A DNA stretch of 62,480 bases, counting the filler. It is 3 parts of 3 records of this genome, joined end to end, with 100 filler letters (N's around TTAATTAATTAA, not from the genome) between each part and the next. Parts side by side here need not be neighbours in the genome. Positions count along the whole stretch, not along the records: positions 52,004 to 62,480 come from SRR22947725_842; 2 more parts are not named here. One strand, 5' to 3'. Below are positions 1 through 62,480 of this stretch, one piece after another. Numbering within the stretch: the stretch's first letter is position 1; each line of letters starts with the position of its first letter. Below the pieces are notes generated by a model. The model was not told where the DNA came from. It saw only the letters and a program-made list of their open reading frames with translations, and ran no database searches. The position numbers were made by a program, and so were the translations under genes.

Positions 1-37
1 TACAGTCTGCTGCCTTTAACCACTCGGCCATTTGCCC
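1..37 (-). tRNA. tRNA-Tyr(GUA), 5' half, truncated by window edge
   Basis: Reverse complement GGGCAAATGGCCGAGTGGTTAAAGGCAGCAGACTGTA has a D-loop GAGTGGTTAAA and anticodon arm GCAGA-CT-GTA. It follows tRNA-Thr as in the common Thr-Tyr-Gly-Thr cluster. Confidence 0.9.
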
Positions 38-112
38 GAAATCCTAATACTCAATACTACCTGATAGTAGGACAAAAATTTTCAAATATCTTACTCTTAC
101 CCAAAAAAACTG

Positions 113-185
113 AGCCGGCGAGAGGACTTGAACCCCCGACCTAGTGATTACAAATCACTTGCTCTACCAACTGAGCTACACCGGC
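113..185 (-). tRNA. tRNA-Thr(UGU)
   Basis: GCCGGTGTAGCTCAGTTGGTAGAGCAAGTGATTTGTAATCACTAGGTCGGGGGTTCAAGTCCTCTCGCCGGCT forms a full cloverleaf with anticodon TGT and T-loop GTTCAAG. CCA is not encoded (followed by CA). Confidence 0.96.
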
Positions 186-235
186 AATGTACTTCTGTAT
201 ATACCTATACACGCACGCGTAGGTAAAAGCCACGA

Positions 236-264
236 AATATAAGAAGAATTAGGAGGAAAACAAA
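236..264 (-). promoter_or_regulatory. putative promoter of the tRNA cluster
   Basis: TTGTTT-N16-TATATT on the minus strand, also readable as TTTG-N19-TATATTTC, immediately after the cysS stop. Confidence 0.45.
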
Positions 265-1644
265 TTATTTCTTTTGAATGAGTTTCTGACCATCTTTTGT
301 ATCCTCAATGAGCCAGCCAAGATTATCAATCATTTGCCTTAATTTATCTGCTTCATTCCATTCAAATTTACTTCTCATTTCTTCTCTTAAGGAAGCTAGA
401 TTTTGAATATCTTTAGGAATAAACATCTTATCTGAAGAAGATGTATTGATAACACAGAAAATGGAATTAAATAAATTGATAAATATTTTTGATTGAATCC
501 TTAAATCGTCTGTCATTGAATCATTATTGATATTTTTATTTACTGTATTAATAAAGTCAAAAAATACACCCAGAGCTTCTGGAGTATTTAAATCATCATT
601 TAATGCATCGAGAAAATCTAAGTGAAATCTACTATAATCTACACCATTTATATCAATTGTAGCTAAATCAACATTATTTACAAACCTATTAATTTTATCT
701 ATCATTTTTGACGAATCATCTAGTTTTTTTTCTGAAAATGATACTTTTGATCTATAATGGGATGAAAGCAAAAATAATCTTAACGTTTCAGCGCTATATT
801 TTGTAAGCAAATCAGAAATACTCAATGTATTCCCTAAAGATTTACTCATTTTCTCGCTGTCAAAAATTAAATGCTCCGAGTGAAGCCAGTAGTTTGCAAA
901 CTTATTTCCTAGCAATGCTTCTACTTGTGCAGATTCATTTTCATGATGAGGAAATTTTAGATCTATTCCACCGCAATGAATATCAATTGAATCACCTAAT
1001 AATTGTGTTCCTAAAACAGCACACTCAGTGTGCCATGCCGGCCTCCCATTACCCCAATCTGATTCCCATGTAATTTCTCCATCTGAATCTTTCCATGCTT
1101 TCCATAGTGCAAAATCATTAGGATGTTTTTTACCAAGCTCATTGTCTTCTCTAGATAAATTATCGTCATCAATATTTACAAACTTTCCGTATTTACTATA
1201 CTCTTTTGTATCAAAAAAAATATTTCCATCTATATTATAGGCAACACCTTTAGCCATAAGGGCCTTAATAAAATCAATCATCTCTGATATATGCTCGGAA
1301 GCTCTAGGATTAAAAGTCGATGGCAAAATATTAATAGTATTTGACTGATCTAAGAATATACGTTCATATTTTTGTGTGAGTTCTTTAAATCCAACACCTT
1401 CATTGTTTACCCTGTCAATAATTTTGTCGTCTATATCGGTAATATTAATAACATTTTTGACAACGTATCCATTCTGTAAAAGCACCCTATTAAGTAAATC
1501 ATAGAAAACAAATGTTCTGAAATTTCCTATATGAGGAGAATTATATACTGTTGGACCGCAACCGTATACTAAAACTTCTTTATCTGATAGAGATTTGAAC
1601 TCTTCTTTTTTAGAAGTAACTGAATTATAAAATTGTAATTTCAT
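265..1644 (-). CDS. cysS: cysteine--tRNA ligase
   Basis: CGPTVY, HIGN, DFALWK, GGIDLKFPHHENE and KMSKS motifs. Confidence 0.97.
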   Translation of the reverse strand: MKLQFYNSVTSKKEEFKSLSDKEVLVYGCGPTVYNSPHIGNFRTFVFYDLLNRVLLQNGYVVKNVINITDIDDKIIDRVNNEGVGFKELTQKYERIFLDQSNTINILPSTFNPRASEHISEMIDFIKALMAKGVAYNIDGNIFFDTKEYSKYGKFVNIDDDNLSREDNELGKKHPNDFALWKAWKDSDGEITWESDWGNGRPAWHTECAVLGTQLLGDSIDIHCGGIDLKFPHHENESAQVEALLGNKFANYWLHSEHLIFDSEKMSKSLGNTLSISDLLTKYSAETLRLFLLSSHYRSKVSFSEKKLDDSSKMIDKINRFVNNVDLATIDINGVDYSRFHLDFLDALNDDLNTPEALGVFFDFINTVNKNINNDSMTDDLRIQSKIFINLFNSIFCVINTSSSDKMFIPKDIQNLASLREEMRSKFEWNEADKLRQMIDNLGWLIEDTKDGQKLIQKK

Positions 1645-2540
1645 TTTTCTAGCGACAATTTAATAATTTTATCAATTAAATCTTCAAAAGATAATCCTAT
1701 TGCTTTTGCTGCCATCGGAAATAAGCTCGTTTCTGTCATTCCTGGTAAAGTATTTATTTCTAGCAACCAGCATTCGTTGTTTTTATCTAATCTAAAATCT
1801 ACTCTTGAATATACTTTGCAATTCAAAAGCTTATGTGTTTTTAAAGCAATATCCTTAATCTCATCTGACTTTGATTCAGATATATCTGCAGGACATATAT
1901 AATTAGACGCTCCTTTAGTATATTTTGCCATATAGTCATATATACCATGATTGGGTTTAATCTCTATTATAGGAAGTGCATCATTTCCTAGAATTGAAAC
2001 TGTAATTTCACGCCCTTCAATATACTCCTCTATGATTGCATGAGTATCGTGTTCAAGAGCAAAATCTAATGCATGTGAAATTTTATTTTTATCATCTATA
2101 ATTGAAAAACCAACCGAACTACCCTGCTTGTTTGGCTTAATAACAGATTTTCTAAAATTATAATTATGGTTACTAAAATTTTTCTTATCAACAATAGTAA
2201 AATCTGGAGTTAAGATATTATTATCGTTAACAGTTTTTTTTGTAAAACTTTTGTCAAAACAATTTTTAGAAGAATTTGACATAGAGCCATTATATATAAT
2301 ATTATTTTTATCTAAAATGGATTGTATTGAACCATCTTCTCCAAAAACTCCATGCAATGCTAAAAATACAAAATCTACATTCGCGAGATCAGCAAGAATA
2401 CTATCAATACTATTTGTCGATAAATGAAATTCGGAAATTTTATGTTCGAGTTTTTTACAAGCTTTAATAATTGCTTTACCAGAATTTATAGATACTTCAG
2501 CTTCGGAAGAATCTCCCCCATAAATAATACCTATATTGAT
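1641..2540 (-). CDS. ddl: D-alanine--D-alanine ligase (about 299 aa, apparent ATC start; ORF track truncates it at 2357)
   Basis: The frame stays open upstream of 2357 and reads INIGIIYGGDSSEAEVSINSG...FLALHGVFGEDG. GSSVG, EEYIEGREI and LEINTLPGMT motifs are present. Confidence 0.93.
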   Translation of the reverse strand: MNIGIIYGGDSSEAEVSINSGKAIIKACKKLEHKISEFHLSTNSIDSILADLANVDFVFLALHGVFGEDGSIQSILDKNNIIYNGSMSNSSKNCFDKSFTKKTVNDNNILTPDFTIVDKKNFSNHNYNFRKSVIKPNKQGSSVGFSIIDDKNKISHALDFALEHDTHAIIEEYIEGREITVSILGNDALPIIEIKPNHGIYDYMAKYTKGASNYICPADISESKSDEIKDIALKTHKLLNCKVYSRVDFRLDKNNECWLLEINTLPGMTETSLFPMAAKAIGLSFEDLIDKIIKLSLEK

Positions 2541-3082
2541 AATAGTTCCTTTGCTGCCTCTAATAGATTATTAGATATTAGATCAGCTTGACATGTTGAT
2601 TTTACTTCATCAAGATAGTCTTTTCCCATTCCGGTCAATAAAAATATTGTTTTCATATCAAGTCTATCCCCGACTTGCATATCTACAATAGAATCTCCAA
2701 TCATTAAACTTTTTGATAGATTAATATTAAAATCTTCTTTTGCTTTTACAAACATTCCTATACCTGGTTTTCTCATGGAGTCATAACCTTCATCGTAATT
2801 CTCAGAAAAATATATCTTTTTTAAAGGTAGATTTCTTTTTTCAAATTCTTTGTAAATAAAGCTATTTATTTCTTCTAAATTTTCAATATCAATTTTACCT
2901 GAAGCTAAGCCTGATTGATTAGTTACAATTATAAACTTGTCAGTATATTTGCTAAATACTTCTAATGCTTCAAATGCATAATCAAAAAAATGATAATCAG
3001 AAAGACTATTTATATAACCGTAAGGATCGTGACTGATTGTTCCATCTCTATCTAAAAATATTGCATCAAATTGCTTACTCAT
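2531..3082 (-). CDS. gmhB: D-glycero-D-manno-heptose 1,7-bisphosphate phosphatase (HAD IIIA)
   Basis: FLDRDGT, VTNQSG, RKPG and MIGDS motifs. Confidence 0.8.
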   Translation of the reverse strand: MSKQFDAIFLDRDGTISHDPYGYINSLSDYHFFDYAFEALEVFSKYTDKFIIVTNQSGLASGKIDIENLEEINSFIYKEFEKRNLPLKKIYFSENYDEGYDSMRKPGIGMFVKAKEDFNINLSKSLMIGDSIVDMQVGDRLDMKTIFLLTGMGKDYLDEVKSTCQADLISNNLLEAAKELLSI

Positions 3083-3635
3083 TTTCTCTCCAATCTAACA
3101 CCTTCCAAGAATCAAAGTTTTTTCCGTCAATATATGAATAAAATGTTGAAATACTATCTATGCGAGCTTTAAACAAAGTCATATCATTATCTTGTACCTT
3201 AATTGATATAATTTCTTTTGAACTCATATCAAATTCAATGGATGTGAGAAGTGATTTAAATTTATAGTCAACAATACCTATCCTATATTCTATATTTTTT
3301 TTCACTATACTGTATTTTGATAAATTATTTCTATTAAAAAAATCTAGAAAAGTATTATCGACTGTTTCCTTAATCATTATTTCGTCATTAAAGTCATACG
3401 TTGTGATACTTACACTATCTATAATAGCAATTGTTCCATCTTCACTTAATGTATCAAAGTAGATTTTTTGGTTTAATATTGATAGAGTTGCATCGCTATC
3501 AACATTATCTTTTTGGATAGTCAGTCTCAAAGTTTTGTCATCAAGACTTTCAATGAAAGAAGCTATATCATCTTCAATTAAATTCTGAGTAAATGATATG
3601 CTAAATAATAAAATTAAACTATATAGCTTGATCAT
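3075..3635 (-). CDS. exported protein, probable diverged LolA-like lipoprotein carrier
   Basis: Signal peptide, about 186 aa, directly downstream of ftsK (usual lolA position). IIDSVSITTYD resembles the LolA DGktlwtYd segment. Confidence 0.45.
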   Translation of the reverse strand: MIKLYSLILLFSISFTQNLIEDDIASFIESLDDKTLRLTIQKDNVDSDATLSILNQKIYFDTLSEDGTIAIIDSVSITTYDFNDEIMIKETVDNTFLDFFNRNNLSKYSIVKKNIEYRIGIVDYKFKSLLTSIEFDMSSKEIISIKVQDNDMTLFKARIDSISTFYSYIDGKNFDSWKVLDWRENE

Positions 3636-5910
3636 CTTTGATTGTCTCTAGATAAGATTCATCAACAAGAACTTCACGTGCTTTACTACCAGTAAAAGAT
3701 CCTACAATTTTTAACCTTTCCATTTCATCTATAAGTCTAGCAGCTCTTGAATATCCTATAGATAATCTTCTTTGTAAAAGTGAAATAGATCCTTGCTTGC
3801 TCATAACTACAATCTCAATTGCCTGCTCAAGCAGCTCATCTTCAATTCCATTTTCATTTCCACCTAAAGTACTGGTATTATCTCTCACAGTTTCAAGTAT
3901 AACTTCAGTCGGTTTTGGTTGCTTTGATATATACTCTACTAAATCTTCAATTTCTTTCAATGTAACAAAAGCCCCATGCATTCTAACAGGAGATGATGAG
4001 CCTGGCTTAACATATAACATATCTCCTTTTCCAATTAATTTATCAGCTCCGTTAACATCTAGAATTGTTCGAGAGTCAATCTTTGTAGCAACTTGGAATG
4101 CTATTCTAGCAGGAAAGTTTGCCTTTATAACTCCAGTGATTACATCAACAGAAGGTCTTTGAGTTGCAATAACTAAATGAATACCAACAGCTCTCGCTAA
4201 TTGAGCTAACCTAGCTATAGGTGCTTCAACATCTCTCGGACTGTACATCATTAAATCAGCTAATTCATCAACCATCAATACAATGTATGGCATTAAATCT
4301 TTTTTAGATTTTTTCATCATGCCGTTATACTCAGAAATATTTCTTTTTCCTGCCTCAGCAAGTAAGTCGTATCTAGCATCCATTTCTTTTTCTAGTGATC
4401 TTAATGCTAGGATTGCATTATCCTTTTTAGTGATAATTGACTCATCTATTCCATCAAATTTTAGTAAGTAATGGTCTTCAAGACCTTTATATAAAGACAT
4501 CTCTACTTTCTTTGGATCAATAATAACAAATTTGACTTCATCTGGTTTTAGCTGGTATAAAAGACTAACAATAATAGTATTTAATGATACAGACTTTCCA
4601 GAACCTGTTGTTCCAGCAATTAAAAGATGGGGCATTTCTACTAAATCAAGTATAGCAATATCTCCAAGTATACCTTTCCCAATAGCTAGTTTTAGTTTTG
4701 CTTTAGATTTCAAATATTTTTCAGAATTAATCACTGATTTTAAATAAATAGTCTGAGGGTTATCATTCGGAATTTCAACGCCAACAAGGGATGTTCCAGG
4801 TATAGGTGCTAGAACTCTTACTCTGTCTGCCTCCATAACTCTTGCAATATCATCTGAAAGTTGAACAAATTTATTTACCCTTACCCCTTCAGCTGGCTCA
4901 ATCTCAAATAATGTAATAATTGGACCAGTTTTAATTGATCCAGTTTGACCTTGAACTCCAAATGTTGATATAGAGTTCCGAAGAAACTCTGCTCTATCTT
5001 TTAAATAATCAGTACTCAATTCTTCCGAATCGTCGGATATGAATTCTAATAAATCTGTAGATGGAAACTTCCAATCTTTTCTGATAATAGAGCTCGATCT
5101 TTTTTCATCAATATCTACTTCTTTTTCAATGACCCCTTTTTCAATAGATAGCTCAGATTCAGTTTCTATATTACTTTCAGGAGTATGAATTTCCTTATCA
5201 ACTAATACTTCTTTTTCAATTATTTCTTCTGATTTATTGATTACAATATTATCTTTAACTTCTTCTTTAATCACCTCTTCCAAAAAAGACTCATCGTCAA
5301 TAATCTTCTTAACTTCTTTTTCCAAATGCTTATCTTTATTTTTAAAATAAGCTTGAAAATTAATTTTGCTTAATGAGGAAATTTTAGTTTGAATAAAGGA
5401 TGCAGCAAGTTGGGATATTTTATAAAGGTCTAAATTAAAAAAACCAACAAAAAGCAAAATCCATAATACACCTATCAAGCTCGTAGTACCAATTAATCCA
5501 ATCCAATCATGTGATAAGCTGAGTGCTAATCCACCCAATAATCCCGAATATTCATAACTAATTTGAGAAGGGAATGAACTATAGTTCTGAACTAAGCCTA
5601 GAGTAATAGAAGAATGAAAGAGAAGTGCTAATTGATAACTAATTAGCCTTGAAATCAAAAAGCTAAAATTTGAAATCAAATAAAAAGCTGTAGTAAGTCC
5701 AATAAGCGGTATTATATAAGCAGCATATCCAAAACCTAGTTTGACAAAGTAATACCCTACATAAACTCCGACTATATTGAAAGGGTTATTAATTGAACTT
5801 GAAACTAGAGAAGGCTCTTCAGATGGATCATAGCCAATCATTGACCCTAAAATCAAAAGAGAGCAAAAACCCAATAACCATCCTATAATTTGTATTCTTT
5901 TTTTATCCAT
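3619..5910 (-). CDS. ftsK: DNA translocase FtsK/SpoIIIE
   Basis: N-terminal TM region, MPHLLIAGTTGSGKS, IDPK, ATQRPSVDVITG and gamma domain SISLLQRRLSIGYSRAARLID. Confidence 0.97.
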   Translation of the reverse strand: MDKKRIQIIGWLLGFCSLLILGSMIGYDPSEEPSLVSSSINNPFNIVGVYVGYYFVKLGFGYAAYIIPLIGLTTAFYLISNFSFLISRLISYQLALLFHSSITLGLVQNYSSFPSQISYEYSGLLGGLALSLSHDWIGLIGTTSLIGVLWILLFVGFFNLDLYKISQLAASFIQTKISSLSKINFQAYFKNKDKHLEKEVKKIIDDESFLEEVIKEEVKDNIVINKSEEIIEKEVLVDKEIHTPESNIETESELSIEKGVIEKEVDIDEKRSSSIIRKDWKFPSTDLLEFISDDSEELSTDYLKDRAEFLRNSISTFGVQGQTGSIKTGPIITLFEIEPAEGVRVNKFVQLSDDIARVMEADRVRVLAPIPGTSLVGVEIPNDNPQTIYLKSVINSEKYLKSKAKLKLAIGKGILGDIAILDLVEMPHLLIAGTTGSGKSVSLNTIIVSLLYQLKPDEVKFVIIDPKKVEMSLYKGLEDHYLLKFDGIDESIITKKDNAILALRSLEKEMDARYDLLAEAGKRNISEYNGMMKKSKKDLMPYIVLMVDELADLMMYSPRDVEAPIARLAQLARAVGIHLVIATQRPSVDVITGVIKANFPARIAFQVATKIDSRTILDVNGADKLIGKGDMLYVKPGSSSPVRMHGAFVTLKEIEDLVEYISKQPKPTEVILETVRDNTSTLGGNENGIEDELLEQAIEIVVMSKQGSISLLQRRLSIGYSRAARLIDEMERLKIVGSFTGSKAREVLVDESYLETIKDDQAI

Positions 5911-6986
5911 TATTTTAAATATGTTCCATATTTATAGAATGGAAGCTTCGCCTTCTCCATAGTAAAAGTATTGTTACGAATTTTCACATTAAAAGAATTT
6001 AGATCATTTGCATAAGGCAAGTCAATATAGGCCAGAGCTATACCATAACCCAAGCTTGGAGACATTGTACCGCTCGTAATAAATCCAATTTCTTTATCTT
6101 TATCATCAAATATTTTATAATCAGCTCTAGGAATTGCCCTATCTTTCAAAACTAGAGGAAGTAATTTTTTTTCTTTTTTTATATTTGATAGAGATTCAGA
6201 TCCAATAAAGTTCGTATCTAATTTTGTAATCCAAGACAATCCTGCCTCTAGCGGATTTATTGATTCATCTAGCTCATGACCGTACAAACAGTATCCCATT
6301 TCTAGTCTTAGAGAATCTCTACAACCTAAACCTACAGGCCTAATGTAGTCAGATGTACTTAATAATTTATTCCATAGATCAATAATTTTATCATTTGATA
6401 TATATATTTCAAAACCTAATTCTCCTGAATATCCTGTTCTAGCAACAATAGTTCCATCAGAATCTGGCATTAAAGTTTCATAATATTTTAAAGACTCAAT
6501 ATGGGGGAAAAAATCTTTTAGTACATCTCTGGCCATAGGACCTTGCAATGCTAAAAGACCCATTTCATTTGATACGTCCTTTAATACCACATTATCTAAC
6601 AGTCTTTTTTTAAGCCAATTAAAGTTTTTTTGAATATTTGATGCGTTAACAACCAACATGTAATGATCTGATAGGTCGTATATCAACAAATCATCAAGCA
6701 TTCCACCACTTTCATTACAAAATGCACTATACTGGGCCTTTCCAGGCTTTAAAGCCTCAATATCATTAATAGTTACATGTTGTAAAAACTTTTTAGCATT
6801 TTGGCCACTTACAATAAATTCTCCCATGTGACTTACATCAAATAATCCTACCTTAGATCTAACATGCTTATGCTCATCTATTATTCCGGTATATTGTAGT
6901 GGCATCAAAAATCCTGCAAAAGGAACTAATTTTGCACCAAGTTTATCATGATGATTATATAGTGTTGTTTTTAGAGAGTCGCTCAT
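5910..6986 (-). CDS. gcvT: glycine cleavage system aminomethyltransferase T
   Basis: GLFDVSHMG, ARTGYSGELGFE and RDSLRLEMG motifs. Confidence 0.96.
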   Translation of the reverse strand: MSDSLKTTLYNHHDKLGAKLVPFAGFLMPLQYTGIIDEHKHVRSKVGLFDVSHMGEFIVSGQNAKKFLQHVTINDIEALKPGKAQYSAFCNESGGMLDDLLIYDLSDHYMLVVNASNIQKNFNWLKKRLLDNVVLKDVSNEMGLLALQGPMARDVLKDFFPHIESLKYYETLMPDSDGTIVARTGYSGELGFEIYISNDKIIDLWNKLLSTSDYIRPVGLGCRDSLRLEMGYCLYGHELDESINPLEAGLSWITKLDTNFIGSESLSNIKKEKKLLPLVLKDRAIPRADYKIFDDKDKEIGFITSGTMSPSLGYGIALAYIDLPYANDLNSFNVKIRNNTFTMEKAKLPFYKYGTYLK

Positions 6987-7576
6987 CGTATAATATTTAA
7001 TATTCTTTTAATTACATGTTCAATATTGCCCTCAAAGCTATTTTCTTTAGTCAGCTGCTTGATTGCTTTATCAATTTGATTCTTTCTATATCCTAAAGAA
7101 TATAGCGCTGTATAAATATCATCATATGTAAAATTAATATTTGAAGTATCTAATCCATCTGTCGTTGCTCTATCTTTAGTTACTTTTTCTCTTATGTCAA
7201 GAATAATTCTTTTTGCAGTTTTAGGTCCAATACCCGGAATTAAACTCAATGACTTTACATCTTCAGCAATAATATTTTCTTTAAAATTTGCAACTGAAAT
7301 ATTTGATAGCAAATTGATAGCTGTTCTAGGTCCAATACCTGATACACCTATTAACTGAGTAAATAAACGCCTTCTTTCATATTCTAAGAATCCATATAAT
7401 TCCATTAAATCTTCTCTCACATTTAAATAAGTTAAGATTGTAATTTCTTGGTTTAAGTCTGGTAGCTCCTCATAATCTCTCAAACAAATAGATATATTAA
7501 AAACCATTCCATTCATATCAATAAAAAGGTTGGTAGGTTCTTTTCTCTGAATAATACCTGTAATTGAATCAATCAT
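6983..7576 (-). CDS. ruvA: Holliday junction branch migration protein RuvA
   Basis: VRED, LYGF, HhH motifs VSGIGPRTA and IPGIGPKTAKRI, and ALYSLGY. Confidence 0.95.
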   Translation of the reverse strand: MIDSITGIIQRKEPTNLFIDMNGMVFNISICLRDYEELPDLNQEITILTYLNVREDLMELYGFLEYERRRLFTQLIGVSGIGPRTAINLLSNISVANFKENIIAEDVKSLSLIPGIGPKTAKRIILDIREKVTKDRATTDGLDTSNINFTYDDIYTALYSLGYRKNQIDKAIKQLTKENSFEGNIEHVIKRILNIIR

Positions 7577-8049
7577 TTTAGCTTCCTATTCGCTCCACAC
7601 CAAGCTACTGCAATAGCATCTGAAACATCAGTGCTTTTCAAAGCTTCGTCTTTTAGTTTAAAAATCTTTTTTACCATAAAAGCAACTTGCTCTTTTGAGG
7701 CAGATCCATTTCCCACGATTGACTGCTTAACTTCTCTAGGAGAATAATCAACCATATCAATGTTGTATTTTTCTGCTGATAGCATTATTGATGCTTTTGC
7801 TTGTCCTAATTTTATAGCAGATTGCACATTTTTGCCATAAAAAACGTTTTCAACAACTACCAAATTAGGACTAAAAATTTCAATTAACTTACTTGTTTCT
7901 GAAAAAATAGTAAATAATCGAGCGGAGAGCGATTTACCTTTTTTTGGTTTGACTAAACCTGATTCAATTAAAGAAATCTGATTTAATTCTTTCTTTAATA
8001 CCGCATATCCTGTATTAGTTAATCCTGGATCAAATCCTAATACGATCAT
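7573..8049 (-). CDS. ruvC: crossover junction endodeoxyribonuclease RuvC
   Basis: GFDPG..TGY, VVENVF, GNGSASKEQV and DVSDAIAVA motifs. Confidence 0.96.
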   Translation of the reverse strand: MIVLGFDPGLTNTGYAVLKKELNQISLIESGLVKPKKGKSLSARLFTIFSETSKLIEIFSPNLVVVENVFYGKNVQSAIKLGQAKASIMLSAEKYNIDMVDYSPREVKQSIVGNGSASKEQVAFMVKKIFKLKDEALKSTDVSDAIAVAWCGANRKLK

Positions 8050-8777
8050 GATGATTGCACAATTTCATAGTTTGAGTAAACATTTTGTACATCCTCTAAG
8101 TCTTCTAGCATATCAATCAGTTTTTCAACTCCTTCTCCGTCTTTCTGGGAAACTTTAATAAAATCCTTTGGTACAAATGCAATAAATGATGAGTCAACTT
8201 CAACTGATTTTTTTTCAATGATTTCAATTTTTTGGTAAAGCATATTATGATCAAAAAATAACTTATAATACCCATCTTCAAGCTTAAAATCTTTTGCATC
8301 ATTCTCAATAGATATGTTAAATACCCTATCTTCATCTATTACAGATTCTTCAATAAGAATAATACCCATTCTGTCAAAATTCCATGCAACGCTACCTGAC
8401 TGACCAAGTGATCCACCAGCTTTAGATAGAACATGTCTTATCTCAGCTACTGTTCTATTTTTATTATCAGTAATAGTTTCTATATATATAGCTATACCAT
8501 TAGGACCATATCCCTCATAAGAAGCTTCTTCGTAAATAACATTATCAAGATTTCCTGTTCCTTTTTTAATAGCTTTATCAATATTCATACTTGGCATATT
8601 TATAGATTTTGCTTTTTTTACAGCTTGGCGCAATCTAGCATTTGAATCTAGATCTCCGCCAAAAAGTCTTGCGGAAATAGTTATTTCTCTACCAATAGAA
8701 GAAAAAAGCTTTCCTCTTTTTTGATCAAGTACTCCTTTTTTTCGCTTGATTGTTGACCACTTACTATGACCCGACAT
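8046..8777 (-). CDS. yebC: YebC/PmpR family protein
   Basis: MSGHSKWSTIKRKKG, YEGYGP, TDNKNRT and LEDLEDVQNVYSN motifs. Confidence 0.96.
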   Translation of the reverse strand: MSGHSKWSTIKRKKGVLDQKRGKLFSSIGREITISARLFGGDLDSNARLRQAVKKAKSINMPSMNIDKAIKKGTGNLDNVIYEEASYEGYGPNGIAIYIETITDNKNRTVAEIRHVLSKAGGSLGQSGSVAWNFDRMGIILIEESVIDEDRVFNISIENDAKDFKLEDGYYKLFFDHNMLYQKIEIIEKKSVEVDSSFIAFVPKDFIKVSQKDGEGVEKLIDMLEDLEDVQNVYSNYEIVQSS

Positions 8778-9190
8778 TAATAATCCAATTCAATTAAAGT
8801 TGGAACGACCCATGCAGATCTGTACCCAAGTTGAATTACTTTATTTCGATAAGCTTCAGCCTTTTTTCTACTATCAAAATTACCAACTCTGAGTTTGTAG
8901 TTTGGCAATTCAAACTTGATATATATTTTGTCTTTTATAACCACTTCAAGCTTTTCTTTGATATCTATTAGATCTTTTTCATCTTGAGATATGGCTACTT
9001 GTATTCTATAACCTTTAACTGAATTAATAAGATTAGTATCGATAGATACATCAGAATCACTACTGTCATCGAAAGAAGGTAAAACAACATTAGGTAGATT
9101 AGGTGGATTGTCTACGAAATCACTAGGGAGAATAAAATCGCTTTGCGCATAAGCAGAGCTAGTAATCAATAAAATAGTTAATAGTCTCAT
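8777..9190 (-). CDS. SPOR domain-containing exported protein
   Basis: Signal peptide, GYRIQV...YKLRVGNFDSRKKAE...GYRSAWVV. Confidence 0.85.
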   Translation of the reverse strand: MRLLTILLITSSAYAQSDFILPSDFVDNPPNLPNVVLPSFDDSSDSDVSIDTNLINSVKGYRIQVAISQDEKDLIDIKEKLEVVIKDKIYIKFELPNYKLRVGNFDSRKKAEAYRNKVIQLGYRSAWVVPTLIELDY

Positions 9191-9191
9191 A

Positions 9192-9932
9192 TTACTCTAA
9201 AGTTCTTATATCTTCGAGTCTTATCCAACCTTTTCTTCCATCCATAGAAGATATTTCTAGCCATCTATCAGTTGTTTGCTCTATTTTTACTTTATTACCT
9301 GAAAAAAATAAAGAAATCTTAATATCATCATTTAAAAATGGAGCTGAATATAGCTGAGTTTCATCATTTAGAATAATTCCAAAACTATTATTTTCTTCCC
9401 ATAAGAATTTAATTACCGAAAATGATGTACCTAAAAAAAACAGAAACATAAAACAATAGTACAATCCGACTAAATAAGTGGACAAAGTCATTCTATATAA
9501 AGTGAACGATATAGAATAAAATAAAAACATTAATGAGCTAAAAAAAATAAAATCACCGTATGTAAAGCTTGCTAAGAAATTATTAATCATATTTAATATT
9601 TGTGAATCTGGAACTTCTAAAGTATTTGGTATTTTTTGCTTTGTCAAAACAAGATTATGAAAAATATCTTTATTTCTAGGATCTTTTATAATCCCCATCT
9701 CATATGACCATCTTGCGTTTGCAAAGTCATCTAATCTATAGTAAGCATTACCTAGATTATAGTATAAATCCACACTATAGAATCCTCTATTAAGAATACT
9801 TTCATAGGCTTCAACTGCATCATCAAATTGATTATTATTGTAGTACTCATTTCCATCATTAAATAGTAGATCTGAGCTCTGTGAATAAGCCATTCCTATT
9901 GTAAATAAAAGTATATTAAAAATCTTAAACAT
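9192..9932 (-). CDS. batE: BatE-like TPR + SH3 protein
   Basis: TPR (YYNLGNAYYR), two TM helices, SH3b end (GRKGWI). Last gene of the bat run. Confidence 0.85.
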   Translation of the reverse strand: MFKIFNILLFTIGMAYSQSSDLLFNDGNEYYNNNQFDDAVEAYESILNRGFYSVDLYYNLGNAYYRLDDFANARWSYEMGIIKDPRNKDIFHNLVLTKQKIPNTLEVPDSQILNMINNFLASFTYGDFIFFSSLMFLFYSISFTLYRMTLSTYLVGLYYCFMFLFFLGTSFSVIKFLWEENNSFGIILNDETQLYSAPFLNDDIKISLFFSGNKVKIEQTTDRWLEISSMDGRKGWIRLEDIRTLE

Positions 9933-11628
9933 AGCTATTAATTTTATTGAGTATTTTTATTGTTTTTTGTTGAATTTTTATACTGTCTTTTGTGGATATA
10001 TCTGCATAATTGTATTGACTACATTCATTCAAGATACTTTCAATAATAATAAGATCTTTTGATTTAATTTTTCCTTTAATTTTCTCTATTAAAGAAAGAG
10101 AATCTAAGTTTATAGAGTCGATTAAACGCTTATCTTTGCAATAAAATCTTATTGCCTTTGGACAATCAACATATAGGCTATCTGAAGACTTTAGCAACTT
10201 AATTACATTTGATAAAGCTGATTTGTTTTTTAGTACAAGAGATTGATCTTCTATAAAATTATTTAATGGCTTTATAAAAAATGGTGCTAAAAAAATAAAT
10301 ATAGATGTTAAGATTATAAATAATGAAATATTGTAAATGTTGCTTGAATTTTCAGTTTTCCATACAGTGTCGGTTAGTTTTATATATCTAATATCCTTAC
10401 TATCAATTAGTTGGCTATCTTTAGAATTGCTCTCTATGTAAACACTTTTAGTAATATTTAATTTAATTGGATTTGATTTTGCAAAATTCCAGCTTTCTTT
10501 TTCAGTATCAAAGAATGGAACAGAAATTGCGCCTATGATATAACTTCCTTGTTTCCTGGGTATTAAATTATACTCCCAAGTAATTGTTCCAGAAACAGAA
10601 TCAGATATATTTCTTTCGATCAATGTCTGTCCATCAAAAACATCAAAATCATTTGGAAAATCTATAATAGGTCTACCAATATTACTTAGATTTCCCCTTC
10701 CTATTAGTGTTAGATAAAAAGTCATAGGAGTACCATTTTCAATAATCTTAGAAGAAACTGATGACTTTATATTAAAATCACCCACGGCGCCAGTAAAGTC
10801 TTTAGGTTCGTTCATAAGCTTTGATACGCTAATTGTTTTTTGTTCAGAAACTAGAATTCTTGCTTTAGTTCTTTGAGAGAACGTATCAAAAAAAGGATCA
10901 TCCCAAAATAATCTTCTTATTCCAGGATCCTTCTCTTTAGTTTCAATTTTCATAATCATCGAGTTCAAATCAAACTTTCCTTCAGATAGTGGGAATAGTG
11001 CAACTTCATAAATCTTAATAGATTTATATTTATATCCATTAATCTCTATATCATTCCATGCCTCTGGCTCGATTTGCTTACCAGCTGGATCAAATAATTT
11101 TTCAACCCAAAAATCTTTATATTTTGGAAATTCTGTTGATAATACTTTTGATGCAATTCTTGTAAAAAAAGTATATGTAACAATAACCTGCTCACCTATC
11201 TTGACATCAAGATCGCTAACTTCTATTTTTAAAAACATATCAGTAGAAGCAGTGTCTTTTTTCTTTCTTGAAACATTCATTGTTAGCTCTTCTGTAAAAT
11301 ATTGCTTTCCATTCAATAATATCTCAAGCCTTGGAATCTTTATTTCTCCTGATTTTTTAGCTATAAGGGTCCAAGATATAGACCTTGATGTACTCTTCTT
11401 TCCGTTAATAAATTTGTACTCACTTCCTATGCTAGGTCCCATAATAACTGAAAAATTTTCTAGTATTTGAGAGATATCTACTTCGGGATCTATATCAATA
11501 TCTTTGATTTTAATTGTAAAATTAAATGACTGATCTATATCGATATTTTTACTTACTACAAATGTCTCAATATCTTGAGAAAATAATGAAGAACTGACAA
11601 TTGTTATAGCTAATAAATACCTTATCAC
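9925..11628 (-). CDS. batD: BatD family protein (GTG start at 11628; TTG at 11631 is an alternative)
   Basis: FTGAVGDF, GRGNL and YNLIPRKQG motifs, C-terminal TM, position in the bat operon. Confidence 0.87.
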   Translation of the reverse strand: MIRYLLAITIVSSSLFSQDIETFVVSKNIDIDQSFNFTIKIKDIDIDPEVDISQILENFSVIMGPSIGSEYKFINGKKSTSRSISWTLIAKKSGEIKIPRLEILLNGKQYFTEELTMNVSRKKKDTASTDMFLKIEVSDLDVKIGEQVIVTYTFFTRIASKVLSTEFPKYKDFWVEKLFDPAGKQIEPEAWNDIEINGYKYKSIKIYEVALFPLSEGKFDLNSMIMKIETKEKDPGIRRLFWDDPFFDTFSQRTKARILVSEQKTISVSKLMNEPKDFTGAVGDFNIKSSVSSKIIENGTPMTFYLTLIGRGNLSNIGRPIIDFPNDFDVFDGQTLIERNISDSVSGTITWEYNLIPRKQGSYIIGAISVPFFDTEKESWNFAKSNPIKLNITKSVYIESNSKDSQLIDSKDIRYIKLTDTVWKTENSSNIYNISLFIILTSIFIFLAPFFIKPLNNFIEDQSLVLKNKSALSNVIKLLKSSDSLYVDCPKAIRFYCKDKRLIDSINLDSLSLIEKIKGKIKSKDLIIIESILNECSQYNYADISTKDSIKIQQKTIKILNKINSYV

Positions 11629-12362
11629 CAATCTTTTCCTGATTCATTACTGTAGTTAGCTTGCTTTCTTTTTTTATTCACTTTCTCATTCTCTTTTATT
11701 GCATTAAGTATATTTTCAGCAGTTTGTTTTGATTGAATTTCACGATTTTCTTCATTTTGCTGATCTGGAGATTTTGAATTTTGATTATCAGTTGGACCGT
11801 CGTCATTATTTTTTGAATCATTTTTATCTTGTTGATTGCTGGATTCATCATTTTGACTATCATCTTTTTTATCTCTATCTTTTTCTTTCTGTTTATTTTT
11901 ATCGCTTTCTTCTTTATCTGATTTTTTGCTTTCATCTTTCTTTTTTTGCATACTTTTATTCTTTTTAATCTCACTTTTTACAAATTCATAATTTTTCCGT
12001 GCATCCAAATCGTCAGGGTTGCTAAGTAACGCACCTCTAAAAGCTTTTAAACTTTCTTCAAGCTGCTGGGATCTATAAAGAGTATTTCCATAGTTATAAC
12101 TTAAATCTGATGAGTATACAGAAGAATCTTCATAAGCTTGCTCAAATACAGAACTTGCTTTACTCGTACTGTCCATCTGTGAATAAATAGTTCCTATATT
12201 GTACAGTAGTTCATCTTGCGATATATTTTCGTTTTCAGTATTTCTAAGCTGTTCATAATAATCTAAAGCAGATTGAATATCTCCATTCTCATACATTTTA
12301 TATCCCATATCCTGCGATGATAAAACTGATAACGAAATAATACTTACAAATAATATCTTCAT
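11625..12362 (-). CDS. batC: BatC-like TPR protein with charged low-complexity tail
   Basis: TPR repeats, NPDDLDARKNYE, K/D/Q/N-rich linker, C-terminal KDW. Confidence 0.85.
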   Translation of the reverse strand: MKILFVSIISLSVLSSQDMGYKMYENGDIQSALDYYEQLRNTENENISQDELLYNIGTIYSQMDSTSKASSVFEQAYEDSSVYSSDLSYNYGNTLYRSQQLEESLKAFRGALLSNPDDLDARKNYEFVKSEIKKNKSMQKKKDESKKSDKEESDKNKQKEKDRDKKDDSQNDESSNQQDKNDSKNNDDGPTDNQNSKSPDQQNEENREIQSKQTAENILNAIKENEKVNKKRKQANYSNESGKDW

Positions 12363-13357
12363 ACTTTTCTTTTTCCAGAAGGTAAAATATATGCGATAAA
12401 TAAGAAAAGTATAGCAAAAAATAAAGGATACTGATATTTATGGTCATATTCTGCAAATTCATAAGAACTAATTAAAGAAGCCTCTCCTTCACTTATTACT
12501 TCATTAATCTCTGCGCTTATCGGTTCATTATTAGAAATTCTAAAAAAACTACCTTTTCCAAGTTGAGATATTTCACCTAAAAATATATCATTCAATTTAC
12601 TCATAATAAGCTCTCCAGATTCATCTCTTAAAAATACTCCTTCTTTTTTTCCATCAGGAATTAAAGAGCCTTTTATGCTGCCTATACCGACTACATGTAT
12701 AGTAATATCATCAGATAAGGCTGAACTAACCGCATTTAATGAGTTTGAACTATGGTCTTCTCCATCTGAAAAAAGAAATATCATTTTTTGCTGAGGACTC
12801 TCTCTATCAAATGCAACAATAGACGTTTCTATTGCTTGCCCAATAGCAGTTCCTTTTGAAGAAATCATTTCAGTATCTACGCTTTTGACGAATAATTTTG
12901 CTGCATCATAATCCATAGTTAGTGGGAGATATAAAAAATTTGATCCAGAAAAAACTACGATACCCAGTCTATCACCCTTTAGATTATCTATAATTTTACT
13001 GATCTCAAACTTTACTCTGTCAATTCTAGAAGGTTTTATGTCCTGAGAATTCATACTAGTAGATACATCAATAGCGAATATAATATCCACTCCTTTTCTC
13101 TCAACAGGTTTAACCGTAGTTCCGGTTTTTAATCCCGCAATTGAGAAAACAATAATAAATAAAGATATATATCGTAATGAGGTCTTTATTCTCATGGTCT
13201 TTAAATTTCCTCTAGAAAATAAATTCTCTAAAAACTTTGGATTAAAGTTATCTGATCCAAAAACTTTATTATATTTCCCTCTATAGTATGAAACAAAAAA
13301 GATTGAAAGTGTAATCAATAGAGAAAAAAACGCTAGATTTAGATTTTCAAATGTCAT
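12359..13357 (-). CDS. batB: BatB-like VWA domain protein
   Basis: MIDAS DVSTSM, DIKPSR, PLTMDY and SDGEDH motifs. Confidence 0.88.
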   Translation of the reverse strand: MTFENLNLAFFSLLITLSIFFVSYYRGKYNKVFGSDNFNPKFLENLFSRGNLKTMRIKTSLRYISLFIIVFSIAGLKTGTTVKPVERKGVDIIFAIDVSTSMNSQDIKPSRIDRVKFEISKIIDNLKGDRLGIVVFSGSNFLYLPLTMDYDAAKLFVKSVDTEMISSKGTAIGQAIETSIVAFDRESPQQKMIFLFSDGEDHSSNSLNAVSSALSDDITIHVVGIGSIKGSLIPDGKKEGVFLRDESGELIMSKLNDIFLGEISQLGKGSFFRISNNEPISAEINEVISEGEASLISSYEFAEYDHKYQYPLFFAILFLFIAYILPSGKRKV

Positions 13358-14322
13358 AAAACTCTTCTAAAATATATAATTCTAAATAACTCACTTGATA
13401 ATAATAAAATAAACCCAGCATATAAAAACCACAAATAAACCTCTTTATATTCTGAATAATAGCTTATACTGACTTCAGATTTTTCCAACTCATTAATTTC
13501 AGAATAGATTCCTGTTAAGCTTTGCTTATCAATAGCTCTAAAGTATTTTCCACCTGTTTCTAAGGCGATACCTTTTAGAGACTCTTCGTCAATTTCATTT
13601 CTAATATATCTTCCACCAGGTATTTGTGTTACTGCTTGTCTAGTTCCAGCCCCAATTGTATAAATTCTAATATTATACTCTTTTGCTATCTTTGCAGCCG
13701 CTATTGGATCGATAGCTCCAGCATTATTACTCCCATCTGATAACAGAATAATTACCTTACTTTTTGAATCATTTACTCTCAACCTATTTATAGCATTAGC
13801 AATAGCTATACCTATTGCTGTTCCATCATACTTTGGCTCTACTACTGTTACTTCGCTTAAAAGATTGTTTAAAACACCGTAGTCAACGGTAAGGGGGCAT
13901 TGAATAAATGTTTCTTTTCCAAAAACTAAAAGGCCAACTCGATCACCCTTTCTATTATCAATAAAATCTTTAGCTGCTTGCTTAACAGCTTCCAGACGAT
14001 TAGGTTTAAAATCTTCAGCAAGCATACTGCTACTTGTATCTAATACTAACATAATATCAACGACTTCAATTGTTACATTCTTATCATTGGTAGATATTCT
14101 AGGTCTAGCTATAGCAATGATCAAACATACTAAAGCGGATATAAATAGGAATTTGAATAATCTAATTTTAACAATACCAGATCTGCCAAAAAAAGATTTT
14201 AAGTGCTTTGTATTTGAAACCTGAAAAGATATAGCTTTATTAGATAAATAAAATCTTTTGAATATTGATAAAGATATCAATATGACTATTAAATATAAAA
14301 AATTTGGATGTAGAAATTCCAT
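13354..14322 (-). CDS. batA: BatA-like VWA domain protein
   Basis: ALARP-like IAIARP, DTSSSMLAEDFKPNRL, GTAIG, LLSDGSNNAG and TGGKYFRA motifs. Confidence 0.9.
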   Translation of the reverse strand: MEFLHPNFLYLIVILISLSIFKRFYLSNKAISFQVSNTKHLKSFFGRSGIVKIRLFKFLFISALVCLIIAIARPRISTNDKNVTIEVVDIMLVLDTSSSMLAEDFKPNRLEAVKQAAKDFIDNRKGDRVGLLVFGKETFIQCPLTVDYGVLNNLLSEVTVVEPKYDGTAIGIAIANAINRLRVNDSKSKVIILLSDGSNNAGAIDPIAAAKIAKEYNIRIYTIGAGTRQAVTQIPGGRYIRNEIDEESLKGIALETGGKYFRAIDKQSLTGIYSEINELEKSEVSISYYSEYKEVYLWFLYAGFILLLSSELFRIIYFRRVL

Positions 14323-14329
14323 TTATTAC

Positions 14330-15688
14330 CTATTTAAATAATTCTTCCTTATTCAATGAATGCGCAAAATTGAATAAAGTTTCCTCTTTAAATGAATTAC
14401 CTACAATTTGGAATCCTATAGGTAATTTATTTTTTAACACTCCCGCTGGAATATTTAGTGAAGGAGTACCTATTAAATTGAATGGAACAGTAAATATATC
14501 AGCAAGATACATTTTAATAGGATTGTCTAAATTATTTTTTAATGGAAACGCTGCTGTAGCGGTGGTTGGTATAAATAAGCAATCTACCCTAGAAAAAAGC
14601 TTATTATACTCATCTTTTATAAGTCTTCTAACTTTTAATGCTTTTGAATAATATGCATCATAATATCCAGAAGATAATACATATGTTCCTGTCATAATTC
14701 TTCGCTTTACCTCATCAGAAAAACCTTGAGATCTAGATTCAACATACAATTCATTCAAATCTTTAGAAGCCACTCTTTTTCCATATCTAACTCCATCAAA
14801 ACGAGATAAATTTGATGAAGCTTCTGCCATGGTCAGCACATAGTAAGTAGCAACGCAATAGTCAAAATATGGTAAGTCAATCTCTACTAGTTTCACTTTA
14901 TTCTTTTGTAAGAAGTCTAGCACTACATGATACCTATCCCTAATCTCGCCATCTATTTCAGATAGAACGTAATCACTTAAAATTCCTACTCTTTTAGGAA
15001 GCTCATCTTTATTATACTTTTCTAATGATAGAACTGCTTCCATGGATGATGTTGCGTCTTTGGGATCATTTCCAGACATTACGCTGAATGCTGATGTTAT
15101 ATTTTCAAGTTGCTTAGATAATATTCCTATTGTATCAAATGATGATGCATGAGCTACTAAACCATATCTAGAGATTCTACCATATGTAGGTTTAAGGCCA
15201 TATATACCACAAAACGAAGCTGGCTGTCTTATAGAACCACCTGTATCTGAACCTAATGCAATATCACACAAATCTTCTGCCACAGCTGCTGCGGATCCAC
15301 CGCTAGATCCTCCTGCAACTTTGCTTAAATCATAAGGATTTTTAACAGAGCCATAAATTGAATATTCTGATGATGAACCCATTGCAAATTCATCCATATT
15401 TGTTTGCCCTGTTATTAGGGCTCCATTAGATTCTAAGCGATCTATTACAGTAGCGCTATATGGAGATTCATAAGATTGTAAAAGATTAGATGCACATGTT
15501 AGAGGCTCTCCCTTTATAGCAATATTATCTTTTACTAATATGGTTTTTCCTGACAATCCATTACTATTATTAACTATTTTTGGAGAAATTTTATCGAATC
15601 TTGTTCTAATAATAGCATTTGTTTTGCTACTAGCAATTTTTTCTTGCTGAGAAACAAGTTTTTGTTTTAAAGCATTAGATGGGGTCAT
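14330..15688 (-). CDS. gatA: Asp-tRNA(Asn)/Glu-tRNA(Gln) amidotransferase subunit A
   Basis: Amidase signature [36 protein letters not shown] and [22 protein letters not shown]. Confidence 0.96.
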
Positions 15689-15694
15689 CTAACT

Positions 15695-15871
15695 TTATTC
15701 TTCGGATTTTTCAGATTTTCTTAATTCATCTTTGGTGTCATCCAATGCACCGCGAAATTCTCTTAATGATTTAGCAAATCCTCTGGCTAAACCAGGAAGT
15801 CTCTTACCGCCAAAAAGGAGTAAAAGAATAAGAAAAATTATTACTAATTCACCTGTACCTAAATTAAACAT
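15695..15871 (-). CDS. tatA: twin-arginine translocase TatA/E subunit, 58 aa (absent from ORF track)
   Basis: Hand translation MFNLGTGELVIIFLILLLLFGGKRLPGLARGFAKSLREFRGALDDTKDELRKSEKSEE shows a TM helix, FG hinge and amphipathic helix. SD AGAGG lies upstream. Confidence 0.93.
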   Translation of the reverse strand: MFNLGTGELVIIFLILLLLFGGKRLPGLARGFAKSLREFRGALDDTKDELRKSEKSEE

Positions 15872-15887
15872 ATCAAAACCTCTTTTT

Positions 15888-16166
15888 TTATCTAAAGTAT
15901 CTTAATAAATAATATGCAATAGCAAAACCAATAACACTACAAACATTGAATCTTAAAATGAACCCAAAATCAAGTGCAATAACACCTAAATCTACTAAAA
16001 ATCCACTATCAATTGAACCAAAAGAAAAATCAAATGTAGTAAGGAAGAATTGCTTAACCGTACTTTCACCGGGTAATATATATCCCAAAAATTGACCCAA
16101 AGCAGTTCCAATCATTGCTCCAGACAATATTCCAATACCAATCAAACTAACACTTCTACTACTCAT
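15888..16166 (-). CDS. small membrane protein, DUF4321-like
   Basis: Two hydrophobic segments and a VDLGVIALDFGFILRFN pattern typical of DUF4321. Confidence 0.65.
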   Translation of the reverse strand: MSSRSVSLIGIGILSGAMIGTALGQFLGYILPGESTVKQFFLTTFDFSFGSIDSGFLVDLGVIALDFGFILRFNVCSVIGFAIAYYLLRYFR

Positions 16167-17230
16167 GACTTACCTAGTACTAAGTTAACTACTTTTATTT
16201 CATTTTCTCTTTGAATTCTCAACTTAATCATATCGCCTGGTCTGGCATCATTATTTGCCAAAACAAGTTGAAGCTGATCATAGCTTTGAATTTGATATCC
16301 TTCAATTCCAATAATAATATCTCCCTTATACAATGCTTTATTATCTCCAGAATTATCATAATCAACAGAGTTGATATACAATCCTATCTCTCCATTATCT
16401 CCATATCGATATGATGTTGCATTAATTCCAAAAGAAAATCTCCTATCAATAAATCCTTTTAACTTTAATTCTTCTGCAATTTTTTTTGCATAATTGATTG
16501 GAATTGCAAATCCAAGATTTTCTGAATCATTCCTCACAAAAGTATTAATAGCTAATACTTTACCGTTAGTATCTACTAAAGGCCCGCCACTGTTTCCTGG
16601 GTTTAAGGAAGCATCGGTTTGAATCATATTATTCATTAATCTTTTAGTGTTTGCATCAATTCCAAAATCTGCATTAATAGCACTGATAATACCTGCAGAT
16701 GCTATTGGTTGATAATTTGCTGCAGCAAATAAACTTTTTGGATTTCCTAGTGCAACCACCCATTCTCCCACTATAGCTTGATCTGAATCGCCAAGCTCAC
16801 AATGATAGAAATCTTCTCCCTCAATTTTCAAAAGAGCTACATCTGACCTACTATCAACCCCTACTATTGAGGCTACATAATGATCTCCTCCAGGCAGTGC
16901 TACATCAATTTTAATATTAGTTGTGGATAAAGAAGGATTAGATATCTGGGTAACTATATTATGGGCATTAGTTAAAACATATCCATCTTCACTTATAATA
17001 AAACCAGAACCAGATGACTGTATTGGCTTAATCGGCTTAAGTCGACCTGTCCAACGATTTATTTGGGTCACTTCTTGATTTCTATATATACTTACAACTC
17101 CTGGACTAGCGCTCTCTATCGCTGCTGTAATAGCTGTAGCTTTGGATTCAGAAACAGTAAAATTTGTTTCTTGAGAATTGTTACATCCAATGACTAAACA
17201 TAATAATATAATTGATATCTTATTTTTCAT
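16163..17230 (-). CDS. HtrA/DegP-family serine protease with one PDZ domain, probable lipoprotein
   Basis: GSGFII, TNAH, SDVALLK, IQTDASLNPGNSGGPL motifs and a lipobox-like VIGC. Confidence 0.92.
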   Translation of the reverse strand: MKNKISIILLCLVIGCNNSQETNFTVSESKATAITAAIESASPGVVSIYRNQEVTQINRWTGRLKPIKPIQSSGSGFIISEDGYVLTNAHNIVTQISNPSLSTTNIKIDVALPGGDHYVASIVGVDSRSDVALLKIEGEDFYHCELGDSDQAIVGEWVVALGNPKSLFAAANYQPIASAGIISAINADFGIDANTKRLMNNMIQTDASLNPGNSGGPLVDTNGKVLAINTFVRNDSENLGFAIPINYAKKIAEELKLKGFIDRRFSFGINATSYRYGDNGEIGLYINSVDYDNSGDNKALYKGDIIIGIEGYQIQSYDQLQLVLANNDARPGDMIKLRIQRENEIKVVNLVLGKS

Positions 17231-17954
17231 AAAAAATTTTATTTAATATTAATCCATGCGCAGGAGCTTTTAATAATTTTGCATCTTTTATTGGTTTCTC
17301 CAATAAACATAAAAACTCTTCTTTGGCTATTTTTTTCTCCATATATCCTATCATTGTTCCAACTAAATATCGCACCATATGATGCAAAAATCTATCTCCT
17401 TCAATAATATAAAATAATTTATCATGTTCCAATGTCCATTTTGATTTGAATATTTCACATATTGTATTCTTTTTTTCTATATCAAACTTAGAAAAAGATA
17501 AAAAATTATGCCTCCCTACTAACTTATGTTCAATATCTTTCAATCTGTCAAAATCAATTTCCTTCAATACAAAATGATCTTTGCTTAGCAGTGGATTTTC
17601 TGTCAAAGAGCATTGATACAAGTATTGTTTTTTAATGGCATCAAATCGTGAATGAAATTCAGTATTAACTGCTTTGATGTCTATTATTCGTATCTGTTCA
17701 GGCAATCTTGCATTTATAGCCCTTTTAATAGCATTTAATGATAGCTCGGTATGAAAATTGAAGTGGACTACCTGACCTAGGGCGTGTACTCCCGCATCTG
17801 TTCTACTCGCACCTACAACTCTAATCAGATTATTTTGATTTAAAAAAGACAAAGAATGTTCAATTTTATCCTGTATTGTATTCAAATTTTTTTGTGATTG
17901 GAATCCAGAGAAACTGGATCCATCATATTGTACTATAATCTTATATTTATTCAT
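17220..17954 (-). CDS. truA: tRNA pseudouridine(38-40) synthase
   Basis: YDGSSFSGFQ, SRTDAGVHA, FHSRF and FLHHMVR motifs. Start placed at MNKYK (17954). Confidence 0.95.
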   Translation of the reverse strand: MNKYKIIVQYDGSSFSGFQSQKNLNTIQDKIEHSLSFLNQNNLIRVVGASRTDAGVHALGQVVHFNFHTELSLNAIKRAINARLPEQIRIIDIKAVNTEFHSRFDAIKKQYLYQCSLTENPLLSKDHFVLKEIDFDRLKDIEHKLVGRHNFLSFSKFDIEKKNTICEIFKSKWTLEHDKLFYIIEGDRFLHHMVRYLVGTMIGYMEKKIAKEEFLCLLEKPIKDAKLLKAPAHGLILNKIFYEK

Positions 17955-19320
17955 ATATAGGAACTTCCATAGTAAATACAGTTCTTTCATTTAATTTTGA
18001 GCGATAGATAATCTTTCCGGATGGTAAAATTATTCCTGAAATACCTGTATTTGCACTCTGAATTATAGGAACTCGTTGCTCAACGGCCCTCAATCTTGCT
18101 AATTGAAAATGTTGATAAGGCATAAATTGACCCACATACGAATCATTAGTAATAATAAAGATTATTTCTGCTCCATTATCAACCATTGTTTCTACAATCT
18201 GAGGACTACTGGAATCATAACAAATTAGTATTGAGGCATTAAAGTCGTCTATATTAAAAGTTTTATATTCAGAGCCTGGATAAAAACTTCCTATATCGTC
18301 AAACTGATTCATTTTAGTGATCCATTTTTTAAAAAATGGAACATATTCAGCAAATGGGACCAAAAATATTTTTTGATATGTATCAAATGATCCATCTGGC
18401 TTTAAAATAATAGAGCTATTAAAGTTTTGATTTATTCCATCAATATTTTTTCTTTCTGGTATACCAGTAATAAGATAAGCTCCCGACAACTTATCTTGAT
18501 ATCTAATTCTGTCATATGAGTTATTTGCTAAAAATGATGTAACTGCCACTTCTGGCCATATGATAATATCTGCCTTATCTTCCAAAGATTTTGCTAATAA
18601 AGAATCCATTACTGCAAGATTTCTCAATCTTAGACTTGGATTCCATTTTTCATCAGGAAAAATAGAAGGTTGACCTATAGATATATTTATAGATTTTTTT
18701 ATATATCTATTATTTTGGCTATTCACATGATAATTTCCGAAAAACAAAATAAAGCACAATGTTAAGATGAAGTATTTTAAAAAAACTGTATTTCTTTCAA
18801 TAAAAAATCTATAAAGAATAAGATTAAAAAATATAACCATAAATGAAATTGCATACACCTCTATGCTGGCTAGTTGAATAATCCATATATATTCAGACTG
18901 AGTTAATGATAAATTCATCCATGGACCTGCTAAAGGACCAATATTTCTTAAAAACTCAACAAAAAATATCCAGGATAAAGGCGTTAAGAATAATTCCATT
19001 TTTTTCGGAATAAAATGTGTAGAAACAATAAAGGCCATCCAAAAAATAGTTAAATACAAAGATAGTGCTAAATAAGAAATAATTGCAATCATTGGTGTGG
19101 TACCAGAATTTAATCCCATCCAATTTAGAATAATCAAATTGCTTGAAAAACAAGCTATGAATCCAAATAAGGCTTTTTGAGTAATTTTTTCTTCTTCTGC
19201 AATACAGTGCAGTAGAGGTATAAAAGCAATCCAAGCAAGAAATCCAAAACTAAATGGTGGATATGAAAGGCCCAGTAATAAACCCGACAATAATGGGAGA
19301 ATTAATTTATTTATTTTCAT
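17947..19320 (-). CDS. lnt: apolipoprotein N-acyltransferase
   Basis: Multi-TM protein with nitrilase triad motifs IIWPE, YQKIFLVPFAEY and LICYD, plus RAVEQR and ANTGIS. Confidence 0.95.
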   Translation of the reverse strand: MKINKLILPLLSGLLLGLSYPPFSFGFLAWIAFIPLLHCIAEEEKITQKALFGFIACFSSNLIILNWMGLNSGTTPMIAIISYLALSLYLTIFWMAFIVSTHFIPKKMELFLTPLSWIFFVEFLRNIGPLAGPWMNLSLTQSEYIWIIQLASIEVYAISFMVIFFNLILYRFFIERNTVFLKYFILTLCFILFFGNYHVNSQNNRYIKKSINISIGQPSIFPDEKWNPSLRLRNLAVMDSLLAKSLEDKADIIIWPEVAVTSFLANNSYDRIRYQDKLSGAYLITGIPERKNIDGINQNFNSSIILKPDGSFDTYQKIFLVPFAEYVPFFKKWITKMNQFDDIGSFYPGSEYKTFNIDDFNASILICYDSSSPQIVETMVDNGAEIIFIITNDSYVGQFMPYQHFQLARLRAVEQRVPIIQSANTGISGIILPSGKIIYRSKLNERTVFTMEVPIYE

Positions 19321-19730
19321 TATTTCCTTCTATCAAGATAGGTCTGAAGAATAATAGAGGCAGATAACACATCAACCATTTCTTTATTTTTACCAGTTTT
19401 AATATCTTGCTGTATCATAATCTTCTTAGCATATTGACTGGACAATCTTTCGTCTTCTAAGTGTATCTCAAAATTATTACCCTCCATCACAACTTTAAAT
19501 TTATCAATAATCTCCGTCATACTATTTTCTTTATAATTCATATTCAACGGATATCCAATAACTAATGTTTTAACATTTTTTTCTAATGCAATTTTTTTTA
19601 GTCTTTCTATTAAATCTTTTTGATTTTTATAACGAATGGTTTCTAAGGGCATAGAAATAATTCCAGATGGATCAGATATTGCTATACCCACTTTTGATAA
19701 ACCAAAGTCTATTCCAATAACTCTATTCAT
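19320..19730 (-). CDS. ruvX: Holliday junction resolvase-like RuvX/YqgF
   Basis: GIDFGLSKVGIAISD, VIGYP, DERLSS and SASIILQTYL motifs. Confidence 0.94.
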   Translation of the reverse strand: MNRVIGIDFGLSKVGIAISDPSGIISMPLETIRYKNQKDLIERLKKIALEKNVKTLVIGYPLNMNYKENSMTEIIDKFKVVMEGNNFEIHLEDERLSSQYAKKIMIQQDIKTGKNKEMVDVLSASIILQTYLDRRK

Positions 19731-19733
19731 AGC

Positions 19734-21899
19734 TTAAGAATGCACTCTTTCAACAGAATCGACCTTTCTGAGTTTAAGAATAGCTTTCATAATCATTTCT
19801 AATTGAGATAAATCTCCAATCTTACAAATAATCCAAATATTTGCTAAACCTCCCTCAGTTACATCCGTTTTAACATCTACTATATTTACCTTATTTTTTG
19901 AAAATATGTCAGCAATCTTATTTAAAACACCAGCAGAATCAATACAAGTAATATGTATTTTTGCTTTGAAAGAAATATTCTTTTTTGTATCCCAATTTAC
20001 AGAAACGATTCTACCGCTTGACTCAGACAGTGAAGAGAGATTTGAACAAGAAAGTCTGTGGACAATAAGACCTCTTCCTCTTGATATATAACCTATAACA
20101 TCATCCCCTGGAATTGGGTTACAACATCTCCCATAATCAACAACCAAATTCTTTACACCGTCAAGATTAATTCCTTCGAAATCAGACCTTGCTGAATCGA
20201 TAAATTCTTTGTCATGTGAAACTTTATCTGGCGCTGTTTTAACATCTGGAAAAATTTTTGTTACTATATCTTTTATAGTCGATCCACCTCTCCCAAGATC
20301 TGATAATAAATCATTAAAATTCTTATATCCAAGATCATCGTAGCCTTTTTTAATTTCATCAATCCTGTCATATATTTTTAATTTTCGTAATCCTTTTTCA
20401 AGTAATTGATTACCTATTTTTATACTTTCTTCTAATTCAATCTTTCTTAAGTATTTCCCAATGTGATGTGATGCCTTTGAAGTTTTCACGAAGCTAAGCC
20501 AACCGCTATTTGGTTTTTGACTTTTACTTGTTTCCATTTCAACTATGTCTCCATTATTTAGTTTATAACTTAAAGGGACTAACTTTTTATTAACTTTAGC
20601 TCTAACACATGAAAAGCCTAACTCGCTATGTATTGCAAAAGCAAAATCTAATGGTGTTGATTCAACTGGAAGCTTAATTAAGTCACCTTTTGGAGTAAAA
20701 ATAAAAATTTCATCTTCAAACATATCAATTTTTAGAAGTTCAATAAGCTCTTCTGGATCACTGCTATCACTACTCATCATAGCTAATAAATCTCTGAGCC
20801 AAGGTACTTGTTGGTCAAAACTATCCATTTCAGCATTTCCCTTATACAGCCAATGTGCAGCTACTCCCACTTCTGCAGTGGAATCCATTTCCCTAGTCCT
20901 AATTTGTACTTCTGTCAACCTATTATCTTTTGTCATCACAGTAGTGTGGATAGATTGATAACCGTTCGTTTTAGGTGTAGCAATAAAATCTTTAAATCGT
21001 TCTTGTACTGGAGGATATATACTATGGATAACCCCTAACGCTAAATAACATTCTTCAATCTTATCTACAACGATTCGAATAGCATACAAATCATATATCT
21101 CGTCAAATTTCTTACTTCTTAACTGCATTTTTCTGTTGATTGAAGATATTGATTTATATCTACCAGAAATATCAGAATGAATTTTATATGATTCTAACTC
21201 TTTCTTGACAGGAGTAATGGTTGACTCTAAAATTTTTTTATTAGATTTTGATGAACCTTCAATTTTTTTCTTTATACCATTATAAGATCTTAAGTCTAAA
21301 CATTTCAAAGCTAAATCTTCAAATCTCCATTTAAGGTTTGCCATACCCAATCTATGAGCTAAAGGAACAAAAATTTCTTTTGTTTCTGATGCAATTTCTT
21401 TTCGCTTTTTTGAAGATAAATACTCGATTGTTTCCATGTTATTTAAGCGATCTGCAAACTTAATAATAATAACTCTTAGGTCTTTTGCTAATGAAAGAAA
21501 AAGTTTAGTAAAATTTTCAGCCTGTTTATGTTCTTGAGATCTAAATGCTATGTGATCAATTTTAGTAACTCCATCAACAAGAAAAGCTACATCACTGCCA
21601 AATTCTTTATCAATGTCCTCCAAGGAAACATCTGTATCTTCAACAACGTCATGCAATAAAGCACTTATGATAGTTGTGTAATCCATATTCCAATCCAATA
21701 GAATGTTAGCAACATCTATGCAGTGACTTACATAAGGTAGGCCTGATTTTCTTTTTTGTCCTTCATGCATTCTGACCGAGAAATCTAAGGCGCTTTGTAT
21801 AATAACCTTTTTATCTTTTGATGAGATTCTTGATAAAAGATGTTTACCTTTTTGATCTATGAGCTTTTGATGCGAGCTATCATGTTTGATAGATTTCAT
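19734..21899 (-). CDS. rel: bifunctional (p)ppGpp synthetase/hydrolase Rel (RelA/SpoT)
   Basis: HD domain HDVVED, RFKD, GYQSIHT, EVQIRT, TGS (FTPKG), CCNPIPGD and ACT domain. Confidence 0.96.
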   Translation of the reverse strand: MKSIKHDSSHQKLIDQKGKHLLSRISSKDKKVIIQSALDFSVRMHEGQKRKSGLPYVSHCIDVANILLDWNMDYTTIISALLHDVVEDTDVSLEDIDKEFGSDVAFLVDGVTKIDHIAFRSQEHKQAENFTKLFLSLAKDLRVIIIKFADRLNNMETIEYLSSKKRKEIASETKEIFVPLAHRLGMANLKWRFEDLALKCLDLRSYNGIKKKIEGSSKSNKKILESTITPVKKELESYKIHSDISGRYKSISSINRKMQLRSKKFDEIYDLYAIRIVVDKIEECYLALGVIHSIYPPVQERFKDFIATPKTNGYQSIHTTVMTKDNRLTEVQIRTREMDSTAEVGVAAHWLYKGNAEMDSFDQQVPWLRDLLAMMSSDSSDPEELIELLKIDMFEDEIFIFTPKGDLIKLPVESTPLDFAFAIHSELGFSCVRAKVNKKLVPLSYKLNNGDIVEMETSKSQKPNSGWLSFVKTSKASHHIGKYLRKIELEESIKIGNQLLEKGLRKLKIYDRIDEIKKGYDDLGYKNFNDLLSDLGRGGSTIKDIVTKIFPDVKTAPDKVSHDKEFIDSARSDFEGINLDGVKNLVVDYGRCCNPIPGDDVIGYISRGRGLIVHRLSCSNLSSLSESSGRIVSVNWDTKKNISFKAKIHITCIDSAGVLNKIADIFSKNKVNIVDVKTDVTEGGLANIWIICKIGDLSQLEMIMKAILKLRKVDSVERVHS

Positions 21900-22231
21900 T
21901 ATTCACTCATATCATTAGATTCAAAAAAATCAGAGTAATTTTCAAACCTTGTATATGCGTCTACAAAAGTGGCTCTTACAGTCTTTGTAGGACCATTTCT
22001 TTGTTTTGCTACAATTAAAAATGCTAATCCTTTTTCTTCATCTTTCTCGTTATATACATAAGGACGATAAAGGAAAATTACTACATCTGCATCTTGCTCA
22101 ATCGCACCACTTTCTCTAAGATCAGATAATTGAGGTCTTTTATCTGTTCTTGATTCTACTGCTCTTGAAAGCTGAGAGAGTGCAATAATAGGAATATCTA
22201 ATTCTTTAGCAAGCGCCTTTAAGGATTGAGT
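21899..22231 (-). CDS. dnaB: replicative DNA helicase, C-terminal fragment (5' end cut at linker; absent from ORF track)
   Basis: Hand translation [51 protein letters not shown]...IVAKQRNGP. Confidence 0.96.
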
Positions 22232-22232
22232 A

Positions 22233-22332
22233 NNNNNNNNNNNNNNNNNNNNNNNNNNNNNNNNNNNNNNNNNNNNTTAATTAATTAANNNNNNNNNNNN
22301 NNNNNNNNNNNNNNNNNNNNNNNNNNNNNNNN
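22233..22332. other. artificial contig linker N44-TTAATTAATTAA-N44
   Basis: N runs around a 12-mer with stops in all six frames. Genes on both sides are truncated. Confidence 0.97.
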
Positions 22333-22333
22333 G

Positions 22334-22972
22334 GGGCCAAATGGAGCAGGAAAAACTACTTCTTTTTATATGATCGTTGGCTTAATAAAGCCTAATGGAG
22401 GTAAAATTTATTTAGATAATCAAGAGATTACTAAATTTCCTATGTATAAGCGTGCTCAAAGCGGTATCGGTTATTTAGCACAAGAAGCGTCAGTTTTTAG
22501 AAAGTTAAGTGTAGAAAACAACATTTTAAGTGTACTACAACTAACTAAACTTTCAAAAAAACAACAATTAGAGAAAATGGAATCATTAATTGATGAATTT
22601 GGCCTTAATCACATAAGAAAAAATAGAGGGGATTTACTTTCAGGTGGAGAGAGAAGAAGAACAGAAATTGCTCGAGCATTAGCCACAAACCCAAGTTTTA
22701 TTTTATTAGACGAACCATTTGCTGGGGTAGATCCGGTAGCTGTAGAGGATATTCAAAGAATAATATCAAAATTAACTAAAAAAAATATAGGTATTCTGAT
22801 TACTGATCATAATGTTCAAGAAACATTAGCCATTACAGATAGGACATATTTAATGTTTGAAGGTAACATACTAAAAGATGGAAAGCCTGAAGAACTTGCA
22901 GAGGATGAAATTGTTAGAAAAGTATACTTAGGTCAAAATTTCGAGCTCAGAAAAAAACACTTAAACCTTTAA
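22334..22972 (+). CDS. lptB: LPS export ABC ATPase LptB, 5'-truncated
   Basis: Walker [10 protein letters not shown] starts at the linker edge. [17 protein letters not shown] and ITDHNV motifs. Confidence 0.95.
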
Positions 22973-22973
22973 A

Positions 22974-23687
22974 TTAGTTTCTAAAAGCTAAAAAAGAGGT
23001 TAAAAAATAAATCAAGAAGATTACAGGAATAGAAATATAACTCATTGTAAAAAATAGTATAAAGGAAATTACAATAATAAAATAACGAGAGTTGTTTAAT
23101 CTATTAAAATTATAATCATCAAATTTTAACGAAATAAACTTATAATTTGAATTCATCAAAAAACTTGATACAAGGACAACTGCTATTAGTAGAAAATCAT
23201 TTGTAATTATATCAATGACAATCTGATGATTACTAGAATGAAATATTAACAACAATGATAATATTAGTATTGTATTAGCAGGAACAGGTAATCCTATAAA
23301 AAAGTTTTTTGAATTTTCTTGAATATTAAATTTAGCTAGCCTGTATGCTGAAGAAATAGTAATTATAAAAGCAAAATAAGCAAACCACTCATTAGAAATA
23401 ATTGAAAAAGTCAAATCATTAGGTATTTTAAACAACCTGAAAATAATAATTCCTGGAACTAAACCACTAGTGATTAAGTCAGCTAAAGAGTCTAATTCTA
23501 ATCCTAATTTAGATTGAATATTTAGCTTTCTAGCAAAAAAACCATCCAAAAAATCAAATACTATTCCTGTAAAAATAATTAGAGTGGCTAAATAAATATT
23601 AATTTCATTTTCAAATAATAAAACTGTAGCTATACATCCACATAAAAGATTCAATAGGGTAAATAAATTAGGTATATGTTTTATCAT
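22974..23687 (-). CDS. pssA: CDP-diacylglycerol--serine O-phosphatidyltransferase family
   Basis: IPNLFTLLNL, DFLDGFFAR...GLELDSLAD, RLAKFN and FIGLPVPA motifs. Confidence 0.85.
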   Translation of the reverse strand: MIKHIPNLFTLLNLLCGCIATVLLFENEINIYLATLIIFTGIVFDFLDGFFARKLNIQSKLGLELDSLADLITSGLVPGIIIFRLFKIPNDLTFSIISNEWFAYFAFIITISSAYRLAKFNIQENSKNFFIGLPVPANTILILSLLLIFHSSNHQIVIDIITNDFLLIAVVLVSSFLMNSNYKFISLKFDDYNFNRLNNSRYFIIVISFILFFTMSYISIPVIFLIYFLTSFLAFRN

Positions 23688-23775
23688 TATAGTAATTTAA
23701 ATGTAAAAGTAATAAACTAATTTTGTTATTATTATTATAAACACAATAAGCTTTAGTTTAGTTTGTTTTTAAAGT

Positions 23776-24843
23776 ATGAAGTTTTTACAATATTTTGTTT
23801 TCTTGTTTTTTGTTCTAAGCCATTCACAAAACAATTCAAAATACTCAAATGAGTTTATGAATATTGGTGTTGATGCATCTTCCATTTCAATGAGTGGTGC
23901 AGTAACTTCCTCAATTAACGATGTGAACTCTGGATATTGGAATCCTGCTGGATTGACAGCAGTTGAACAAGGTGAAATATCATTAATGCACTCAAATTAC
24001 TTTGCAAACATTGCAAATTATAATTACATAGCTTATGCTAAACCTATTGATAATCAATCTGCAATTGGATTATCAATGATAAGGTTTGGAGTTGATGATA
24101 TTTTAGACACTACTAAATTAATTGACGATCAAGGAAATATTAATTATGACAGAATTAACTTATTTTCTGCAGTCGATTATGGATTCATTATATCTTATGC
24201 AAGAAAAATGTTAACTAAAGAAATTAGTTATGGAATAAATACTAAAATAATTAGAAGAATCATTGGTGATTTTGCGTCTTCATGGGGTTTTGGCTTAGAC
24301 ATTGGGTTACAATTAAAAACATCAAACAATTGGAGGTTTGGATTAATGGCTAGAGATATTAGCACAACATATAATTCATGGTCAATTAATGAAACCAGAT
24401 TGATCGATATTCAAAATGCAATTGATGGTCAAAATCAAGATGTACCTAATTCAACTGAGATAACAATACCCAAAATTCAATTAGGTATATCAAAATTACA
24501 TAATATTAATTATGATTATAGCTTACTTACTTCAGTTGATTTAATTATGAAATTTGAGCAAAACAACAATCTCATATCTTCAGAATTTGTTAGTATTAAT
24601 CCAGCAATTGGTTTAGAACTAGGTTATACAGATTCCGTGTTTTTTAGACTTGGAATAGGAAATTTTCAAAATGAAATAGGTTTTGATAATAGTACTAATT
24701 TGACTTTTCAACCAAATTTTGGTTTAGGGTTTAAATTTAATAATTTAGAAATTGACTATGCGTTCACAGACATAAGTGACCAAAGTGTTGCTCTATACTC
24801 AAATATATTTTCTTTAAAAATTGATTTTGATATATTTAGATAA
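23776..24843 (+). CDS. PorV/PorV2-like type IX secretion outer-membrane protein
   Basis: KYSNEFMNIGV, YWNPAGL, IDYAFTD and YSNIFSL motifs, a beta-barrel pattern typical of Bacteroidota PorV2. Confidence 0.82.
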   Translation: MKFLQYFVFLFFVLSHSQNNSKYSNEFMNIGVDASSISMSGAVTSSINDVNSGYWNPAGLTAVEQGEISLMHSNYFANIANYNYIAYAKPIDNQSAIGLSMIRFGVDDILDTTKLIDDQGNINYDRINLFSAVDYGFIISYARKMLTKEISYGINTKIIRRIIGDFASSWGFGLDIGLQLKTSNNWRFGLMARDISTTYNSWSINETRLIDIQNAIDGQNQDVPNSTEITIPKIQLGISKLHNINYDYSLLTSVDLIMKFEQNNNLISSEFVSINPAIGLELGYTDSVFFRLGIGNFQNEIGFDNSTNLTFQPNFGLGFKFNNLEIDYAFTDISDQSVALYSNIFSLKIDFDIFR

Positions 24844-24845
24844 TT

Positions 24846-26036
24846 ATGAAAAGTAAAATTTTTACAATCTTATTTTTTTTCTCAACAGTTCTAGCAGCTG
24901 AAACAAAAGATTATGTTATTAGTGTCCTTACAATCGGTCCAGGTAGTTCATTAAGTGATTCTTTCGGACATAGTGCAATAAGAGTTCAAGATAAATCAAA
25001 AAACTATGACCTTGTTTTTAACTATGGGGTATATGATTTTAATGACCCTAACTTCTATTCAAATTTCATTAAGGGATACCTTAATTACAGTCTAGGAGTA
25101 AGTTACTATAAAGACTTCAAATCTAGTTATATTTCTAATAACAGATCTATAAAAGAGCAAGTTTTATTATTACCAGATGTATTAAACAGAAAAATAGCTG
25201 ATAGACTAATTTTTAACTCAAAACCTGAAAACAAAAACTATCGCTATGATTATTTTTCAAATAATTGTTCAACAATAATTAAAGATATAATTGATGAGTC
25301 TTTAATTGATTATGATTATGAAAACGACTACATTGTTGAAAATAAAGGTAAAAATACCTACAGAAATTTGATATATGAAAACATCAACAAAAATAGCTGG
25401 GGCTCATTAGGAATTGACATATGCCTAGGCTCATATATAGATCAAGAAATAGATGTAAAAAAAAACACTTTCTTACCTGAATATTTATTTGAGTATTTAA
25501 ATTCATCATACTATAAACATCCAGATCTTAGCAATAAAATAAAACTTGTAAAAAAAAATAATTTTATAAATTATGAGAATAAAGAATTTCAAAACTTAAA
25601 TAGTAACAATTTATTTTATTCTCCTTTATTTATTTTTATAATCATATCTATTTTCTTGTTATTTTTAAGTTTAAGAGATCTTAATAATAAAGCCATACAC
25701 CTAATATTGCAATCAACTCACATTATAACTTCAGCAATTGGTTTTTTACTTTTATTTTTATGGTTCTTTACTGATCATTTCACTTCTGCATACAATTACA
25801 ACTTACTTTGGGCTAATCCATTAAATATAATTTTAATATTTAAGTCTATTAATAAAAAGTGGAAAATAGCTTTACTAAAATTATTATTACTTTCATTAGC
25901 TCTAATTGTGCTACATTCAATAACAAATGTTCAAGTTTTTAATATTAGTTTATATCCGTTTTTTATTTTTTTAGCTTTTAGATATTTACAACTTATTAAG
26001 TATTATTCAAAACATGATGATCTACAAATTATTTAG
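24846..26036 (+). CDS. DUF4105 / Lnb N-terminal domain membrane protein
   Basis: FGHSAIR, FNYGVYDF, YDYFSNNCST, FLP and NLLWANP motifs. Confidence 0.82.
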   Translation: MKSKIFTILFFFSTVLAAETKDYVISVLTIGPGSSLSDSFGHSAIRVQDKSKNYDLVFNYGVYDFNDPNFYSNFIKGYLNYSLGVSYYKDFKSSYISNNRSIKEQVLLLPDVLNRKIADRLIFNSKPENKNYRYDYFSNNCSTIIKDIIDESLIDYDYENDYIVENKGKNTYRNLIYENINKNSWGSLGIDICLGSYIDQEIDVKKNTFLPEYLFEYLNSSYYKHPDLSNKIKLVKKNNFINYENKEFQNLNSNNLFYSPLFIFIIISIFLLFLSLRDLNNKAIHLILQSTHIITSAIGFLLLFLWFFTDHFTSAYNYNLLWANPLNIILIFKSINKKWKIALLKLLLLSLALIVLHSITNVQVFNISLYPFFIFLAFRYLQLIKYYSKHDDLQII

Positions 26037-26427
26037 ATACGTTTCTTTTTTTGTTAGTTCTATTGATCAATACTCTGTACATTCTCCAATAGTTTTTAAG
26101 CTCTTAATCGAGTGTATTTACAAAATAGATAAAAAGCTTATTTTAAAAGATCTGTCTATCTTAGAAAAAAACATTAGAGATATATATCTAGATGAATTTG
26201 AAGTTAATTATATTGATAATATATTATCTGTTAACATCAGTGAGTTTGTATTAAAAGGAGACAGAATTATAATCATAAAAAACATAAGAAAGAAAAATGA
26301 ATATTATCTTTGGAAAAAAATAATCCTAGATAATAAAATTAAAGTAAGTTTAGATTTTTATTATTTTGGATTAATTATTAACAAAAGTAAAAATCTACAA
26401 AAACAAGATTATCAGATTAGATTATAA
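26014..26427 (+). CDS. short derivative of the flavobacterial SAM-methyltransferase family, lacking the SAM core
   Basis: N-terminal VHSPIVF and C-terminal VSLDFYYFGLI...QKQDYQIR match the ends of the longer family found upstream of pduO in Flavobacteria. Confidence 0.55.
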   Translation: MMIYKLFRYVSFFVSSIDQYSVHSPIVFKLLIECIYKIDKKLILKDLSILEKNIRDIYLDEFEVNYIDNILSVNISEFVLKGDRIIIIKNIRKKNEYYLWKKIILDNKIKVSLDFYYFGLIINKSKNLQKQDYQIRL

Positions 26428-26462
26428 TAAATTGTATATTTAAATATCTTTAAAATAAAGTC

Positions 26463-27011
26463 ATGAAAATTTACACTAAAAGTGGTGATAAAGGAAAAAC
26501 TTCTTTGATTGGAGGAAAAAGAGTTAGTAAAGACGATATTCAAATTGATGCATACGGAACAATTGATGAATTAAATTCTAACCTAGGATTATTAAGAGAT
26601 TATTGCTCTAAAGAAAGTGATAAAAGTTTTATTTTAAATATTCAAAAAGATTTATTTATAATTGGCTCTTTATTAGCTTTAGATTATTCAACAAAAAGTA
26701 ATGAAGAGCACATTGATTTTTCACAAAACAAAATTATTATAATCGAGAATAAAATAGATGAAATTGATTCAAACCTACCTAAAATGACCAACTTTATTAT
26801 TCCTGGTGGTCATGTAACAGTTTCTACTTGTCATATATCTAGATGTATTTGTAGAAGAGCTGAAAGAAAATGTATCAAGTTTGCGAAACAATTTGAATTA
26901 AATAATGACATTTTAATATATTTAAATAGACTTTCTGACTATTTATTTGTTTTATCTAGAAAGATTAGTTTAGACACAAATACTCAAGAAATTAAGTGGG
27001 TTAACAAGTAA
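26463..27011 (+). CDS. PduO-type cob(I)alamin adenosyltransferase
   Basis: KIYTKSGDKGKTSL, AYGTIDELNS, FIIPGG, CRRAER and YLNRLSDYLF motifs. Confidence 0.95.
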   Translation: MKIYTKSGDKGKTSLIGGKRVSKDDIQIDAYGTIDELNSNLGLLRDYCSKESDKSFILNIQKDLFIIGSLLALDYSTKSNEEHIDFSQNKIIIIENKIDEIDSNLPKMTNFIIPGGHVTVSTCHISRCICRRAERKCIKFAKQFELNNDILIYLNRLSDYLFVLSRKISLDTNTQEIKWVNK

Positions 27012-27033
27012 TTGTGAAATAATATTAAAATAA

Positions 27034-27064
27034 TTTGTGTAATTCCATTAAAAATTTATTTTTG
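27034..27064 (+). promoter_or_regulatory. Bacteroidota sigma-A promoter (-33 TTTG / -7 TAnnTTTG)
   Basis: TTTG (27034-37), N19, TATTTTTG (27057-64), upstream of the DUF2795 gene. Confidence 0.8.
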
Positions 27065-27085
27065 CAAATTACTAAATGATATATT

Positions 27086-27307
27086 ATGTATTGGACACTA
27101 GAATTAGCATCTTTTTTAAGTGATGCTCCTTGGCCAGCAACAAAAGATGAGTTAATTGATTATTCTATTAGAACTGGTTCACCGTTAGAAGTTGTTGAAA
27201 ATCTTCAATCAATTGAAGATGAAGGTGATCTATATGAATCAATTCAAGAGATTTGGCCAGACTACCCAACTGATGAAGATTATCTTTGGAACGAAGATGA
27301 ATACTAA
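27086..27307 (+). CDS. DUF2795 domain protein
   Basis: MYWTLELASFLSDAPWPATKDELIDY, a highly conserved Bacteroidota small protein. Confidence 0.9.
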   Translation: MYWTLELASFLSDAPWPATKDELIDYSIRTGSPLEVVENLQSIEDEGDLYESIQEIWPDYPTDEDYLWNEDEY

Positions 27308-27309
27308 AT

Positions 27310-27335
27310 AAAAAGTCTCTTACGAGGCTTTTTTT
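27310..27335 (+). terminator. intrinsic terminator
   Basis: AAAAGTCTC-TTAC-GAGGCTTTT stem-loop followed by a T run, right after the stop codon. Confidence 0.75.
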
Positions 27336-27372
27336 ATTTAATCATTTTCTTCAAAAGAAAAGCTACATATTG

Positions 27373-27380
27373 TATCTTTG
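27373..27380 (+). promoter_or_regulatory. -7 promoter element of secA
   Basis: TATCTTTG 19 nt before the ATG. Confidence 0.65.
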
Positions 27381-27399
27381 AATTCTATTAAAAAAAATT

Positions 27400-30300
27400 A
27401 TGAGTTTTTTAAATTCAATACTTAAAATTTTCGTAGGTGATAAATCTAAACAAGATGTTAAAAAGATTTCCCCTGTTGTTAAATCAATAATTTCTTTAGA
27501 TGAAAAAGTGTCTTTGCTTTCTAACGACGAATTAAGAAATAAAACTCAAGATTTTAAATCTTTAATTAATGATTCTTCCAAATCTCTTAATGATCAAATT
27601 GTCAAATTAGAATCTGAAGTTGATTTAACTCAAGATTTTGACAAAAAGGAAAACTTATACAATGAGATTGACAAATTAAAGGACGAAATATATCTTTTAA
27701 CAGAGAAAACTTTAAATGAGATTTTGCCAGAAGCATATGCAGTAATTAAAGAAACTGCTAAACGATTTAAAAATAATAAGCAAATAAAAGTTAAAGCTAA
27801 CAACTTTGACAGAGAAATTTCTGGAACCAGAGACTACGTCAATCTTGATAATGATTATGCAATTTGGAATAATTCATGGGATGCAGCAGGAAAACCAATC
27901 ACTTGGGACATGGTACATTATGATGTTCAACTTATTGGAGGCATTGCTATGCACCAAGGAAAAATTGCTGAAATGCAAACTGGTGAAGGTAAAACCTTAG
28001 TAGCTACACTTCCAGTCTACTTAAATGCTCTTTCAGGAAAAGGGGTCCACTTGGTTACTGTAAATGATTACTTAGCTAAAAGAGATAGTGCGTGGATGGC
28101 TCCAATATACGAGTTTCACGGCTTAAGTGTTGACTGTATTGATTATTATAAGCCTAATTCTGAAGAAAGAAAAAAAGCATACCAAGCTGACATTACATTT
28201 GGCACAAATAATGAATTTGGATTTGATTATTTAAGAGACAACATGGCTAATTCCCCTGATGATTTAGTTCAAAGACCACACAATTATGCAATTGTTGATG
28301 AAGTTGATTCAGTTTTAGTGGATGATGCAAGAACTCCATTAATAATTTCAGGAGCAACACCAAAAGGAGATGTTCATGAATTTAATGAATTAAAACCAAA
28401 AATTGAAAGTATCGTTTCTGTTCAAAGAAAATATTTGACTAGTTTATTATCTGAAGCAAAAAAAATGATTTTGGATGGAGACGAAGAAGAAGGTTCATTC
28501 AATTTACTAAGAGTGTATAGGGGTATTCCTAAAAATAAAGCATTAATAAAATTTCTAAGTGAAGAAGGAGTAAAACAGTTACTTCAAAAAACTGAGAACT
28601 TTTATATGCAAGATAATAATAGGGAAATGCCTAAAATAGACAAAGAACTATATTACGTAATTGATGAAAAAAATAATCAAATTGATCTAACTGACAAGGG
28701 AATTGAGTTTTTGTCAGGAAAAGATGATCCTAATTTTTTTATTATGCCAGAAATAGGCATTGAGGTATCAAAAATTGAATCACAAAATTTTGAAGCTAAA
28801 AAAGAAGCTAGTCTTAAGGAGAGTCTTTATCGTGATTTTGGAATTAAATCTGAAAGAATCCATACTCTTAGTCAATTATTAAAAGCATATGCATTATTTG
28901 AGAAAGACACTCAGTATGTTGTTATGGAAAATAAGGTTATGATTGTAGATGAGCAGACTGGTAGGATAATGGATGGAAGAAGATACAGTGATGGATTACA
29001 CCAAGCTATAGAAGCTAAAGAAAATGTAAAAATCGAAGCTGCTACTCAAACATTTGCTACGATCACTCTACAAAACTATTTCCGAATGTATAAAAAGCTT
29101 TCTGGAATGACTGGTACAGCCGTCACAGAAGCTGGGGAATTATGGGAAATATATAAATTGGATGTTGTTGAAATACCTACAAACAGGCCAATTGCTAGAG
29201 ACGATAGAGAGGATTTGATTTATAAAACTAAAAGAGAAAAGTATAATGGTGTTATTGATGAGGTAACAAAACTATCCAAAGAAGGTAGACCTATACTTAT
29301 TGGTACGACATCAGTTGAAATTAGTGAAGTTTTAGGTAAAATGTTAGGAATAAGAAATGTACCTCATAATATTTTAAATGCAAAATTACACAAAAAAGAG
29401 GCAGATATTGTTTCTCAAGCTGGTAATCCTGGACAAGTAACTATAGCTACTAACATGGCAGGTAGAGGTACTGATATTAAATTATCAGAACAGGTTAAGA
29501 ACAATGGAGGATTGGCGATAATTGGTACTGAGCGTCATGACTCTAGAAGAGTCGATAGACAACTAAGAGGTAGAGCAGGAAGACAAGGAGATCCAGGAAG
29601 CTCCCAATTTTATGTTTCATTAGAGGATAATTTAATGAGATTATTCGGAAGTGATAAAATCGCTAAATTGATGGATAGAATGGGTCTAGAAGAGGGAGAA
29701 GTGATACAGCACTCGATGATCACCAAGTCAATTGAAAGAGCACAGAAAAAAGTTGAGGAAAACAATTTCGGAATTCGAAAGAGACTTTTAGAATATGATG
29801 ATGTAATGAGTGCTCAGAGAGAGGTTGTTTATAAAAGAAGATACAATGCTTTATTTGGAGATAGATTAAAAGTTGATATTGCTAATATGATTTACGATAC
29901 TACTGAAATCATAGTTGAAAATAATAAATTAGAAAATGATTATAAAAATTTTGAATTTGAATTAATTAGATACTTTTCTTTCAAAACAAATATATCAAAT
30001 GAGCAATTTTCTTCAATGTCAGCGGAGGAAATTACAGACCAAATATACAATGCTGCATTAAAACATTATTTAGAAAAAATCCAAGAGAGTGCTTTATTAG
30101 CATTTCCAGTAATAAAAAATGTTTACGAAACCCAAAAAGATAAGTTTAAAAGAATAGTTGTTCCTTTTACAGATGGAATTAAAACTCTTCAAGTTATAAC
30201 TGATTTAGAAAAGGCTTATAATTCAAAAGGGGAGCAACTTGTTAAAGATTTTGAAAAAAATATTTCTTTAGCAATAATAGACGATTCTTGGAAAACTCAT

Positions 30301-30759
30301 TTGAGAAAAATGGATGAATTAAAACAATCTGTTCAATTAGCGGTTCATGAACAAAAAGATCCATTACTTATTTACAAATTTGAGTCATTTGAGCTATTTA
30401 AAGCTATGATTAACCAAGTAAATAAAGATATCTTATCATTTTTATTTAAAGGAGAGATTCCAAGAGAAAATACAAATAATATAACTGAAGCTAGATCAAG
30501 AAAAAAAACTGCTTTAAAAACCTCTAAAGAAGAAATTGCTAATATGGATGAGCTGAGTGCAAGAAACAAAGCAGCTGGAAACAATCAAGGAAGTAATAGA
30601 GAAAGAGTTGAAACTATCATTAGAGATCAACCAAAAATTGGGAGGAATGACAAAGTATTCATAAAAAATATTAAAACTGGGGAAAGTAAACAAGTTAAGT
30701 TCAAACAAGCCGAACCACTGATTGTTAAAGGAGAATGGGTTATTTTTAATAAAAATTAG
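27400..30759 (+). CDS. secA: preprotein translocase SecA (long Bacteroidota type)
   Basis: EMQTGEGKT, TVNDYLAKRD, DEVDS, ATNMAGRGTDI and QLRGRAGRQGDPG motifs. Confidence 0.98.
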   Translation: MSFLNSILKIFVGDKSKQDVKKISPVVKSIISLDEKVSLLSNDELRNKTQDFKSLINDSSKSLNDQIVKLESEVDLTQDFDKKENLYNEIDKLKDEIYLLTEKTLNEILPEAYAVIKETAKRFKNNKQIKVKANNFDREISGTRDYVNLDNDYAIWNNSWDAAGKPITWDMVHYDVQLIGGIAMHQGKIAEMQTGEGKTLVATLPVYLNALSGKGVHLVTVNDYLAKRDSAWMAPIYEFHGLSVDCIDYYKPNSEERKKAYQADITFGTNNEFGFDYLRDNMANSPDDLVQRPHNYAIVDEVDSVLVDDARTPLIISGATPKGDVHEFNELKPKIESIVSVQRKYLTSLLSEAKKMILDGDEEEGSFNLLRVYRGIPKNKALIKFLSEEGVKQLLQKTENFYMQDNNREMPKIDKELYYVIDEKNNQIDLTDKGIEFLSGKDDPNFFIMPEIGIEVSKIESQNFEAKKEASLKESLYRDFGIKSERIHTLSQLLKAYALFEKDTQYVVMENKVMIVDEQTGRIMDGRRYSDGLHQAIEAKENVKIEAATQTFATITLQNYFRMYKKLSGMTGTAVTEAGELWEIYKLDVVEIPTNRPIARDDREDLIYKTKREKYNGVIDEVTKLSKEGRPILIGTTSVEISEVLGKMLGIRNVPHNILNAKLHKKEADIVSQAGNPGQVTIATNMAGRGTDIKLSEQVKNNGGLAIIGTERHDSRRVDRQLRGRAGRQGDPGSSQFYVSLEDNLMRLFGSDKIAKLMDRMGLEEGEVIQHSMITKSIERAQKKVEENNFGIRKRLLEYDDVMSAQREVVYKRRYNALFGDRLKVDIANMIYDTTEIIVENNKLENDYKNFEFELIRYFSFKTNISNEQFSSMSAEEITDQIYNAALKHYLEKIQESALLAFPVIKNVYETQKDKFKRIVVPFTDGIKTLQVITDLEKAYNSKGEQLVKDFEKNISLAIIDDSWKTHLRKMDELKQSVQLAVHEQKDPLLIYKFESFELFKAMINQVNKDILSFLFKGEIPRENTNNITEARSRKKTALKTSKEEIANMDELSARNKAAGNNQGSNRERVETIIRDQPKIGRNDKVFIKNIKTGESKQVKFKQAEPLIVKGEWVIFNKN

Positions 30760-30790
30760 TTAAATTATTAACAATTATTAAAATAATACA

Positions 30791-31780
30791 TTGGTTAATA
30801 TATCTAATACAAGAACTTTAAATCTAATAAATAATATTCTTAATGGAGATACTGTATCTCTGAGTAGGGCAATAACACTAATAGAAAGTAAAAAAAATAG
30901 CGATAGAAAACTAGCAAATAATATTCTAAAAGAGTGTCTCTCTAAGAACAAAAAAACTTCAATTAGAATTGGGATAACTGGTGTTCCAGGAGTTGGAAAA
31001 AGCACTTTTATTGAAGCTTTGGGGACATACTTATCTAAATTAGAAAAAAAAGTAGCAGTTTTAGCTGTTGACCCTTCCAGTTCAATAACTAGAGGTAGTA
31101 TTCTTGGAGATAAAACTAGAATGAAAAATTTAGTCAAAGACCCAAATGTTTATATTCGTCCAAGTCCAGCTGGAAACGAGCTCGGAGGAGTTTCAAATAA
31201 GACTAGGGAGTCCATAATTTTATGTGAATCAGCTGGTTATGACATTATATTGATAGAAACTGTTGGTGTTGGTCAGAGTGAAACAAGTGTTTATGAAATG
31301 GTTGATTATTTTTTATTATTAAAATTAGCAGGAGCTGGTGATGAACTTCAGGGAATTAAGCGTGGAATAATTGAGATGGCAGATTCAATTATTATAAATA
31401 AGTCAGATGGAGATAATATTAGTGCTGCAAATCAAGCACAATCTGAATTTAGTTTGGCACTAAGCCTTTACCCTGTCAAGTTATCCAAATGGAAACCTAA
31501 GGTTACTACATGTAGCTCTATTAACAATAATGGAATTGAAGAAATATGGAAAGATATCTGTGATTATTTTAAACTGACAAAGAAAAATGGATACTTTTTA
31601 AAAAATAGAAATAATCAAAAAAGGAATTGGTTAATGCAGACTATTAATAATAGAATTCAAGATGATTTTTACAATGATAGTAAAACAGTGATTGAAATTG
31701 ATAATCAAATAGAATTGTTAAAGAAAAATAAAACCACTGTTCTAGCTGCTGCTGAAAAAATTATTAAAAATGGTACATAA
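30791..31780 (+). CDS. meaB: methylmalonyl-CoA mutase-associated GTPase MeaB
   Basis: IGITGVPGVGKST, AVDPSS, GSILGDKTRM, ETVGVGQSE and GDELQGIKRG motifs. Confidence 0.95.
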   Translation: MVNISNTRTLNLINNILNGDTVSLSRAITLIESKKNSDRKLANNILKECLSKNKKTSIRIGITGVPGVGKSTFIEALGTYLSKLEKKVAVLAVDPSSSITRGSILGDKTRMKNLVKDPNVYIRPSPAGNELGGVSNKTRESIILCESAGYDIILIETVGVGQSETSVYEMVDYFLLLKLAGAGDELQGIKRGIIEMADSIIINKSDGDNISAANQAQSEFSLALSLYPVKLSKWKPKVTTCSSINNNGIEEIWKDICDYFKLTKKNGYFLKNRNNQKRNWLMQTINNRIQDDFYNDSKTVIEIDNQIELLKKNKTTVLAAAEKIIKNGT

Positions 31781-31781
31781 G

Positions 31782-32495
31782 ATGAAAGAATCCTTAACTA
31801 TTGTAGTTCCAATTTATAATGAAGAACAAAATATTGAAAGACTTTGTAAAGAGCTTAATTCCTTTGTAAAAAAATCAATAGTTGAAACGCAAATATTATT
31901 AATTAACGATGGGTCTAATGATAATAGTGAAAAATTAATACATAGTCATTGTCGTTCAAATGATAAGTTTAGTTACTTAAGTTTTAAAAAAAATACAGGA
32001 TTGAGTGCTGCTATAAAGGCTGGTTTCGATTACACAAATACAAGCCTAGTTGGTTATATTGATGCGGATCTACAAACCGATCCTGAAGATTTTAATTTAT
32101 TATTAAATAAAATTGATAAATATGATTTAGTAACAGGAGTTAGAACCAAAAGAAAAGATTCATTAATAAAAAATATCTCTTCATTCATTGCTAACTCAAT
32201 TAGAAGAATCTTTACAAATGACAATATGAACGATACTGGTTGTCCATTAAAGATCATTAAAACTAGTTTCGCAAAAAAAATTCCAATGTTTAAAGGAATT
32301 CATAGATTTTTACCTGCTATGATTTTGCTTCAAGGAGGTAAAATTCATCAAGTTCCAGTCAGGCATTATCCTAGAATAGCTGGAAAAGCTAAATTTGGTT
32401 TTTTCAATCGTTTATTTGGTCCACTTATGGATTGTTTTGCCTACTTATGGATGAAAAAGAAGTACATAAATTATCAAATAAAGAAAAATGAATAA
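31782..32495 (+). CDS. GT2 polyprenyl-phosphate glycosyltransferase (ArnC/RgtE/DPM-like)
   Basis: VPIYNEE, INDGSND, DADLQTDPED, DTGCPLK and HRFLP motifs. Confidence 0.9.
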   Translation: MKESLTIVVPIYNEEQNIERLCKELNSFVKKSIVETQILLINDGSNDNSEKLIHSHCRSNDKFSYLSFKKNTGLSAAIKAGFDYTNTSLVGYIDADLQTDPEDFNLLLNKIDKYDLVTGVRTKRKDSLIKNISSFIANSIRRIFTNDNMNDTGCPLKIIKTSFAKKIPMFKGIHRFLPAMILLQGGKIHQVPVRHYPRIAGKAKFGFFNRLFGPLMDCFAYLWMKKKYINYQIKKNE

Positions 32496-33108
32496 CATTA
32501 TTCTTTATCTAATAGGCTTTTCGGCTCAATTATTATTTTCTTCAAGATTAATAATTCAATGGTTTTATTCAGAAAAAGAAAATAAAATAATAACCCCCTC
32601 TGTTTTTTGGATTTTAAGCCTATTAGGATCCTTTTTATTATTTATATATGGGTACCTAAGGGACGATTTTGCAATTATGCTTGGGCAATCACTGACTTAT
32701 TTTATTTACATAAGAAATTTACAATTACAAGGAGAATGGAGTAAATTAAATTTCTACATAAGATTTTTATTTTTGACATTTCCAGTCTATATCATTTTTT
32801 ACTATTACAATAACAACGTAATTGACTTGGATATTTTAATCAGAGAGACTAACATTCCTAGTTGGCTCTTTACATTAGGTGTTACATCTCAACTGATTTT
32901 TAACTTCAGATTTATTTTTCAATGGATATATTCAGAAAACAAAAAAGAATCTAGTCTACCACTTGGATTTTGGTTATTAAGTATAAGCGGATCAATGTTG
33001 ATTTTAGTATATGCTATTTTTAGATTTGATCCAGTACTGTTTATTGGTCATGCAATTGGTTCTTTCATTTACGCAAGAAATATTTACATATATTTTAAAT
33101 TTAATTAG
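32488..33108 (+). CDS. membrane protein with tandem LAB_N (lipid-A-disaccharide synthase N-terminal) domains
   Basis: Two copies of G..Q..F..R...QW.YSE......P..FW.LS..GS. Confidence 0.85.
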   Translation: MNNIILYLIGFSAQLLFSSRLIIQWFYSEKENKIITPSVFWILSLLGSFLLFIYGYLRDDFAIMLGQSLTYFIYIRNLQLQGEWSKLNFYIRFLFLTFPVYIIFYYYNNNVIDLDILIRETNIPSWLFTLGVTSQLIFNFRFIFQWIYSENKKESSLPLGFWLLSISGSMLILVYAIFRFDPVLFIGHAIGSFIYARNIYIYFKFN

Positions 33109-34701
33109 ATGAATGTATCAAAAAATATTTCGAATTCATTTGTGATTTTTATAATTGTCATTGTATGTCTAATCTTTACTGTCAATATTAATCTTGTTGA
33201 TATAACTATTATGGAAGCAAGAAATTTTGTTACCGCCAGGGAAATGCTTCTTGATAATAATTGGCTTATGCCAACATTTAACGGAGAACCAAGGTATCAA
33301 AAACCTCCTTTACCAACATGGACAGCTGCAATATCCACATTAATTGCAGGAACAAAAACACTATATATCTTTAGAATTCCAGGATTTTTATGTTTGGCCC
33401 TTATAGGGATTACTACCTATTACTTTAGCTTAGAATTACTAAAAAATAAAATTTACAGTATTGTAAATTCTTTTATTGCAATTACTTCATTTTATACAAT
33501 TGCTATAATTATAGAGGCTCCATGGGATATATTTAGTCATTCCTTTATGTATATAGCTATTTACTTTATCTATAAAAATTTAAATAATCAAAAGTATTAC
33601 TTCAAAGAAATACTATTAATTATATTATTTATTGCATGCTCTGTTTTATCTAAAGGACCAGTTTCACTCTATGCTCTATTAGCTCCATTTCTAATTTCTT
33701 ACTTTATTTCATATCCCACATCAATTGGAAAAAAATTAGCAAGAATACTACCAATTATAATAGCAGGAATATTAATCGGATCTTCATGGTATATAATGCT
33801 ATTATTTCAAGATTCTGAAAATTTAATTTCTACAACTAGAAAAGAAACTTTAAACTGGACAAATTACAATATTAGACCATTTTACTATTATTGGAGTTTC
33901 TTCATTCAATCTGGTGTTTGGGCAATAATTGGATTAATAAGCCTTAGCTACCCATACTATAAACATAAAATAAAAAGCTATAAAGAATATAAGTTCACAT
34001 TTTTATGGACATTGATAGGAGTAATTTTATTATCCTTAATTCCAGAAAAAAAACCAAGATATTTAATGCCGGTTCTTATTCCATTTGCATTGAACATTGG
34101 GTTTGTTTACAGGTACTTAATTAGTGAATACAATAAAAATAAAAGTGCAAATATTTTTCTTTTTGCACATTATTTACTGATAACATCTATTGGGTTATCA
34201 TTTATAATTGTGAAACTTTATATTTTTAACTTATCAATTAATTTTATAGATATAATCCTCTCTATATTAAGCCTATTGATCCTTTTAAAGTTAATTAATA
34301 TAAAATTTTTAACAATTAAAAAAATTAATATAATTAGTCTCTTAATTATAATTTTATCTATTTCAAATTCTCCAACATTAATATTAAAAACAAATAAAGA
34401 TTATAAGTCAGTGAAGAATTTAAACTCAGATGAATTAGAATTTTATACAAATTATTTAATATCACCTGAGATAATATGGGATTTTGGAAAAAAAATCATT
34501 CTATTAAATGATGTAGAAATAAGAAAAATTACTCAAACTAGGAAAAAATTTGCAGTATTTACAAAAGATCCTATATCGACAAAGGATACAATTATAAATA
34601 AATTGAATTATTCAATTAAGCTAATTTCGAAACATGATCTAAATTCTACAAGCAAAAAAAGTAGACTTATAACATACTATCACTTATTTACCCCTAATTA
34701 A
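33109..34701 (+). CDS. ArnT/GT83-like lipid A glycosyltransferase
   Basis: MEARNFVTAREM, PTFNGEPRYQKPPLPTW, KGPV and EKKPRYLMP motifs, multi-TM. Confidence 0.87.
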   Translation: MNVSKNISNSFVIFIIVIVCLIFTVNINLVDITIMEARNFVTAREMLLDNNWLMPTFNGEPRYQKPPLPTWTAAISTLIAGTKTLYIFRIPGFLCLALIGITTYYFSLELLKNKIYSIVNSFIAITSFYTIAIIIEAPWDIFSHSFMYIAIYFIYKNLNNQKYYFKEILLIILFIACSVLSKGPVSLYALLAPFLISYFISYPTSIGKKLARILPIIIAGILIGSSWYIMLLFQDSENLISTTRKETLNWTNYNIRPFYYYWSFFIQSGVWAIIGLISLSYPYYKHKIKSYKEYKFTFLWTLIGVILLSLIPEKKPRYLMPVLIPFALNIGFVYRYLISEYNKNKSANIFLFAHYLLITSIGLSFIIVKLYIFNLSINFIDIILSILSLLILLKLINIKFLTIKKINIISLLIIILSISNSPTLILKTNKDYKSVKNLNSDELEFYTNYLISPEIIWDFGKKIILLNDVEIRKITQTRKKFAVFTKDPISTKDTIINKLNYSIKLISKHDLNSTSKKSRLITYYHLFTPN

Positions 34702-35253
34702 AATAAGTTTTTCTGCTATTTTATAACTCAATATTCCAAATACAAACCCGACAATTAATCCGAAAATTATATCCAAAGGATAGTGTACTCCAAGGTAAAT
34801 TCTGCTGTAAGAAAACACAATAACCCATAATAATAGAAAATAATTTAAAACTGTATAATTATTATTACTAAATAGTTTGAATAAAAAAACAGAAACAGCA
34901 ATAGAGTTTGAGGCGTGAGCCGAGAAAAAACCATACTTTCCACATCTTACTTCAATAGATCTTAATAAAAAGTTTAAAGTATCATCACGACAAGGGCGAA
35001 GTCTTTGAAAAGAATCTTTTATAACATTGGTGAATTGATCTGTAAGTAATATTAACATTGCAATAGATAGTAAAATAAATAATGATTGTTTTATTGAGAA
35101 ATTTTTAAAAATTAAATAGATAACAAATAGAAAAAATGGAAAATATGTTAATTTATTTGTTAATGTCAACCACAGAAGGTCCCAATTGTTTGAGCCAAGA
35201 TTGTTTAGATAAATAAGAAATTCTCTGTCAAGATTTAAAATATTTTCCATCAT
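34684..35253 (-). CDS. PAP2 family phosphatase (LpxE/LpxF-like candidate)
   Basis: K...RLRP, FFSAHA and SRIYLGVHYPLD motifs. Confidence 0.9.
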   Translation of the reverse strand: MMENILNLDREFLIYLNNLGSNNWDLLWLTLTNKLTYFPFFLFVIYLIFKNFSIKQSLFILLSIAMLILLTDQFTNVIKDSFQRLRPCRDDTLNFLLRSIEVRCGKYGFFSAHASNSIAVSVFLFKLFSNNNYTVLNYFLLLWVIVFSYSRIYLGVHYPLDIIFGLIVGFVFGILSYKIAEKLILIRGK

Positions 35254-35258
35254 AATAA

Positions 35259-35483
35259 TTATTCATATCTACTTACCTCTCTATCATAAAACATAGATGC
35301 TTCTTCTATAAGATTTTTAGTTTGAGTTACTAGCTCCTCCTCATCAGAACTACTAAAACTTTCTAACCATTTTATAGAGTCATTTTCTAAGTTTAAAATA
35401 AATCTAGGATACTCAGTGTGTACAATAAATATTGAATCAGGAAAATCAGTATTATCTCCTAAAATGAACTTAGGTAAATCCAT
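35259..35483 (-). CDS. conserved small acidic hypothetical protein
   Basis: LPKFILGDN...IFIVHTEYPRF, co-directional with MATE and PAP2. Confidence 0.75.
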   Translation of the reverse strand: MDLPKFILGDNTDFPDSIFIVHTEYPRFILNLENDSIKWLESFSSSDEEELVTQTKNLIEEASMFYDREVSRYE

Positions 35484-35487
35484 ATTT

Positions 35488-36858
35488 TTAATTTTTTGTA
35501 ATTAATCTATTTGTTAAAATATTAAACCTAATATACAATAAAGTAGCTGCAATTGTTAATCCACATAATAAGCCTATCCAAATACCCTCACTTCCGAGCA
35601 TATCATCTGAACCTAAAAAATAACTTACAGGAAATCCAATTAACCAATAAGAAATAAATGTAATTAATGTAGGAATCTTTACATCTTGCATACCTCTTAA
35701 AGCAGCTAAAATAATAACTTGAATTGTATCAGATATTTGATAAATAGCAGCAATTATTAATAATTTAGAAGTAATACCTATAACCTCTAAGTTATCATCA
35801 TAATTAATAGGGTTATTTAAATCTACGTAGATATATGGTAAAATGTCGTTAAACAATATAAAACAAAGGGCAAAAAATAGTGCCAATATTAATCCAAGTA
35901 GTAAAATAGAAAACGAAATTCTTCGTAAATCTATATAATTCTTTAAGCCTTTTTGATTCCCTACTCTAACCATTGCAGAAACACTTAATCCACTGGCAAT
36001 CATAAAAGTCATAGAGGATAAATTTAAAGCTATCTGATTTGCAGATTGCGGATTTTCCCCTAATAAACCACTTAACCATATGGCAGTTGTGAAAAAGACA
36101 ACTTCAAACACCATTTGTAAAGAACTAGGTATACCAATATTTAAGATCTTTTTAAACATTAACTTATCAAATTTTATTGATCTGATGTTGTTTAAACATT
36201 CTTTTATTTTTGAGTTGTATTTTATGATTAATATTAAAAAAACTAACATTACAACTCTAGAAATTAAAGTACCAATTGCAGCACCAATAATACCCATTTG
36301 AGGGAAACCAAACTTTCCAAAAATCAAAACATAATTAATTAAAACATTAATTACATTGGCAAGCACTGCAGCGTACATAGGATAGATAGTTAGAGAAAGG
36401 CCATCACAAAATTGCTTAAAAGCTTGAAATATTAATAATGGAATTAAAGAAATGACTACCAGTTCAAGATAGGGCAAAGCTAATTCCACCACTTCTTTTG
36501 GTTGATTCATAAGAAGCATTATATCTCTAAAAAGAAAAATAGATAAAAAGAGTATTAAACTTAGAGCAGTACATAAAATTATCCCATGAAAAAAAGTAGA
36601 TTGTAACTTGTAGTGATTTTTTTCTGAATCTGCTTCAGCAATTAATGGAGTAATAGCAGAAGAAAAACCTATTCCAATTGCCATTCCAATAAAGATAAAA
36701 CTATTACCAAGTGAAACTGCTGCAAGATTTGTTGGGTCTAATTTACCAACCATAATATTGTCAACTAGACTTACTAAAGTATGTCCTAGCATTCCAAGCA
36801 TCACTGGAAGTGACAACTTTAAATTATAACTAAATTCTTTAGTGTAATCCTTTAGCAC
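35488..36858 (-). CDS. MATE family efflux transporter
   Basis: About 12 TM, DNIMVG, NYVLIFGKFGFPQMG, RVGN and ALRGMQD motifs. Confidence 0.93.
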   Translation of the reverse strand: MLKDYTKEFSYNLKLSLPVMLGMLGHTLVSLVDNIMVGKLDPTNLAAVSLGNSFIFIGMAIGIGFSSAITPLIAEADSEKNHYKLQSTFFHGIILCTALSLILFLSIFLFRDIMLLMNQPKEVVELALPYLELVVISLIPLLIFQAFKQFCDGLSLTIYPMYAAVLANVINVLINYVLIFGKFGFPQMGIIGAAIGTLISRVVMLVFLILIIKYNSKIKECLNNIRSIKFDKLMFKKILNIGIPSSLQMVFEVVFFTTAIWLSGLLGENPQSANQIALNLSSMTFMIASGLSVSAMVRVGNQKGLKNYIDLRRISFSILLLGLILALFFALCFILFNDILPYIYVDLNNPINYDDNLEVIGITSKLLIIAAIYQISDTIQVIILAALRGMQDVKIPTLITFISYWLIGFPVSYFLGSDDMLGSEGIWIGLLCGLTIAATLLYIRFNILTNRLITKN

Positions 36859-37449
36859 CTATTTCTTTTTTGAGCTTTTAAAATATTTCATTTCATAGTC
36901 AAAACTCAATTTACCTGATGATATTTTTAATAATTTTTTCTTTAAAAGCTGTTTTTTAAAACTAGATAACTTGTCTGTAAATAAAACTCCTTCAATGTGA
37001 TCATATTCGTGTTGAATCACTCTGGCTAATAAACCATCAAAAGAATCAGTATGTTTATTGAAGTTCTCATCATGATATTGAATTTTTATTTGTTTTTGTC
37101 TTAAAACACCTTCTCTTATATTTGGGATACTTAAACAACCTTCTTCAAAACTCCATTCATCTCCTTTTTCATCAATAATAATAGGATTAATAAATATTTT
37201 TTTAAAAGATTTTAATTGATTTCTGTCATTGTCACTCAAACTATCGTCTTCAGCAAAAGGGTTTGTATCAACAATAAACAGTCGGATCGATAAACCAATT
37301 TGTGGAGCTGCTATGCCTACACCGCTGGCATTATACATTGTTTCAAACATATTTTCGATTAATTCCTTTAGCTTAGGATAATCTTTATTTATAACTTCCG
37401 CCTTTCTTTTTAAAACAGGATGCCCATAAGCTATAATTGGTAAAATCAT
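36859..37449 (-). CDS. def: peptide deformylase
   Basis: GVGIAAPQIG, EGCLSIP and QHEYDHIEG motifs. Confidence 0.97.
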   Translation of the reverse strand: MILPIIAYGHPVLKRKAEVINKDYPKLKELIENMFETMYNASGVGIAAPQIGLSIRLFIVDTNPFAEDDSLSDNDRNQLKSFKKIFINPIIIDEKGDEWSFEEGCLSIPNIREGVLRQKQIKIQYHDENFNKHTDSFDGLLARVIQHEYDHIEGVLFTDKLSSFKKQLLKKKLLKISSGKLSFDYEMKYFKSSKKK

Positions 37450-37500
37450 ATTAAAAATTTTTGTAAAAATACAATAGTTATTTCTAGAATTAAGAAGTAA

Positions 37501-37917
37501 TTAAATTTTTCTGCTTTGTAAATAATCTTGTAAAATTATTGTAGCGCTAACCATGTCTATAGTTGCTTTATTTTTTCTTTTTTTCTTATTTAAACCACCA
37601 TCAATCATTGCTCTAAAAGCAAGTTTTGAAGTAAATCTTTCGTCAAATCTTTCTATTATTATCTCAGGAAAATTATTATTAATTATCTTAATATACTTTA
37701 AAATTAATGGTTCTATCAAAGAATCCTGATTCAACATATTTTTAGGCTGACCAATTACTATAATTTCTACTTGTTCATTTTTAAAATAATTTTTTAAAAA
37801 ATCAATTAGATTGTCTGTAGTTATTGTAATTAATCCAGAAGCAATTATTTGGCTTTCATCAGTTATAGCTATTCCACATCTTTTAGAACCAAAATCTATT
37901 GAGAGTATTCTAGGCAT
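37501..37917 (-). CDS. ruvX: Holliday junction resolvase-like RuvX/YqgF
   Basis: SIDFGSKRCGIA, DERFTS and SATIILQDYL motifs. Start placed at MPRIL because a promoter lies in the upstream extension. Confidence 0.94.
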   Translation of the reverse strand: MPRILSIDFGSKRCGIAITDESQIIASGLITITTDNLIDFLKNYFKNEQVEIIVIGQPKNMLNQDSLIEPLILKYIKIINNNFPEIIIERFDERFTSKLAFRAMIDGGLNKKKRKNKATIDMVSATIILQDYLQSRKI

Positions 37918-37924
37918 AGTTGTA

Positions 37925-38005
37925 CAAATATAGTGCAACTAATAAATAATTTATTATATTTTTTTTAATACTTCATTAAATGAATCTATAATAGAATTAT
38001 ATTTG
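37925..38005. promoter_or_regulatory. divergent Bacteroidota -7 promoter pair (ruvX / dapD)
   Basis: TATATTTG on the minus strand at 37932-37925 and on the plus strand at 37998-38005. Confidence 0.7.
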
Positions 38006-38022
38006 TTAGTAAGAACACTACA

Positions 38023-38835
38023 ATGGAATTAAAACAAAAAATAGAACTAGCATGGGACAATAGAGACTTGTTAACTGATTCAAGCACTATTAAAGCGATT
38101 AATGATACTATTGAGTTAGTTGACTCTGGTAAATTGAGAGTTGCTCAATTAAATCAGTCCAAATGGATTGTTAATGAATGGGTTAAAAAAGCAGTTTTAT
38201 TATACTTTCCTATAAATAAAATGACAACTTTACAAGCTGGGCCACTAGAATTTCATGACAAAATACCTTTAAAAAGAGATTATGCCAAAAAAGGAATAAG
38301 GGTTGTTCCAAGTGCTATATCTAGATATGGATCCTATATTTCTTCCGGATGTATATTAATGCCTAGTTATGTTAATATTGGAGCTTATATTGGTAAAGGC
38401 ACAATGGTAGATACTTGGGCTACTGTTGGTAGTTGTGCTCAAATTGGTGAAAACGTTCACATTTCTGGCGGTGTAGGAATTGGAGGTGTTTTAGAGCCTG
38501 TACAAGCTTCGCCTGTAATAATTGAGGATAATGTTTTTTTAGGCTCAAGAAGTATTATAGTTGAAGGAGTAATTATTAGAAAAGAAGCTGTTCTTGGAGC
38601 TAATGTAGTTTTGACTGCTTCTACTAAAATTATTGATGTTACTAATGATATTTCTATAGAAATAAAAGGAGAAATCCCTGCAAGATCAGTGGTAATTCCT
38701 GGAACAGTTCCAAAAAAGTTTAAAGCTGGAACTTACAACGTTCCATGTGCGCTAATTATTGGCAAAAGAAAGGAAAGTACAGATAAAAAAACTTCGTTAA
38801 ATCAAGTTCTTAGGGAACATAATTTAGCCGTATAA
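38023..38835 (+). CDS. dapD: tetrahydrodipicolinate N-succinyltransferase
   Basis: EWVKKAVLLYF, MPSYVNIGAY, MVDTWATVGSCAQIG and GIGGVLEP motifs. Confidence 0.96.
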   Translation: MELKQKIELAWDNRDLLTDSSTIKAINDTIELVDSGKLRVAQLNQSKWIVNEWVKKAVLLYFPINKMTTLQAGPLEFHDKIPLKRDYAKKGIRVVPSAISRYGSYISSGCILMPSYVNIGAYIGKGTMVDTWATVGSCAQIGENVHISGGVGIGGVLEPVQASPVIIEDNVFLGSRSIIVEGVIIRKEAVLGANVVLTASTKIIDVTNDISIEIKGEIPARSVVIPGTVPKKFKAGTYNVPCALIIGKRKESTDKKTSLNQVLREHNLAV

Positions 38836-38847
38836 TTATTTTATATT

Positions 38848-39225
38848 ATGAAAATAATTTTAATTGATGCATGGAATACTTTTATTAAAAATAAAAAAAT
38901 AGATAGTACTATTTATAATATTCTGGAGGGCCTAAAAAATAAAAAAATAATATTAACAAATGCTAATGATAAAGAGCTTGTTAATTACGGTATTATTAAT
39001 ATGCCCTATGAAGTTTTTAGTCTCTCTCACGATCCAAATAAGGATAATCCATTTTACTTTAAATTACTTATTGAAAAATATAGTTTAAGTATTGATAATT
39101 TGATTTATATCGAACACAATAAAGAAGCCGTCAAATCAGCAACATCCCTTGGAATAAAAACACATCATTATAATCCTCATGAACCTATTGAAGAACTTTC
39201 TAAATTTTTATTAAAAAACCTGTAA
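38848..39225 (+). CDS. minimal HAD-like protein
   Basis: ILIDAWNT, ILTNA, P.K.NP.YF, YIEHN and ATSLGI follow the HAD motif order. Confidence 0.65.
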   Translation: MKIILIDAWNTFIKNKKIDSTIYNILEGLKNKKIILTNANDKELVNYGIINMPYEVFSLSHDPNKDNPFYFKLLIEKYSLSIDNLIYIEHNKEAVKSATSLGIKTHHYNPHEPIEELSKFLLKNL

Positions 39226-39810
39226 GTGGCGTATAATATTACTTTATCTAACAAAAATAAGGAGATTGCTGAATCACTTTTATTAGAAGTTGCTAAGTCT
39301 CTTGACAAATTAAATATAGAATATTGGTTAGAAGGTGGAACTTTACTGGGAATTAAAAGAGAGTCTAGACTTTTACCTTGGGATAATGATCTAGATTTAT
39401 CAATTAATAAATCACAAATAGGTAAAATAGATAAATTGATAAGTGATTTAAAAATAAAAAACTTAAGAGTTAGGGTTAGAAAATTTAATGAATCATCCGA
39501 GATTTTTAAAAAACATGATATTAGAATTATTAAAATAAGAAACAGGCGATTTTTTAACCTATTAAAAGGTAAGGTTTGTCTTGAAATATTTGTTAAATAT
39601 CCAAAATCTAATAAATCATATTGGATGATTGGAAATATAACTAAAAATGTTCCATCAAAATTTTATTCAAAATTTAAAACAATAAAGTTTAAAGGCTATT
39701 CTTATTCTATTCCTTTTCTTACAAAAGAATATTTAACTTATAGATATGGAGATTGGGAAAAACCTGTAAAAGAATGGAATACTTTTGTCGATGACAAAGC
39801 TCTCAATTAA
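39226..39810 (+). CDS. LicD family phosphotransferase
   Basis: YWLEGGTLLG..R...LLPWDNDLDL and YLTYRYGDW motifs. Confidence 0.9.
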   Translation: MAYNITLSNKNKEIAESLLLEVAKSLDKLNIEYWLEGGTLLGIKRESRLLPWDNDLDLSINKSQIGKIDKLISDLKIKNLRVRVRKFNESSEIFKKHDIRIIKIRNRRFFNLLKGKVCLEIFVKYPKSNKSYWMIGNITKNVPSKFYSKFKTIKFKGYSYSIPFLTKEYLTYRYGDWEKPVKEWNTFVDDKALN

Positions 39811-40415
39811 ATTTTACTATTTAATAACAGGCCTTTTAAAATAGTACTACTTACGTTTGGAGTGTAAGTAAAATACTCAACTGGGCAAGAAGTTTTTGGA
39901 TAGCGACCTTTCCAGTCGTCACCAACAGAAATGGCGTCAATATTATATTTATCTATAGCCTCTTGCTTATTTTTATTAGTTTGAGGCACAACCATATCAA
40001 CATATTTGATAGATTCAACAATTTTTACTCTCTCTAAAAATGGAATTACAGGTAATTTACCTTTCTCCTTCAGAATTAATTCATCAGTTGAAACTCCAAC
40101 TATAAGTTTTTGACAAATATCTTTAGACTTACTTAATATGTTTAGGTGCCCATAATGAAATATATCGAAACAGCCGGTCGTGTACATAATCTTATATTTT
40201 TTTTCTGAGACATTATTACATACAGTAACCATGGAATTATTATTAAAAACAATTGAAATAGTATCTCCATATTTAAGAAAAAGCTCATCAAATAGCTTAA
40301 ATATATTATCAGTAAATGTTGATGTAGAATGAATTGAAAAACTATTTGAGTCTATAATACTCAATTGAATATTAGAAAACTTTGTTATTAATGAGAGTAA
40401 ATATTTTTTTTCCAT
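39807..40415 (-). CDS. TagD-like glycerol-3-phosphate cytidylyltransferase with N-terminal extension
   Basis: TTGCFDIFHYGHLNIL, GVSTDE, VGDDWKG and YTPNVSST motifs. Start placed at MEKKY. Confidence 0.88.
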   Translation of the reverse strand: MEKKYLLSLITKFSNIQLSIIDSNSFSIHSTSTFTDNIFKLFDELFLKYGDTISIVFNNNSMVTVCNNVSEKKYKIMYTTGCFDIFHYGHLNILSKSKDICQKLIVGVSTDELILKEKGKLPVIPFLERVKIVESIKYVDMVVPQTNKNKQEAIDKYNIDAISVGDDWKGRYPKTSCPVEYFTYTPNVSSTILKGLLLNSKI

Positions 40416-40478
40416 ATTATGTATAATACGTAAAATTACAAAAAACAAATCTTAAGATATCATTCAAATTAATTATTA

Positions 40479-40486
40479 TAACTTTG
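40479..40486 (+). promoter_or_regulatory. -7 promoter element
   Basis: TAACTTTG 19 nt before the LicC-like ATG. Confidence 0.6.
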
Positions 40487-40505
40487 ATAAAATTAATCTG
40501 AAAAT

Positions 40506-41186
40506 ATGAAAATTATAATTCTAGCTGCTGGAATTGGATCAAGGTTAGGAAATCCTTTTCCTAAACCCTTAACTAAGTTAAATAATAACAAGAGCATTAT
40601 GCAAATGATGACTGAAAACATATCCTATATATTTGATACGGATATGATTAACCTTGTTGTAGGATTTAAGAAAGATTTAATTATGGAAAGCTTTCCAAAC
40701 TTAACCTATGTTTACAATCAATATTTTGATCAAACCAATACAGCAAAAAGTTTATTAAAAGCAATAAAAAAGTACAGAAAAGAATCAATTCTATGGATGA
40801 ATGGAGATATAGTTTTTGATAAAAAACTTTTAATAAGATTGAAAGAGTACATTGATAACGATATTTCTTTTGTGGCAGTAAACACAAGTAAAGTTGCAGA
40901 AGAAGAAGTTAAATACACAGTTAAAGATGGAAGTATAAAAAAGTTATCAAAAGAGGTAGAAAATGGATTAGGTGAAGCTGTTGGAATAAATTTTATTTCT
41001 GCAACTTATGTAAAAAAGTTCATAAAAAGACTAGAGGATTGTAGAGACAATGACTATTTTGAAAAAGCTTTAGAAACAGCTATAGAAAAAGACAATTTTA
41101 TAATAAAGCCTGTAGATATTTCAGATTTTAATTGTATTGAGATAGATTTTGAAGAAGACCTTAAAAATGCAAATAATTTAATCTAA
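40506..41186 (+). CDS. LicC-like phosphocholine/phosphonate cytidylyltransferase family NTP transferase
   Basis: ILAAGIGSRL, PKPL, TNTAKSL, NGDIVF, GEAVGI and EIDFEEDL motifs. Confidence 0.82.
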   Translation: MKIIILAAGIGSRLGNPFPKPLTKLNNNKSIMQMMTENISYIFDTDMINLVVGFKKDLIMESFPNLTYVYNQYFDQTNTAKSLLKAIKKYRKESILWMNGDIVFDKKLLIRLKEYIDNDISFVAVNTSKVAEEEVKYTVKDGSIKKLSKEVENGLGEAVGINFISATYVKKFIKRLEDCRDNDYFEKALETAIEKDNFIIKPVDISDFNCIEIDFEEDLKNANNLI

Positions 41187-42217
41187 TGAATTCTATTTTA
41201 TTTTGTAAAAATAAATATGCATTTGGAATATTAGAACCAATACAAAAGGAATTAAAAAATCTAAACTATGATTTTATATGGTTTGTTGACAAAGAAATAC
41301 TAAGTGACTTTCCATATAAATCTGATCAATATACCACTTCTATAAAAGAGTTGAAAAATTATAATAGTGAAGCAATTTTTGTATGTGGAAACGCTGTGCC
41401 TCACTATCTAAAAGGAGTCAAAACTCAAGTTTTTCATGGTTTTGCTGGAGAGAAGAAAGGTCATTTTAGAATAAGAAGTTATTTTGATTTATACCTAACT
41501 CAAGGTCCTTATTTTACAAAAGAATTTTTAACTAAAAAGGAAATACACAAGGATTTTGAAGTAATTGAAACAGGCTGGTCAAGAATTGATAATTTATTTA
41601 AATGGAGTTCGGATTTAGATAAAAAGAAAGAAGATCTATTAATAAAGTCCAAAAAAGATAAAGTGATTTTATACGCACCAACTTTTTCTCCTAAATTAAC
41701 ATCTGCTCCACATTTAAAAAAAGAAATAATATCAATAAGTTACAGTGATTATTTAATTCTAATAAAGTTTCATCCTTTAATGGATAAAAAAATAAAAAAT
41801 GAGTACAAACAAATAGCCAAATTAAATTCAAATATTTTAATCTATGATGATAATGATATTACAGATTTATTGAAAATATCTGATCTATTAATTAGTGATA
41901 CATCTTCTGTAATATATGAGTTTAGTCTACTAAATAAACCTGTGATAACTTTTAATAATATTGCAAAAATCAAATATTGGCAAGACTCCAAAAAATACAC
42001 GGACTTACATGCACTTGTTGAAAATAATTTAAATAATGATATTTTTTTAGAAAGAAGAGATGAGCTAATAAAAAAATATCATCCATATACAGATGGAAAA
42101 TCTTCACAAAGAATGATTAAAGCTGTTAGAAAATATATATCAAATAGTGGTGTACCCAGAGTAAGAAAACTATCTTTTTTAAGAAGACTAAAAATTTATA
42201 AAATTTTTGGATTTTAA
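41186..42217 (+). CDS. CDP-glycerol glycerophosphotransferase (TagF-like) family protein
   Basis: QVFHG, TGWSRID, ILYAPTF, IKFHP and DLLISDTSSVIYEF.LLNKPVI motifs. Confidence 0.85.
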   Translation: MNSILFCKNKYAFGILEPIQKELKNLNYDFIWFVDKEILSDFPYKSDQYTTSIKELKNYNSEAIFVCGNAVPHYLKGVKTQVFHGFAGEKKGHFRIRSYFDLYLTQGPYFTKEFLTKKEIHKDFEVIETGWSRIDNLFKWSSDLDKKKEDLLIKSKKDKVILYAPTFSPKLTSAPHLKKEIISISYSDYLILIKFHPLMDKKIKNEYKQIAKLNSNILIYDDNDITDLLKISDLLISDTSSVIYEFSLLNKPVITFNNIAKIKYWQDSKKYTDLHALVENNLNNDIFLERRDELIKKYHPYTDGKSSQRMIKAVRKYISNSGVPRVRKLSFLRRLKIYKIFGF

Positions 42218-42963
42218 AACTTGAACTTTTTTAATTTTTTTAGCTTACTTCTGTTTGAGAAGAATTTATTTGAATAGAATAACATTTTTTTATAGATTAT
42301 ATCATTATCTACTTTGTATAAACTAGCATATTGTTCACTAAAAATCTTTATTACTTTAGAGTCCTGGGTTAATCTGTTAAAGTTTTTCATTCTATCATCA
42401 AAATTCATTTTTTTAAATTCCATTCTATTTAAATCAATTAGGTAAAATTTATAGTTATTTTCATTTACTTTAATTAGTGTGTTCCCTGGTGAATGGTCTA
42501 AATAATTGATATTATTTTCATGGAGCTTATATGTAAATTCAGAAAATAACTTTAAAATTTTTTCACGATTGTTAAAGTTTGAATCTTTGATTACTTCTCT
42601 AATTGAAAAATTATATTCAATATTTTTAGAGACATAATAACTATTTTTCAAAAAAAATCTTGTTTTAAACTCAAAATACGCTATTGGATCAGGAGTATTA
42701 ATTCCAATACTTAATAGTTTTTGAGCATATCTGTAAGATCTCTCTGCCTTACTTGTTCTAAATTTATTGTATATAATTGCATTAAAAATATTGGGTATTT
42801 TGAATGACTTTATATTGTATATAAACTTATCCGATTCAAAAGACTTTATTACATTTCTTGAATCCTTGATTATTAAACCTGAATTAGTAAAATTATTGAT
42901 GAAATTTTCAATAACATCGCTAGAGGAATTATAATCAGTATTTATTAATTTAACTTTTATCAA
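42214..42963 (-). CDS. LPS kinase (Kdo/WaaP/InaA-like) family protein
   Basis: IKSFKIPN, SKAERSY, GINTPDPIAY, LHENNINYLDHSPGNTL and LIDLNRM motifs. TTG start at 42963 preferred because 43020 would overlap tsaC. Confidence 0.85.
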   Translation of the reverse strand: MIKVKLINTDYNSSSDVIENFINNFTNSGLIIKDSRNVIKSFESDKFIYNIKSFKIPNIFNAIIYNKFRTSKAERSYRYAQKLLSIGINTPDPIAYFEFKTRFFLKNSYYVSKNIEYNFSIREVIKDSNFNNREKILKLFSEFTYKLHENNINYLDHSPGNTLIKVNENNYKFYLIDLNRMEFKKMNFDDRMKNFNRLTQDSKVIKIFSEQYASLYKVDNDIIYKKMLFYSNKFFSNRSKLKKLKKFKF

Positions 42964-43000
42964 AAGGTTATTTTTATATTTGATGTAAATATATTTATTA

Positions 43001-43570
43001 ATGATTAATATTATTAACAAAGAGGTTGAAAAAGCTGCTAAAATTTTGAGCAGCGGGGGTGTTATTGTTTATCCTACTGATACAGTATGGGGACTTGGGT
43101 GTGATGCTACCAACGAAGCTGCAATTAAAAACATTTATAAAATAAAGCAAAGAAATTCATCAAATCCAATGCTTTGTCTACTAAATCATACCTCTATGTT
43201 AGAGAAATATCTAACTTCAGTTCCTAAGCAGTCAAGAGAAATTTTAGAAAAAGCTTTATCACCAACTACTATTATTTATAACCATTCAATCAACATATCC
43301 AAGCTATTAACTGGTGAAAATGATAGTATAGGTTTTCGTGTTGTTGACAATGAATTTTGTAAAAAGATTATAAAAAAAATTGGAAAACCGATTGTATCAA
43401 CTTCTGCAAATTTAAGTGGTGAACCAACCGCATATAATGTTAAAGAAATCAACACCAAGATTTTAAAACAAGTGGACTATGTCGTAAATTTGCCAAGCAA
43501 TAACTCATACAATAAAGCATCTTCAATTATTAAAATTAATTTGGACGGAACAATTTCAAAAATTAGGTAA
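43001..43570 (+). CDS. tsaC: L-threonylcarbamoyladenylate synthase (TsaC/Sua5/YrdC)
   Basis: YPTDTVWGLGCDA, IYKIKQR and PIVSTSAN motifs. Confidence 0.93.
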   Translation: MINIINKEVEKAAKILSSGGVIVYPTDTVWGLGCDATNEAAIKNIYKIKQRNSSNPMLCLLNHTSMLEKYLTSVPKQSREILEKALSPTTIIYNHSINISKLLTGENDSIGFRVVDNEFCKKIIKKIGKPIVSTSANLSGEPTAYNVKEINTKILKQVDYVVNLPSNNSYNKASSIIKINLDGTISKIR

Positions 43571-43581
43571 TAAATTACAAA

Positions 43582-44994
43582 ATGATTTATACAGAAGCTC
43601 TTAAAAATAACATATTTAATTTAATTAGTTCATGTGCGGGCGAATTAGGTTTAGAATGCTATGTCATTGGAGGTTTTGTTAGAGATTTTATAATTAGTGA
43701 GTCGACTCCTAAGGATATCGATATCTTAGTTATTGGTAATGGTATTGATTTTGCAAAATATGTATCACGAAAAATAGAAAAAACTCCAAAAGTTACTGTT
43801 TTTAAAACCTATGGTACAGCTATGTTTAAATATAATAGCATGGAGATTGAATTTGTTGGAGCCAGAAAAGAATCTTACACCCTCGAGAGTAGAAATCCGA
43901 AAGTTAGTATTGGTAGTTTAAATGATGATCAAAATAGAAGAGATTTTACTATCAATTCCATGGCTTTAAGTTTAAATAAACATAATTTTGGGTCTTTACT
44001 AGATCCTTTTAATGGATTAAGTGATATTGAAAATAAAGTCATTAGAACTCCTCTTAACCCTGAAATAACTTACAACGATGACCCTCTTAGGATGTTAAGA
44101 GCTATTCGTTTTGCTACCAAACTAAATTTTAAAATTGACGAAAACTCTTTAAAATCTATTAAAAGTTTATCATCTAGAATTAAAATTATTACAAATGAAA
44201 GAATAGTAGTAGAGTTAAATAAAATATTACTATCGGACAAACCATCAATTGGTTTTATATTATTAGAAAAATGTGGGCTTTTAAAATATATTTTACCAGA
44301 AATCACTTTTCTAAAGGGAATTGATGAAATTGAAGGACAAACTCATAAAGACAATTTCTATCATACTTTAGAAGTTTTAGATAATATCTGTCATCATACA
44401 AATAATTTATGGCTTAGATGGGCAGCTCTTTTACACGATATTGGAAAGGCACCTACTAAAAAATTTAGTAAAAAAGTTGGGTGGACATTCCATGGACATG
44501 AATTTGAAGGTTCTAAAATGGTTTATCATTTATTTAAAAGATTAAAACTCCCTCTAAATGAAAAAATGAAGTATGTCCAAAAATTAGTATTTATGAGCTC
44601 TAGACCAATTGTCTTAGCTCAAGATATTGTAACTGACTCAGCTGTCAGAAGATTGGTATTTGATGCTGGTGATTACGTCGAGGACCTAATGACTCTTTGT
44701 GAAGCAGATATTACCACTAAAAACGAAAAGAAATTCATCAAATACCATAACAATTTTAAAATGGTAAGAAATAAGATTATTGAAGTTGAAGAAAGAGATA
44801 ATATTAGAAATTTTCAACCCCCAATAACAGGTGAAGAAATCATGACTAAGTTTAAAATTAAGCCCTCTAAAGTTATTGGAACTTTAAAAGAAATTATCAA
44901 AGAGGCAATCTTAGAAGGGGTTATACCAAATGAATATAATGCAGCTTATAAGCTTATGATTAGCGAAGCAAAAAAACTAGGTTTAAAAGAATGA
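43582..44994 (+). CDS. cca: CCA tRNA nucleotidyltransferase with HD domain
   Basis: GGFVRD, DIDI, RRDFTIN, DDPLRMLRAIRF and LLHDIGK motifs. Confidence 0.93.
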   Translation: MIYTEALKNNIFNLISSCAGELGLECYVIGGFVRDFIISESTPKDIDILVIGNGIDFAKYVSRKIEKTPKVTVFKTYGTAMFKYNSMEIEFVGARKESYTLESRNPKVSIGSLNDDQNRRDFTINSMALSLNKHNFGSLLDPFNGLSDIENKVIRTPLNPEITYNDDPLRMLRAIRFATKLNFKIDENSLKSIKSLSSRIKIITNERIVVELNKILLSDKPSIGFILLEKCGLLKYILPEITFLKGIDEIEGQTHKDNFYHTLEVLDNICHHTNNLWLRWAALLHDIGKAPTKKFSKKVGWTFHGHEFEGSKMVYHLFKRLKLPLNEKMKYVQKLVFMSSRPIVLAQDIVTDSAVRRLVFDAGDYVEDLMTLCEADITTKNEKKFIKYHNNFKMVRNKIIEVEERDNIRNFQPPITGEEIMTKFKIKPSKVIGTLKEIIKEAILEGVIPNEYNAAYKLMISEAKKLGLKE

Positions 44995-46028
44995 ATAATA
45001 GATTCAACCATCTTACTAAAATCTCTTTAGTTTTAATTTATCTAGTGATTATTGCTGGTGCAATTGTTAGAATGACTGGTTCTGGTATGGGGTGTCCAGA
45101 TTGGCCAAAATGTTTTGGGTATTATATACCTCCTACTGAAGAAAGTCAAATGATATTTAAATCATTTCATAACTACAATAAGGGCGAAATGATTCTTCTA
45201 AATTCAGAAAATTTCTATACAGCCATTAAAGATTTTAAATCTGAGGAATTAATTAATTTAACTAATTGGAATTTATTTCAAAAGCACGACTATGTTGCTT
45301 ATGACCCTGTACATACATGGATTGAATATCTTAATAGATTAATTGGAGCCTTGGCGGGAATACCAATACTACTTTTTACTTTGATAAGTATTTACTATTG
45401 GAAAGATTACAATTATCTTTCGATAATTTCTATACTAACTGTACTTGGGATGGGATTTCAAGCATGGCTTGGAAAAACTGTGGTGGACTCAAATTTAGCT
45501 CCATACAAAATAACTATTCATATGTTAATGGCATTAGTAATAGTTGGTTTAATACTATTATTAATAGTACAAACAAAAAAAACAAATATATTAGAGAACA
45601 AATTATTTAAAAATTTAATTATAATTTCAATATTACTAACACTGGTTCAGGTAGTAATTGGGACACAAGTTAGAGAGTTTGTAGATGAACAAGTTAAATT
45701 AATAGGTTATGATAAATCAAATTGGCTAACAGGTGTACCATTAAAATTCTACGTTCACAGAAGCTTTTCAATTGTGGTATTATTAGTAAACTTGTATCTT
45801 TTCTACTTAAATAAAAAACTAAGCTTAGGATTTAATAAAATTAATTATGTGATGTTTTTCATTGGAGTTGAAATTATAACTGGAATTTTAATGTATTACT
45901 TTGATTTTCCTGTGCTAAGCCAACCTATTCACTTAGTTATAGCTACTATAATTTTTGGATTACAGTTTTATATTTTACTAGAATATTTAATTAGAAATAA
46001 GTTAATTCGCAAAATAAAAATAAAATGA
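44991..46028 (+). CDS. ctaA: heme A synthase (COX15/CtaA)
   Basis: VRMTGSGMGCPDWPKC, TWIEYLNR, His-bearing TM helices, HR and QPIHL motifs. Confidence 0.9.
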   Translation: MNNRFNHLTKISLVLIYLVIIAGAIVRMTGSGMGCPDWPKCFGYYIPPTEESQMIFKSFHNYNKGEMILLNSENFYTAIKDFKSEELINLTNWNLFQKHDYVAYDPVHTWIEYLNRLIGALAGIPILLFTLISIYYWKDYNYLSIISILTVLGMGFQAWLGKTVVDSNLAPYKITIHMLMALVIVGLILLLIVQTKKTNILENKLFKNLIIISILLTLVQVVIGTQVREFVDEQVKLIGYDKSNWLTGVPLKFYVHRSFSIVVLLVNLYLFYLNKKLSLGFNKINYVMFFIGVEIITGILMYYFDFPVLSQPIHLVIATIIFGLQFYILLEYLIRNKLIRKIKIK

Positions 46029-46528
46029 TTTACAGACTCAGAGTAATACTTGACAATGATACTGATGATGATATTTTTAGAGATATTGAAATTAATAAAT
46101 CTGCTAATCTTGAAGACTTTCACAATTCAATCACACAATCTTTTGGTTTTGAAGGTAATGAGATGGCATCTTTTTACTTAAGTGACAATGAGTGGAATCA
46201 AGGAGAAGAAATTTCATTATTTGATCTCGGAGATATTGGTGAAACTAATAGATTAATGAGCGATGTTTTAATGGAAAGTGAGATTAATAATGATAACAAT
46301 AGAATAATATATGTTTATGATTTTCTAAATCTGTGGACCTTTTTAATTGAATTAGTGGAAATTGTAGAGCTAAACAGTGGAGTAAATTATCCTAATCTAA
46401 TTTTTTCAAAAGGTCAAATACCAAGTACCGTTCCTGAAAAAAAATTCAAAGCTGAAAAAAGATTTGATGAAGAGAATGAAGATGATGAGTTAGGAAATTA
46501 CAATGAGTACGATGATTTTTATAATTAA
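46025..46528 (+). CDS. pRiA4b ORF-3 / TnpR-like conserved Bacteroidota protein
   Basis: RDIEI....LEDFH..I...FGF....MASFY and YVYDF...WTF motifs, acidic tail. Confidence 0.78.
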   Translation: MIYRLRVILDNDTDDDIFRDIEINKSANLEDFHNSITQSFGFEGNEMASFYLSDNEWNQGEEISLFDLGDIGETNRLMSDVLMESEINNDNNRIIYVYDFLNLWTFLIELVEIVELNSGVNYPNLIFSKGQIPSTVPEKKFKAEKRFDEENEDDELGNYNEYDDFYN

Positions 46529-46547
46529 TTAGATGTAATTTAACTAA

Positions 46548-48542
46548 ATGGACTTTAAAATACAATCTGATTTTAAACCAACTGGAGATCAACCAAATGC
46601 AATTAACCAGTTGACAAATGGTGTTGAATCTAATGAAAAGTATCAAACTCTTTTAGGTGTAACTGGTTCAGGTAAAACGTTCACCGTTGCCAATGTAATT
46701 GAAAATATTCAGCGTCCTACATTAGTACTAGCGCACAATAAAACTTTAGCAGCCCAATTATATTCTGAGTTCAAGCAGTTTTTTCCAAATAATGCTGTCG
46801 AATACTTTGTTTCTTATTATGACTACTATCAACCAGAAGCATACATGCCTGTTAGTGGTACATACATAGAAAAAGATTTATCTATTAATGAAGAAATTGA
46901 AAAGCTTAGATTAAGTACAACCACTTCCCTGCTTTCCGGAAGAAGGGATATAATAGTTATTGCATCTGTTTCATGTCTATATGGAATAGGAAATCCTGTT
47001 GAGTTTCAAAAAAATATAATTGAATTAGAAGTTGATCAAAAGATTTCAAGAACTAAATTATTAAATCGATTAGTTCAAAGCTTGTACTCAAGAACTGAAG
47101 CTGAATTTAATAGGGGTAATTTTAGAATTAATGGGGACACTATTGATGTATTTCCGGGTTATGCAGATGAAGCTTACAGAATTCATTTTTTTGGAGATGA
47201 AATTGAAGAAATTGAATCCTTTGATCATATTAGCAACAATAGGATTGAAAATTTTAAAAAATTAAATATATTTCCTGCTAATATCTTTGTAACATCTCCT
47301 GATATATTACAAAATGCAATAAATAATATACAGGATGATTTAGTAAAGCAACATGATTATTTCAAGGAAATTGGAAAACATTTAGAGGCTAAAAGATTAA
47401 AAGAAAGAACTGAGTTTGATTTAGAGATGATTAGAGAATTAGGCTATTGCTCAGGTATTGAAAACTATTCAAGATACTTAGATGGTAGAAACCCTGGTAC
47501 AAGACCTTTTTGTTTACTGGACTATTTTCCAGATGATTATTTGATGGTAATTGATGAAAGTCACGTTACTGTTTCTCAAGTTCATGCAATGTATGGTGGA
47601 GATAGAAGTAGAAAGGAAAATCTAGTAGATTATGGTTTTAGACTTCCTGCAGCAATGGACAATAGACCATTAAAGTTTGAAGAATTTGAGAGTTTACAAA
47701 AAAATGTAATCTACGTAAGTGCTACTCCTGCAGATTATGAGTTAGGTAAAACAGAAGGAATATATACAGAACAAATTATTCGACCTACAGGACTATTAGA
47801 TCCTATAATTGAGGTAAAATCGAGTGATAATCAAATCGATGATCTAATTAATGAAATTCAAAAAAGAGTAACAAAAGATGAAAGAATACTGGTAACTACC
47901 CTTACTAAAAGGATGGCTGAAGAGCTTACTAAGTATTTAACTAAAATTGATATTAGAACAAGATACATACACAGCGATGTAGACACCCTTGAAAGAGTAG
48001 AAATAATGCAAGACCTTAGAGAAGGTGTATTTGATGTTTTGGTTGGGGTAAATTTACTAAGAGAAGGTCTAGATTTACCAGAAGTTTCTTTAGTCGCAAT
48101 TATTGATGCAGACAAAGAAGGTTTTTTAAGGTCTGCAAGAGCTTTAACACAAACTGTTGGAAGAGCAGCCAGGCATCTTGATGGGAGAGCAATAATGTAT
48201 GCTGATAAGATTACAAAAAGTATGCAAAAAACTATAGACGAGACTAACTACAGAAGAGAAAAACAAATTAAGTATAATAAAGAAAACAACATCATTCCTA
48301 CTGCCATAACAAAATCTTTGAATAACGCTTTAACCAAAAACAAAGAGGATCAAGAGAAAGAATTAAAAATTATAAATAAAAGAAGTGAACATTTTATAAA
48401 TAAAAAGCAGGTAGACAAAAAAATAAGAGAAATAAGGAAACTTATGGAAGGATCAGCTAAAAACTTAGACTTCATAGAAGCAGCAAAATACAGAGATCAA
48501 ATTAAAGAATTACAAGATGTAAAATCAAGTAAATTTAGCTAG
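46548..48542 (+). CDS. uvrB: excinuclease ABC subunit B
   Basis: PTGDQP, GVTGSGKT, YFVSYYDYYQPEAY, DESH, NLLREGLD and C-terminal UVR motif. Confidence 0.98.
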   Translation: MDFKIQSDFKPTGDQPNAINQLTNGVESNEKYQTLLGVTGSGKTFTVANVIENIQRPTLVLAHNKTLAAQLYSEFKQFFPNNAVEYFVSYYDYYQPEAYMPVSGTYIEKDLSINEEIEKLRLSTTTSLLSGRRDIIVIASVSCLYGIGNPVEFQKNIIELEVDQKISRTKLLNRLVQSLYSRTEAEFNRGNFRINGDTIDVFPGYADEAYRIHFFGDEIEEIESFDHISNNRIENFKKLNIFPANIFVTSPDILQNAINNIQDDLVKQHDYFKEIGKHLEAKRLKERTEFDLEMIRELGYCSGIENYSRYLDGRNPGTRPFCLLDYFPDDYLMVIDESHVTVSQVHAMYGGDRSRKENLVDYGFRLPAAMDNRPLKFEEFESLQKNVIYVSATPADYELGKTEGIYTEQIIRPTGLLDPIIEVKSSDNQIDDLINEIQKRVTKDERILVTTLTKRMAEELTKYLTKIDIRTRYIHSDVDTLERVEIMQDLREGVFDVLVGVNLLREGLDLPEVSLVAIIDADKEGFLRSARALTQTVGRAARHLDGRAIMYADKITKSMQKTIDETNYRREKQIKYNKENNIIPTAITKSLNNALTKNKEDQEKELKIINKRSEHFINKKQVDKKIREIRKLMEGSAKNLDFIEAAKYRDQIKELQDVKSSKFS

Positions 48543-49731
48543 CTAAAACATTTTGAACTTTTTGAGCAGCCTCTTCAAATTCTACTGCACTTTGAACATC
48601 TAATCCAGAATTATCAATTATTTCCTTAGCTAGATCAGCATTTGTGCCTTGTAGTCTTACAATAATTGGAATGTTGATTGAATCCTTCATATTGTTGTAA
48701 GCATCAACAATTCCTTGGGCTACCCTATCACATCTTACAATACCTCCGAAAATATTAACTAAAATTGCTTTGACATTAGGGTCTTTTAAAATAATTCTAA
48801 ATGCAATTTCTACTCTTTCTGCATCAGCAGTACCACCAACATCTAAAAAATTTGCTGGTTCGCCCCCAGATTGTTTTATAAGATCCATAGTAGCCATGGC
48901 CAGTCCAGCACCATTAACCATACATCCAACATTTCCATCTAAATCAACATAATTAAGACCAACTTTATTAGCTTCAACTTCAATAGGATTCTCTTCTTTG
49001 AGATCTCTAAGCTGGGCATAATCTTTATGTCTAAATAGTGCATTGTCATCGATTGAAACTTTAGCATCAACAGCTAAAATTTTATCATCACTTGTTTTTA
49101 AAACTGGATTGATTTCAAACAATGAAGAATCTGATTTATCATATGCATTATAAAGAGAAACTACAAATTTGGTCATTTCCTTAAAAGCCAAACCACTTAA
49201 CCCTAAATTAAATGCAACTTGACGAGCTTGAAAAGGTAATATCCCCGTAGATGGGTCTATATCAACTGTATGAATTAAATGAGGAGTTTCTTCAGCAACA
49301 GTTTCAATATCAATACCACCCTCAGTAGAGTACATAATCATGTTATTTCCTGTAGATCTATTTAAAAGTACTGACATGTAAAATTCATTTGTTTCTGACT
49401 CGCCAGGATAATAAACGTCTTCAGCGATTAGGACCTGATGTACCTTCTTACCTTTTGCAGAAGTTTGAGGAGTAATAAGGTTCATACCAATAATATTGTT
49501 AGAAATGGATTTAACTTCATCTAAGTTTTTAGCAAGCTTAACTCCACCTCCTTTACCACGACCACCGGCATGTACTTGAGCTTTTATTACAAACCAACTC
49601 GTACCAGTTGTTTCAGTGAGTTTTTTTGCACACTCTACGGCTTCATCAGAATTTTGAGCAACTAAACCTCTTTGAATCCTAACTCCAAAACTACTTAACA
49701 TTTCTTTACCTTGATATTCGTGTAAATTCAT
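48535..49731 (-). CDS. sucC: succinyl-CoA ligase beta subunit
   Basis: MNLHEYQGK, KAQVHAGGRGKGGG, NGAGLAMATMD and NIFGGIVRCD motifs. Confidence 0.98.
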   Translation of the reverse strand: MNLHEYQGKEMLSSFGVRIQRGLVAQNSDEAVECAKKLTETTGTSWFVIKAQVHAGGRGKGGGVKLAKNLDEVKSISNNIIGMNLITPQTSAKGKKVHQVLIAEDVYYPGESETNEFYMSVLLNRSTGNNMIMYSTEGGIDIETVAEETPHLIHTVDIDPSTGILPFQARQVAFNLGLSGLAFKEMTKFVVSLYNAYDKSDSSLFEINPVLKTSDDKILAVDAKVSIDDNALFRHKDYAQLRDLKEENPIEVEANKVGLNYVDLDGNVGCMVNGAGLAMATMDLIKQSGGEPANFLDVGGTADAERVEIAFRIILKDPNVKAILVNIFGGIVRCDRVAQGIVDAYNNMKDSINIPIIVRLQGTNADLAKEIIDNSGLDVQSAVEFEEAAQKVQNVLAS

Positions 49732-49756
49732 AATTGGTATATAATAATTAGCAAGG

Positions 49757-49764
49757 CAAATGTA
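49757..49764 (-). promoter_or_regulatory. -7 promoter element of sucC
   Basis: TACATTTG on the minus strand, 25 nt before the ATG. Confidence 0.6.
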
Positions 49765-49839
49765 ATTAACCTCATGGATATGACCAACATTTAAAGTTAA
49801 TATATATTAACATTAACTATAAAGCTATATCTTTAATAA

Positions 49840-50967
49840 ATGGACAAAATTTTTGAAAAAATAATTAAATATTCACTACTATTTTCATTGATTTTTACAG
49901 AAAATTCTTATGCTCAATCTATAAGGTCTATTTTAAAAAATAGTGAGTCTGAATTAATTAATTATGTGTATAAGAACCAAGAAAAATTTGAAGTTCAAAT
50001 AATATTAACTGAATTAAAAAAAAGAAAAAATGGGTTTACAATACACAAGAAAAAATTTAATGTAGATAAAAAAAACTACTTCTACCCCGCTAGTTCTATA
50101 AAACTTCCAATTGCATTATTAACCATTGAAAAAATAAATGAAAATCCTAATTTAAACATCAATAGCGAATTTTTAATTGAAGGTGACTCTATAATTACTA
50201 CATTCAAAAAAGAAATAACAGATTTATTTATAATTAGTAGTAATGAGTCTTATAATAGATTATTTGAATTCTTAGGACAAGACTACATCAATAAAAAGCT
50301 TAAACAAAAGGGCTTTAAAGATTTTAGTATTTCTCATAGATTATCAACTGATAAATCTGATAATTTAAAAACAAAAGAAATTAATTTTTATAGAAATGGA
50401 GAAATAAATCAAATACAAAAATCAATTAACAACAAACCTCTAACAAAATTAAATTTGAAAAATTTAAATAAGGGGGTTGGTTTCACATTAGACAATGATC
50501 TACAAAATAAATCAATGGATTTTTCAAGAAAAAATTATTTTTCCATTGAGGAATTGAATAATATTTTAATCTGTTTGTTTTTTCCTGAAGTTTCAAAAAA
50601 TAAAAAATTTAATTTATCTAAATCACAGAACCTTTTAATACAAAAGTTAATGTCTTCAACTCCTCTTGACATGGGATTTGATAAAAATATATATCCAAAT
50701 AATTATAATAAATTTTTTATATACGGAGATAAAGATGGCATGATAAATGATAATATTTATAATAAAGTTGGTAATGCTTATGGGTACAGTATAGATAACG
50801 CATATATATACAATAAAAGTTCTAATCGACACTTTGTATTAACTGCGTGTATATATACAAATTCAAATAATATTCTTAATGATAATAAATATGAATATGA
50901 TGAGATTGGTATTCCATTTCTGGCAAAAATTGGTAGATTTTTAACCAATTACAATTTTAGGCAATAA
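49840..50967 (+). CDS. class A beta-lactamase-like serine hydrolase, exported
   Basis: YPASSIK (SxxK), SSN (SDN-like) and NKVG (KTG-like) motifs plus a signal peptide. Confidence 0.8.
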   Translation: MDKIFEKIIKYSLLFSLIFTENSYAQSIRSILKNSESELINYVYKNQEKFEVQIILTELKKRKNGFTIHKKKFNVDKKNYFYPASSIKLPIALLTIEKINENPNLNINSEFLIEGDSIITTFKKEITDLFIISSNESYNRLFEFLGQDYINKKLKQKGFKDFSISHRLSTDKSDNLKTKEINFYRNGEINQIQKSINNKPLTKLNLKNLNKGVGFTLDNDLQNKSMDFSRKNYFSIEELNNILICLFFPEVSKNKKFNLSKSQNLLIQKLMSSTPLDMGFDKNIYPNNYNKFFIYGDKDGMINDNIYNKVGNAYGYSIDNAYIYNKSSNRHFVLTACIYTNSNNILNDNKYEYDEIGIPFLAKIGRFLTNYNFRQ

Positions 50968-51028
50968 TTTAACCCTCTATATTTATTTAAAATGTTATTT
51001 TTGAATCGTTAAAAAAACAATGACTTAA

Positions 51029-51903
51029 ATGATAAGAAAAATATGTTTACTTATATTATTAGTATTCCAATTATCTTTCGGTCAACAGGGTAATATACCA
51101 CCTGAAATTTCATCTGAAAATTTAAATGAATTCTATTGTCCTCTAGGAGAGCAGAATATTGTCACCAGCTTTGATATAGTAGATCCAGATGATGATTCTA
51201 TATTAGCCTTATACATTCAAATATCTGAGGGATATGTTCAAGGAGAAGACTTACTTACCTTGACTGGTGTACACCCAGGTATTCAAGAAACTTGGGATCC
51301 AGTTTCTGGAAAATTAGAACTCAAAGGTCCAGGAGGAGGTGAAGCCTTATATGCAGATATAATCCCAGCTGTTTATGATGTTAGATTTAATAGTACTAAT
51401 AATAACCCAGTAGATAAGTCCTTCTCTTTTACTATTGGAAATGCTAATTTTTTACCATCAACTGGGCATTTCTATGAATATATTGATGTTCTTGGAATCA
51501 CATGGCAACAAGCCAAGACAGCAGCTGAAAATCAGTTTTATTTTGGTTTACAAGGATATTTAGCAACTATAATGAGTCCAGAAGAATCACAAATAGCCGT
51601 TGAACAAGCTAGTGCGACTGGATGGATTGGCGCATCAGACTTCACAAATGAAGGGCAATGGAATTGGGTGACAGGGCCTGAAGCAGGAACAAATTTTTGG
51701 AATGGTAACTTTAATGGATCAGCAGCAGCTGGAATGTATTCAAATTGGAATAATGACCCACCTGAACCTAATCAGACAGGAGAAGAAGATTTTGCTCACA
51801 TAACTGATCCTTCAATTGGCTTGATAGGCTCTTGGAATGACCTAAGTAATACTGGTCCTGGATCAGGGCCCTATCAACCCAAAGGATATATTGTTGAATT
51901 TGG
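51029..51903 (+). CDS. secreted protein with C-type lectin-like domain, 3'-truncated at linker
   Basis: Signal peptide, GHFYEY...ITWQQAK..A.....GYLATI...E, WIGASD...EGQWNW.TGPE, EPN and WND motifs. Confidence 0.82.
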
Positions 51904-52003
51904 NNNNNNNNNNNNNNNNNNNNNNNNNNNNNNNNNNNNNNNNNNNNTTAATTAATTAANNNNNNNNNNNNNNNNNNNNNNNNNNNNNNNNNNNNNNNNN
52001 NNN
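51904..52003. other. artificial contig linker N44-TTAATTAATTAA-N44
   Basis: Identical in structure to 22233-22332. Confidence 0.97.
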
Positions 52004-52434
52004 TGAAAACAGTAAATATTTATACAGATGGTGCTTGTAGAGGAAATCCTGGTATCGGTGGATGGGGTGTGTTAATTGAATATGAAGATTTTAATAAAGA
52101 ATTATTTGGTGGAGAGAAGCACACTACCAATAATAAAATGGAGCTTATGGCAGCAATTCAAGGCTTAAAAGCCTTAAATGAAAATTGCATTGTTCACCTA
52201 ACCACTGACTCAAAGTATGTGATGGATGGTATAAATAGCTGGATAATGAATTGGAAAAAAAATAACTGGAAGAACTCACAAAAACAGAGTGTTAAAAATA
52301 AGGATTTATGGATCCAATTAGATAAACTTAATGAACAACATGATGTAAACTGGCATTGGGTTAAAGGTCATTCAGGACATCCTCAGAATGAATTAGCAGA
52401 CCAATTAGCTAACAAAGGCATAGATACTTTATAA
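52004..52434 (+). CDS. rnhA: ribonuclease HI (first base of the start codon lost at linker)
   Basis: (x)TG AAA ACA... gives [35 protein letters not shown] and WVKGHSG...NELAD motifs. Confidence 0.96.
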
Positions 52435-53151
52435 ATGAATAAAAAATACATCATTCTCGATACAGAAACCACTGGCCTAGAGGTGCAGCAAGGACATAGA
52501 GTTATTGAAATAGGCGCAGTGCTTCTCAATGACAGAAAGAAGTCTGAAGAAAATTTTCATTCCTACCTTAACCCTGAAAGACTAATTGATGATGAGGCCT
52601 CTAAAGTACATGGCATTACAAATGCTGACCTTGATGACAAACCATTCTTCTCTGATATAGTTGAAGAGTTCCTTGAATTTATAGAGGGCTCAACTCTAGT
52701 TATCCATAATGCGCCATTTGATGTTGGCTTCCTTAATAATGAAATTAATTTAGTTTCATCTAAACTTCCAAAACTTGAAGATATATGTGAAATAGAGGAT
52801 TCATTATTAATCGCAAGAGATAAATTTCCTGGCCAAAGAAATTCTCTTGATGCTTTGGCAAATCGATTTGAGGTAACTGGCTATGATAGAAGTTTTCATG
52901 GAGCTTTGCTTGATGCAAATATTCTTGCAGACGTCTATATGATGCTTACGGGTGGTCAAAGTAAATTTGAATTCATGAATGATTCTTCCATAGCAAATGT
53001 TATTAAAAAAGATACAGCCAATAATTTAAGTTTTGAAGGCATTAATCTAGTTAGACTCAAATCAAATGATGAGTATGATCAAAGACATTCAAAAAGACTT
53101 TCAGAAATTTCTGAAAAGTACTCTATTGATACAATTTGGAGCAAACATTGA
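52435..53151 (+). CDS. dnaQ: DNA polymerase III epsilon subunit
   Basis: LDTETTG, IHNAPFDVGF, HGALLDA and MLTGGQ motifs. Confidence 0.96.
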   Translation: MNKKYIILDTETTGLEVQQGHRVIEIGAVLLNDRKKSEENFHSYLNPERLIDDEASKVHGITNADLDDKPFFSDIVEEFLEFIEGSTLVIHNAPFDVGFLNNEINLVSSKLPKLEDICEIEDSLLIARDKFPGQRNSLDALANRFEVTGYDRSFHGALLDANILADVYMMLTGGQSKFEFMNDSSIANVIKKDTANNLSFEGINLVRLKSNDEYDQRHSKRLSEISEKYSIDTIWSKH

Positions 53152-54536
53152 AAGTAGTTACAAGATTCGCGCCGAGCCCAACTGGAACGCTTCATATTGG
53201 AGGTGTTCGAACTGCTCTATTTAATTATGTGTATGCAAAAAAAATGGATGGTTTATTTCTAATACGAATTGAAGATACTGACAGACAACGCTCAACTAAA
53301 GAATTTGAAAAAAATATTTTAGACAGTCTTAGCTCTATAGGATTAAAACCAGATTTGGACCCTATAAATCAATCCGAAAGAACTGATATTTACACCAAAG
53401 CTGCAAATGAAATCTTCAATAGCGGCAATGCATATTACTGTAACTGTTCTAAAGATAGGCTTGATGAGATGAGATCACTGCAGCAGGCTAATGGCCAAAA
53501 GCCTCAATATGATGGCAAATGTAGAAACTTAAATCTAGAAAAATCTGACAATACTGTATTAAGGCTCAAGACCCCACTTGATGGCCAAATTATTATGAAA
53601 GATTATGTTAGAGGCGATATATCATTTAATAACTCTGAACTTGATGATTTAATAATCTTAAGAAGTGATGGAACGCCAACATATCATTTGTGCAACGTGG
53701 TTGATGATTTTGAACAAGGTGTAACTACTGTTATAAGAGGCGAGGATCACATCTCCAATACACCTCGTCAAATCCATATTCAACAAGCTCTTGGATATCC
53801 GGAGCTTGAGTATGCCCATCTTCCTTTGGTTCTTGGATCTGACAAGAAAAGGCTATCTAAAAGACATGCTGCCACTAGCCTTGAAGAATACAAGAACGAA
53901 GGATATCTCGACTCTGCTATTTTAAATACCCTGGCAAGACTGGGTTGGTCCAAGGGAGAGAAAGAGGTTTTTTACTTAAATGACTTGATAAAAGATTTTG
54001 AAATAACCGAAGTGCAAAAAGCAGGCGCAATTTTTGATATGACAAAGCTGGATTGGTTAAATACTCAGCATTTAGCAAACCTATCACTGGATGAATTTAA
54101 AACACACCTAAAACCTTTTCTAGTATCAATAAATATAAATATAAATGATCACCCTAAGTCTGATTTGTTAATTGATGCAATGAGATCTTCTGAATCTAAC
54201 TTATTAAATATTGCAAAAGGTTTATCACCTTATTTTAATGGTGTAGATGAATATGAGCCAAAGGCAGTTAAAAAGTTTCTTGCTGAATCAGGTAATGTGC
54301 TTTCATCAATATCCACTATATTAAATGACTTGGAGCATTGGAATGAAGAGAATATAGATATTGCTTTAAAAGAGTTTCAATCATCTTCAGGCTTACCTAC
54401 TCCTAAAGTTAATCAGCCTATTCGAATAGCGTTAACTGGTGGAACAAAATCCCCATCTCTTGGGCTAACTCTTGAGATTATTGGCAAAAATGATTCTTTG
54501 TTTAGAATTTCTAAAGCTTTAAATTTTATTAGCTAG
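53148..54536 (+). CDS. gltX: glutamate--tRNA ligase
   Basis: RFAPSPTG.LHIGG, RIEDTD, RGEDH and RLSKR motifs. The TTG start at 53148 has SD GGAG and a TTGA overlap with dnaQ. Confidence 0.96.
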   Translation: MKVVTRFAPSPTGTLHIGGVRTALFNYVYAKKMDGLFLIRIEDTDRQRSTKEFEKNILDSLSSIGLKPDLDPINQSERTDIYTKAANEIFNSGNAYYCNCSKDRLDEMRSLQQANGQKPQYDGKCRNLNLEKSDNTVLRLKTPLDGQIIMKDYVRGDISFNNSELDDLIILRSDGTPTYHLCNVVDDFEQGVTTVIRGEDHISNTPRQIHIQQALGYPELEYAHLPLVLGSDKKRLSKRHAATSLEEYKNEGYLDSAILNTLARLGWSKGEKEVFYLNDLIKDFEITEVQKAGAIFDMTKLDWLNTQHLANLSLDEFKTHLKPFLVSINININDHPKSDLLIDAMRSSESNLLNIAKGLSPYFNGVDEYEPKAVKKFLAESGNVLSSISTILNDLEHWNEENIDIALKEFQSSSGLPTPKVNQPIRIALTGGTKSPSLGLTLEIIGKNDSLFRISKALNFIS

Positions 54537-55436
54537 GCTTTTTACAAACTCTATAAATTTTTTAGATTCTTCGCTTATTGCTTTTGATTGATTGTTAAGC
54601 AGAACTATTTGGTAGGGAAGGCTCTCTTCAATCTCAAATATATCTACCTTAGTTTCATCACAATTCTTTGCTGTATATGAATCAACAAGGGCACTCCCCA
54701 TTCCAAGGCTTACAAGAGAGGCTGCACCACTATAGGATGAAACCTTGCCAGCTATATTACTTCCAATTGGTTTTTTATTAAAATGTTCAGTTAGGGAACT
54801 AACCCCATAGAATGAAATTAAATTTGTTATCTCTATAAAAGGCTCATGTGAAAAATGATCCAATTTGTATGCAGGTTTATTTTTATATATGTCTTTTGGA
54901 GAGATCATTACATGAGAACCTTTATGTATTATATGTCTTGAGTATTGGTTTTCATCTAGGTGATTGGACCCTCTATTTGAAATAGCTGGATCAAAACAAA
55001 TAACAATATCTATACTTTTATTATCAAGTCTGTTTAACAACTCATTGCTATTAAGATTTATAAAGTTAAATCCAGTTTTATTTCCTAACTTTTCATACTC
55101 TTTAAGTATCTTAGGCATAAGCGTAAGCATGATAGATGGTGTTGTTCCAATATTAATATCTTCAGAATCAAGCGGAATTAACTTCTCAGCTGTCTTATTG
55201 AAATTTTCAAGTTGAAAGATAACCATTGAAGCGTATTCATAGAGCTCATTTGCTTCATCTGTAGCTATAAGTTTTTTTGAATCCCTATTAAAAAGTTTAA
55301 AACCTAATTTTTTTTCAGTATATGAAATTGATTTACTTAAAGCCGGCTGAGAAACATTTAAAACATTGGCTGCTTTTGTAATAGATCCTTCTTTATAGAT
55401 ATGATAAAAAATTTCTATTTGTTTAGAATTAAGCAT
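54519..55436 (-). CDS. LysR family transcriptional regulator (alternative start 55454)
   Basis: HTH GSITKAANVLNVSQPALSKSI...EKKLGFKLFNR, about 305 aa, divergent from the TBDR. Confidence 0.93.
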   Translation of the reverse strand: MLNSKQIEIFYHIYKEGSITKAANVLNVSQPALSKSISYTEKKLGFKLFNRDSKKLIATDEANELYEYASMVIFQLENFNKTAEKLIPLDSEDINIGTTPSIMLTLMPKILKEYEKLGNKTGFNFINLNSNELLNRLDNKSIDIVICFDPAISNRGSNHLDENQYSRHIIHKGSHVMISPKDIYKNKPAYKLDHFSHEPFIEITNLISFYGVSSLTEHFNKKPIGSNIAGKVSSYSGAASLVSLGMGSALVDSYTAKNCDETKVDIFEIEESLPYQIVLLNNQSKAISEESKKFIEFVKSLANKI

Positions 55437-55452
55437 ATTAGAGCTACTATAC

Positions 55453-55467
55453 ATAACCTAAAGTTAT
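55453..55467. promoter_or_regulatory. putative LysR recognition site (T-N11-A palindrome)
   Basis: ATAAC-CTAAA-GTTAT in the lysR/TBDR divergent gap. Confidence 0.7.
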
Positions 55468-55499
55468 TTTTATAGTCGTTTTTATTATATCTATTTATA

Positions 55500-55529
55500 T
55501 AGACAACTTTACAAATGTAGTTTTATAAT
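55500..55529 (+). promoter_or_regulatory. putative sigma70 promoter of the TBDR operon
   Basis: TAGACA-N18-TATAAT, with SD AGGGGA before the ATG at 55571. Confidence 0.5.
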
Positions 55530-55570
55530 TAAGTTAGAAATTTATAACTATAATTCATAGGGGATAATGA

Positions 55571-58561
55571 ATGAAAACTATCAAATCTTTCTTGGTGCTA
55601 GCTCTAGCTATGCCATTTGTAATTCAAGCTCAAGACGATACTGCTGCAGCAGATGTTGAAGAGGTTGTTGTTGTTGGTACTCAAATTAAAGGCGCAAACA
55701 TTGCGGGAATTTTGCCAGTAACTGTCATTACAGCAGAAGATATAGAAGCACTTGGAGTTGATTCCGGTGATGAGCTTTTAGAAAATATTGCTGAACAGGG
55801 GCTTAACTATTTTAATGAATCAGAAATGGCATCAGGTGGAGTCAATGCTGCTAGGGGAGATATGGGAGCATATAACCTTAGAAATTTAGGAGTTGGTAAT
55901 ACTCTTACTTTATTAAACGGGAGAAGGCTTGTAACCTCACCAGGTTATCAAACTGAATTAATTGGTGGTGATTTTGTACCCACTACAACGGTTAATTCAC
56001 AGCTAGTTCCAGTATACGGCCTTGAAAGATTAGAAATTCTTAGAGATGGTGCTTCTGCTATTTATGGAGCTGATGCTGTTGCAGGTGTTGTTAATAATGT
56101 AATGCAATCTGATTATGAAGGTTTAGTAATTAGAGGAAAAGTTACAGCATTTGATCACTTTGAAACAGAAGATAAAACTATGTCCATTAAATGGGGTAAG
56201 AATTTTGGAAAAACAAATGTAAGTGCTTTTTTTGATAGTTATGACAGAGGTTCAATTGAAGCAAGTGAAGACCCAAGATGGGCAGATTCCGATCATAGAA
56301 AATGGGTTCCTGAAGATTCCCCTTGGTTTGGAAGCGCAAGTTTTAATAATACCTCCACTAACTCACTTTATGGCCAGTTTGATATGGTCAGTAGTTCAAC
56401 AAGTATTGCAGGAACAGCATACGATAGAGTATGGACTGACAGTTCTGGAGAGTTTGAAATATTCCCTCTTGGCGATCCAAGATGTTCAAATCGTTCAAGC
56501 CAAGATGGAGTTGTTTTTGATACTGGTTATGGAACTTGTATAGCTGAAGATGGTAATGGAGTAGAGAGATATAATTTATGGGGACTTACTCAAAAAAGAG
56601 GTAAGCTTGAAAGACAAAATCTCTTAGTATTTATCAATTCAGAGCTTTCAAATGGTGTTGAGACATTCACTGAAATTGGCTACTACACTTCAGAAAGTGA
56701 AAGAAGAAACCATCCTTCATATGCCTTTACATCTTCAAAGCATAGAGTTGGTCCAGACAATTATTGGTTAAACCAGATGACAGTTCCAGATGGAACTGCA
56801 ATATTTGCAGGTAAAGAGTTATATATTGATAACTATAGATATGCAGAAGTACCAAGAATGACTTATGTAGACAAAGAAACATATAGATTTCTTCAAGGTT
56901 TTAGAGGTACTACAGGAAATTGGGATTGGGAAACTGCATTAGTTTACTCAAAGGCTACATCTGATGACCTTACTAAAAACAGAATATCTAATACTTTATT
57001 AAAAGAAGCTTTATATGACGATACTCCAGCTGCTTATAATCCATTTAGTGCTGGTGTTGCTTCAAATATAGAAAGAGTTCTTGTTGATGTTACTAGGTTT
57101 GGTACAAGCTCATTAACATCTTTTGATTTCAAGATGGTAAACCCCGAAATGTTTACTTTGCCTGCTGGACCAGTAGCAGTTTTACTTGGTTTTGAGGTAA
57201 GAGATGAAGTTATTACTGATAATAGAGATGATAGACTGGATGGAACAATAGACTATTGTGACTATGAGAACGATTGCTATCCATTAGTTGCTGATGTTGT
57301 TAACTCAAGTCCTACTGGAGATGTATCGGGCGAAAGGCAGACTACATCATTGTTTGTTGAATTAAATGCTCCTATTACAGATTCTATTTCTACTCAACTA
57401 GCTGTTAGACATGAAAGTTCTGATGATTTTGCTTCTGCAACTGTTGGTAAGTTTGCTATAGGCTGGGAAGTAAATCAAAGCTTATCACTTAGAGCCTCTG
57501 CATCAACTGCATTTAGAGCTCCTAATATAATTCAACTTAATGAAGGTGGAGTTGTTAGGTCTGGAACAAGTGATGACTGGGTTGTTCAAAGAGTTCAAGA
57601 TGTTTTGAATGAAGCAGGTGGTTATGATGGTGATACAAGTATCACAGATTCAGATATAGACTCTTCATACACAATCCAAAGAAGAGCTGTTGGAGGAAAT
57701 AAGTTAGATGCTGAAGAATCAACTAATAGCTCTGTAGGTCTTGTTTATACTCCAGAAATGGTTCCTGGTTTAATTGTTACTCTTGATCAATGGTCTATTG
57801 AAAAAGAAAAAACTATTGGTTTGTTTGGACGTGAGAACCAAATTGTTAATGACATGCTTTTAAGATTTGAAAATGGTTTAAATAACTGTAATTCATTTAT
57901 AGGTGATCCATTGGTTGTTCGTGAAGCGCCAGATGCCGGAGATGCTGGATACTTTACTGCCGCTGGAATTTGTCCAGCTGGAGTAGTTAAGTATGTTCAA
58001 AATGATTATACAAACATGGCAACAAGAAACTTATCTGGAACTGATATTGGCGTTTACTATGATATCGACACCAAGTATGGAGATTTTGGACTTAAGTATA
58101 TTGGAAGTAAAACCGATGAATTCACTCAAGATGCATCAGGTGAATTTGCTTTCCTTCAATCACAAAAAGATGCTGGGTTAATTCCTGCTAATATCCCACT
58201 AGATGGATTTGGTGATTTGTTGGGTATGGACGGAAACTATGACACAAAACATACTGTAAAAGCATCATGGAGAATGGGTGACTGGGGGGCTACAATGTCT
58301 ATGCTTCAAAAAGGAGAGTTTTATCAAAATTCTTTAACTTTAAGCGATGGTACAAGATACGTAATTCCTGAAATGACTACTATCGATGCTACTGTTTCAT
58401 ATTCATTCAGAATGAACGGCAATAAGGCAAGATTAAGGTTTGCTGTTAAAAACTTAGAAGATGAAAGAGCGCCTTTAGCAGATAGGTATTATGGTTACTA
58501 TGCTGATGCTCATCAAGATTATGGTAGAAACTACTACTTAGATTTAAGAGTTACATTCTAA
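55571..58561 (+). CDS. TonB-dependent receptor
   Basis: Signal peptide, TonB box EEVVVVG, plug NLRNLG...TLLNGRR and ERLEILRDGASAIYGADAVAGVVN, C-terminal YLDLRVTF. Confidence 0.96.
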   Translation: MKTIKSFLVLALAMPFVIQAQDDTAAADVEEVVVVGTQIKGANIAGILPVTVITAEDIEALGVDSGDELLENIAEQGLNYFNESEMASGGVNAARGDMGAYNLRNLGVGNTLTLLNGRRLVTSPGYQTELIGGDFVPTTTVNSQLVPVYGLERLEILRDGASAIYGADAVAGVVNNVMQSDYEGLVIRGKVTAFDHFETEDKTMSIKWGKNFGKTNVSAFFDSYDRGSIEASEDPRWADSDHRKWVPEDSPWFGSASFNNTSTNSLYGQFDMVSSSTSIAGTAYDRVWTDSSGEFEIFPLGDPRCSNRSSQDGVVFDTGYGTCIAEDGNGVERYNLWGLTQKRGKLERQNLLVFINSELSNGVETFTEIGYYTSESERRNHPSYAFTSSKHRVGPDNYWLNQMTVPDGTAIFAGKELYIDNYRYAEVPRMTYVDKETYRFLQGFRGTTGNWDWETALVYSKATSDDLTKNRISNTLLKEALYDDTPAAYNPFSAGVASNIERVLVDVTRFGTSSLTSFDFKMVNPEMFTLPAGPVAVLLGFEVRDEVITDNRDDRLDGTIDYCDYENDCYPLVADVVNSSPTGDVSGERQTTSLFVELNAPITDSISTQLAVRHESSDDFASATVGKFAIGWEVNQSLSLRASASTAFRAPNIIQLNEGGVVRSGTSDDWVVQRVQDVLNEAGGYDGDTSITDSDIDSSYTIQRRAVGGNKLDAEESTNSSVGLVYTPEMVPGLIVTLDQWSIEKEKTIGLFGRENQIVNDMLLRFENGLNNCNSFIGDPLVVREAPDAGDAGYFTAAGICPAGVVKYVQNDYTNMATRNLSGTDIGVYYDIDTKYGDFGLKYIGSKTDEFTQDASGEFAFLQSQKDAGLIPANIPLDGFGDLLGMDGNYDTKHTVKASWRMGDWGATMSMLQKGEFYQNSLTLSDGTRYVIPEMTTIDATVSYSFRMNGNKARLRFAVKNLEDERAPLADRYYGYYADAHQDYGRNYYLDLRVTF

Positions 58562-58576
58562 AATGGTATAAACTTT

Positions 58577-58601
58577 AAAGGGAGCATGTGCTCCCTTTTT
58601 T
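58577..58601 (+). terminator. intrinsic terminator / stabilising hairpin after the TBDR
   Basis: AAAGGGAGC-ATGT-GCTCCCTTT followed by a T run. Confidence 0.85.
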
Positions 58602-58614
58602 ATTGGAATTAATT

Positions 58615-60114
58615 ATGCATGCATATAAGAATAAAGGTTTCTGGATAGGTTTGATGGCGTTTTTCATCATCCTATTGATTGGTATTAATGGAAGCTTGCC
58701 ATCAAGCTTAATTGCGCTAGATGGTACTGCCTTTGAAACAAATAAAGGTACACAATTTATAAATAGTCAGTCAGCATGGTTTGTTTTAGCTGTATTGGTT
58801 TTGATGGCAATTTGGTGGGCAACTGAAGCACTCCCCGTTGCAGTTACTTCCCTCTTGCCTTTAGCATTATTTCCTCTTTTGAATGTGGCAACCTTTCAAG
58901 CCTCAGCAAATCCTTATGCTAATAAAAATATTTATCTTTTCCTTGGTGGTTTTATTTTGGCGCTTGGTATAGAAAGATCTGGACTTCATAAGCGAATAGC
59001 TCTTGTAATGATATCTGCTATAGGGTCATCTGGAGAAAGGTTGATTGGTGGGTTTATGCTTGTTGCAGCAATGCTAAGTATGTTTGTGATGAATACTTCT
59101 ACCACTTTAATGCTTTTACCAATTGGATTAGCAGTTTGTACAGTAATAGCTTCTACAACTCCTGGGATTAGCAATATTCAAAGAAAGAATTTTGATACCG
59201 CTTTGATGTTAGGTATTGCATATGCGGCAACTATTGGTGGTATGTCCACTATTATTGGGACTGCGCCTAACATAGTTTTTGTAACATTTATGAGTGAAAC
59301 ATATGGAGTAGAAATTGATTTTTTTAGCTGGATGAAAGTAGGAGTCCCGGTATCAATTTCGATGTTAATAGCTGCCTGGTTTATTCTTGCAAAATATATT
59401 TTTCCTACAAATTTTAATTCCTCAAACGAAACTAGAATAGAACTTAATAAAATGGTTCAGGATTTAGGTCCCATAAGGAAAGATGAGATTAAAGTTGGTT
59501 TTATATTTGGACTTGCAGTTATTGCCTGGATGACAAGTAGGGTTGTTAGAACCCAATTTGGAATTGGGTTAGAGGATGCTGGCATAGCTATTATAATAGC
59601 TATACTTCTATTCATAATTCCTTCATCAGAAAATAATAAAGATTTAATGGTATGGACTGAGACGTCAAAATTACCATGGGGTTTGTTGTTACTATTTGGA
59701 GGCGGGCTATCTCTTGCTGCTCAAGTTTCTAGCACTGGTTTAGGTATTTGGATAGGGCAAGGTTTAACAGTCTTAAAAGATGTTGAACCAATAATATTAA
59801 TTTTTGCTATTGCTACTTTGATAATTTTCTTAACAGAAATGACAAGTAATGTTGCTACAACAAGTACATTTCTTCCTGTGATTGGTTCCTTGGCAATAGC
59901 TCTAGGGGTTGTACCAGTCTCCTTAACAATACCAGTGTGCTTGGCAGCAAGTTGTGCATTCATGCTTCCAGTAGCCACTCCCCCAAATGCAATTGTTTAT
60001 GGTTCAGGAAAATTTACTATAGCAACAATGATGAAAGCAGGTTTCTTTATTAATATAATTGGGATATTAGTAGTAACATTTTTCTCATATTATTTAGCAC
60101 CAATGGTTTTTTAA
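58615..60114 (+). CDS. DASS/SLC13 sodium-coupled anion (dicarboxylate) symporter
   Basis: WATEALP, MNTSTT, IGTAPN, LLFGGG, TEMTSN and AFMLPVATPPNAI motifs. Start moved to ATG 58615 because GTG 58588 lies inside the terminator hairpin. Confidence 0.92.
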   Translation: MHAYKNKGFWIGLMAFFIILLIGINGSLPSSLIALDGTAFETNKGTQFINSQSAWFVLAVLVLMAIWWATEALPVAVTSLLPLALFPLLNVATFQASANPYANKNIYLFLGGFILALGIERSGLHKRIALVMISAIGSSGERLIGGFMLVAAMLSMFVMNTSTTLMLLPIGLAVCTVIASTTPGISNIQRKNFDTALMLGIAYAATIGGMSTIIGTAPNIVFVTFMSETYGVEIDFFSWMKVGVPVSISMLIAAWFILAKYIFPTNFNSSNETRIELNKMVQDLGPIRKDEIKVGFIFGLAVIAWMTSRVVRTQFGIGLEDAGIAIIIAILLFIIPSSENNKDLMVWTETSKLPWGLLLLFGGGLSLAAQVSSTGLGIWIGQGLTVLKDVEPIILIFAIATLIIFLTEMTSNVATTSTFLPVIGSLAIALGVVPVSLTIPVCLAASCAFMLPVATPPNAIVYGSGKFTIATMMKAGFFINIIGILVVTFFSYYLAPMVF

Positions 60115-60115
60115 A

Positions 60116-61828
60116 ATGAAAAAAATTTACTCTATAATTTTTTATTTCTCATTTGTAGGAGCTCAAGATAGTTATATTGACTATGTTTCTCCTTTTCATC
60201 CTTCCTCAAGCTCAAGCGGGATGGTCGTTTCTCAAAACTACTTATCTTCAGAAATTGGTATAGAAATTTTAAATAAAGGAGGAAATGCAATTGATGCTGC
60301 TGTTGCTGTAGGATTTTCTCTGGCAACTACATTGCCTAGAGCAGGAAATCTTGGTGGTGGTGGCTTTATGTTAGTTTATTTAAAAGAAAGAAATGAAATT
60401 TTTTATATTGACTATCGAAGTAAATCCCCACTTAACTCAAATATTAAAGAATTATTTAACAAGAAATTGCCGAGAGATTATAAAAGAGTAAATTTTGATA
60501 TTGTTAAAAAAGGCTATAAAGCATCTGCAGTTCCTGGAAGTGTGGCTGGATTGTTAGATGCCCATGCTGCATTTGGAAAATTACCCCTTCAAGATATTCT
60601 TGAGCCTGTTATAAATCAAGCGCTTGCAGGTATAGAGGTTAGTTATGATTTAAATAAGGCAATTGAGAGCAGTCAGCAACTCAAGGAAGACCCAGAGTCT
60701 AAAAGAATTTATTACAAGGATGGTAAAGCGCTTAAAGTTGGGTCAATAATGAAGAGACCAGATTTAGCAAATACATTCACTATTATTTCAAAAAATGGGA
60801 AGAAGGGCTTTTATGAGGGAGAAATCGCTAATAAGTTTGTTGACTCTATGAAAAAGAATAAAGGTTTTTTTTCACATGAAGATTTACTTTCATATAAATC
60901 AACCACGAGTCATCCAATAGTTGGTTCTTATAGAAATAACTTAGTCTTTACAGCAGGTCCGCCTTCAGGTGGTGGCGTTGTTCTTTTAACAGCTTTAAAT
61001 ATCCTTAGTTTTTATGACCTTTCGTTACTGGATAGCAACTCTGCAAAAACATATCATTTATTGGCTGAAGCATTAAGAAGGGGTCATAACAACAGATCAC
61101 ATCAGATTGGAGATCCAAATTTATATAATGTACCTATTGATGTTTTACTATCAAAAGAAAGAATGAAAGAATTAGCTAAAGGTTTAAATATGAACAAGGC
61201 TACACCAAGCTCTAAAGTTAAACCTATGAGAGTTCTCAAAGAAAGCAGAGATACTACTCATTATTCAATAATTGATAAAGAAGGCAATGCAGTCTCAAAT
61301 ACCTACACCCTAGGTTACTCATTTGGCTCTGGTGTAACAATTCCTGGTACTGGAATATTGATGAATAATCAGATGAATAATTTTGCTTATAGATATGGGG
61401 ATTCATCGATTGAAGGAAGGGTGGCAAGTCCTGCAAATAGATTTCAGCCCGGAAAAAAGCCAATGAGCACCATGGCTCCATCTATGGTTTTTAATGAGCA
61501 GGGTGAGCTTATGCTAATAACAGGTTCTCCTGGAGGGTCTTATATACCTGCAGCAATATTAAGAGTAGTTTCTGGAGTAATAGATTTTAAGTTAGGTATA
61601 GGCGAGGCAACTATGCTTCCAAGAATACATAAGGATTGGCCTTATTCTGGGCTGGATTATGAAAAAACGATGAGTAAAGATACTGCTGACATATTAACTA
61701 ATTTAGGACACAAGCCAGAAACTAACAAAACTATGGGCAGCACCCAAAGTATTTTTATTAAAGATGGAATTAACTATGGATACTCAGATTTAAGAAGACC
61801 CAATGCAGGAGTTGCAACCCAAGATTAA
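60116..61828 (+). CDS. ggt: periplasmic gamma-glutamyltransferase-family Ntn hydrolase with altered donor pocket
   Basis: GGNAIDAAVA, GNLGGGGF, DYR, AVPG, autoprocessing D|TTHYS, GSPGG and DLRR motifs plus a signal peptide. Confidence 0.93.
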   Translation: MKKIYSIIFYFSFVGAQDSYIDYVSPFHPSSSSSGMVVSQNYLSSEIGIEILNKGGNAIDAAVAVGFSLATTLPRAGNLGGGGFMLVYLKERNEIFYIDYRSKSPLNSNIKELFNKKLPRDYKRVNFDIVKKGYKASAVPGSVAGLLDAHAAFGKLPLQDILEPVINQALAGIEVSYDLNKAIESSQQLKEDPESKRIYYKDGKALKVGSIMKRPDLANTFTIISKNGKKGFYEGEIANKFVDSMKKNKGFFSHEDLLSYKSTTSHPIVGSYRNNLVFTAGPPSGGGVVLLTALNILSFYDLSLLDSNSAKTYHLLAEALRRGHNNRSHQIGDPNLYNVPIDVLLSKERMKELAKGLNMNKATPSSKVKPMRVLKESRDTTHYSIIDKEGNAVSNTYTLGYSFGSGVTIPGTGILMNNQMNNFAYRYGDSSIEGRVASPANRFQPGKKPMSTMAPSMVFNEQGELMLITGSPGGSYIPAAILRVVSGVIDFKLGIGEATMLPRIHKDWPYSGLDYEKTMSKDTADILTNLGHKPETNKTMGSTQSIFIKDGINYGYSDLRRPNAGVATQD

Positions 61829-62479
61829 TTATTTTCTATAATCTAAAGGCGGATCTCTGTCCCCTAAAAGGGGTACGTAATTAAAAGCATTTCCTGTGTT
61901 AGCTTTATGTTCTAATTTTGCTTCTTCAATCAACTCAGGGCTTTTAAACAACTCTATAGCACTCGAGGTTAAGGTTTTAGCAGCTAGTTCAGCACCTTTT
62001 AATCCAATTGACGTTCCTCCGGATGCAACAGCTTGCCATGAATGCGCTGATGTACCAGGCACCCATGAAGAGGTTCTAAAACCGGCTGTTGGAACATTCC
62101 AGCTAATATCTCCAACATCTGTTGACCCATAAGATTGAGTTTTTTGAAAAGGTTGTATCAATTCTTCTTGCCCAAAAAGCTCTTCTTTTAAAACTAATGT
62201 CTTAGCAATACTTTTAGCATATTCTAATTCTTGATCTGTATATGAAATACCACCATGTGACATAAGATTTTTATGTATTAATTTTTGAAGAGTTAGATTT
62301 GGTAGTAAAGAATAATTACCATGCATTACCTCATAGGTTATTTTAGTCTCAGTTCCAAGGGCAGCCCCTTCGGCAGCCTTAACAACTCTTTGAAACAAGC
62401 TTTCAACAATATCCATCTTTGGATGCCTAACATAGTAATAAACCTCAGCCTCTTCAGGAACAACATTTGGAGCCAACCC
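61829..62479 (-). CDS. M20 amidohydrolase, AbgB (p-aminobenzoyl-glutamate hydrolase B)-like, 5'-truncated
   Basis: GLAPNVVP...YYYVR, AEGAALGT, GSTDVGDISWNVPT, PGTSAHSWQ and PPLDYR motifs. Confidence 0.88.
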   Translation of the reverse strand, partial: GLAPNVVPEEAEVYYYVRHPKMDIVESLFQRVVKAAEGAALGTETKITYEVMHGNYSLLPNLTLQKLIHKNLMSHGGISYTDQELEYAKSIAKTLVLKEELFGQEELIQPFQKTQSYGSTDVGDISWNVPTAGFRTSSWVPGTSAHSWQAVASGGTSIGLKGAELAAKTLTSSAIELFKSPELIEEAKLEHKANTGNAFNYVPLLGDRDPPLDYRK

Positions 62480-62480
62480 A

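Follow-up and report, generated by a model that had tools for sequence, protein, structure and literature searches.

We identified in SAR86 a gene module in which an exported GGT-family enzyme of variant type is linked to a TonB-dependent receptor (TBDR). With a probability of about one in two, this module serves the TonB-dependent uptake and periplasmic cleavage of γ-glutamyl amides whose α-amino group is substituted, the likeliest substrates being D-glutamate fragments: either peptidoglycan stem peptides (L-Ala-γ-D-Glu-diaminopimelate) or oligo- or poly-γ-glutamate. In other bacteria, relatives of the key enzyme are encoded beside D-glutamate-processing genes, and the set therefore probably harvests glutamate-containing fragments, such as cell-wall peptides.

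Organization and conservation of the locus

The window, that is, the whole 62,480-nt stretch that was analysed, is DNA of SAR86. SAR86 is an abundant ocean bacterium. The locus comprises a LysR gene on the minus strand, TBDR, DASS and GGT-family genes on the plus strand, and a convergent M20 amidohydrolase gene (Table 1). These families had been named in a first-pass annotation and were recovered by profile searches, the M20 enzyme through TIGR01891. The arrangement described there, with a divergent LysR and a palindromic operator, co-directional TBDR, DASS and GGT genes separated by 1 nt at the DASS/GGT junction, and an M20 gene abutting the GGT stop, was likewise confirmed.

Table 1. Features of the SAR86 locus (positions in the window)
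Feature	Position	Strand	Evidence and remarks
LysR-type regulator ORF	54519..55454	−	Pfam HTH_1 and LysR_substrate; likely start ATG 55436 (305 aa)
Inverted repeat ATAAC-N5-GTTAT, T-N11-A type, candidate LysR box	55453..55467	.	Sequence reading, conservation
Promoter-like site for the TBDR gene, TAGACA-18 nt-TATAAT	55500..55529	+	Best scan match, 11/12 positions
TonB-dependent outer-membrane receptor, 996 aa	55571..58561	+	Plug and TonB barrel domains
Intrinsic-terminator-like hairpin, 9-bp stem, 5 G-C pairs, T-run	58577..58606	+	Between TBDR and DASS; hairpin proper 58577-58598
DASS (SLC13/INDY-type) sodium-coupled anion symporter	58588..60114	+	TIGR00785; likely start ATG 58616
Exported GGT-family Ntn hydrolase, variant type	60116..61828	+	PF01019, TIGR00066, alignment to 2e0w
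M20 amidohydrolase (TIGR01891), C-terminal 216 aa; gene runs off the window	61829..62480	−	Profile match

Co-occurrence of the genes in related genomes, a check set beforehand, was positive across 61 species-level SAR86-type genomes and persisted through three layouts. In one of these, the TBDR-DASS-GGT block was inverted, while the M20 gene and a thiolase-like gene stayed on their own side; layout C was devoid of gltX, yet kept TBDR, GGT and DASS. The variant GGT gene was preceded by the same TBDR gene in all 49 assessable SAR86-type loci. Of 47 loci, 45 had DASS no more than 6 kb from GGT; of 38, 29 had M20 no more than 9 kb from GGT and 31 had gltX as a neighbour. The variant gene was carried by roughly one in two genomes sampled from the SAR86 order.

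The TBDR scored 51.6 bits on PF07715 and 77.5 bits on PF00593, began with a signal peptide, contained the TonB-box-like stretch EEVVVVG and ended in Phe, as is expected of a receptor of this family. It reached no substrate-specific NCBIfam model, and a search of solved structures gave no close one.

Predicted regulatory elements

The regulator had the N-terminal HTH_1 and substrate-binding domains of the LysR type and a divergent T-N11-A box, but no NCBIfam equivalog model scored at or above its cut-off. The start codon at 55454 was not conserved in two related loci (L010 and L112) and lies inside the palindrome, making a start at 55436 more likely. The arms of the inverted repeat were invariant in 6/6 related loci, against a mean column identity of 51% in the intergenic alignment, and LysR is predicted to bind this repeat. 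Of the 38 SAR86-type loci that could be assessed, only 14 had the LysR gene. Both hexamers of the putative TBDR promoter, together with a GGGGAT ribosome-binding site, were also invariant in 6/6 related loci, although the promoter scan overall was no richer than shuffles (27 sites versus a mean of 30.3).

According to its folding energy (−13.8 kcal/mol) and its T-run, the hairpin that splits TBDR from DASS-GGT is terminator-like. A similar hairpin and T-run followed the TBDR stop at no more than 90 nt in 54/54 loci, both arms of the stem varying (GGGAGC/GCTCCC, GGGAGT/ACTCCC and GGGAAC/GTTCCC). Since the GTG at 58588 sits inside this hairpin, DASS more likely starts at ATG 58616.

The GGT-family enzyme

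The enzyme, which has the signal peptide MKKIYSIIFYFSFVGA, belongs to the GGT family (MEROPS T03), scoring 481.9 bits on PF01019 and 480 bits on TIGR00066 (cut-off 357.85). On PRK09615 it scored 447 bits, under the cut-off of 990. It aligned with E. coli GGT (2e0w) over residues 25-561 with 392.7 bits. In this alignment, Thr380, the nucleophile at the autoprocessing site, matched E. coli Thr391; the oxyanion residues Gly473-Gly474 matched Gly483-Gly484. The α-carboxylate contacts were kept as Arg101, Ser451 and Thr452 (E. coli Arg114, Ser462 and Ser463), the last being a conservative replacement. By contrast, two of the three α-amino contacts were not: Gly400, Gln419 and Asn422 stand at the positions of E. 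coli Asn411, Gln/Glu430 and Asp433. A lid loop similar in length to that of E. coli GGT is present, with Glu433 in place of the lid residue Tyr444.

Among orthologs, Gly at 411 and Asn at 433 (E. coli numbering) were invariant (58/58), as was the Thr nucleophile; the Gly-Gly pair was found in 57/58, the one exception being an incomplete sequence with a gap there. The lid position was variable, and Tyr444 was absent throughout. Four of the 61 loci, in which the match was split or short, did not enter these counts. The first-pass description of an atypical GGT that has lost amine recognition thus holds at the residue level, two of the three α-amine contacts being changed in every ortholog. Elsewhere in each of four SAR86 genomes, a canonical GGT carried Asn, Glu and Asp at 411, 430 and 433. 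Gly411 and Asn433 occurred together in 10 of the 150 nearest representatives of 50% clusters, and Asn411 with Asp433 in 116. The variants formed one clade (28 tips, support 0.877) in which none had Asp at 433. Identity between the SAR86 and non-SAR86 variants was only 40-47%, and their substrates may differ.

The natural variant is altered at the same positions as published GGT mutants. In the excerpted text of PMC8062742, Asp433/Asp445 contacts the donor α-amino group, and Tyr444-Asn411 forms a gate over the pocket. With the D433N substitution, E. coli GGT loses transpeptidation and gains glutaryl-7-ACA acylase activity, while retaining 82% of its hydrolytic activity on an ordinary γ-glutamyl substrate; Y444A raises the acylase activity, as does the B. 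subtilis triple substitution E423Y/E442Q/D445N (same excerpt).

Variant GGT loci outside SAR86

An orthologous TBDR gene was found in 9/9 non-SAR86 variant GGT loci, compared with 0/36 canonical GGT loci; the nine represent eight genomes from at least two classes, and include close kin and two loci from one genome. Reciprocal full-length best matches (∼495-500 bits) linked the window TBDR to those that neighbour the variant GGTs of a Sphingomonas genome, whereas other TBDRs of a SAR86 genome (G002) scored at most 91 bits.

Several neighbours in these loci point to D-amino acids. D-Aminoacylase-like genes occurred in six of the nine; the copy in locus L205 scored 216 bits against D-aminoacylase (PDB 1m7j) and 147 bits against N-acyl-D-glutamate deacylase (3gip). 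Five loci had D-amino-acid-dehydrogenase-like genes, five had GltP-type (SDF), GltS or TAXI-type carriers, and five had a second, lid-less GGT with Glu at 411 and Asp at 433. DgcN and DgcA were encoded in two: L201, where they exceeded the NCBIfam cut-offs (DgcN, 506 bits versus 480; DgcA, 415.7 versus 400) and DgcA also matched the model for L-Ala-D/L-Glu epimerase with 317.5 bits, and L205, which has homologs. A link to dgcN/dgcA, raised in the first-pass annotation, therefore held for the variant clade outside SAR86 but not for SAR86 itself, as DgcN was found in 0/4 SAR86 genomes searched. This co-occurrence narrows the list of substrates toward D-Glu peptides or poly-γ-glutamate. It is not exclusive to the variant, because the canonical GGT of locus L233 also adjoins DgcA-DgcN. 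The SAR86 locus is without a D-aminoacylase gene, and a DadA-like gene was present in only 2/4 SAR86 genomes, distant from the locus.

The symporter and the M20 amidohydrolase

The symporter belongs to the DASS family (TIGR00785, 290.7 bits versus a cut-off of 198.6). Its best solved relatives were NaCT (253 bits), NaDC1 (243), VcINDY (207) and NaS1, which carries sulfate (202); scores of 202-253 bits thus span transporters of citrate, of dicarboxylates and of sulfate, and score alone does not separate substrates. Of the hairpin-tip motifs, the second is Ser-Asn-Val, as in NaCT, and the first is Met-Asn-Thr where NaCT has Ser-Asn-Thr. The protein was the sole full-length DASS in each of four SAR86 genomes. 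To our knowledge, no DASS member carries amino acids or dipeptides.

The full-length M20 enzyme, of 477 aa, was examined in locus L008, which is 97-99% identical to the window. It scored 246.2 bits on TIGR01891 (cut-off 153.75), and its ACGH and PAEEGG stretches aligned with those of HmrA. Among solved relatives, HmrA was the best match (123.6 bits), compared with 55.3 bits for the Abg protein 3io1 and 26.6 for carboxypeptidase G2, and the enzyme was closer to Xaa-Arg dipeptidase than to either of the latter two. A signal-peptide-like N-terminus was present in 38/39 orthologs, so that the enzyme is probably periplasmic, unlike AbgB. The earlier label 'AbgB-like' is therefore too specific, only the broad TIGR01891 model being matched, and a cytoplasmic last step is improbable. 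In the loci inspected, the neighbourhoods contained no AbgT, no AbgA and no second M20 gene. Because the inversion is confined to the TBDR-DASS-GGT block, M20 may lie next to it in SAR86 through conserved synteny of the flank. A 57%-identical M20 copy lies 1.4 kb downstream of a variant GGT in L208, an unrelated locus. Characterized M20 enzymes of the TIGR01891 group mostly act on N-acyl-L-amino acids.

Proposed mechanism

The TBDR would capture the compound at low concentration and deliver it into the periplasm. There, the variant GGT would bind the glutamyl α-carboxylate normally and, judging from its residue pattern, would offer no pocket for a free α-ammonium group; it would cut the γ-amide to yield an N-acyl-glutamate and the leaving amine. 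The exported M20 enzyme would cut the remaining N-acyl-Glu bond, a step for which non-SAR86 relatives would use a D-aminoacylase instead. The anionic product would be imported by DASS, and in the relatives by GltP-type, GltS or TAXI-type carriers. Where present, LysR would switch the TBDR promoter via the conserved T-N11-A box, and the conserved terminator after the TBDR gene would set a lower level for DASS-GGT. Several observations weigh against this reading: SAR86 lacks DgcN in the four genomes searched and a D-aminoacylase in the locus, characterized M20 enzymes of the group mostly prefer N-acyl-L-amino acids, and the nearest solved DASS relatives transport citrate, dicarboxylates or sulfate.

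The first-pass annotation had proposed a complete pipeline of this kind. Gene co-occurrence and the loss of amine contacts in GGT agree with it; the signal peptide of M20, the presence of LysR in a minority of loci and the terminator between TBDR and DASS-GGT do not. We infer both the completeness of the pipeline and the identity of its substrate.

Alternative explanations

The residue pattern could instead denote a glutaryl-type acylase system, which we consider unlikely. The variant GGT would then be a natural enzyme resembling class IV cephalosporin acylases, hydrolysing amides of dicarboxylates that lack an α-amine (glutarate, 2-oxoglutarate or 2-hydroxyglutarate), and DASS would import the released dicarboxylate. 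The class IV hallmark, Asn for GGT Asp433, is present as Asn422. With class IV (glutaryl-7-ACA) acylases and the engineered D433N and E423Y-E442Q-D445N GGTs, the variant shares Asn433, Gln430 and the lack of a Tyr444 gate; changes at these positions give acylase activity on a donor without an α-amine, D433N alone being sufficient in E. coli GGT (excerpt of PMC8062742). Many glutaryl conjugates are hydrolysed by GGT variants, according to part of PMC11421214. An amine-free product would also best fit DASS, whose relatives carry di- and tricarboxylates and which is the only full-length member in the genomes searched. However, this explanation leaves the M20 enzyme without a role and does not account for the D-aminoacylase, DgcN-DgcA, D-amino-acid-dehydrogenase-like and glutamate-carrier genes beside the clade elsewhere. 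Moreover, the variant is distant from the sole solved 'cephalosporin acylase' (2nlz, 151.6 bits), and at position 411/423 the engineered enzyme carries Tyr, which takes up space that Gly leaves empty in the natural variant; the extra room would therefore suit a substituent on the α-nitrogen. We know of no natural glutaryl-amide nutrient.

It is improbable that the enzyme serves ordinary γ-glutamyl peptides, cleaving glutathione to provide cysteine to a cell unable to reduce sulfate. The gene is so read in passages of two SAR86 genome papers (PMC3358033, PMC11582366), the protein exceeds the NCBIfam GGT equivalog cut-off, and the hydrolysis retained by E. coli D433N means that the variant could still cleave glutathione, as far as the PMC8062742 excerpt goes. 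Nevertheless, in each of the four genomes another GGT, of the canonical type, keeps every amine contact, two of these contacts are changed in all 58 orthologs of the variant, and a dicarboxylate-type carrier and an M20 enzyme would have no role.

Folate-related scavenging is more doubtful still. The TBDR would import folylpoly-γ-glutamates, the variant GGT would act as a γ-glutamyl hydrolase on Glu acylated by p-aminobenzoate, and M20 would resemble carboxypeptidase G or AbgB. This chemistry is compatible with a blocked α-amine, and M20 has weak similarity to carboxypeptidase G2 and the Abg protein, but the enzyme is nearer HmrA and Xaa-Arg dipeptidase and appears to be exported, AbgT and AbgA were absent from the loci inspected, and the D-amino-acid genes beside relatives are left unexplained. 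Also against it, a table of Dupont et al. lists folate synthesis among the capacities of SAR86.

Finally, it is very improbable that the genes form no functional unit and mirror conserved gene order by dnaQ-gltX in streamlined SAR86 genomes: the frequent gltX neighbour, the fixed side of the M20 and thiolase-like genes and the terminator would fit, but the TBDR-variant GGT pairing recurs in all nine gltX-less loci outside SAR86, layout C retains the three genes, and DASS and GGT are 1 nt apart.

Comparison with known systems

The variant shares with E. coli periplasmic Ggt (PDB 2DBU/2DBX/2E0W) its fold and family, signal peptide, Thr nucleophile, oxyanion Gly-Gly, α-carboxylate Arg and a lid loop of like length. 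It differs in having Gly for Asn411, Asn for Asp433, Thr for Ser463 and no conserved Tyr444, and in its TBDR/DASS locus, the canonical paralog lying elsewhere in the genome.

GGT-family enzymes also act on γ-linked D/L-Glu polymers, as proposed here, in Bacillus poly-γ-glutamate degradation (endo-hydrolase PgdS and exo-acting GGT) and in B. anthracis CapD, which matched the variant weakly (122.9 bits). B. subtilis GGT starts at the amino end and frees both L- and D-Glu (PMC8062742, in excerpt). By analogy, the pairing of variant and lid-less GGTs in five of nine non-SAR86 loci could be an endo/exo division of labour. Unlike the Bacillus system, the present one is Gram-negative, TonB-receptor-fed and periplasmic, and the SAR86 locus is without a second GGT.

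In E. coli, murein tripeptide is broken down by MpaA, a cytoplasmic M14 metallopeptidase, YcjG and PepD: the γ-D-Glu-diaminopimelate bond is cut, and L-Ala-D-Glu is then handled. The logic proposed here is the same, and the DgcA beside the variant GGT in L201 matches the L-Ala-D/L-Glu epimerase model as well, but a periplasmic Ntn hydrolase would do the cutting, once TonB-dependent uptake had brought the peptide in. The DgcN-DgcA pathway of D-glutamate catabolism (Yu et al. 2023, ISME J 17:537, as cited in parts of PMC12363236 and PMC10845958) is encoded beside variant GGT and TBDR in L201 and L205. That pathway starts from free D-Glu, whereas the module would supply D-Glu from bound forms; dgcN was absent from the four SAR86 genomes. 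E. coli abgABT, for p-aminobenzoyl-glutamate utilization, likewise groups a broad-TIGR01891 M20 with an anion-type carrier and a regulator of the LysR type. By contrast, the M20 enzyme here is a single gene product, closer to HmrA and with a signal-peptide-like N-terminus, the carrier is DASS rather than AbgT, and TBDR and GGT are present.

Implications

Within the preferred reading, that of uptake and cleavage of α-N-substituted γ-glutamyl amides, a more specific version is tentative, and we hold it to be possible rather than probable. The variant GGT may be a periplasmic γ-D-glutamyl amidase for N-acylated D-isoglutamyl peptides, an Ntn-hydrolase route to the γ-D-Glu-diaminopimelate bond of peptidoglycan stem peptides, and its partner may be the first TonB-dependent receptor to specialize in cell-wall peptides. 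If so, SAR86 would be a major surface-ocean sink for peptidoglycan-derived, D-glutamate-bearing dissolved organic nitrogen.

Organization of the locus and signs of transcription

ORF and family-profile analyses of the final 8 kb of the window agreed with the gene order of the first-pass annotation: LysR, TonB-dependent receptor (TBDR), sodium-coupled anion symporter (DASS) and GGT-family protein, with a 1-nt gap between the last two and the M20 amidohydrolase gene abutting convergently at 61828/61829. The genes rnhA, dnaQ and gltX lie upstream of this LysR-to-M20 locus. We assign the window DNA to SAR86; over the whole stretch, its encoded proteins are 96–99% identical to those of L008, a contig from an uncultured SAR86 MAG (genome G002). 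Read past the window edge via L008, the M20 gene encodes 477 residues and matches TIGR01891 at 246 bits (cut-off 153.75).

Features of the locus and its upstream flank, in window coordinates
Feature	Coordinates	Strand	Basis or remark
Beta-lactamase-family ORF	49840-50967		
ORF with weak C-type-lectin domain match	51029-51955		
LysR-type regulator	54519-55454	minus	ORF and family profile
Inverted repeat ATAAC-N5-GTTAT	55453-55467		LysR–TBDR intergenic region
Promoter-like site TAGACA-18-TATAAT	55500-55529		best of scan, 11/12 positions; scan overall no richer than shuffles
Ribosome-binding site GGGGAT			LysR–TBDR intergenic region
TBDR, 996 aa	55571-58561	plus	ORF and family profile
Hairpin	58577-58598		−13.8 kcal/mol, T-run after
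Terminator-like stem GGGAGC/GCTCCC	58577-58606		
DASS-family symporter	58588-60114	plus	ORF and family profile
GGT-family protein, 570 aa	60116-61828	plus	start 1 nt past DASS stop
M20 amidohydrolase, 3' part	61829 to window end	minus	stop abuts GGT stop

The palindrome that had been described between LysR and TBDR was recovered. This repeat, TAGACA, TATAAT and GGGGAT were all invariant in six related loci, in an intergenic alignment with a mean column identity of only 51%. The LysR start is more likely 55436, because the ORF start at 55454 falls within the repeat and is not conserved. The called GTG start of DASS sits within the hairpin, and the ATG at 58616 appears likelier. A similar hairpin and T-run came 3' of the TBDR stop codon at 54 of 54 loci, and both arms of the stem had changed among them; the unit therefore looks like TBDR, terminator, then DASS–GGT. 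The terminator-like stem was almost unchanged, with paired changes, across orthologs that are 40–96% identical in protein. At the E-value threshold used, an Rfam search of 52000-62480 detected no riboswitch and gave two matches only, both at chance level. G+C content is very low where the two ORFs at 49840-51955 lie (0.22–0.27, versus ~0.35 around them).

RNA-library contigs from three studies matched the locus at ≥92% identity. Record 21 of contig set X5 (58606–60219) spans the DASS/GGT junction, and record 26 of set X7 (54677–58850) spans LysR, TBDR and the start of DASS. Contigs of sets X10 and X14, from two studies, cover TBDR and little beyond ~58.6 kb; the uncovered parts carry no weight. 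All four RNA runs are contigs, so depth cannot rank the genes, and for this reason, together with possible DNA carry-over, the bridging contigs are only a weak sign of transcription.

Active-site residues of the variant GGT

The receptor-linked enzyme, hereafter the variant GGT, aligned with E. coli GGT (2e0w) at 392.7 bits. In E. coli numbering, with the window's residue in brackets, it retains the nucleophile Thr391 (Thr380), Arg114 (Arg101), Ser462 and the oxyanion pair Gly483-Gly484. It differs at Asn411 (Gly400), Asp433 (Asn422), Ser463 (Thr452) and the lid residue Tyr444 (Glu433). Positions 411, 430, 433 and 463 were invariably Gly, Gln, Asn and Thr in 58 of 58 orthologs (the window and 57 loci, after omission of four others whose matches were split or short); the lid position was variable. 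Among the nearest 150 representatives in a library of 1.8 billion proteins, 116 had the canonical Asn411 and Asp433, 14 had Glu411 and Asp433, and 10, including the closest matches to the variant GGT, had Gly411 and Asn433. In a MAFFT/FastTree phylogeny, the variants grouped in a 28-tip clade (support 0.877) that lacked Asp433 throughout and was sister to the canonical clade (support 0.956). One Gly411/Asn433 representative, P0139, fell outside the variant clade.

According to a review of GGTs (PMC8062742), Asp433/Asp445 binds the donor α-amino group. The D433N substitution abolished transpeptidation, kept 82% of hydrolysis and conferred glutaryl-7-ACA acylase activity; Asn at 433 is the state in class IV cephalosporin acylases. 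Acylase activity was raised by Y444A or, in the B. subtilis enzyme, by E423Y/E442Q/D445N. The residue pattern points to the variant GGT being a natural enzyme that carries changes engineers made by hand. The earlier description of a GGT devoid of amine recognition is fair for this pattern; the functional consequence is what we infer from it.

Conservation of the locus within SAR86

One scan of species-representative genomes yielded 61 SAR86-type loci (GGT identity 57–97%), and, of 151 genomes sampled evenly across the order, 78 carried an ortholog of the variant GGT (E ≤ 1e-150). Neighbours were counted only at loci whose contig extends far enough. The co-occurrence expected from the first-pass annotation held for TBDR, found upstream on the same strand in 49/49, and for DASS, found within 6 kb in 45/47 and directly upstream in 33/47. 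M20 lay within 9 kb of the variant GGT in 29/38 loci and gltX in 31/38; LysR was found within that distance in only 14/38.

Three layouts were observed. In layout A, that of the window, dnaQ-gltX-[LysR]-TBDR-DASS-GGT is convergent with M20 and a thiolase-like gene. Layout B keeps these flanks but has the TBDR-(esterase-like)-DASS-GGT block in reverse orientation, which places M20 upstream of TBDR on the same strand. In layout C, DASS and LysR lie divergently from TBDR-GGT, followed by a GltP/DctA-type carrier, and both M20 and gltX are absent. From the inversion it is clear that TBDR-DASS-GGT moves together; alone, it is no proof that M20 belongs to the block. As a partner, M20 is independently supported by L208, a variant locus outside SAR86 whose M20 is 57% identical to that of SAR86. 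Of 39 M20 orthologs, 38 had a signal-peptide-like N-terminus and the remaining one is a match that starts at residue 43; both hydrolases are therefore probably periplasmic.

The thiolase-like gene (L008:13102-14586, minus strand; PRK08257-type, below cut-off) overlaps the M20 start by 46 nt and accompanies M20 in layouts A and B. L203 and L208 lack it beside M20, and it was set aside as a locus member. Layout B loci (L052-L056, L064 and L068) have a 293-aa ORF between TBDR and DASS (for example, L055:7676-8557) that resembles PHB-depolymerase-family esterases only faintly (E 3e-6); layout B also has an EthD-domain ORF 3' of GGT. Across L008-L068, TBDR was far more diverged from the window than its partner GGT (38–96% versus 57–97% identity), with identities apparently banded at ~90%, 50–65% and 38–48%; this divergence may reflect receptor replacement or fast evolution.

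In each of four SAR86 genomes, the DASS of the locus was the sole full-length member of its family, with one GltP-type carrier elsewhere. The variant ortholog was absent from G001, a genome that shares 34% of words with the window and has only about 70% DNA identity to it. G001 matched window 30001-50000 and 50000-62480 in short pieces only, at about 68–86% DNA identity, and a class search centred on it returned canonical GGTs only (36–40% identity). At the sequence level, G002, not G001, is the window's near relative. A metagenome scan with the variant profile added no new lineages; all matches were SAR86-like marine contigs (63–89% identity).

Variant GGTs outside SAR86

The variant clade is rare outside SAR86. 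Among 201 evenly sampled genomes of the order to which the Sphingomonas genome of L069 belongs, 5 had it. Of 36 places retrieved from 401 sampled genomes of the phylum, 4 were of the variant type, as were none of 5 more retrieved from 401 sampled genomes of the class. These variants are only 40–47% identical to those of SAR86. A TBDR homologous to the window's was present at 9 of 9 non-SAR86 variant loci (8 genomes, at least two classes) and at 0 of 36 canonical GGT loci, in a test that detects only relatives of two query TBDRs and in which kin loci are not independent. By the same test, a locus with Met411 and Asn433 (L210) had no homologous TBDR. The best full-length matches of the window TBDR in the Sphingomonas genome were the two TBDRs adjoining variant GGTs (494 and 472 bits). 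Searched against G002, the Sphingomonas TBDR matched the cluster TBDR at 500 bits, and every other TBDR of that genome at ≤91 bits in the plug region only. The variant-GGT receptors of SAR86 and Sphingomonas are, by sequence, orthologous.

The nine loci also carry genes related to D-glutamate metabolism and transport. A D-aminoacylase-type amidohydrolase was encoded at six (L199, L200, L201, L205, L206 and L213); that of L205 scored 216 bits against D-aminoacylase 1m7j and 147 bits against N-acyl-D-glutamate deacylase 3gip. Five had a flavoprotein resembling D-amino-acid dehydrogenase (best NCBIfam model, below cut-off), five a second, lid-less GGT with Glu411 and Asp433, five a GltP-type (SDF), GltS or TAXI-type binding protein, and five a LysR. 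The pairing with dgcN and dgcA envisaged in the first-pass annotation was borne out at two of the nine loci, L201 and L205; dgcN was found in 0 of 4 SAR86 genomes. In L201, DgcN scored 506 bits (cut-off 480) and DgcA, an N-acetyl-D-Glu racemase, 415.7 (cut-off 400). The genes of L205 lie on one strand in the order LysR-DgcN-DgcA-TBDR-D-aminoacylase-SDF-variant GGT-second GGT. In L208, the variant GGT is accompanied by two TBDRs, an M14 carboxypeptidase, a TAXI-type binding protein and M20. In an unrelated genome, a canonical GGT with all donor contacts directly adjoins DgcA and DgcN homologs (L233:9058-12871), so GGT-family enzymes generally may feed the D-glutamate pathway.

Proposed substrate and role

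We consider it about an even bet (probability roughly 0.5) that the locus serves TonB-dependent uptake and periplasmic cleavage of γ-glutamyl amides acylated on the α-nitrogen, with D-Glu-containing fragments the likeliest substrates. The shared logic would be a γ-glutamyl amide in which the α-carboxylate of glutamate is free and its α-nitrogen acylated; with Gly at 411 and no Tyr444 gate, the pocket would have room for the N-substituent. The D-isoglutamate of the peptidoglycan stem would fit, with L-Ala on its nitrogen and diaminopimelate or lysine on its γ-carboxyl, as would internal residues of poly-γ-glutamate and the first glutamate of folylpolyglutamates. Cleavage of the γ-bond would yield an N-acyl-(D-)glutamate; D-Glu would then be freed by a D-aminoacylase or by an M20 N-acyl-amino-acid hydrolase and converted by DgcN-DgcA or a dehydrogenase. 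Of this set, SAR86 would retain only TBDR, variant GGT, exported M20 and DASS, the last importing the anionic end product. Peptidoglycan peptides and poly-γ-glutamate are not separable from these data: the paired lid-less GGT, together with a PGA_cap-domain gene in L198, leans towards polyglutamate, and cell-wall peptides are favoured by the marine setting, the D-aminoacylase and DgcA/YcjG kinship. Dupont et al. proposed peptidoglycan degradation by SAR86 on other grounds (PMC3358033).

An unlikely alternative is that the variant GGT cleaves glutaryl-type amides. DASS carriers are known for di-/tricarboxylates and sulfate, which fits this reading at least as well as the one preferred here. In the engineered glutaryl acylase, as described in PMC8062742, position 411 is filled with Tyr, whereas the natural variant has Gly.

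Cleavage of an ordinary γ-glutamyl substrate such as glutathione is more doubtful still, even though E. coli D433N still hydrolyses the ordinary substrate (PMC8062742). SAR86 ranks with the most abundant bacteria of the surface ocean. Two SAR86 genome papers assign its ggt to glutathione cleavage for sulfur acquisition (PMC3358033, PMC11582366). Each of four SAR86 genomes (~1.3 Mb each) encodes three GGT-family proteins: a canonical GGT that has the full set of donor contacts, the variant, and a far more diverged paralog with Arg114 replaced by Ser and with Tyr at 411, Arg at 430 and Met or Leu at 433. The glutathione/sulfur role would suit the canonical paralog better than the variant. Since one of the three is receptor-linked and lacks the amine pocket, the published ggt reading should be split by paralog. 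Copies of the diverged paralog (L074-L077 in G002-G005, and L217:3285-4808) have His for Ser462, with Cys at 433 in L217, and retain the Thr nucleophile and Gly-Gly.

GGT-family enzymes and TonB-receptor-linked catabolic loci are known kinds; no earlier account of a locus joining TBDR, variant GGT and D-Glu genes was found in the literature searched, in which the original DgcN-DgcA study was covered via citing papers. Experiments are feasible in culturable Sphingomonas, which has orthologous loci. Should the module import D-Glu peptides, class IV cephalosporin-acylase-like GGTs would gain a natural role, and the locus would provide a concrete, testable gene set for asking who consumes peptidoglycan-derived D-amino-acid nitrogen in seawater.

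Follow-up and report, generated by a model that had tools for sequence, protein, structure and literature searches.

The open reading frame at 60116-61828 (+) codes for an Ntn hydrolase of the GGT family (MEROPS T03) that has a remodeled donor pocket and is predicted to be exported; we term it GGT*. It lies in the last of the three parts of the analyzed stretch of DNA (62,480 nucleotides; hereinafter the window), namely positions 52,004 to 62,480, which come from SRR22947725_842. As the pocket lacks the grip on a free amino group and the gene is accompanied by its own outer-membrane receptor, we propose that the enzyme probably cleaves a nutrient other than glutathione, possibly bacterial cell wall fragments. 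More specifically, we tentatively posit, at slightly less than an even chance, that GGT* acts in the periplasm as an amidase on gamma-glutamyl amides whose alpha-amine is acylated, murein peptides (L-Ala-gamma-D-Glu-mDAP, cut between D-Glu and mDAP) being the most plausible of these. The same guarded estimate extends jointly to the descent of the ORF product, as a self-processing Ntn hydrolase of the periplasm, from canonical proteobacterial GGT, and to a possible division of labor between canonical GGT and GGT* within one genome.

The frame is uninterrupted, and its 570 aa product is covered by PF01019 at profile positions 2-511 of 512 (E 3.3e-144, 481.9 bits with a cut-off of 27). HMMER comparison with the E. 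coli GGT precursor 2e0w (E 3.1e-116; GGT* and E. coli Ggt share 38% identity) recovered the interval from the nucleophile to the NNQM motif without a gap, just as the initial annotation had described for the small subunit. The AlphaFold2 model (pLDDT 87.8, pTM 0.90) adopts the GGT fold, with 2e0w as its top PDB match (TM 0.93 on the target) and lower pLDDT in the lid-loop blocks (80 and 71). The N-terminus (60116..60166, +; about 17 residues, the end being approximate) is a putative signal peptide, with a basic and then hydrophobic run ending in Gly-Ala as read from the translation, and residues 1-26 of the model fall below a pLDDT of 50. GGT* thus resembles E. coli Ggt (PDB 2e0w, 2dbx) in family, fold, small-subunit spacing and, given the predicted export, precursor form.

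Using residue numbering checked against the real E. coli ggt (L231) in alignments of 266 and 6 rows, we found the catalytic apparatus of the E. coli enzyme to be retained: Thr380 (61253..61255, +) corresponds to the nucleophile T391 and is the predicted autoprocessing site, Thr398 to T409, Gly473-Gly474 (61532..61537, +) to the oxyanion pair G483-G484, and Arg101 and Ser451 to the carboxylate-binding R114 and S462. The nucleophile, the Thr409-equivalent, the Gly-Gly pair and the Arg show no variation among the 15 sequences of alignment A1, which extend down to 36% identity. This invariance, the confident fold model and the retention of the gene in the SAR86 order, a streamlined lineage where about 122 of the 201 genomes sampled carry it alongside canonical GGT, together make it highly improbable that GGT* is a non-catalytic or unprocessed binding protein or a decaying paralog, notwithstanding a GGT* copy with in-frame stops in one SAR86 genome (G368) and the inactivity of a comparable paralog, H. 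bilis Bgh1, in every assay tried according to the accessible part of that report (PMC3279353).

Two of the three alpha-amino ligands, Asn411, Gln/Glu430 and Asp433, are replaced in GGT*, where the equivalent residues are Gly400 (GGT codon at 61313..61315, +), Gln419 and Asn422; the latter two fall within Gln419-Met-Asn421-Asn422 (61370..61381, +; Asn422 codon AAT at 61379-81), which stands in place of Q430-M-D432-D433. The alpha-carboxylate ligands Arg114, Ser462 and Ser463 are present as Arg101 (60416..60421, +, together with Ser102) and Ser451-Thr452 (61466..61471, +), the threonine retaining the hydroxyl. On these replacements, the ST pair, the kept Arg and the codon positions, including Thr380 at 61253, the initial annotation proved accurate, and we observed two pocket changes beyond it. 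The lid aromatic Tyr444, which is Tyr or Phe in 113 of 151 rows (the query and 150 representatives), gives way to Glu433 (61412..61414, +), and Glu115 to Ser102. At position 115, 99% of the 179 canonical sequences have Glu and 94% of the 48 GGT* sequences have Ser; at position 430, Glu stands in 98% of the canonical set and Gln in GGT*; hence three acidic pocket-side residues, E115, E430 and D433, have been lost jointly. Positions 115, 463, 461, 488, 295 and 333, which played no part in defining the GGT* and canonical groups, also differ between these 48 and 179 sequences. The motifs TYTLG, NNQMNNF and PMSTMAP recur in the query and in 120 of 120 homologs among the matches listed (78-97% identity), which disposes of sequencing error, raised earlier as a potential explanation of the substitutions, and the signature, written as a degenerate DNA pattern, has a single match in the window with none expected from 100 shuffles. 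As part of the same tentative joint reading, we suggest that the site for the free alpha-ammonium of the donor may have been both dismantled and opened through N411G, D433N, E115S, Gln430 and the loss of Tyr444.

The positions in question are those through which GGTs have been redirected in the laboratory. N411 and Y444 have been described as the lid gate of GGT, and changes at 433, 444 and 411 shift the enzyme to donors devoid of an alpha-amine (PMC8062742): the engineered E. coli variants D433N and D433N/Y444A/G484A and the B. subtilis variant E423Y/E442Q/D445N are altered at the same positions as GGT* (433, 444 and 411, the last being B. subtilis 423), D433N confers activity on glutaryl-7-ACA, and Y444A boosts the activity of D433N on an alpha-amine-free donor (PMC8062742). 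Moreover, a D406N-type GGT variant is reported to hydrolyze many glutaryl amides (PMC11421214), and class IV cephalosporin acylases of the Pseudomonas SE83 AcyI type, which belong to the GGT superfamily, reportedly possess an Asn at 433, as does GGT* with Asn422 (PMC8062742, PMC3279353). These parallels speak for a reading in which GGT* would be a des-amino acylase that cleaves plain dicarboxylic amides (glutaryl-, succinyl-, 2-oxoglutaryl- or 2-hydroxyglutaryl-X) in the manner of class IV cephalosporin acylases on glutaryl-7-ACA, with a DASS or DAACS carrier importing the dicarboxylate. We consider it unlikely, as the replacement of N411 by Gly together with the loss of Tyr444 widens the space for the amine, which engineered acylases instead fill (B. 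subtilis E423Y; PMC8062742). At position 411 GGT* has Gly instead of anything bulky, it retains Gly484, and its set of changes is natural and clade-wide, unlike the engineered enzymes, which are laboratory mutants selected on glutaryl-7-ACA. GGT* is also not closer to an acylase than to GGT: the 'cephalosporin acylase' 2nlz, the sole representative of the acylase side in this comparison, matches it at 26% identity with an E-value of 3.4e-43, far behind E. coli GGT.

A natural precedent with part of the same signature is Bgh1 of H. bilis, which, like GGT*, is a second copy beside an active canonical paralog and carries D422N, Y433H and S452T, equivalent to D to N at 433, a lost lid Tyr and S to T at 463; the accessible text of the report lists no change at Asn411 and mentions no receptor context (PMC3279353). 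The same text describes Bgh1 as lacking GGT activity, which speaks against GGT* being an ordinary gamma-glutamyl hydrolase, and cells expressing both paralogs as lacking glutaryl-7-ACA acylase activity, which speaks against the des-amino acylase (PMC3279353). In the ordinary-hydrolase reading, GGT* would still cleave glutathione and other free-amine compounds, chiefly by hydrolysis without transpeptidation, serving, through high affinity or different regulation, as an isozyme for the scavenging of organic sulfur or nitrogen. In its favor, E. coli D433N retains 82% of its hydrolytic activity (PMC8062742), and therefore gamma-glutamyl hydrolysis by GGT* may persist; further, the product scores 480 bits with TIGR00066, above the equivalog cut-off of 357.85, and published SAR86 genome studies, in the parts accessible, interpret all ggt genes in this way (PMC3358033; bioRxiv 2024.03.17.584874). 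Against it stand the clade-wide joint loss of the three acidic residues and Asn411, the retention of a canonical copy in the same streamlined genomes, a score of 447.4 bits with the equivalog NF007187 of the canonical, glutathione-type E. coli Ggt, far under its cut-off of 990, and the receptor linkage described below, which canonical GGT genes do not display. We regard an ordinary hydrolase as quite improbable, more so than the des-amino acylase. The remaining differences from E. coli Ggt, Asp432/Asn and Ser463/Thr, add to those at 411, 433, 444 and 115.

We assigned sequences to GGT* if they combined Gly or Ser at 411, Gln430, Asn433, Thr463 and a non-aromatic residue at 444 and belonged to a single clade, all of which hold for the window protein. 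The pocket substitutions co-vary, mark this one clade and are conserved down to about 40% identity, and the clade persists once the signature columns are removed (SH-aLRT 90 for the 32-row set and 99 for the 23 SAR86 rows). A single origin followed by purifying selection would be in keeping with this pattern, and we put it forward jointly with, and as tentatively as, the murein-peptide amidase. The initial annotation had asked whether the G/N pair delineates a marine clade; it does define a clade, but one that also includes sequences from Sphingorhabdus, Caulobacter, Steroidobacteraceae, Arenicella and Pseudoteredinibacter, among them the ortholog (P0126) from the cultured P. isoporae. At least one further PF01019 gene was recovered in each of the five GGT*-containing genomes searched. 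The 1.3 Mb SAR86 genome G299, which represents the species of the window and holds a 97% identical ortholog, encodes GGT* together with canonical GGT and one more, divergent paralog, three in all, and canonical and GGT* genes stand in tandem at L019, L142 and L143.

Genome G001 was rejected as close kin for the locus, since it has only a canonical-type GGT (39% identity) and a distant paralog; the flanking genes of the window share 68-73% DNA identity with it, and all 233 genomes of its order lacked a match to the signature pattern. Comparisons were re-centered onto the genomes of L017 and G299. The strict DNA pattern fails to pick up L017 and L018, with their Leu at 434 or Ser at 429, and its tallies are therefore undercounts; applied to a further 400 genomes from the class to which G237 (L022, Sphingorhabdus) belongs, it gave no match, pointing to rarity in that sample. 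Apparent N-terminal extensions of 350-470 aa in GGT* of L034, L152 and L156 were dismissed as read-through artifacts of high-GC DNA, the upstream space being occupied, in a different frame, by the gene of a DAACS transporter, and the C-terminal 280 aa of an 859-aa form (P0133) had no Pfam match. In the papers found by our literature search, neither the GGT* clade nor any GGT-family murein-peptide amidase is described.

We then examined the gene neighborhood of GGT* in the window. A LysR-type regulator (54519..55454, -; PF00126 and PF03466) is divergently oriented to a gene for a TonB-dependent outer-membrane receptor of 996 aa with Plug and beta-barrel domains (55571..58561, +), followed by a DASS (SLC13/VcINDY-type) sodium:di/tricarboxylate symporter (58588..60114, +; PF00939; TIGR00785 at 290.7 bits with a cut-off of 198.6), the stop of which is 1 nt ahead of the GGT* start. 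On the other side, an M20D-family amidohydrolase gene (61829..62479, -; TIGR01891 on the fragment) runs convergently with GGT*, the two stop codons abutting; the window ends within this gene and covers its C-terminal 216 aa. The LysR homolog, which flanks the module in L017, L147, L149, L022 and L154-L157, is its probable regulator. Homologs of the receptor (32-67% identity) accompany 30 of 35 GGT* genes at a distance of 6 kb or less, as the receptor does in the window, but just 4 of the 92 canonical ones, each of these four adjoining a GGT*; the five receptor-less GGT* loci have their upstream DNA missing or less than 3.6 kb on either side. As to its ligand, NCBIfam and the PDB gave no informative match or characterized relative for the receptor.

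The symporter, whose closest solved relatives are NaCT, NaDC and VcINDY, adjoins GGT* in 28 of 30 SAR86 loci, and M20D does so in 26 of 30, being nearby in L139, L142, L146 and L147. A full-length M20D ortholog in L017 scores 254.9 bits with TIGR01891 (cut-off 153.75), and the full-length copies have signal-peptide-like N-termini and are predicted to be exported. Among solved structures they come closest to HmrA and the Xaa-Arg dipeptidase, whereas the AbgB-like 3io1 matches only with an E-value of 1.3e-15, on account of which a role of M20D as a folate or aminobenzoyl-glutamate hydrolase was set back to a minor rival. A terminator-like hairpin (58577..58598, +; a stem of 9 pairs with a T run behind it) lies just 3' of the receptor gene and overlaps the listed GTG start of the symporter; such sites number 8 in the region against 4.7 expected and are consensus matches only. 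The promoter scan was uninformative because it yielded 26 sites, fewer than the 31.6 expected. The receptor, the symporter, M20D and the two ends of GGT* are represented in contigs from RNA-labeled libraries (three studies, with no DNA control), one of these contigs bridging the symporter to GGT*, which weakly suggests that the module is transcribed; contig depth cannot rank the genes, and stretches that the contigs leave bare carry no meaning.

We compared 12 GGT* loci that are not of the SAR86 type. D-aminoacylase or N-acyl-D-Glu-deacylase relatives are found in four of them (1m7j at E 2.4e-56; 3gip at E 1.6e-50), with N-termini resembling signal peptides in the three that read cleanly (L022, L154 and L214), a D-amino-acid-dehydrogenase-like gene in five, RidA in two, and an L-Ala-D/L-Glu epimerase in one (1jpd, E 3.8e-86), a close homolog of the partner enzyme in E. 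coli murein recycling; none of these D-amino-acid genes is present at five of the 12 (L025, L034, L151, L152 and L158). It is only outside SAR86 that such genes adjoin GGT*. In the SAR86 genomes searched the DadA-like gene sits elsewhere, away from GGT*, and the epimerase query had no match in five SAR86 genomes. A DAACS/SDF symporter adjoins GGT* in L034, L152, L153, L156, L157, L163, L165 and L191. Combined with DctB/DctD-like sensors at L034 and L152, and with dicarboxylates being the textbook cargo of DASS and DctA-type DAACS carriers, this is the contextual argument for the des-amino acylase; against it, the constant deacylase partners (M20D or D-aminoacylase-like) would be purposeless on a plain dicarboxylate. 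The set of LysR, FAD dehydrogenase and RidA resembles the dgu locus for D-Glu, in which DguR is a LysR regulator of D-Glu catabolism. The locus has reportedly been described as dguRABC by He et al. in 2014.

As a further strand of the joint reading, and with the same reserve, the exported M20D, the D-aminoacylase relatives, the dehydrogenase, RidA and the epimerase would suggest that GGT* yields N-acyl-Glu or X-D-Glu. In the mechanism that we envisage, the adjacent TonB-dependent receptor would carry the substrate into the periplasm, where GGT* would hydrolyze the gamma-amide of a glutamyl residue with an acylated alpha-nitrogen (N-acyl-gamma-Glu-X to N-acyl-Glu and X), the likeliest natural substrate being the murein stem peptide L-Ala-gamma-D-Glu-meso-DAP(-D-Ala), split ahead of meso-DAP. 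An exported deacylase or dipeptidase, M20D in SAR86 and the D-aminoacylase type in other lineages, would then split the N-acyl-Glu product, and the dicarboxylate-type symporter (DASS, or DAACS elsewhere) would import the acidic product, with the divergent LysR protein controlling the module. Against this reading count the restriction of adjoining D-amino-acid genes to loci outside SAR86 and two traits of the partner families: DASS carriers are known to transport di/tricarboxylates rather than glutamate or dipeptides, and the usual products of M20D enzymes are L-amino acids.

An acylated amine with a free alpha-carboxylate, as would suit this pocket, is equally a feature of in-chain gamma-glutamyl residues, in which the residue before blocks the amine, and GGT* might instead hydrolyze folyl-polyglutamates, F420-type tails or poly-gamma-glutamate. 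The M20 clan does include folate-cleaving and aminobenzoyl-glutamate hydrolases, 3io1 being among the M20D matches, but the D-aminoacylase, D-amino-acid dehydrogenase, RidA and epimerase neighbors are unfit for L-glutamyl folates, and the annotated loci showed neither folate nor pterin genes. Bacillus anthracis CapD, a GGT-family enzyme that acts on gamma-glutamyl residues with a blocked amine, is distant from GGT* (E 1.7e-34 for the large and 1.2e-09 for the small subunit) and is a Gram-positive surface transpeptidase. We judge such a hydrolase to be improbable, more so than either the des-amino acylase or the ordinary hydrolase.

Returning to the murein-peptide amidase, the reaction proposed for GGT* is that of the gamma-D-glutamyl-meso-diaminopimelate amidases MpaA and NlpC-P60 of murein recycling, although the analogy is functional only: their folds (M14 metallopeptidase and cysteine peptidase, respectively) are unrelated to GGT, and MpaA is cytoplasmic. 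GGT* could be the first GGT-family murein-peptide amidase, a periplasmic gamma-D-glutamyl-meso-diaminopimelate hydrolase accepting an N-acylated D-isoglutamyl residue, at the core of a TonB-receptor-fed pathway that would supply cell-wall debris to the majority of SAR86 cells and to scattered members of the Alpha- and Gammaproteobacteria; in this full form we hold the idea to be doubtful. With respect to the initial annotation, which had seen in this protein not a glutathione GGT but an acylase for donors without a free alpha-amine, the co-variation, the triple acidic loss, the canonical copy and the receptor, transporter and deacylase module linked to the variant alone lend its view support at the level of sequence, while the hydrolysis kept by D433N tells against it. 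Among the substrates it had listed, context favors N-acylated gamma-(D-)glutamyl murein peptides, folyl-polyglutamate gained no specific support, and for glutaryl or succinyl amides the dicarboxylate importers are the only fitting context.

SAR86 belong to the surface ocean's most abundant bacteria. Their ggt genes are currently read, in the accessible parts of the literature, as having a single function, the cleavage of glutathione for organic sulfur (PMC3358033; bioRxiv 2024.03.17.584874). We show here that a 1.3 Mb SAR86 genome contains three GGT-family paralogs with differing pockets, one of which combines an apparently dismantled amino-group site with a receptor, importer and deacylase of its own. 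If the proposed specificity is true, metabolic models of SAR86 would need correction, a naturally occurring N-blocked or D-isoglutamyl amidase would be added to the GGT family, of interest for biocatalysis as the same positions have been engineered, and a testable gene marker would become available for the uptake of peptidoglycan-type material in the sea. Should GGT* instead prove to be a glutaryl-type acylase, it would offer a candidate natural role for the class IV acylase-type Asn433 pocket; if it is a murein amidase, it would provide a concrete enzymatic route for the turnover of D-amino-acid-rich, peptidoglycan-derived marine dissolved organic nitrogen.

The open reading frame at 60116-61828 (plus strand, 570 residues) displays every family-defining feature tested and thus belongs to the gamma-glutamyltransferase (GGT) family: PF01019, the gamma-glutamyltranspeptidase family, matches it end to end (E 3.3e-144), TIGR00066 scores 480 bits with a cut-off of 358, and among solved structures it is closest to the E. 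coli GGT precursor (2e0w; E 3.1e-116), on which a confident AlphaFold2 model computed from 15 clade sequences (pLDDT 87.8, pTM 0.90) also superposes best (TM 0.93 on target). Residues 1-26 are unstructured in this model and are read as a putative signal peptide. The E. coli-type equivalog NF007187 scores 447 bits, far under its cut-off of 990. In a numbering verified by alignment with the genuine E. coli ggt sequence, Thr380, Thr398, Arg101, Gln419 and Gly473-Gly474 correspond to T391, T409, R114, Q430 and the oxyanion pair G483-G484 of E. coli GGT; the catalytic apparatus and alpha-carboxylate site are both preserved, and an inactive protein, the last-ranked alternative, appears very improbable. 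Elsewhere in the pocket, Gly400 stands at N411, Asn421 at D432, Asn422 at D433 and Ser451-Thr452 at S462-S463. The initial annotation had read Gly for N411 at 61313-61315 and Asn for D433 at 61379-61381; these codon positions agree exactly with the window DNA, both changes are real and conserved, and its interpretation of an acylase for donors lacking a free alpha-amine is sensible. Two further changes are the replacement of Glu115, the neighbor of the carboxylate-binding Arg, by Ser102, and of the lid-loop Tyr444 by Glu433; in E. coli GGT this Tyr is reported to gate the pocket and hydrogen-bond to Asn411 (PMC8062742). Since the lid Tyr is lost along with two of the three ligands for the amino group, the protein is not a canonical, glutathione-type GGT, and, judging from these residues, the acidic, closed alpha-ammonium site is absent.

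This signature marks a conserved clade of remodelled GGTs and is not a sequencing error: the TYTLG, NNQMNNF and PMSTMAP motifs are retained by each of the 120 homologues listed (78-97% identity). An exhaustive scan across 1.84 billion representatives recovered 27,371 relatives; among the query and the best 150 of these, position 411 is occupied by Asn (116), Gly (14), Glu (14) or Ser (5) and position 433 by Asp (131) or Asn (14), with Gly/Ser411, Gln430, Asn433, Thr463 and a non-aromatic residue 444 co-occurring in the same sequences. At positions outside the group definition, a comparison of 48 remodelled with 179 canonical sequences revealed Ser at 115 in 94% of the former and Glu in 99% of the latter, as well as switches to Thr at S463, to Met at L461, to Pro at I488 and to Gly at both S295 and A333. 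FastTree (138 rows) places the window protein in a well-supported 11-row set, ten with the signature and one with Ile433. We also ran a quick IQ-TREE search (LG+G4) on 76 rows with seven signature columns taken out. These rows comprised the 28 of 48 signature sequences that survived thinning to 75% identity and, from the likewise thinned canonical and remaining sets, the first 34 of 65 and the first 14 of 28, respectively. The Gly/Asn pair, suggested earlier as a possible clade marker, does behave as one: all 28 signature rows and four derived variants form a single 32-row set (SH-aLRT 90), nested among canonical proteobacterial GGTs including that of E. coli, and 23 SAR86 rows group with support 99.

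The closest named records are from uncultured SAR86 bacteria (contigs L017 and L018, 66% and 64% identity), and G299, a genome of the window's species, carries a 97% identical copy with the same neighbors. Among 201 genomes sampled from the order of the L017 genome, 169 match the query at E <= 1e-100 and, by hand count, 122 have a best match at E <= 1e-135. The latter threshold was calibrated on residue states by identity to the query: the 40 ORFs sharing at least 45% identity, from 37 distinct places, all have Gly411, Gln430 and Asn433, with Ser-Thr at 462-463 in 38, and nine ORFs at 34-42% show the canonical states (Asn, Glu, Asp, Asp, Phe/Tyr, Ser-Ser). The genome G001 was ruled out as close kin at this locus by uvrB/sucC DNA identity of 68-73%, and the signature pattern had no match among 233 genomes of its order. 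By record name, the clade extends to the cultured species Pseudoteredinibacter isoporae, Arenicella, Steroidobacteraceae, Sphingorhabdus, Caulobacter and Sphingomonadaceae, always annotated as plain gamma-glutamyltransferase; it is rare in the sampled class of the Sphingorhabdus genome (G237, locus L022), as the strict pattern matched none of 400 other genomes. A Steroidobacteraceae form (P0133, 859 aa) is extended at its C-terminus by about 280 residues that match no Pfam family, and one source names some fragments of its cluster poly(3-hydroxybutyrate) depolymerase.

Five genomes bearing a remodelled GGT each encode at least one additional PF01019 gene; the 1.3 Mb G299 has three GGT-family genes, canonical, remodelled and a third type (about 30% identical; Ser114, Tyr411, Arg430), and the canonical and remodelled genes are in tandem in L019, L142 and L143. 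Retention of a canonical GGT beside the remodelled one is the pattern expected of division of labor rather than drift. In SAR86 genome papers every ggt gene is taken to be glutathione-cleaving (PMC3358033; bioRxiv 10.1101/2024.03.17.584874). The third paralogue (G299:C1:404330-405835, L233; also L104 and L105) is about 560 aa long, is about 30% identical to both other types, has an N-terminus resembling a signal peptide, and has Ser, Gly and Tyr in place of R114, E115 and N411, together with Arg at 430, Leu/Met at 433 and His-Thr at 462-463. Two remodelled copies look broken: the one in a SAR86 genome (G368:C2:272733-273770) is interrupted by TGA and TAA in frame, and the one in a metagenome contig (L165:209-1914) is split across two frames; these could be pseudogenes or assembly errors.

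In the window the gene belongs to a module with a LysR regulator (54519-55454, minus strand), a TonB-dependent receptor (55571-58561), a DASS symporter of the SLC13/VcINDY kind (58588-60114), whose stop lies 1 nt from the GGT start, and a convergent M20D amidohydrolase (61829-62479), truncated by the window end, whose stop codon abuts that of the GGT. Of the 30 best SAR86 loci, 28 have the symporter next to the GGT and 26 have the M20D gene there; the receptor is present in every more distant SAR86 locus (45-58% identity), and the M20D gene is displaced yet nearby in L139, L142, L146 and L147. The full-length M20D protein (TIGR01891, 254.9 bits; cut-off 153.75) has a signal-peptide-like N-terminus, its closest solved relatives being HmrA and Xaa-Arg dipeptidase. 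RNA-labelled libraries from three studies, lacking a DNA control, contain contigs at least 95% identical to the module genes, covering the receptor, symporter, both GGT ends and M20D gene, one of 1,614 nt spanning the symporter into the GGT; they give only a weak sign of transcription. A terminator-like hairpin (58577-58598) just 3' of the receptor gene overlaps the symporter's listed GTG start; the true start may be an ATG nine codons downstream, and read-through attenuation between the two genes is possible. The region 52000-60000 has a G+C content of 0.33-0.36 versus 0.25-0.31 in most of the window, yet gltX synteny is conserved across SAR86. A 308-aa ORF at 51029-51955 weakly matches a C-type lectin domain (PF00059, E 2e-05), unusual in a streamlined marine bacterium. 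One SAR86-type locus (L162:999-4717) lacks DASS and M20D genes; ahead of its module lie a further member of the GGT family, an arginase-family gene and one for a DUF4886 protein.

We then classified further loci from a metagenome scan with the signature-region sub-alignment and a genome-contig scan. Among loci flanked on one side by 3.5 kb or more, a homologue of the window receptor occurs within 6 kb for 30 of 35 remodelled GGT genes, the other five having no upstream DNA or under 3.6 kb on either side, and for only 4 of 92 canonical ones, all four adjoining a remodelled GGT; L022 and L151, left unclassified by the linkage script, both have the receptor. Sufficient flanking sequence is available for twelve non-SAR86-type loci (L022, L025, L034, L151-L158, L214). 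Five encode a D-amino-acid-dehydrogenase-like protein without a signal peptide (L022, L153-L156); four an Amidohydro_3 enzyme (L022, L154, L157, L214) that among solved structures is closest to D-aminoacylase (E 2.4e-56) and to N-acyl-D-glutamate deacylase (E 1.6e-50), with signal-peptide-like N-termini in the three read cleanly (L022, L154, L214); two RidA; and one (L157) a close homologue of E. coli L-Ala-D/L-Glu epimerase (1jpd, E 3.8e-86). No D-amino-acid genes were found in five of the twelve (L025, L034, L151, L152, L158). A DAACS symporter (PF00375) occupies the receptor-GGT gap in five, and lies 3' of the GGT in three SAR86-type loci (L163, L165, L191); a LysR regulator occurs in five and a DctB/DctD-like sensor pair in two. 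In an Emcibacter contig, some 3.6 kb separate a canonical GGT from an epimerase homologue upstream of it (L024:2-394), 52% identical to that of L157; links of GGT enzymes to murein-peptide genes may extend beyond the remodelled clade. In L019 (3050-6167), where a canonical GGT precedes the remodelled one, a PF00144 gene (beta-lactamase/DD-peptidase family) lies immediately 5' of the canonical gene, and PF00144 and GGT domains are fused in P0132 (960 aa), hinting that canonical GGT also partners with a serine peptidase.

The D-aminoacylase, D-amino-acid dehydrogenase, RidA and epimerase neighbors point to D-glutamate bearing an acyl or aminoacyl group. In Pseudomonas the LysR regulator DguR is described as controlling D-Glu catabolism. 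A grouping of LysR, FAD-dehydrogenase and RidA genes resembles the dgu D-Glu locus. The murein stem peptide is the sole abundant natural compound that matches both pocket and partners: the alpha-carboxylate of its D-isoglutamate is free, L-Ala acylates the alpha-amine, and the gamma-carboxyl is amide-linked to meso-diaminopimelate. Based on this combined fit, we propose the remodelled GGTs as candidate periplasmic amidases for N-acyl-gamma-glutamyl amides, a reading that we favor while stopping short of calling it probable; L-Ala-gamma-D-Glu-|-mDAP would be the likeliest single substrate, although murein specifically is a more doubtful proposal. Against this reading, D-amino-acid genes do not adjoin the GGT in SAR86 loci (of five genomes searched, four have a DadA-like gene at another place), an L-Ala-D/L-Glu epimerase query found nothing in the same five SAR86 genomes, and the receptor has no characterized relative in NCBIfam or PDB comparisons. 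Further, DASS carriers are not known to transport glutamate or dipeptides, and the usual products of M20D enzymes are L-amino acids. Also, E. coli GGT with D433N alone is reported to retain 82% of hydrolytic activity (PMC8062742). An ordinary hydrolytic GGT, our second-ranked alternative, is improbable.

The first-ranked alternative, a des-amino acylase of the glutaryl/succinyl type, is unlikely, if less so: it agrees with the dicarboxylate carriers and with Asn433, which is shared with class IV cephalosporin acylases, but leaves the deacylase partners without a role and poorly matches the enlargement at 411. Moreover, the solved acylase 2nlz is a far more distant relative of the protein than E. 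coli GGT is. The closest published natural parallel that we found is Bgh1, a second GGT copy of Helicobacter bilis reported to carry D422N, Y433H and S452T and to lack GGT activity; H. bilis cells expressing both paralogues reportedly had no glutaryl-7-ACA acylase activity (PMC3279353). A full-text literature search found no description of the remodelled clade or of a GGT-family murein-peptide amidase.

In the favored N-acyl-gamma-glutamyl amidase reading, the donor would keep a carboxylate where glutamate has its alpha-carboxylate and would have no cation beside it, with more room needed there. A poly- or folyl-gamma-glutamate hydrolase, ranked third among the alternatives, seems a still slimmer prospect than an ordinary GGT. 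The amidase's substrate would be scarce or large enough to require a receptor, and a second exported amidohydrolase of the N-acyl-amino-acid or dipeptide type, drawn from two unrelated families depending on lineage, would act alongside the GGT. We posit that this exported deacylase or dipeptidase would follow GGT cleavage, and that the acidic product would then be taken in by a dicarboxylate-type carrier, likewise of two unrelated families, which together would constitute a coherent pathway.
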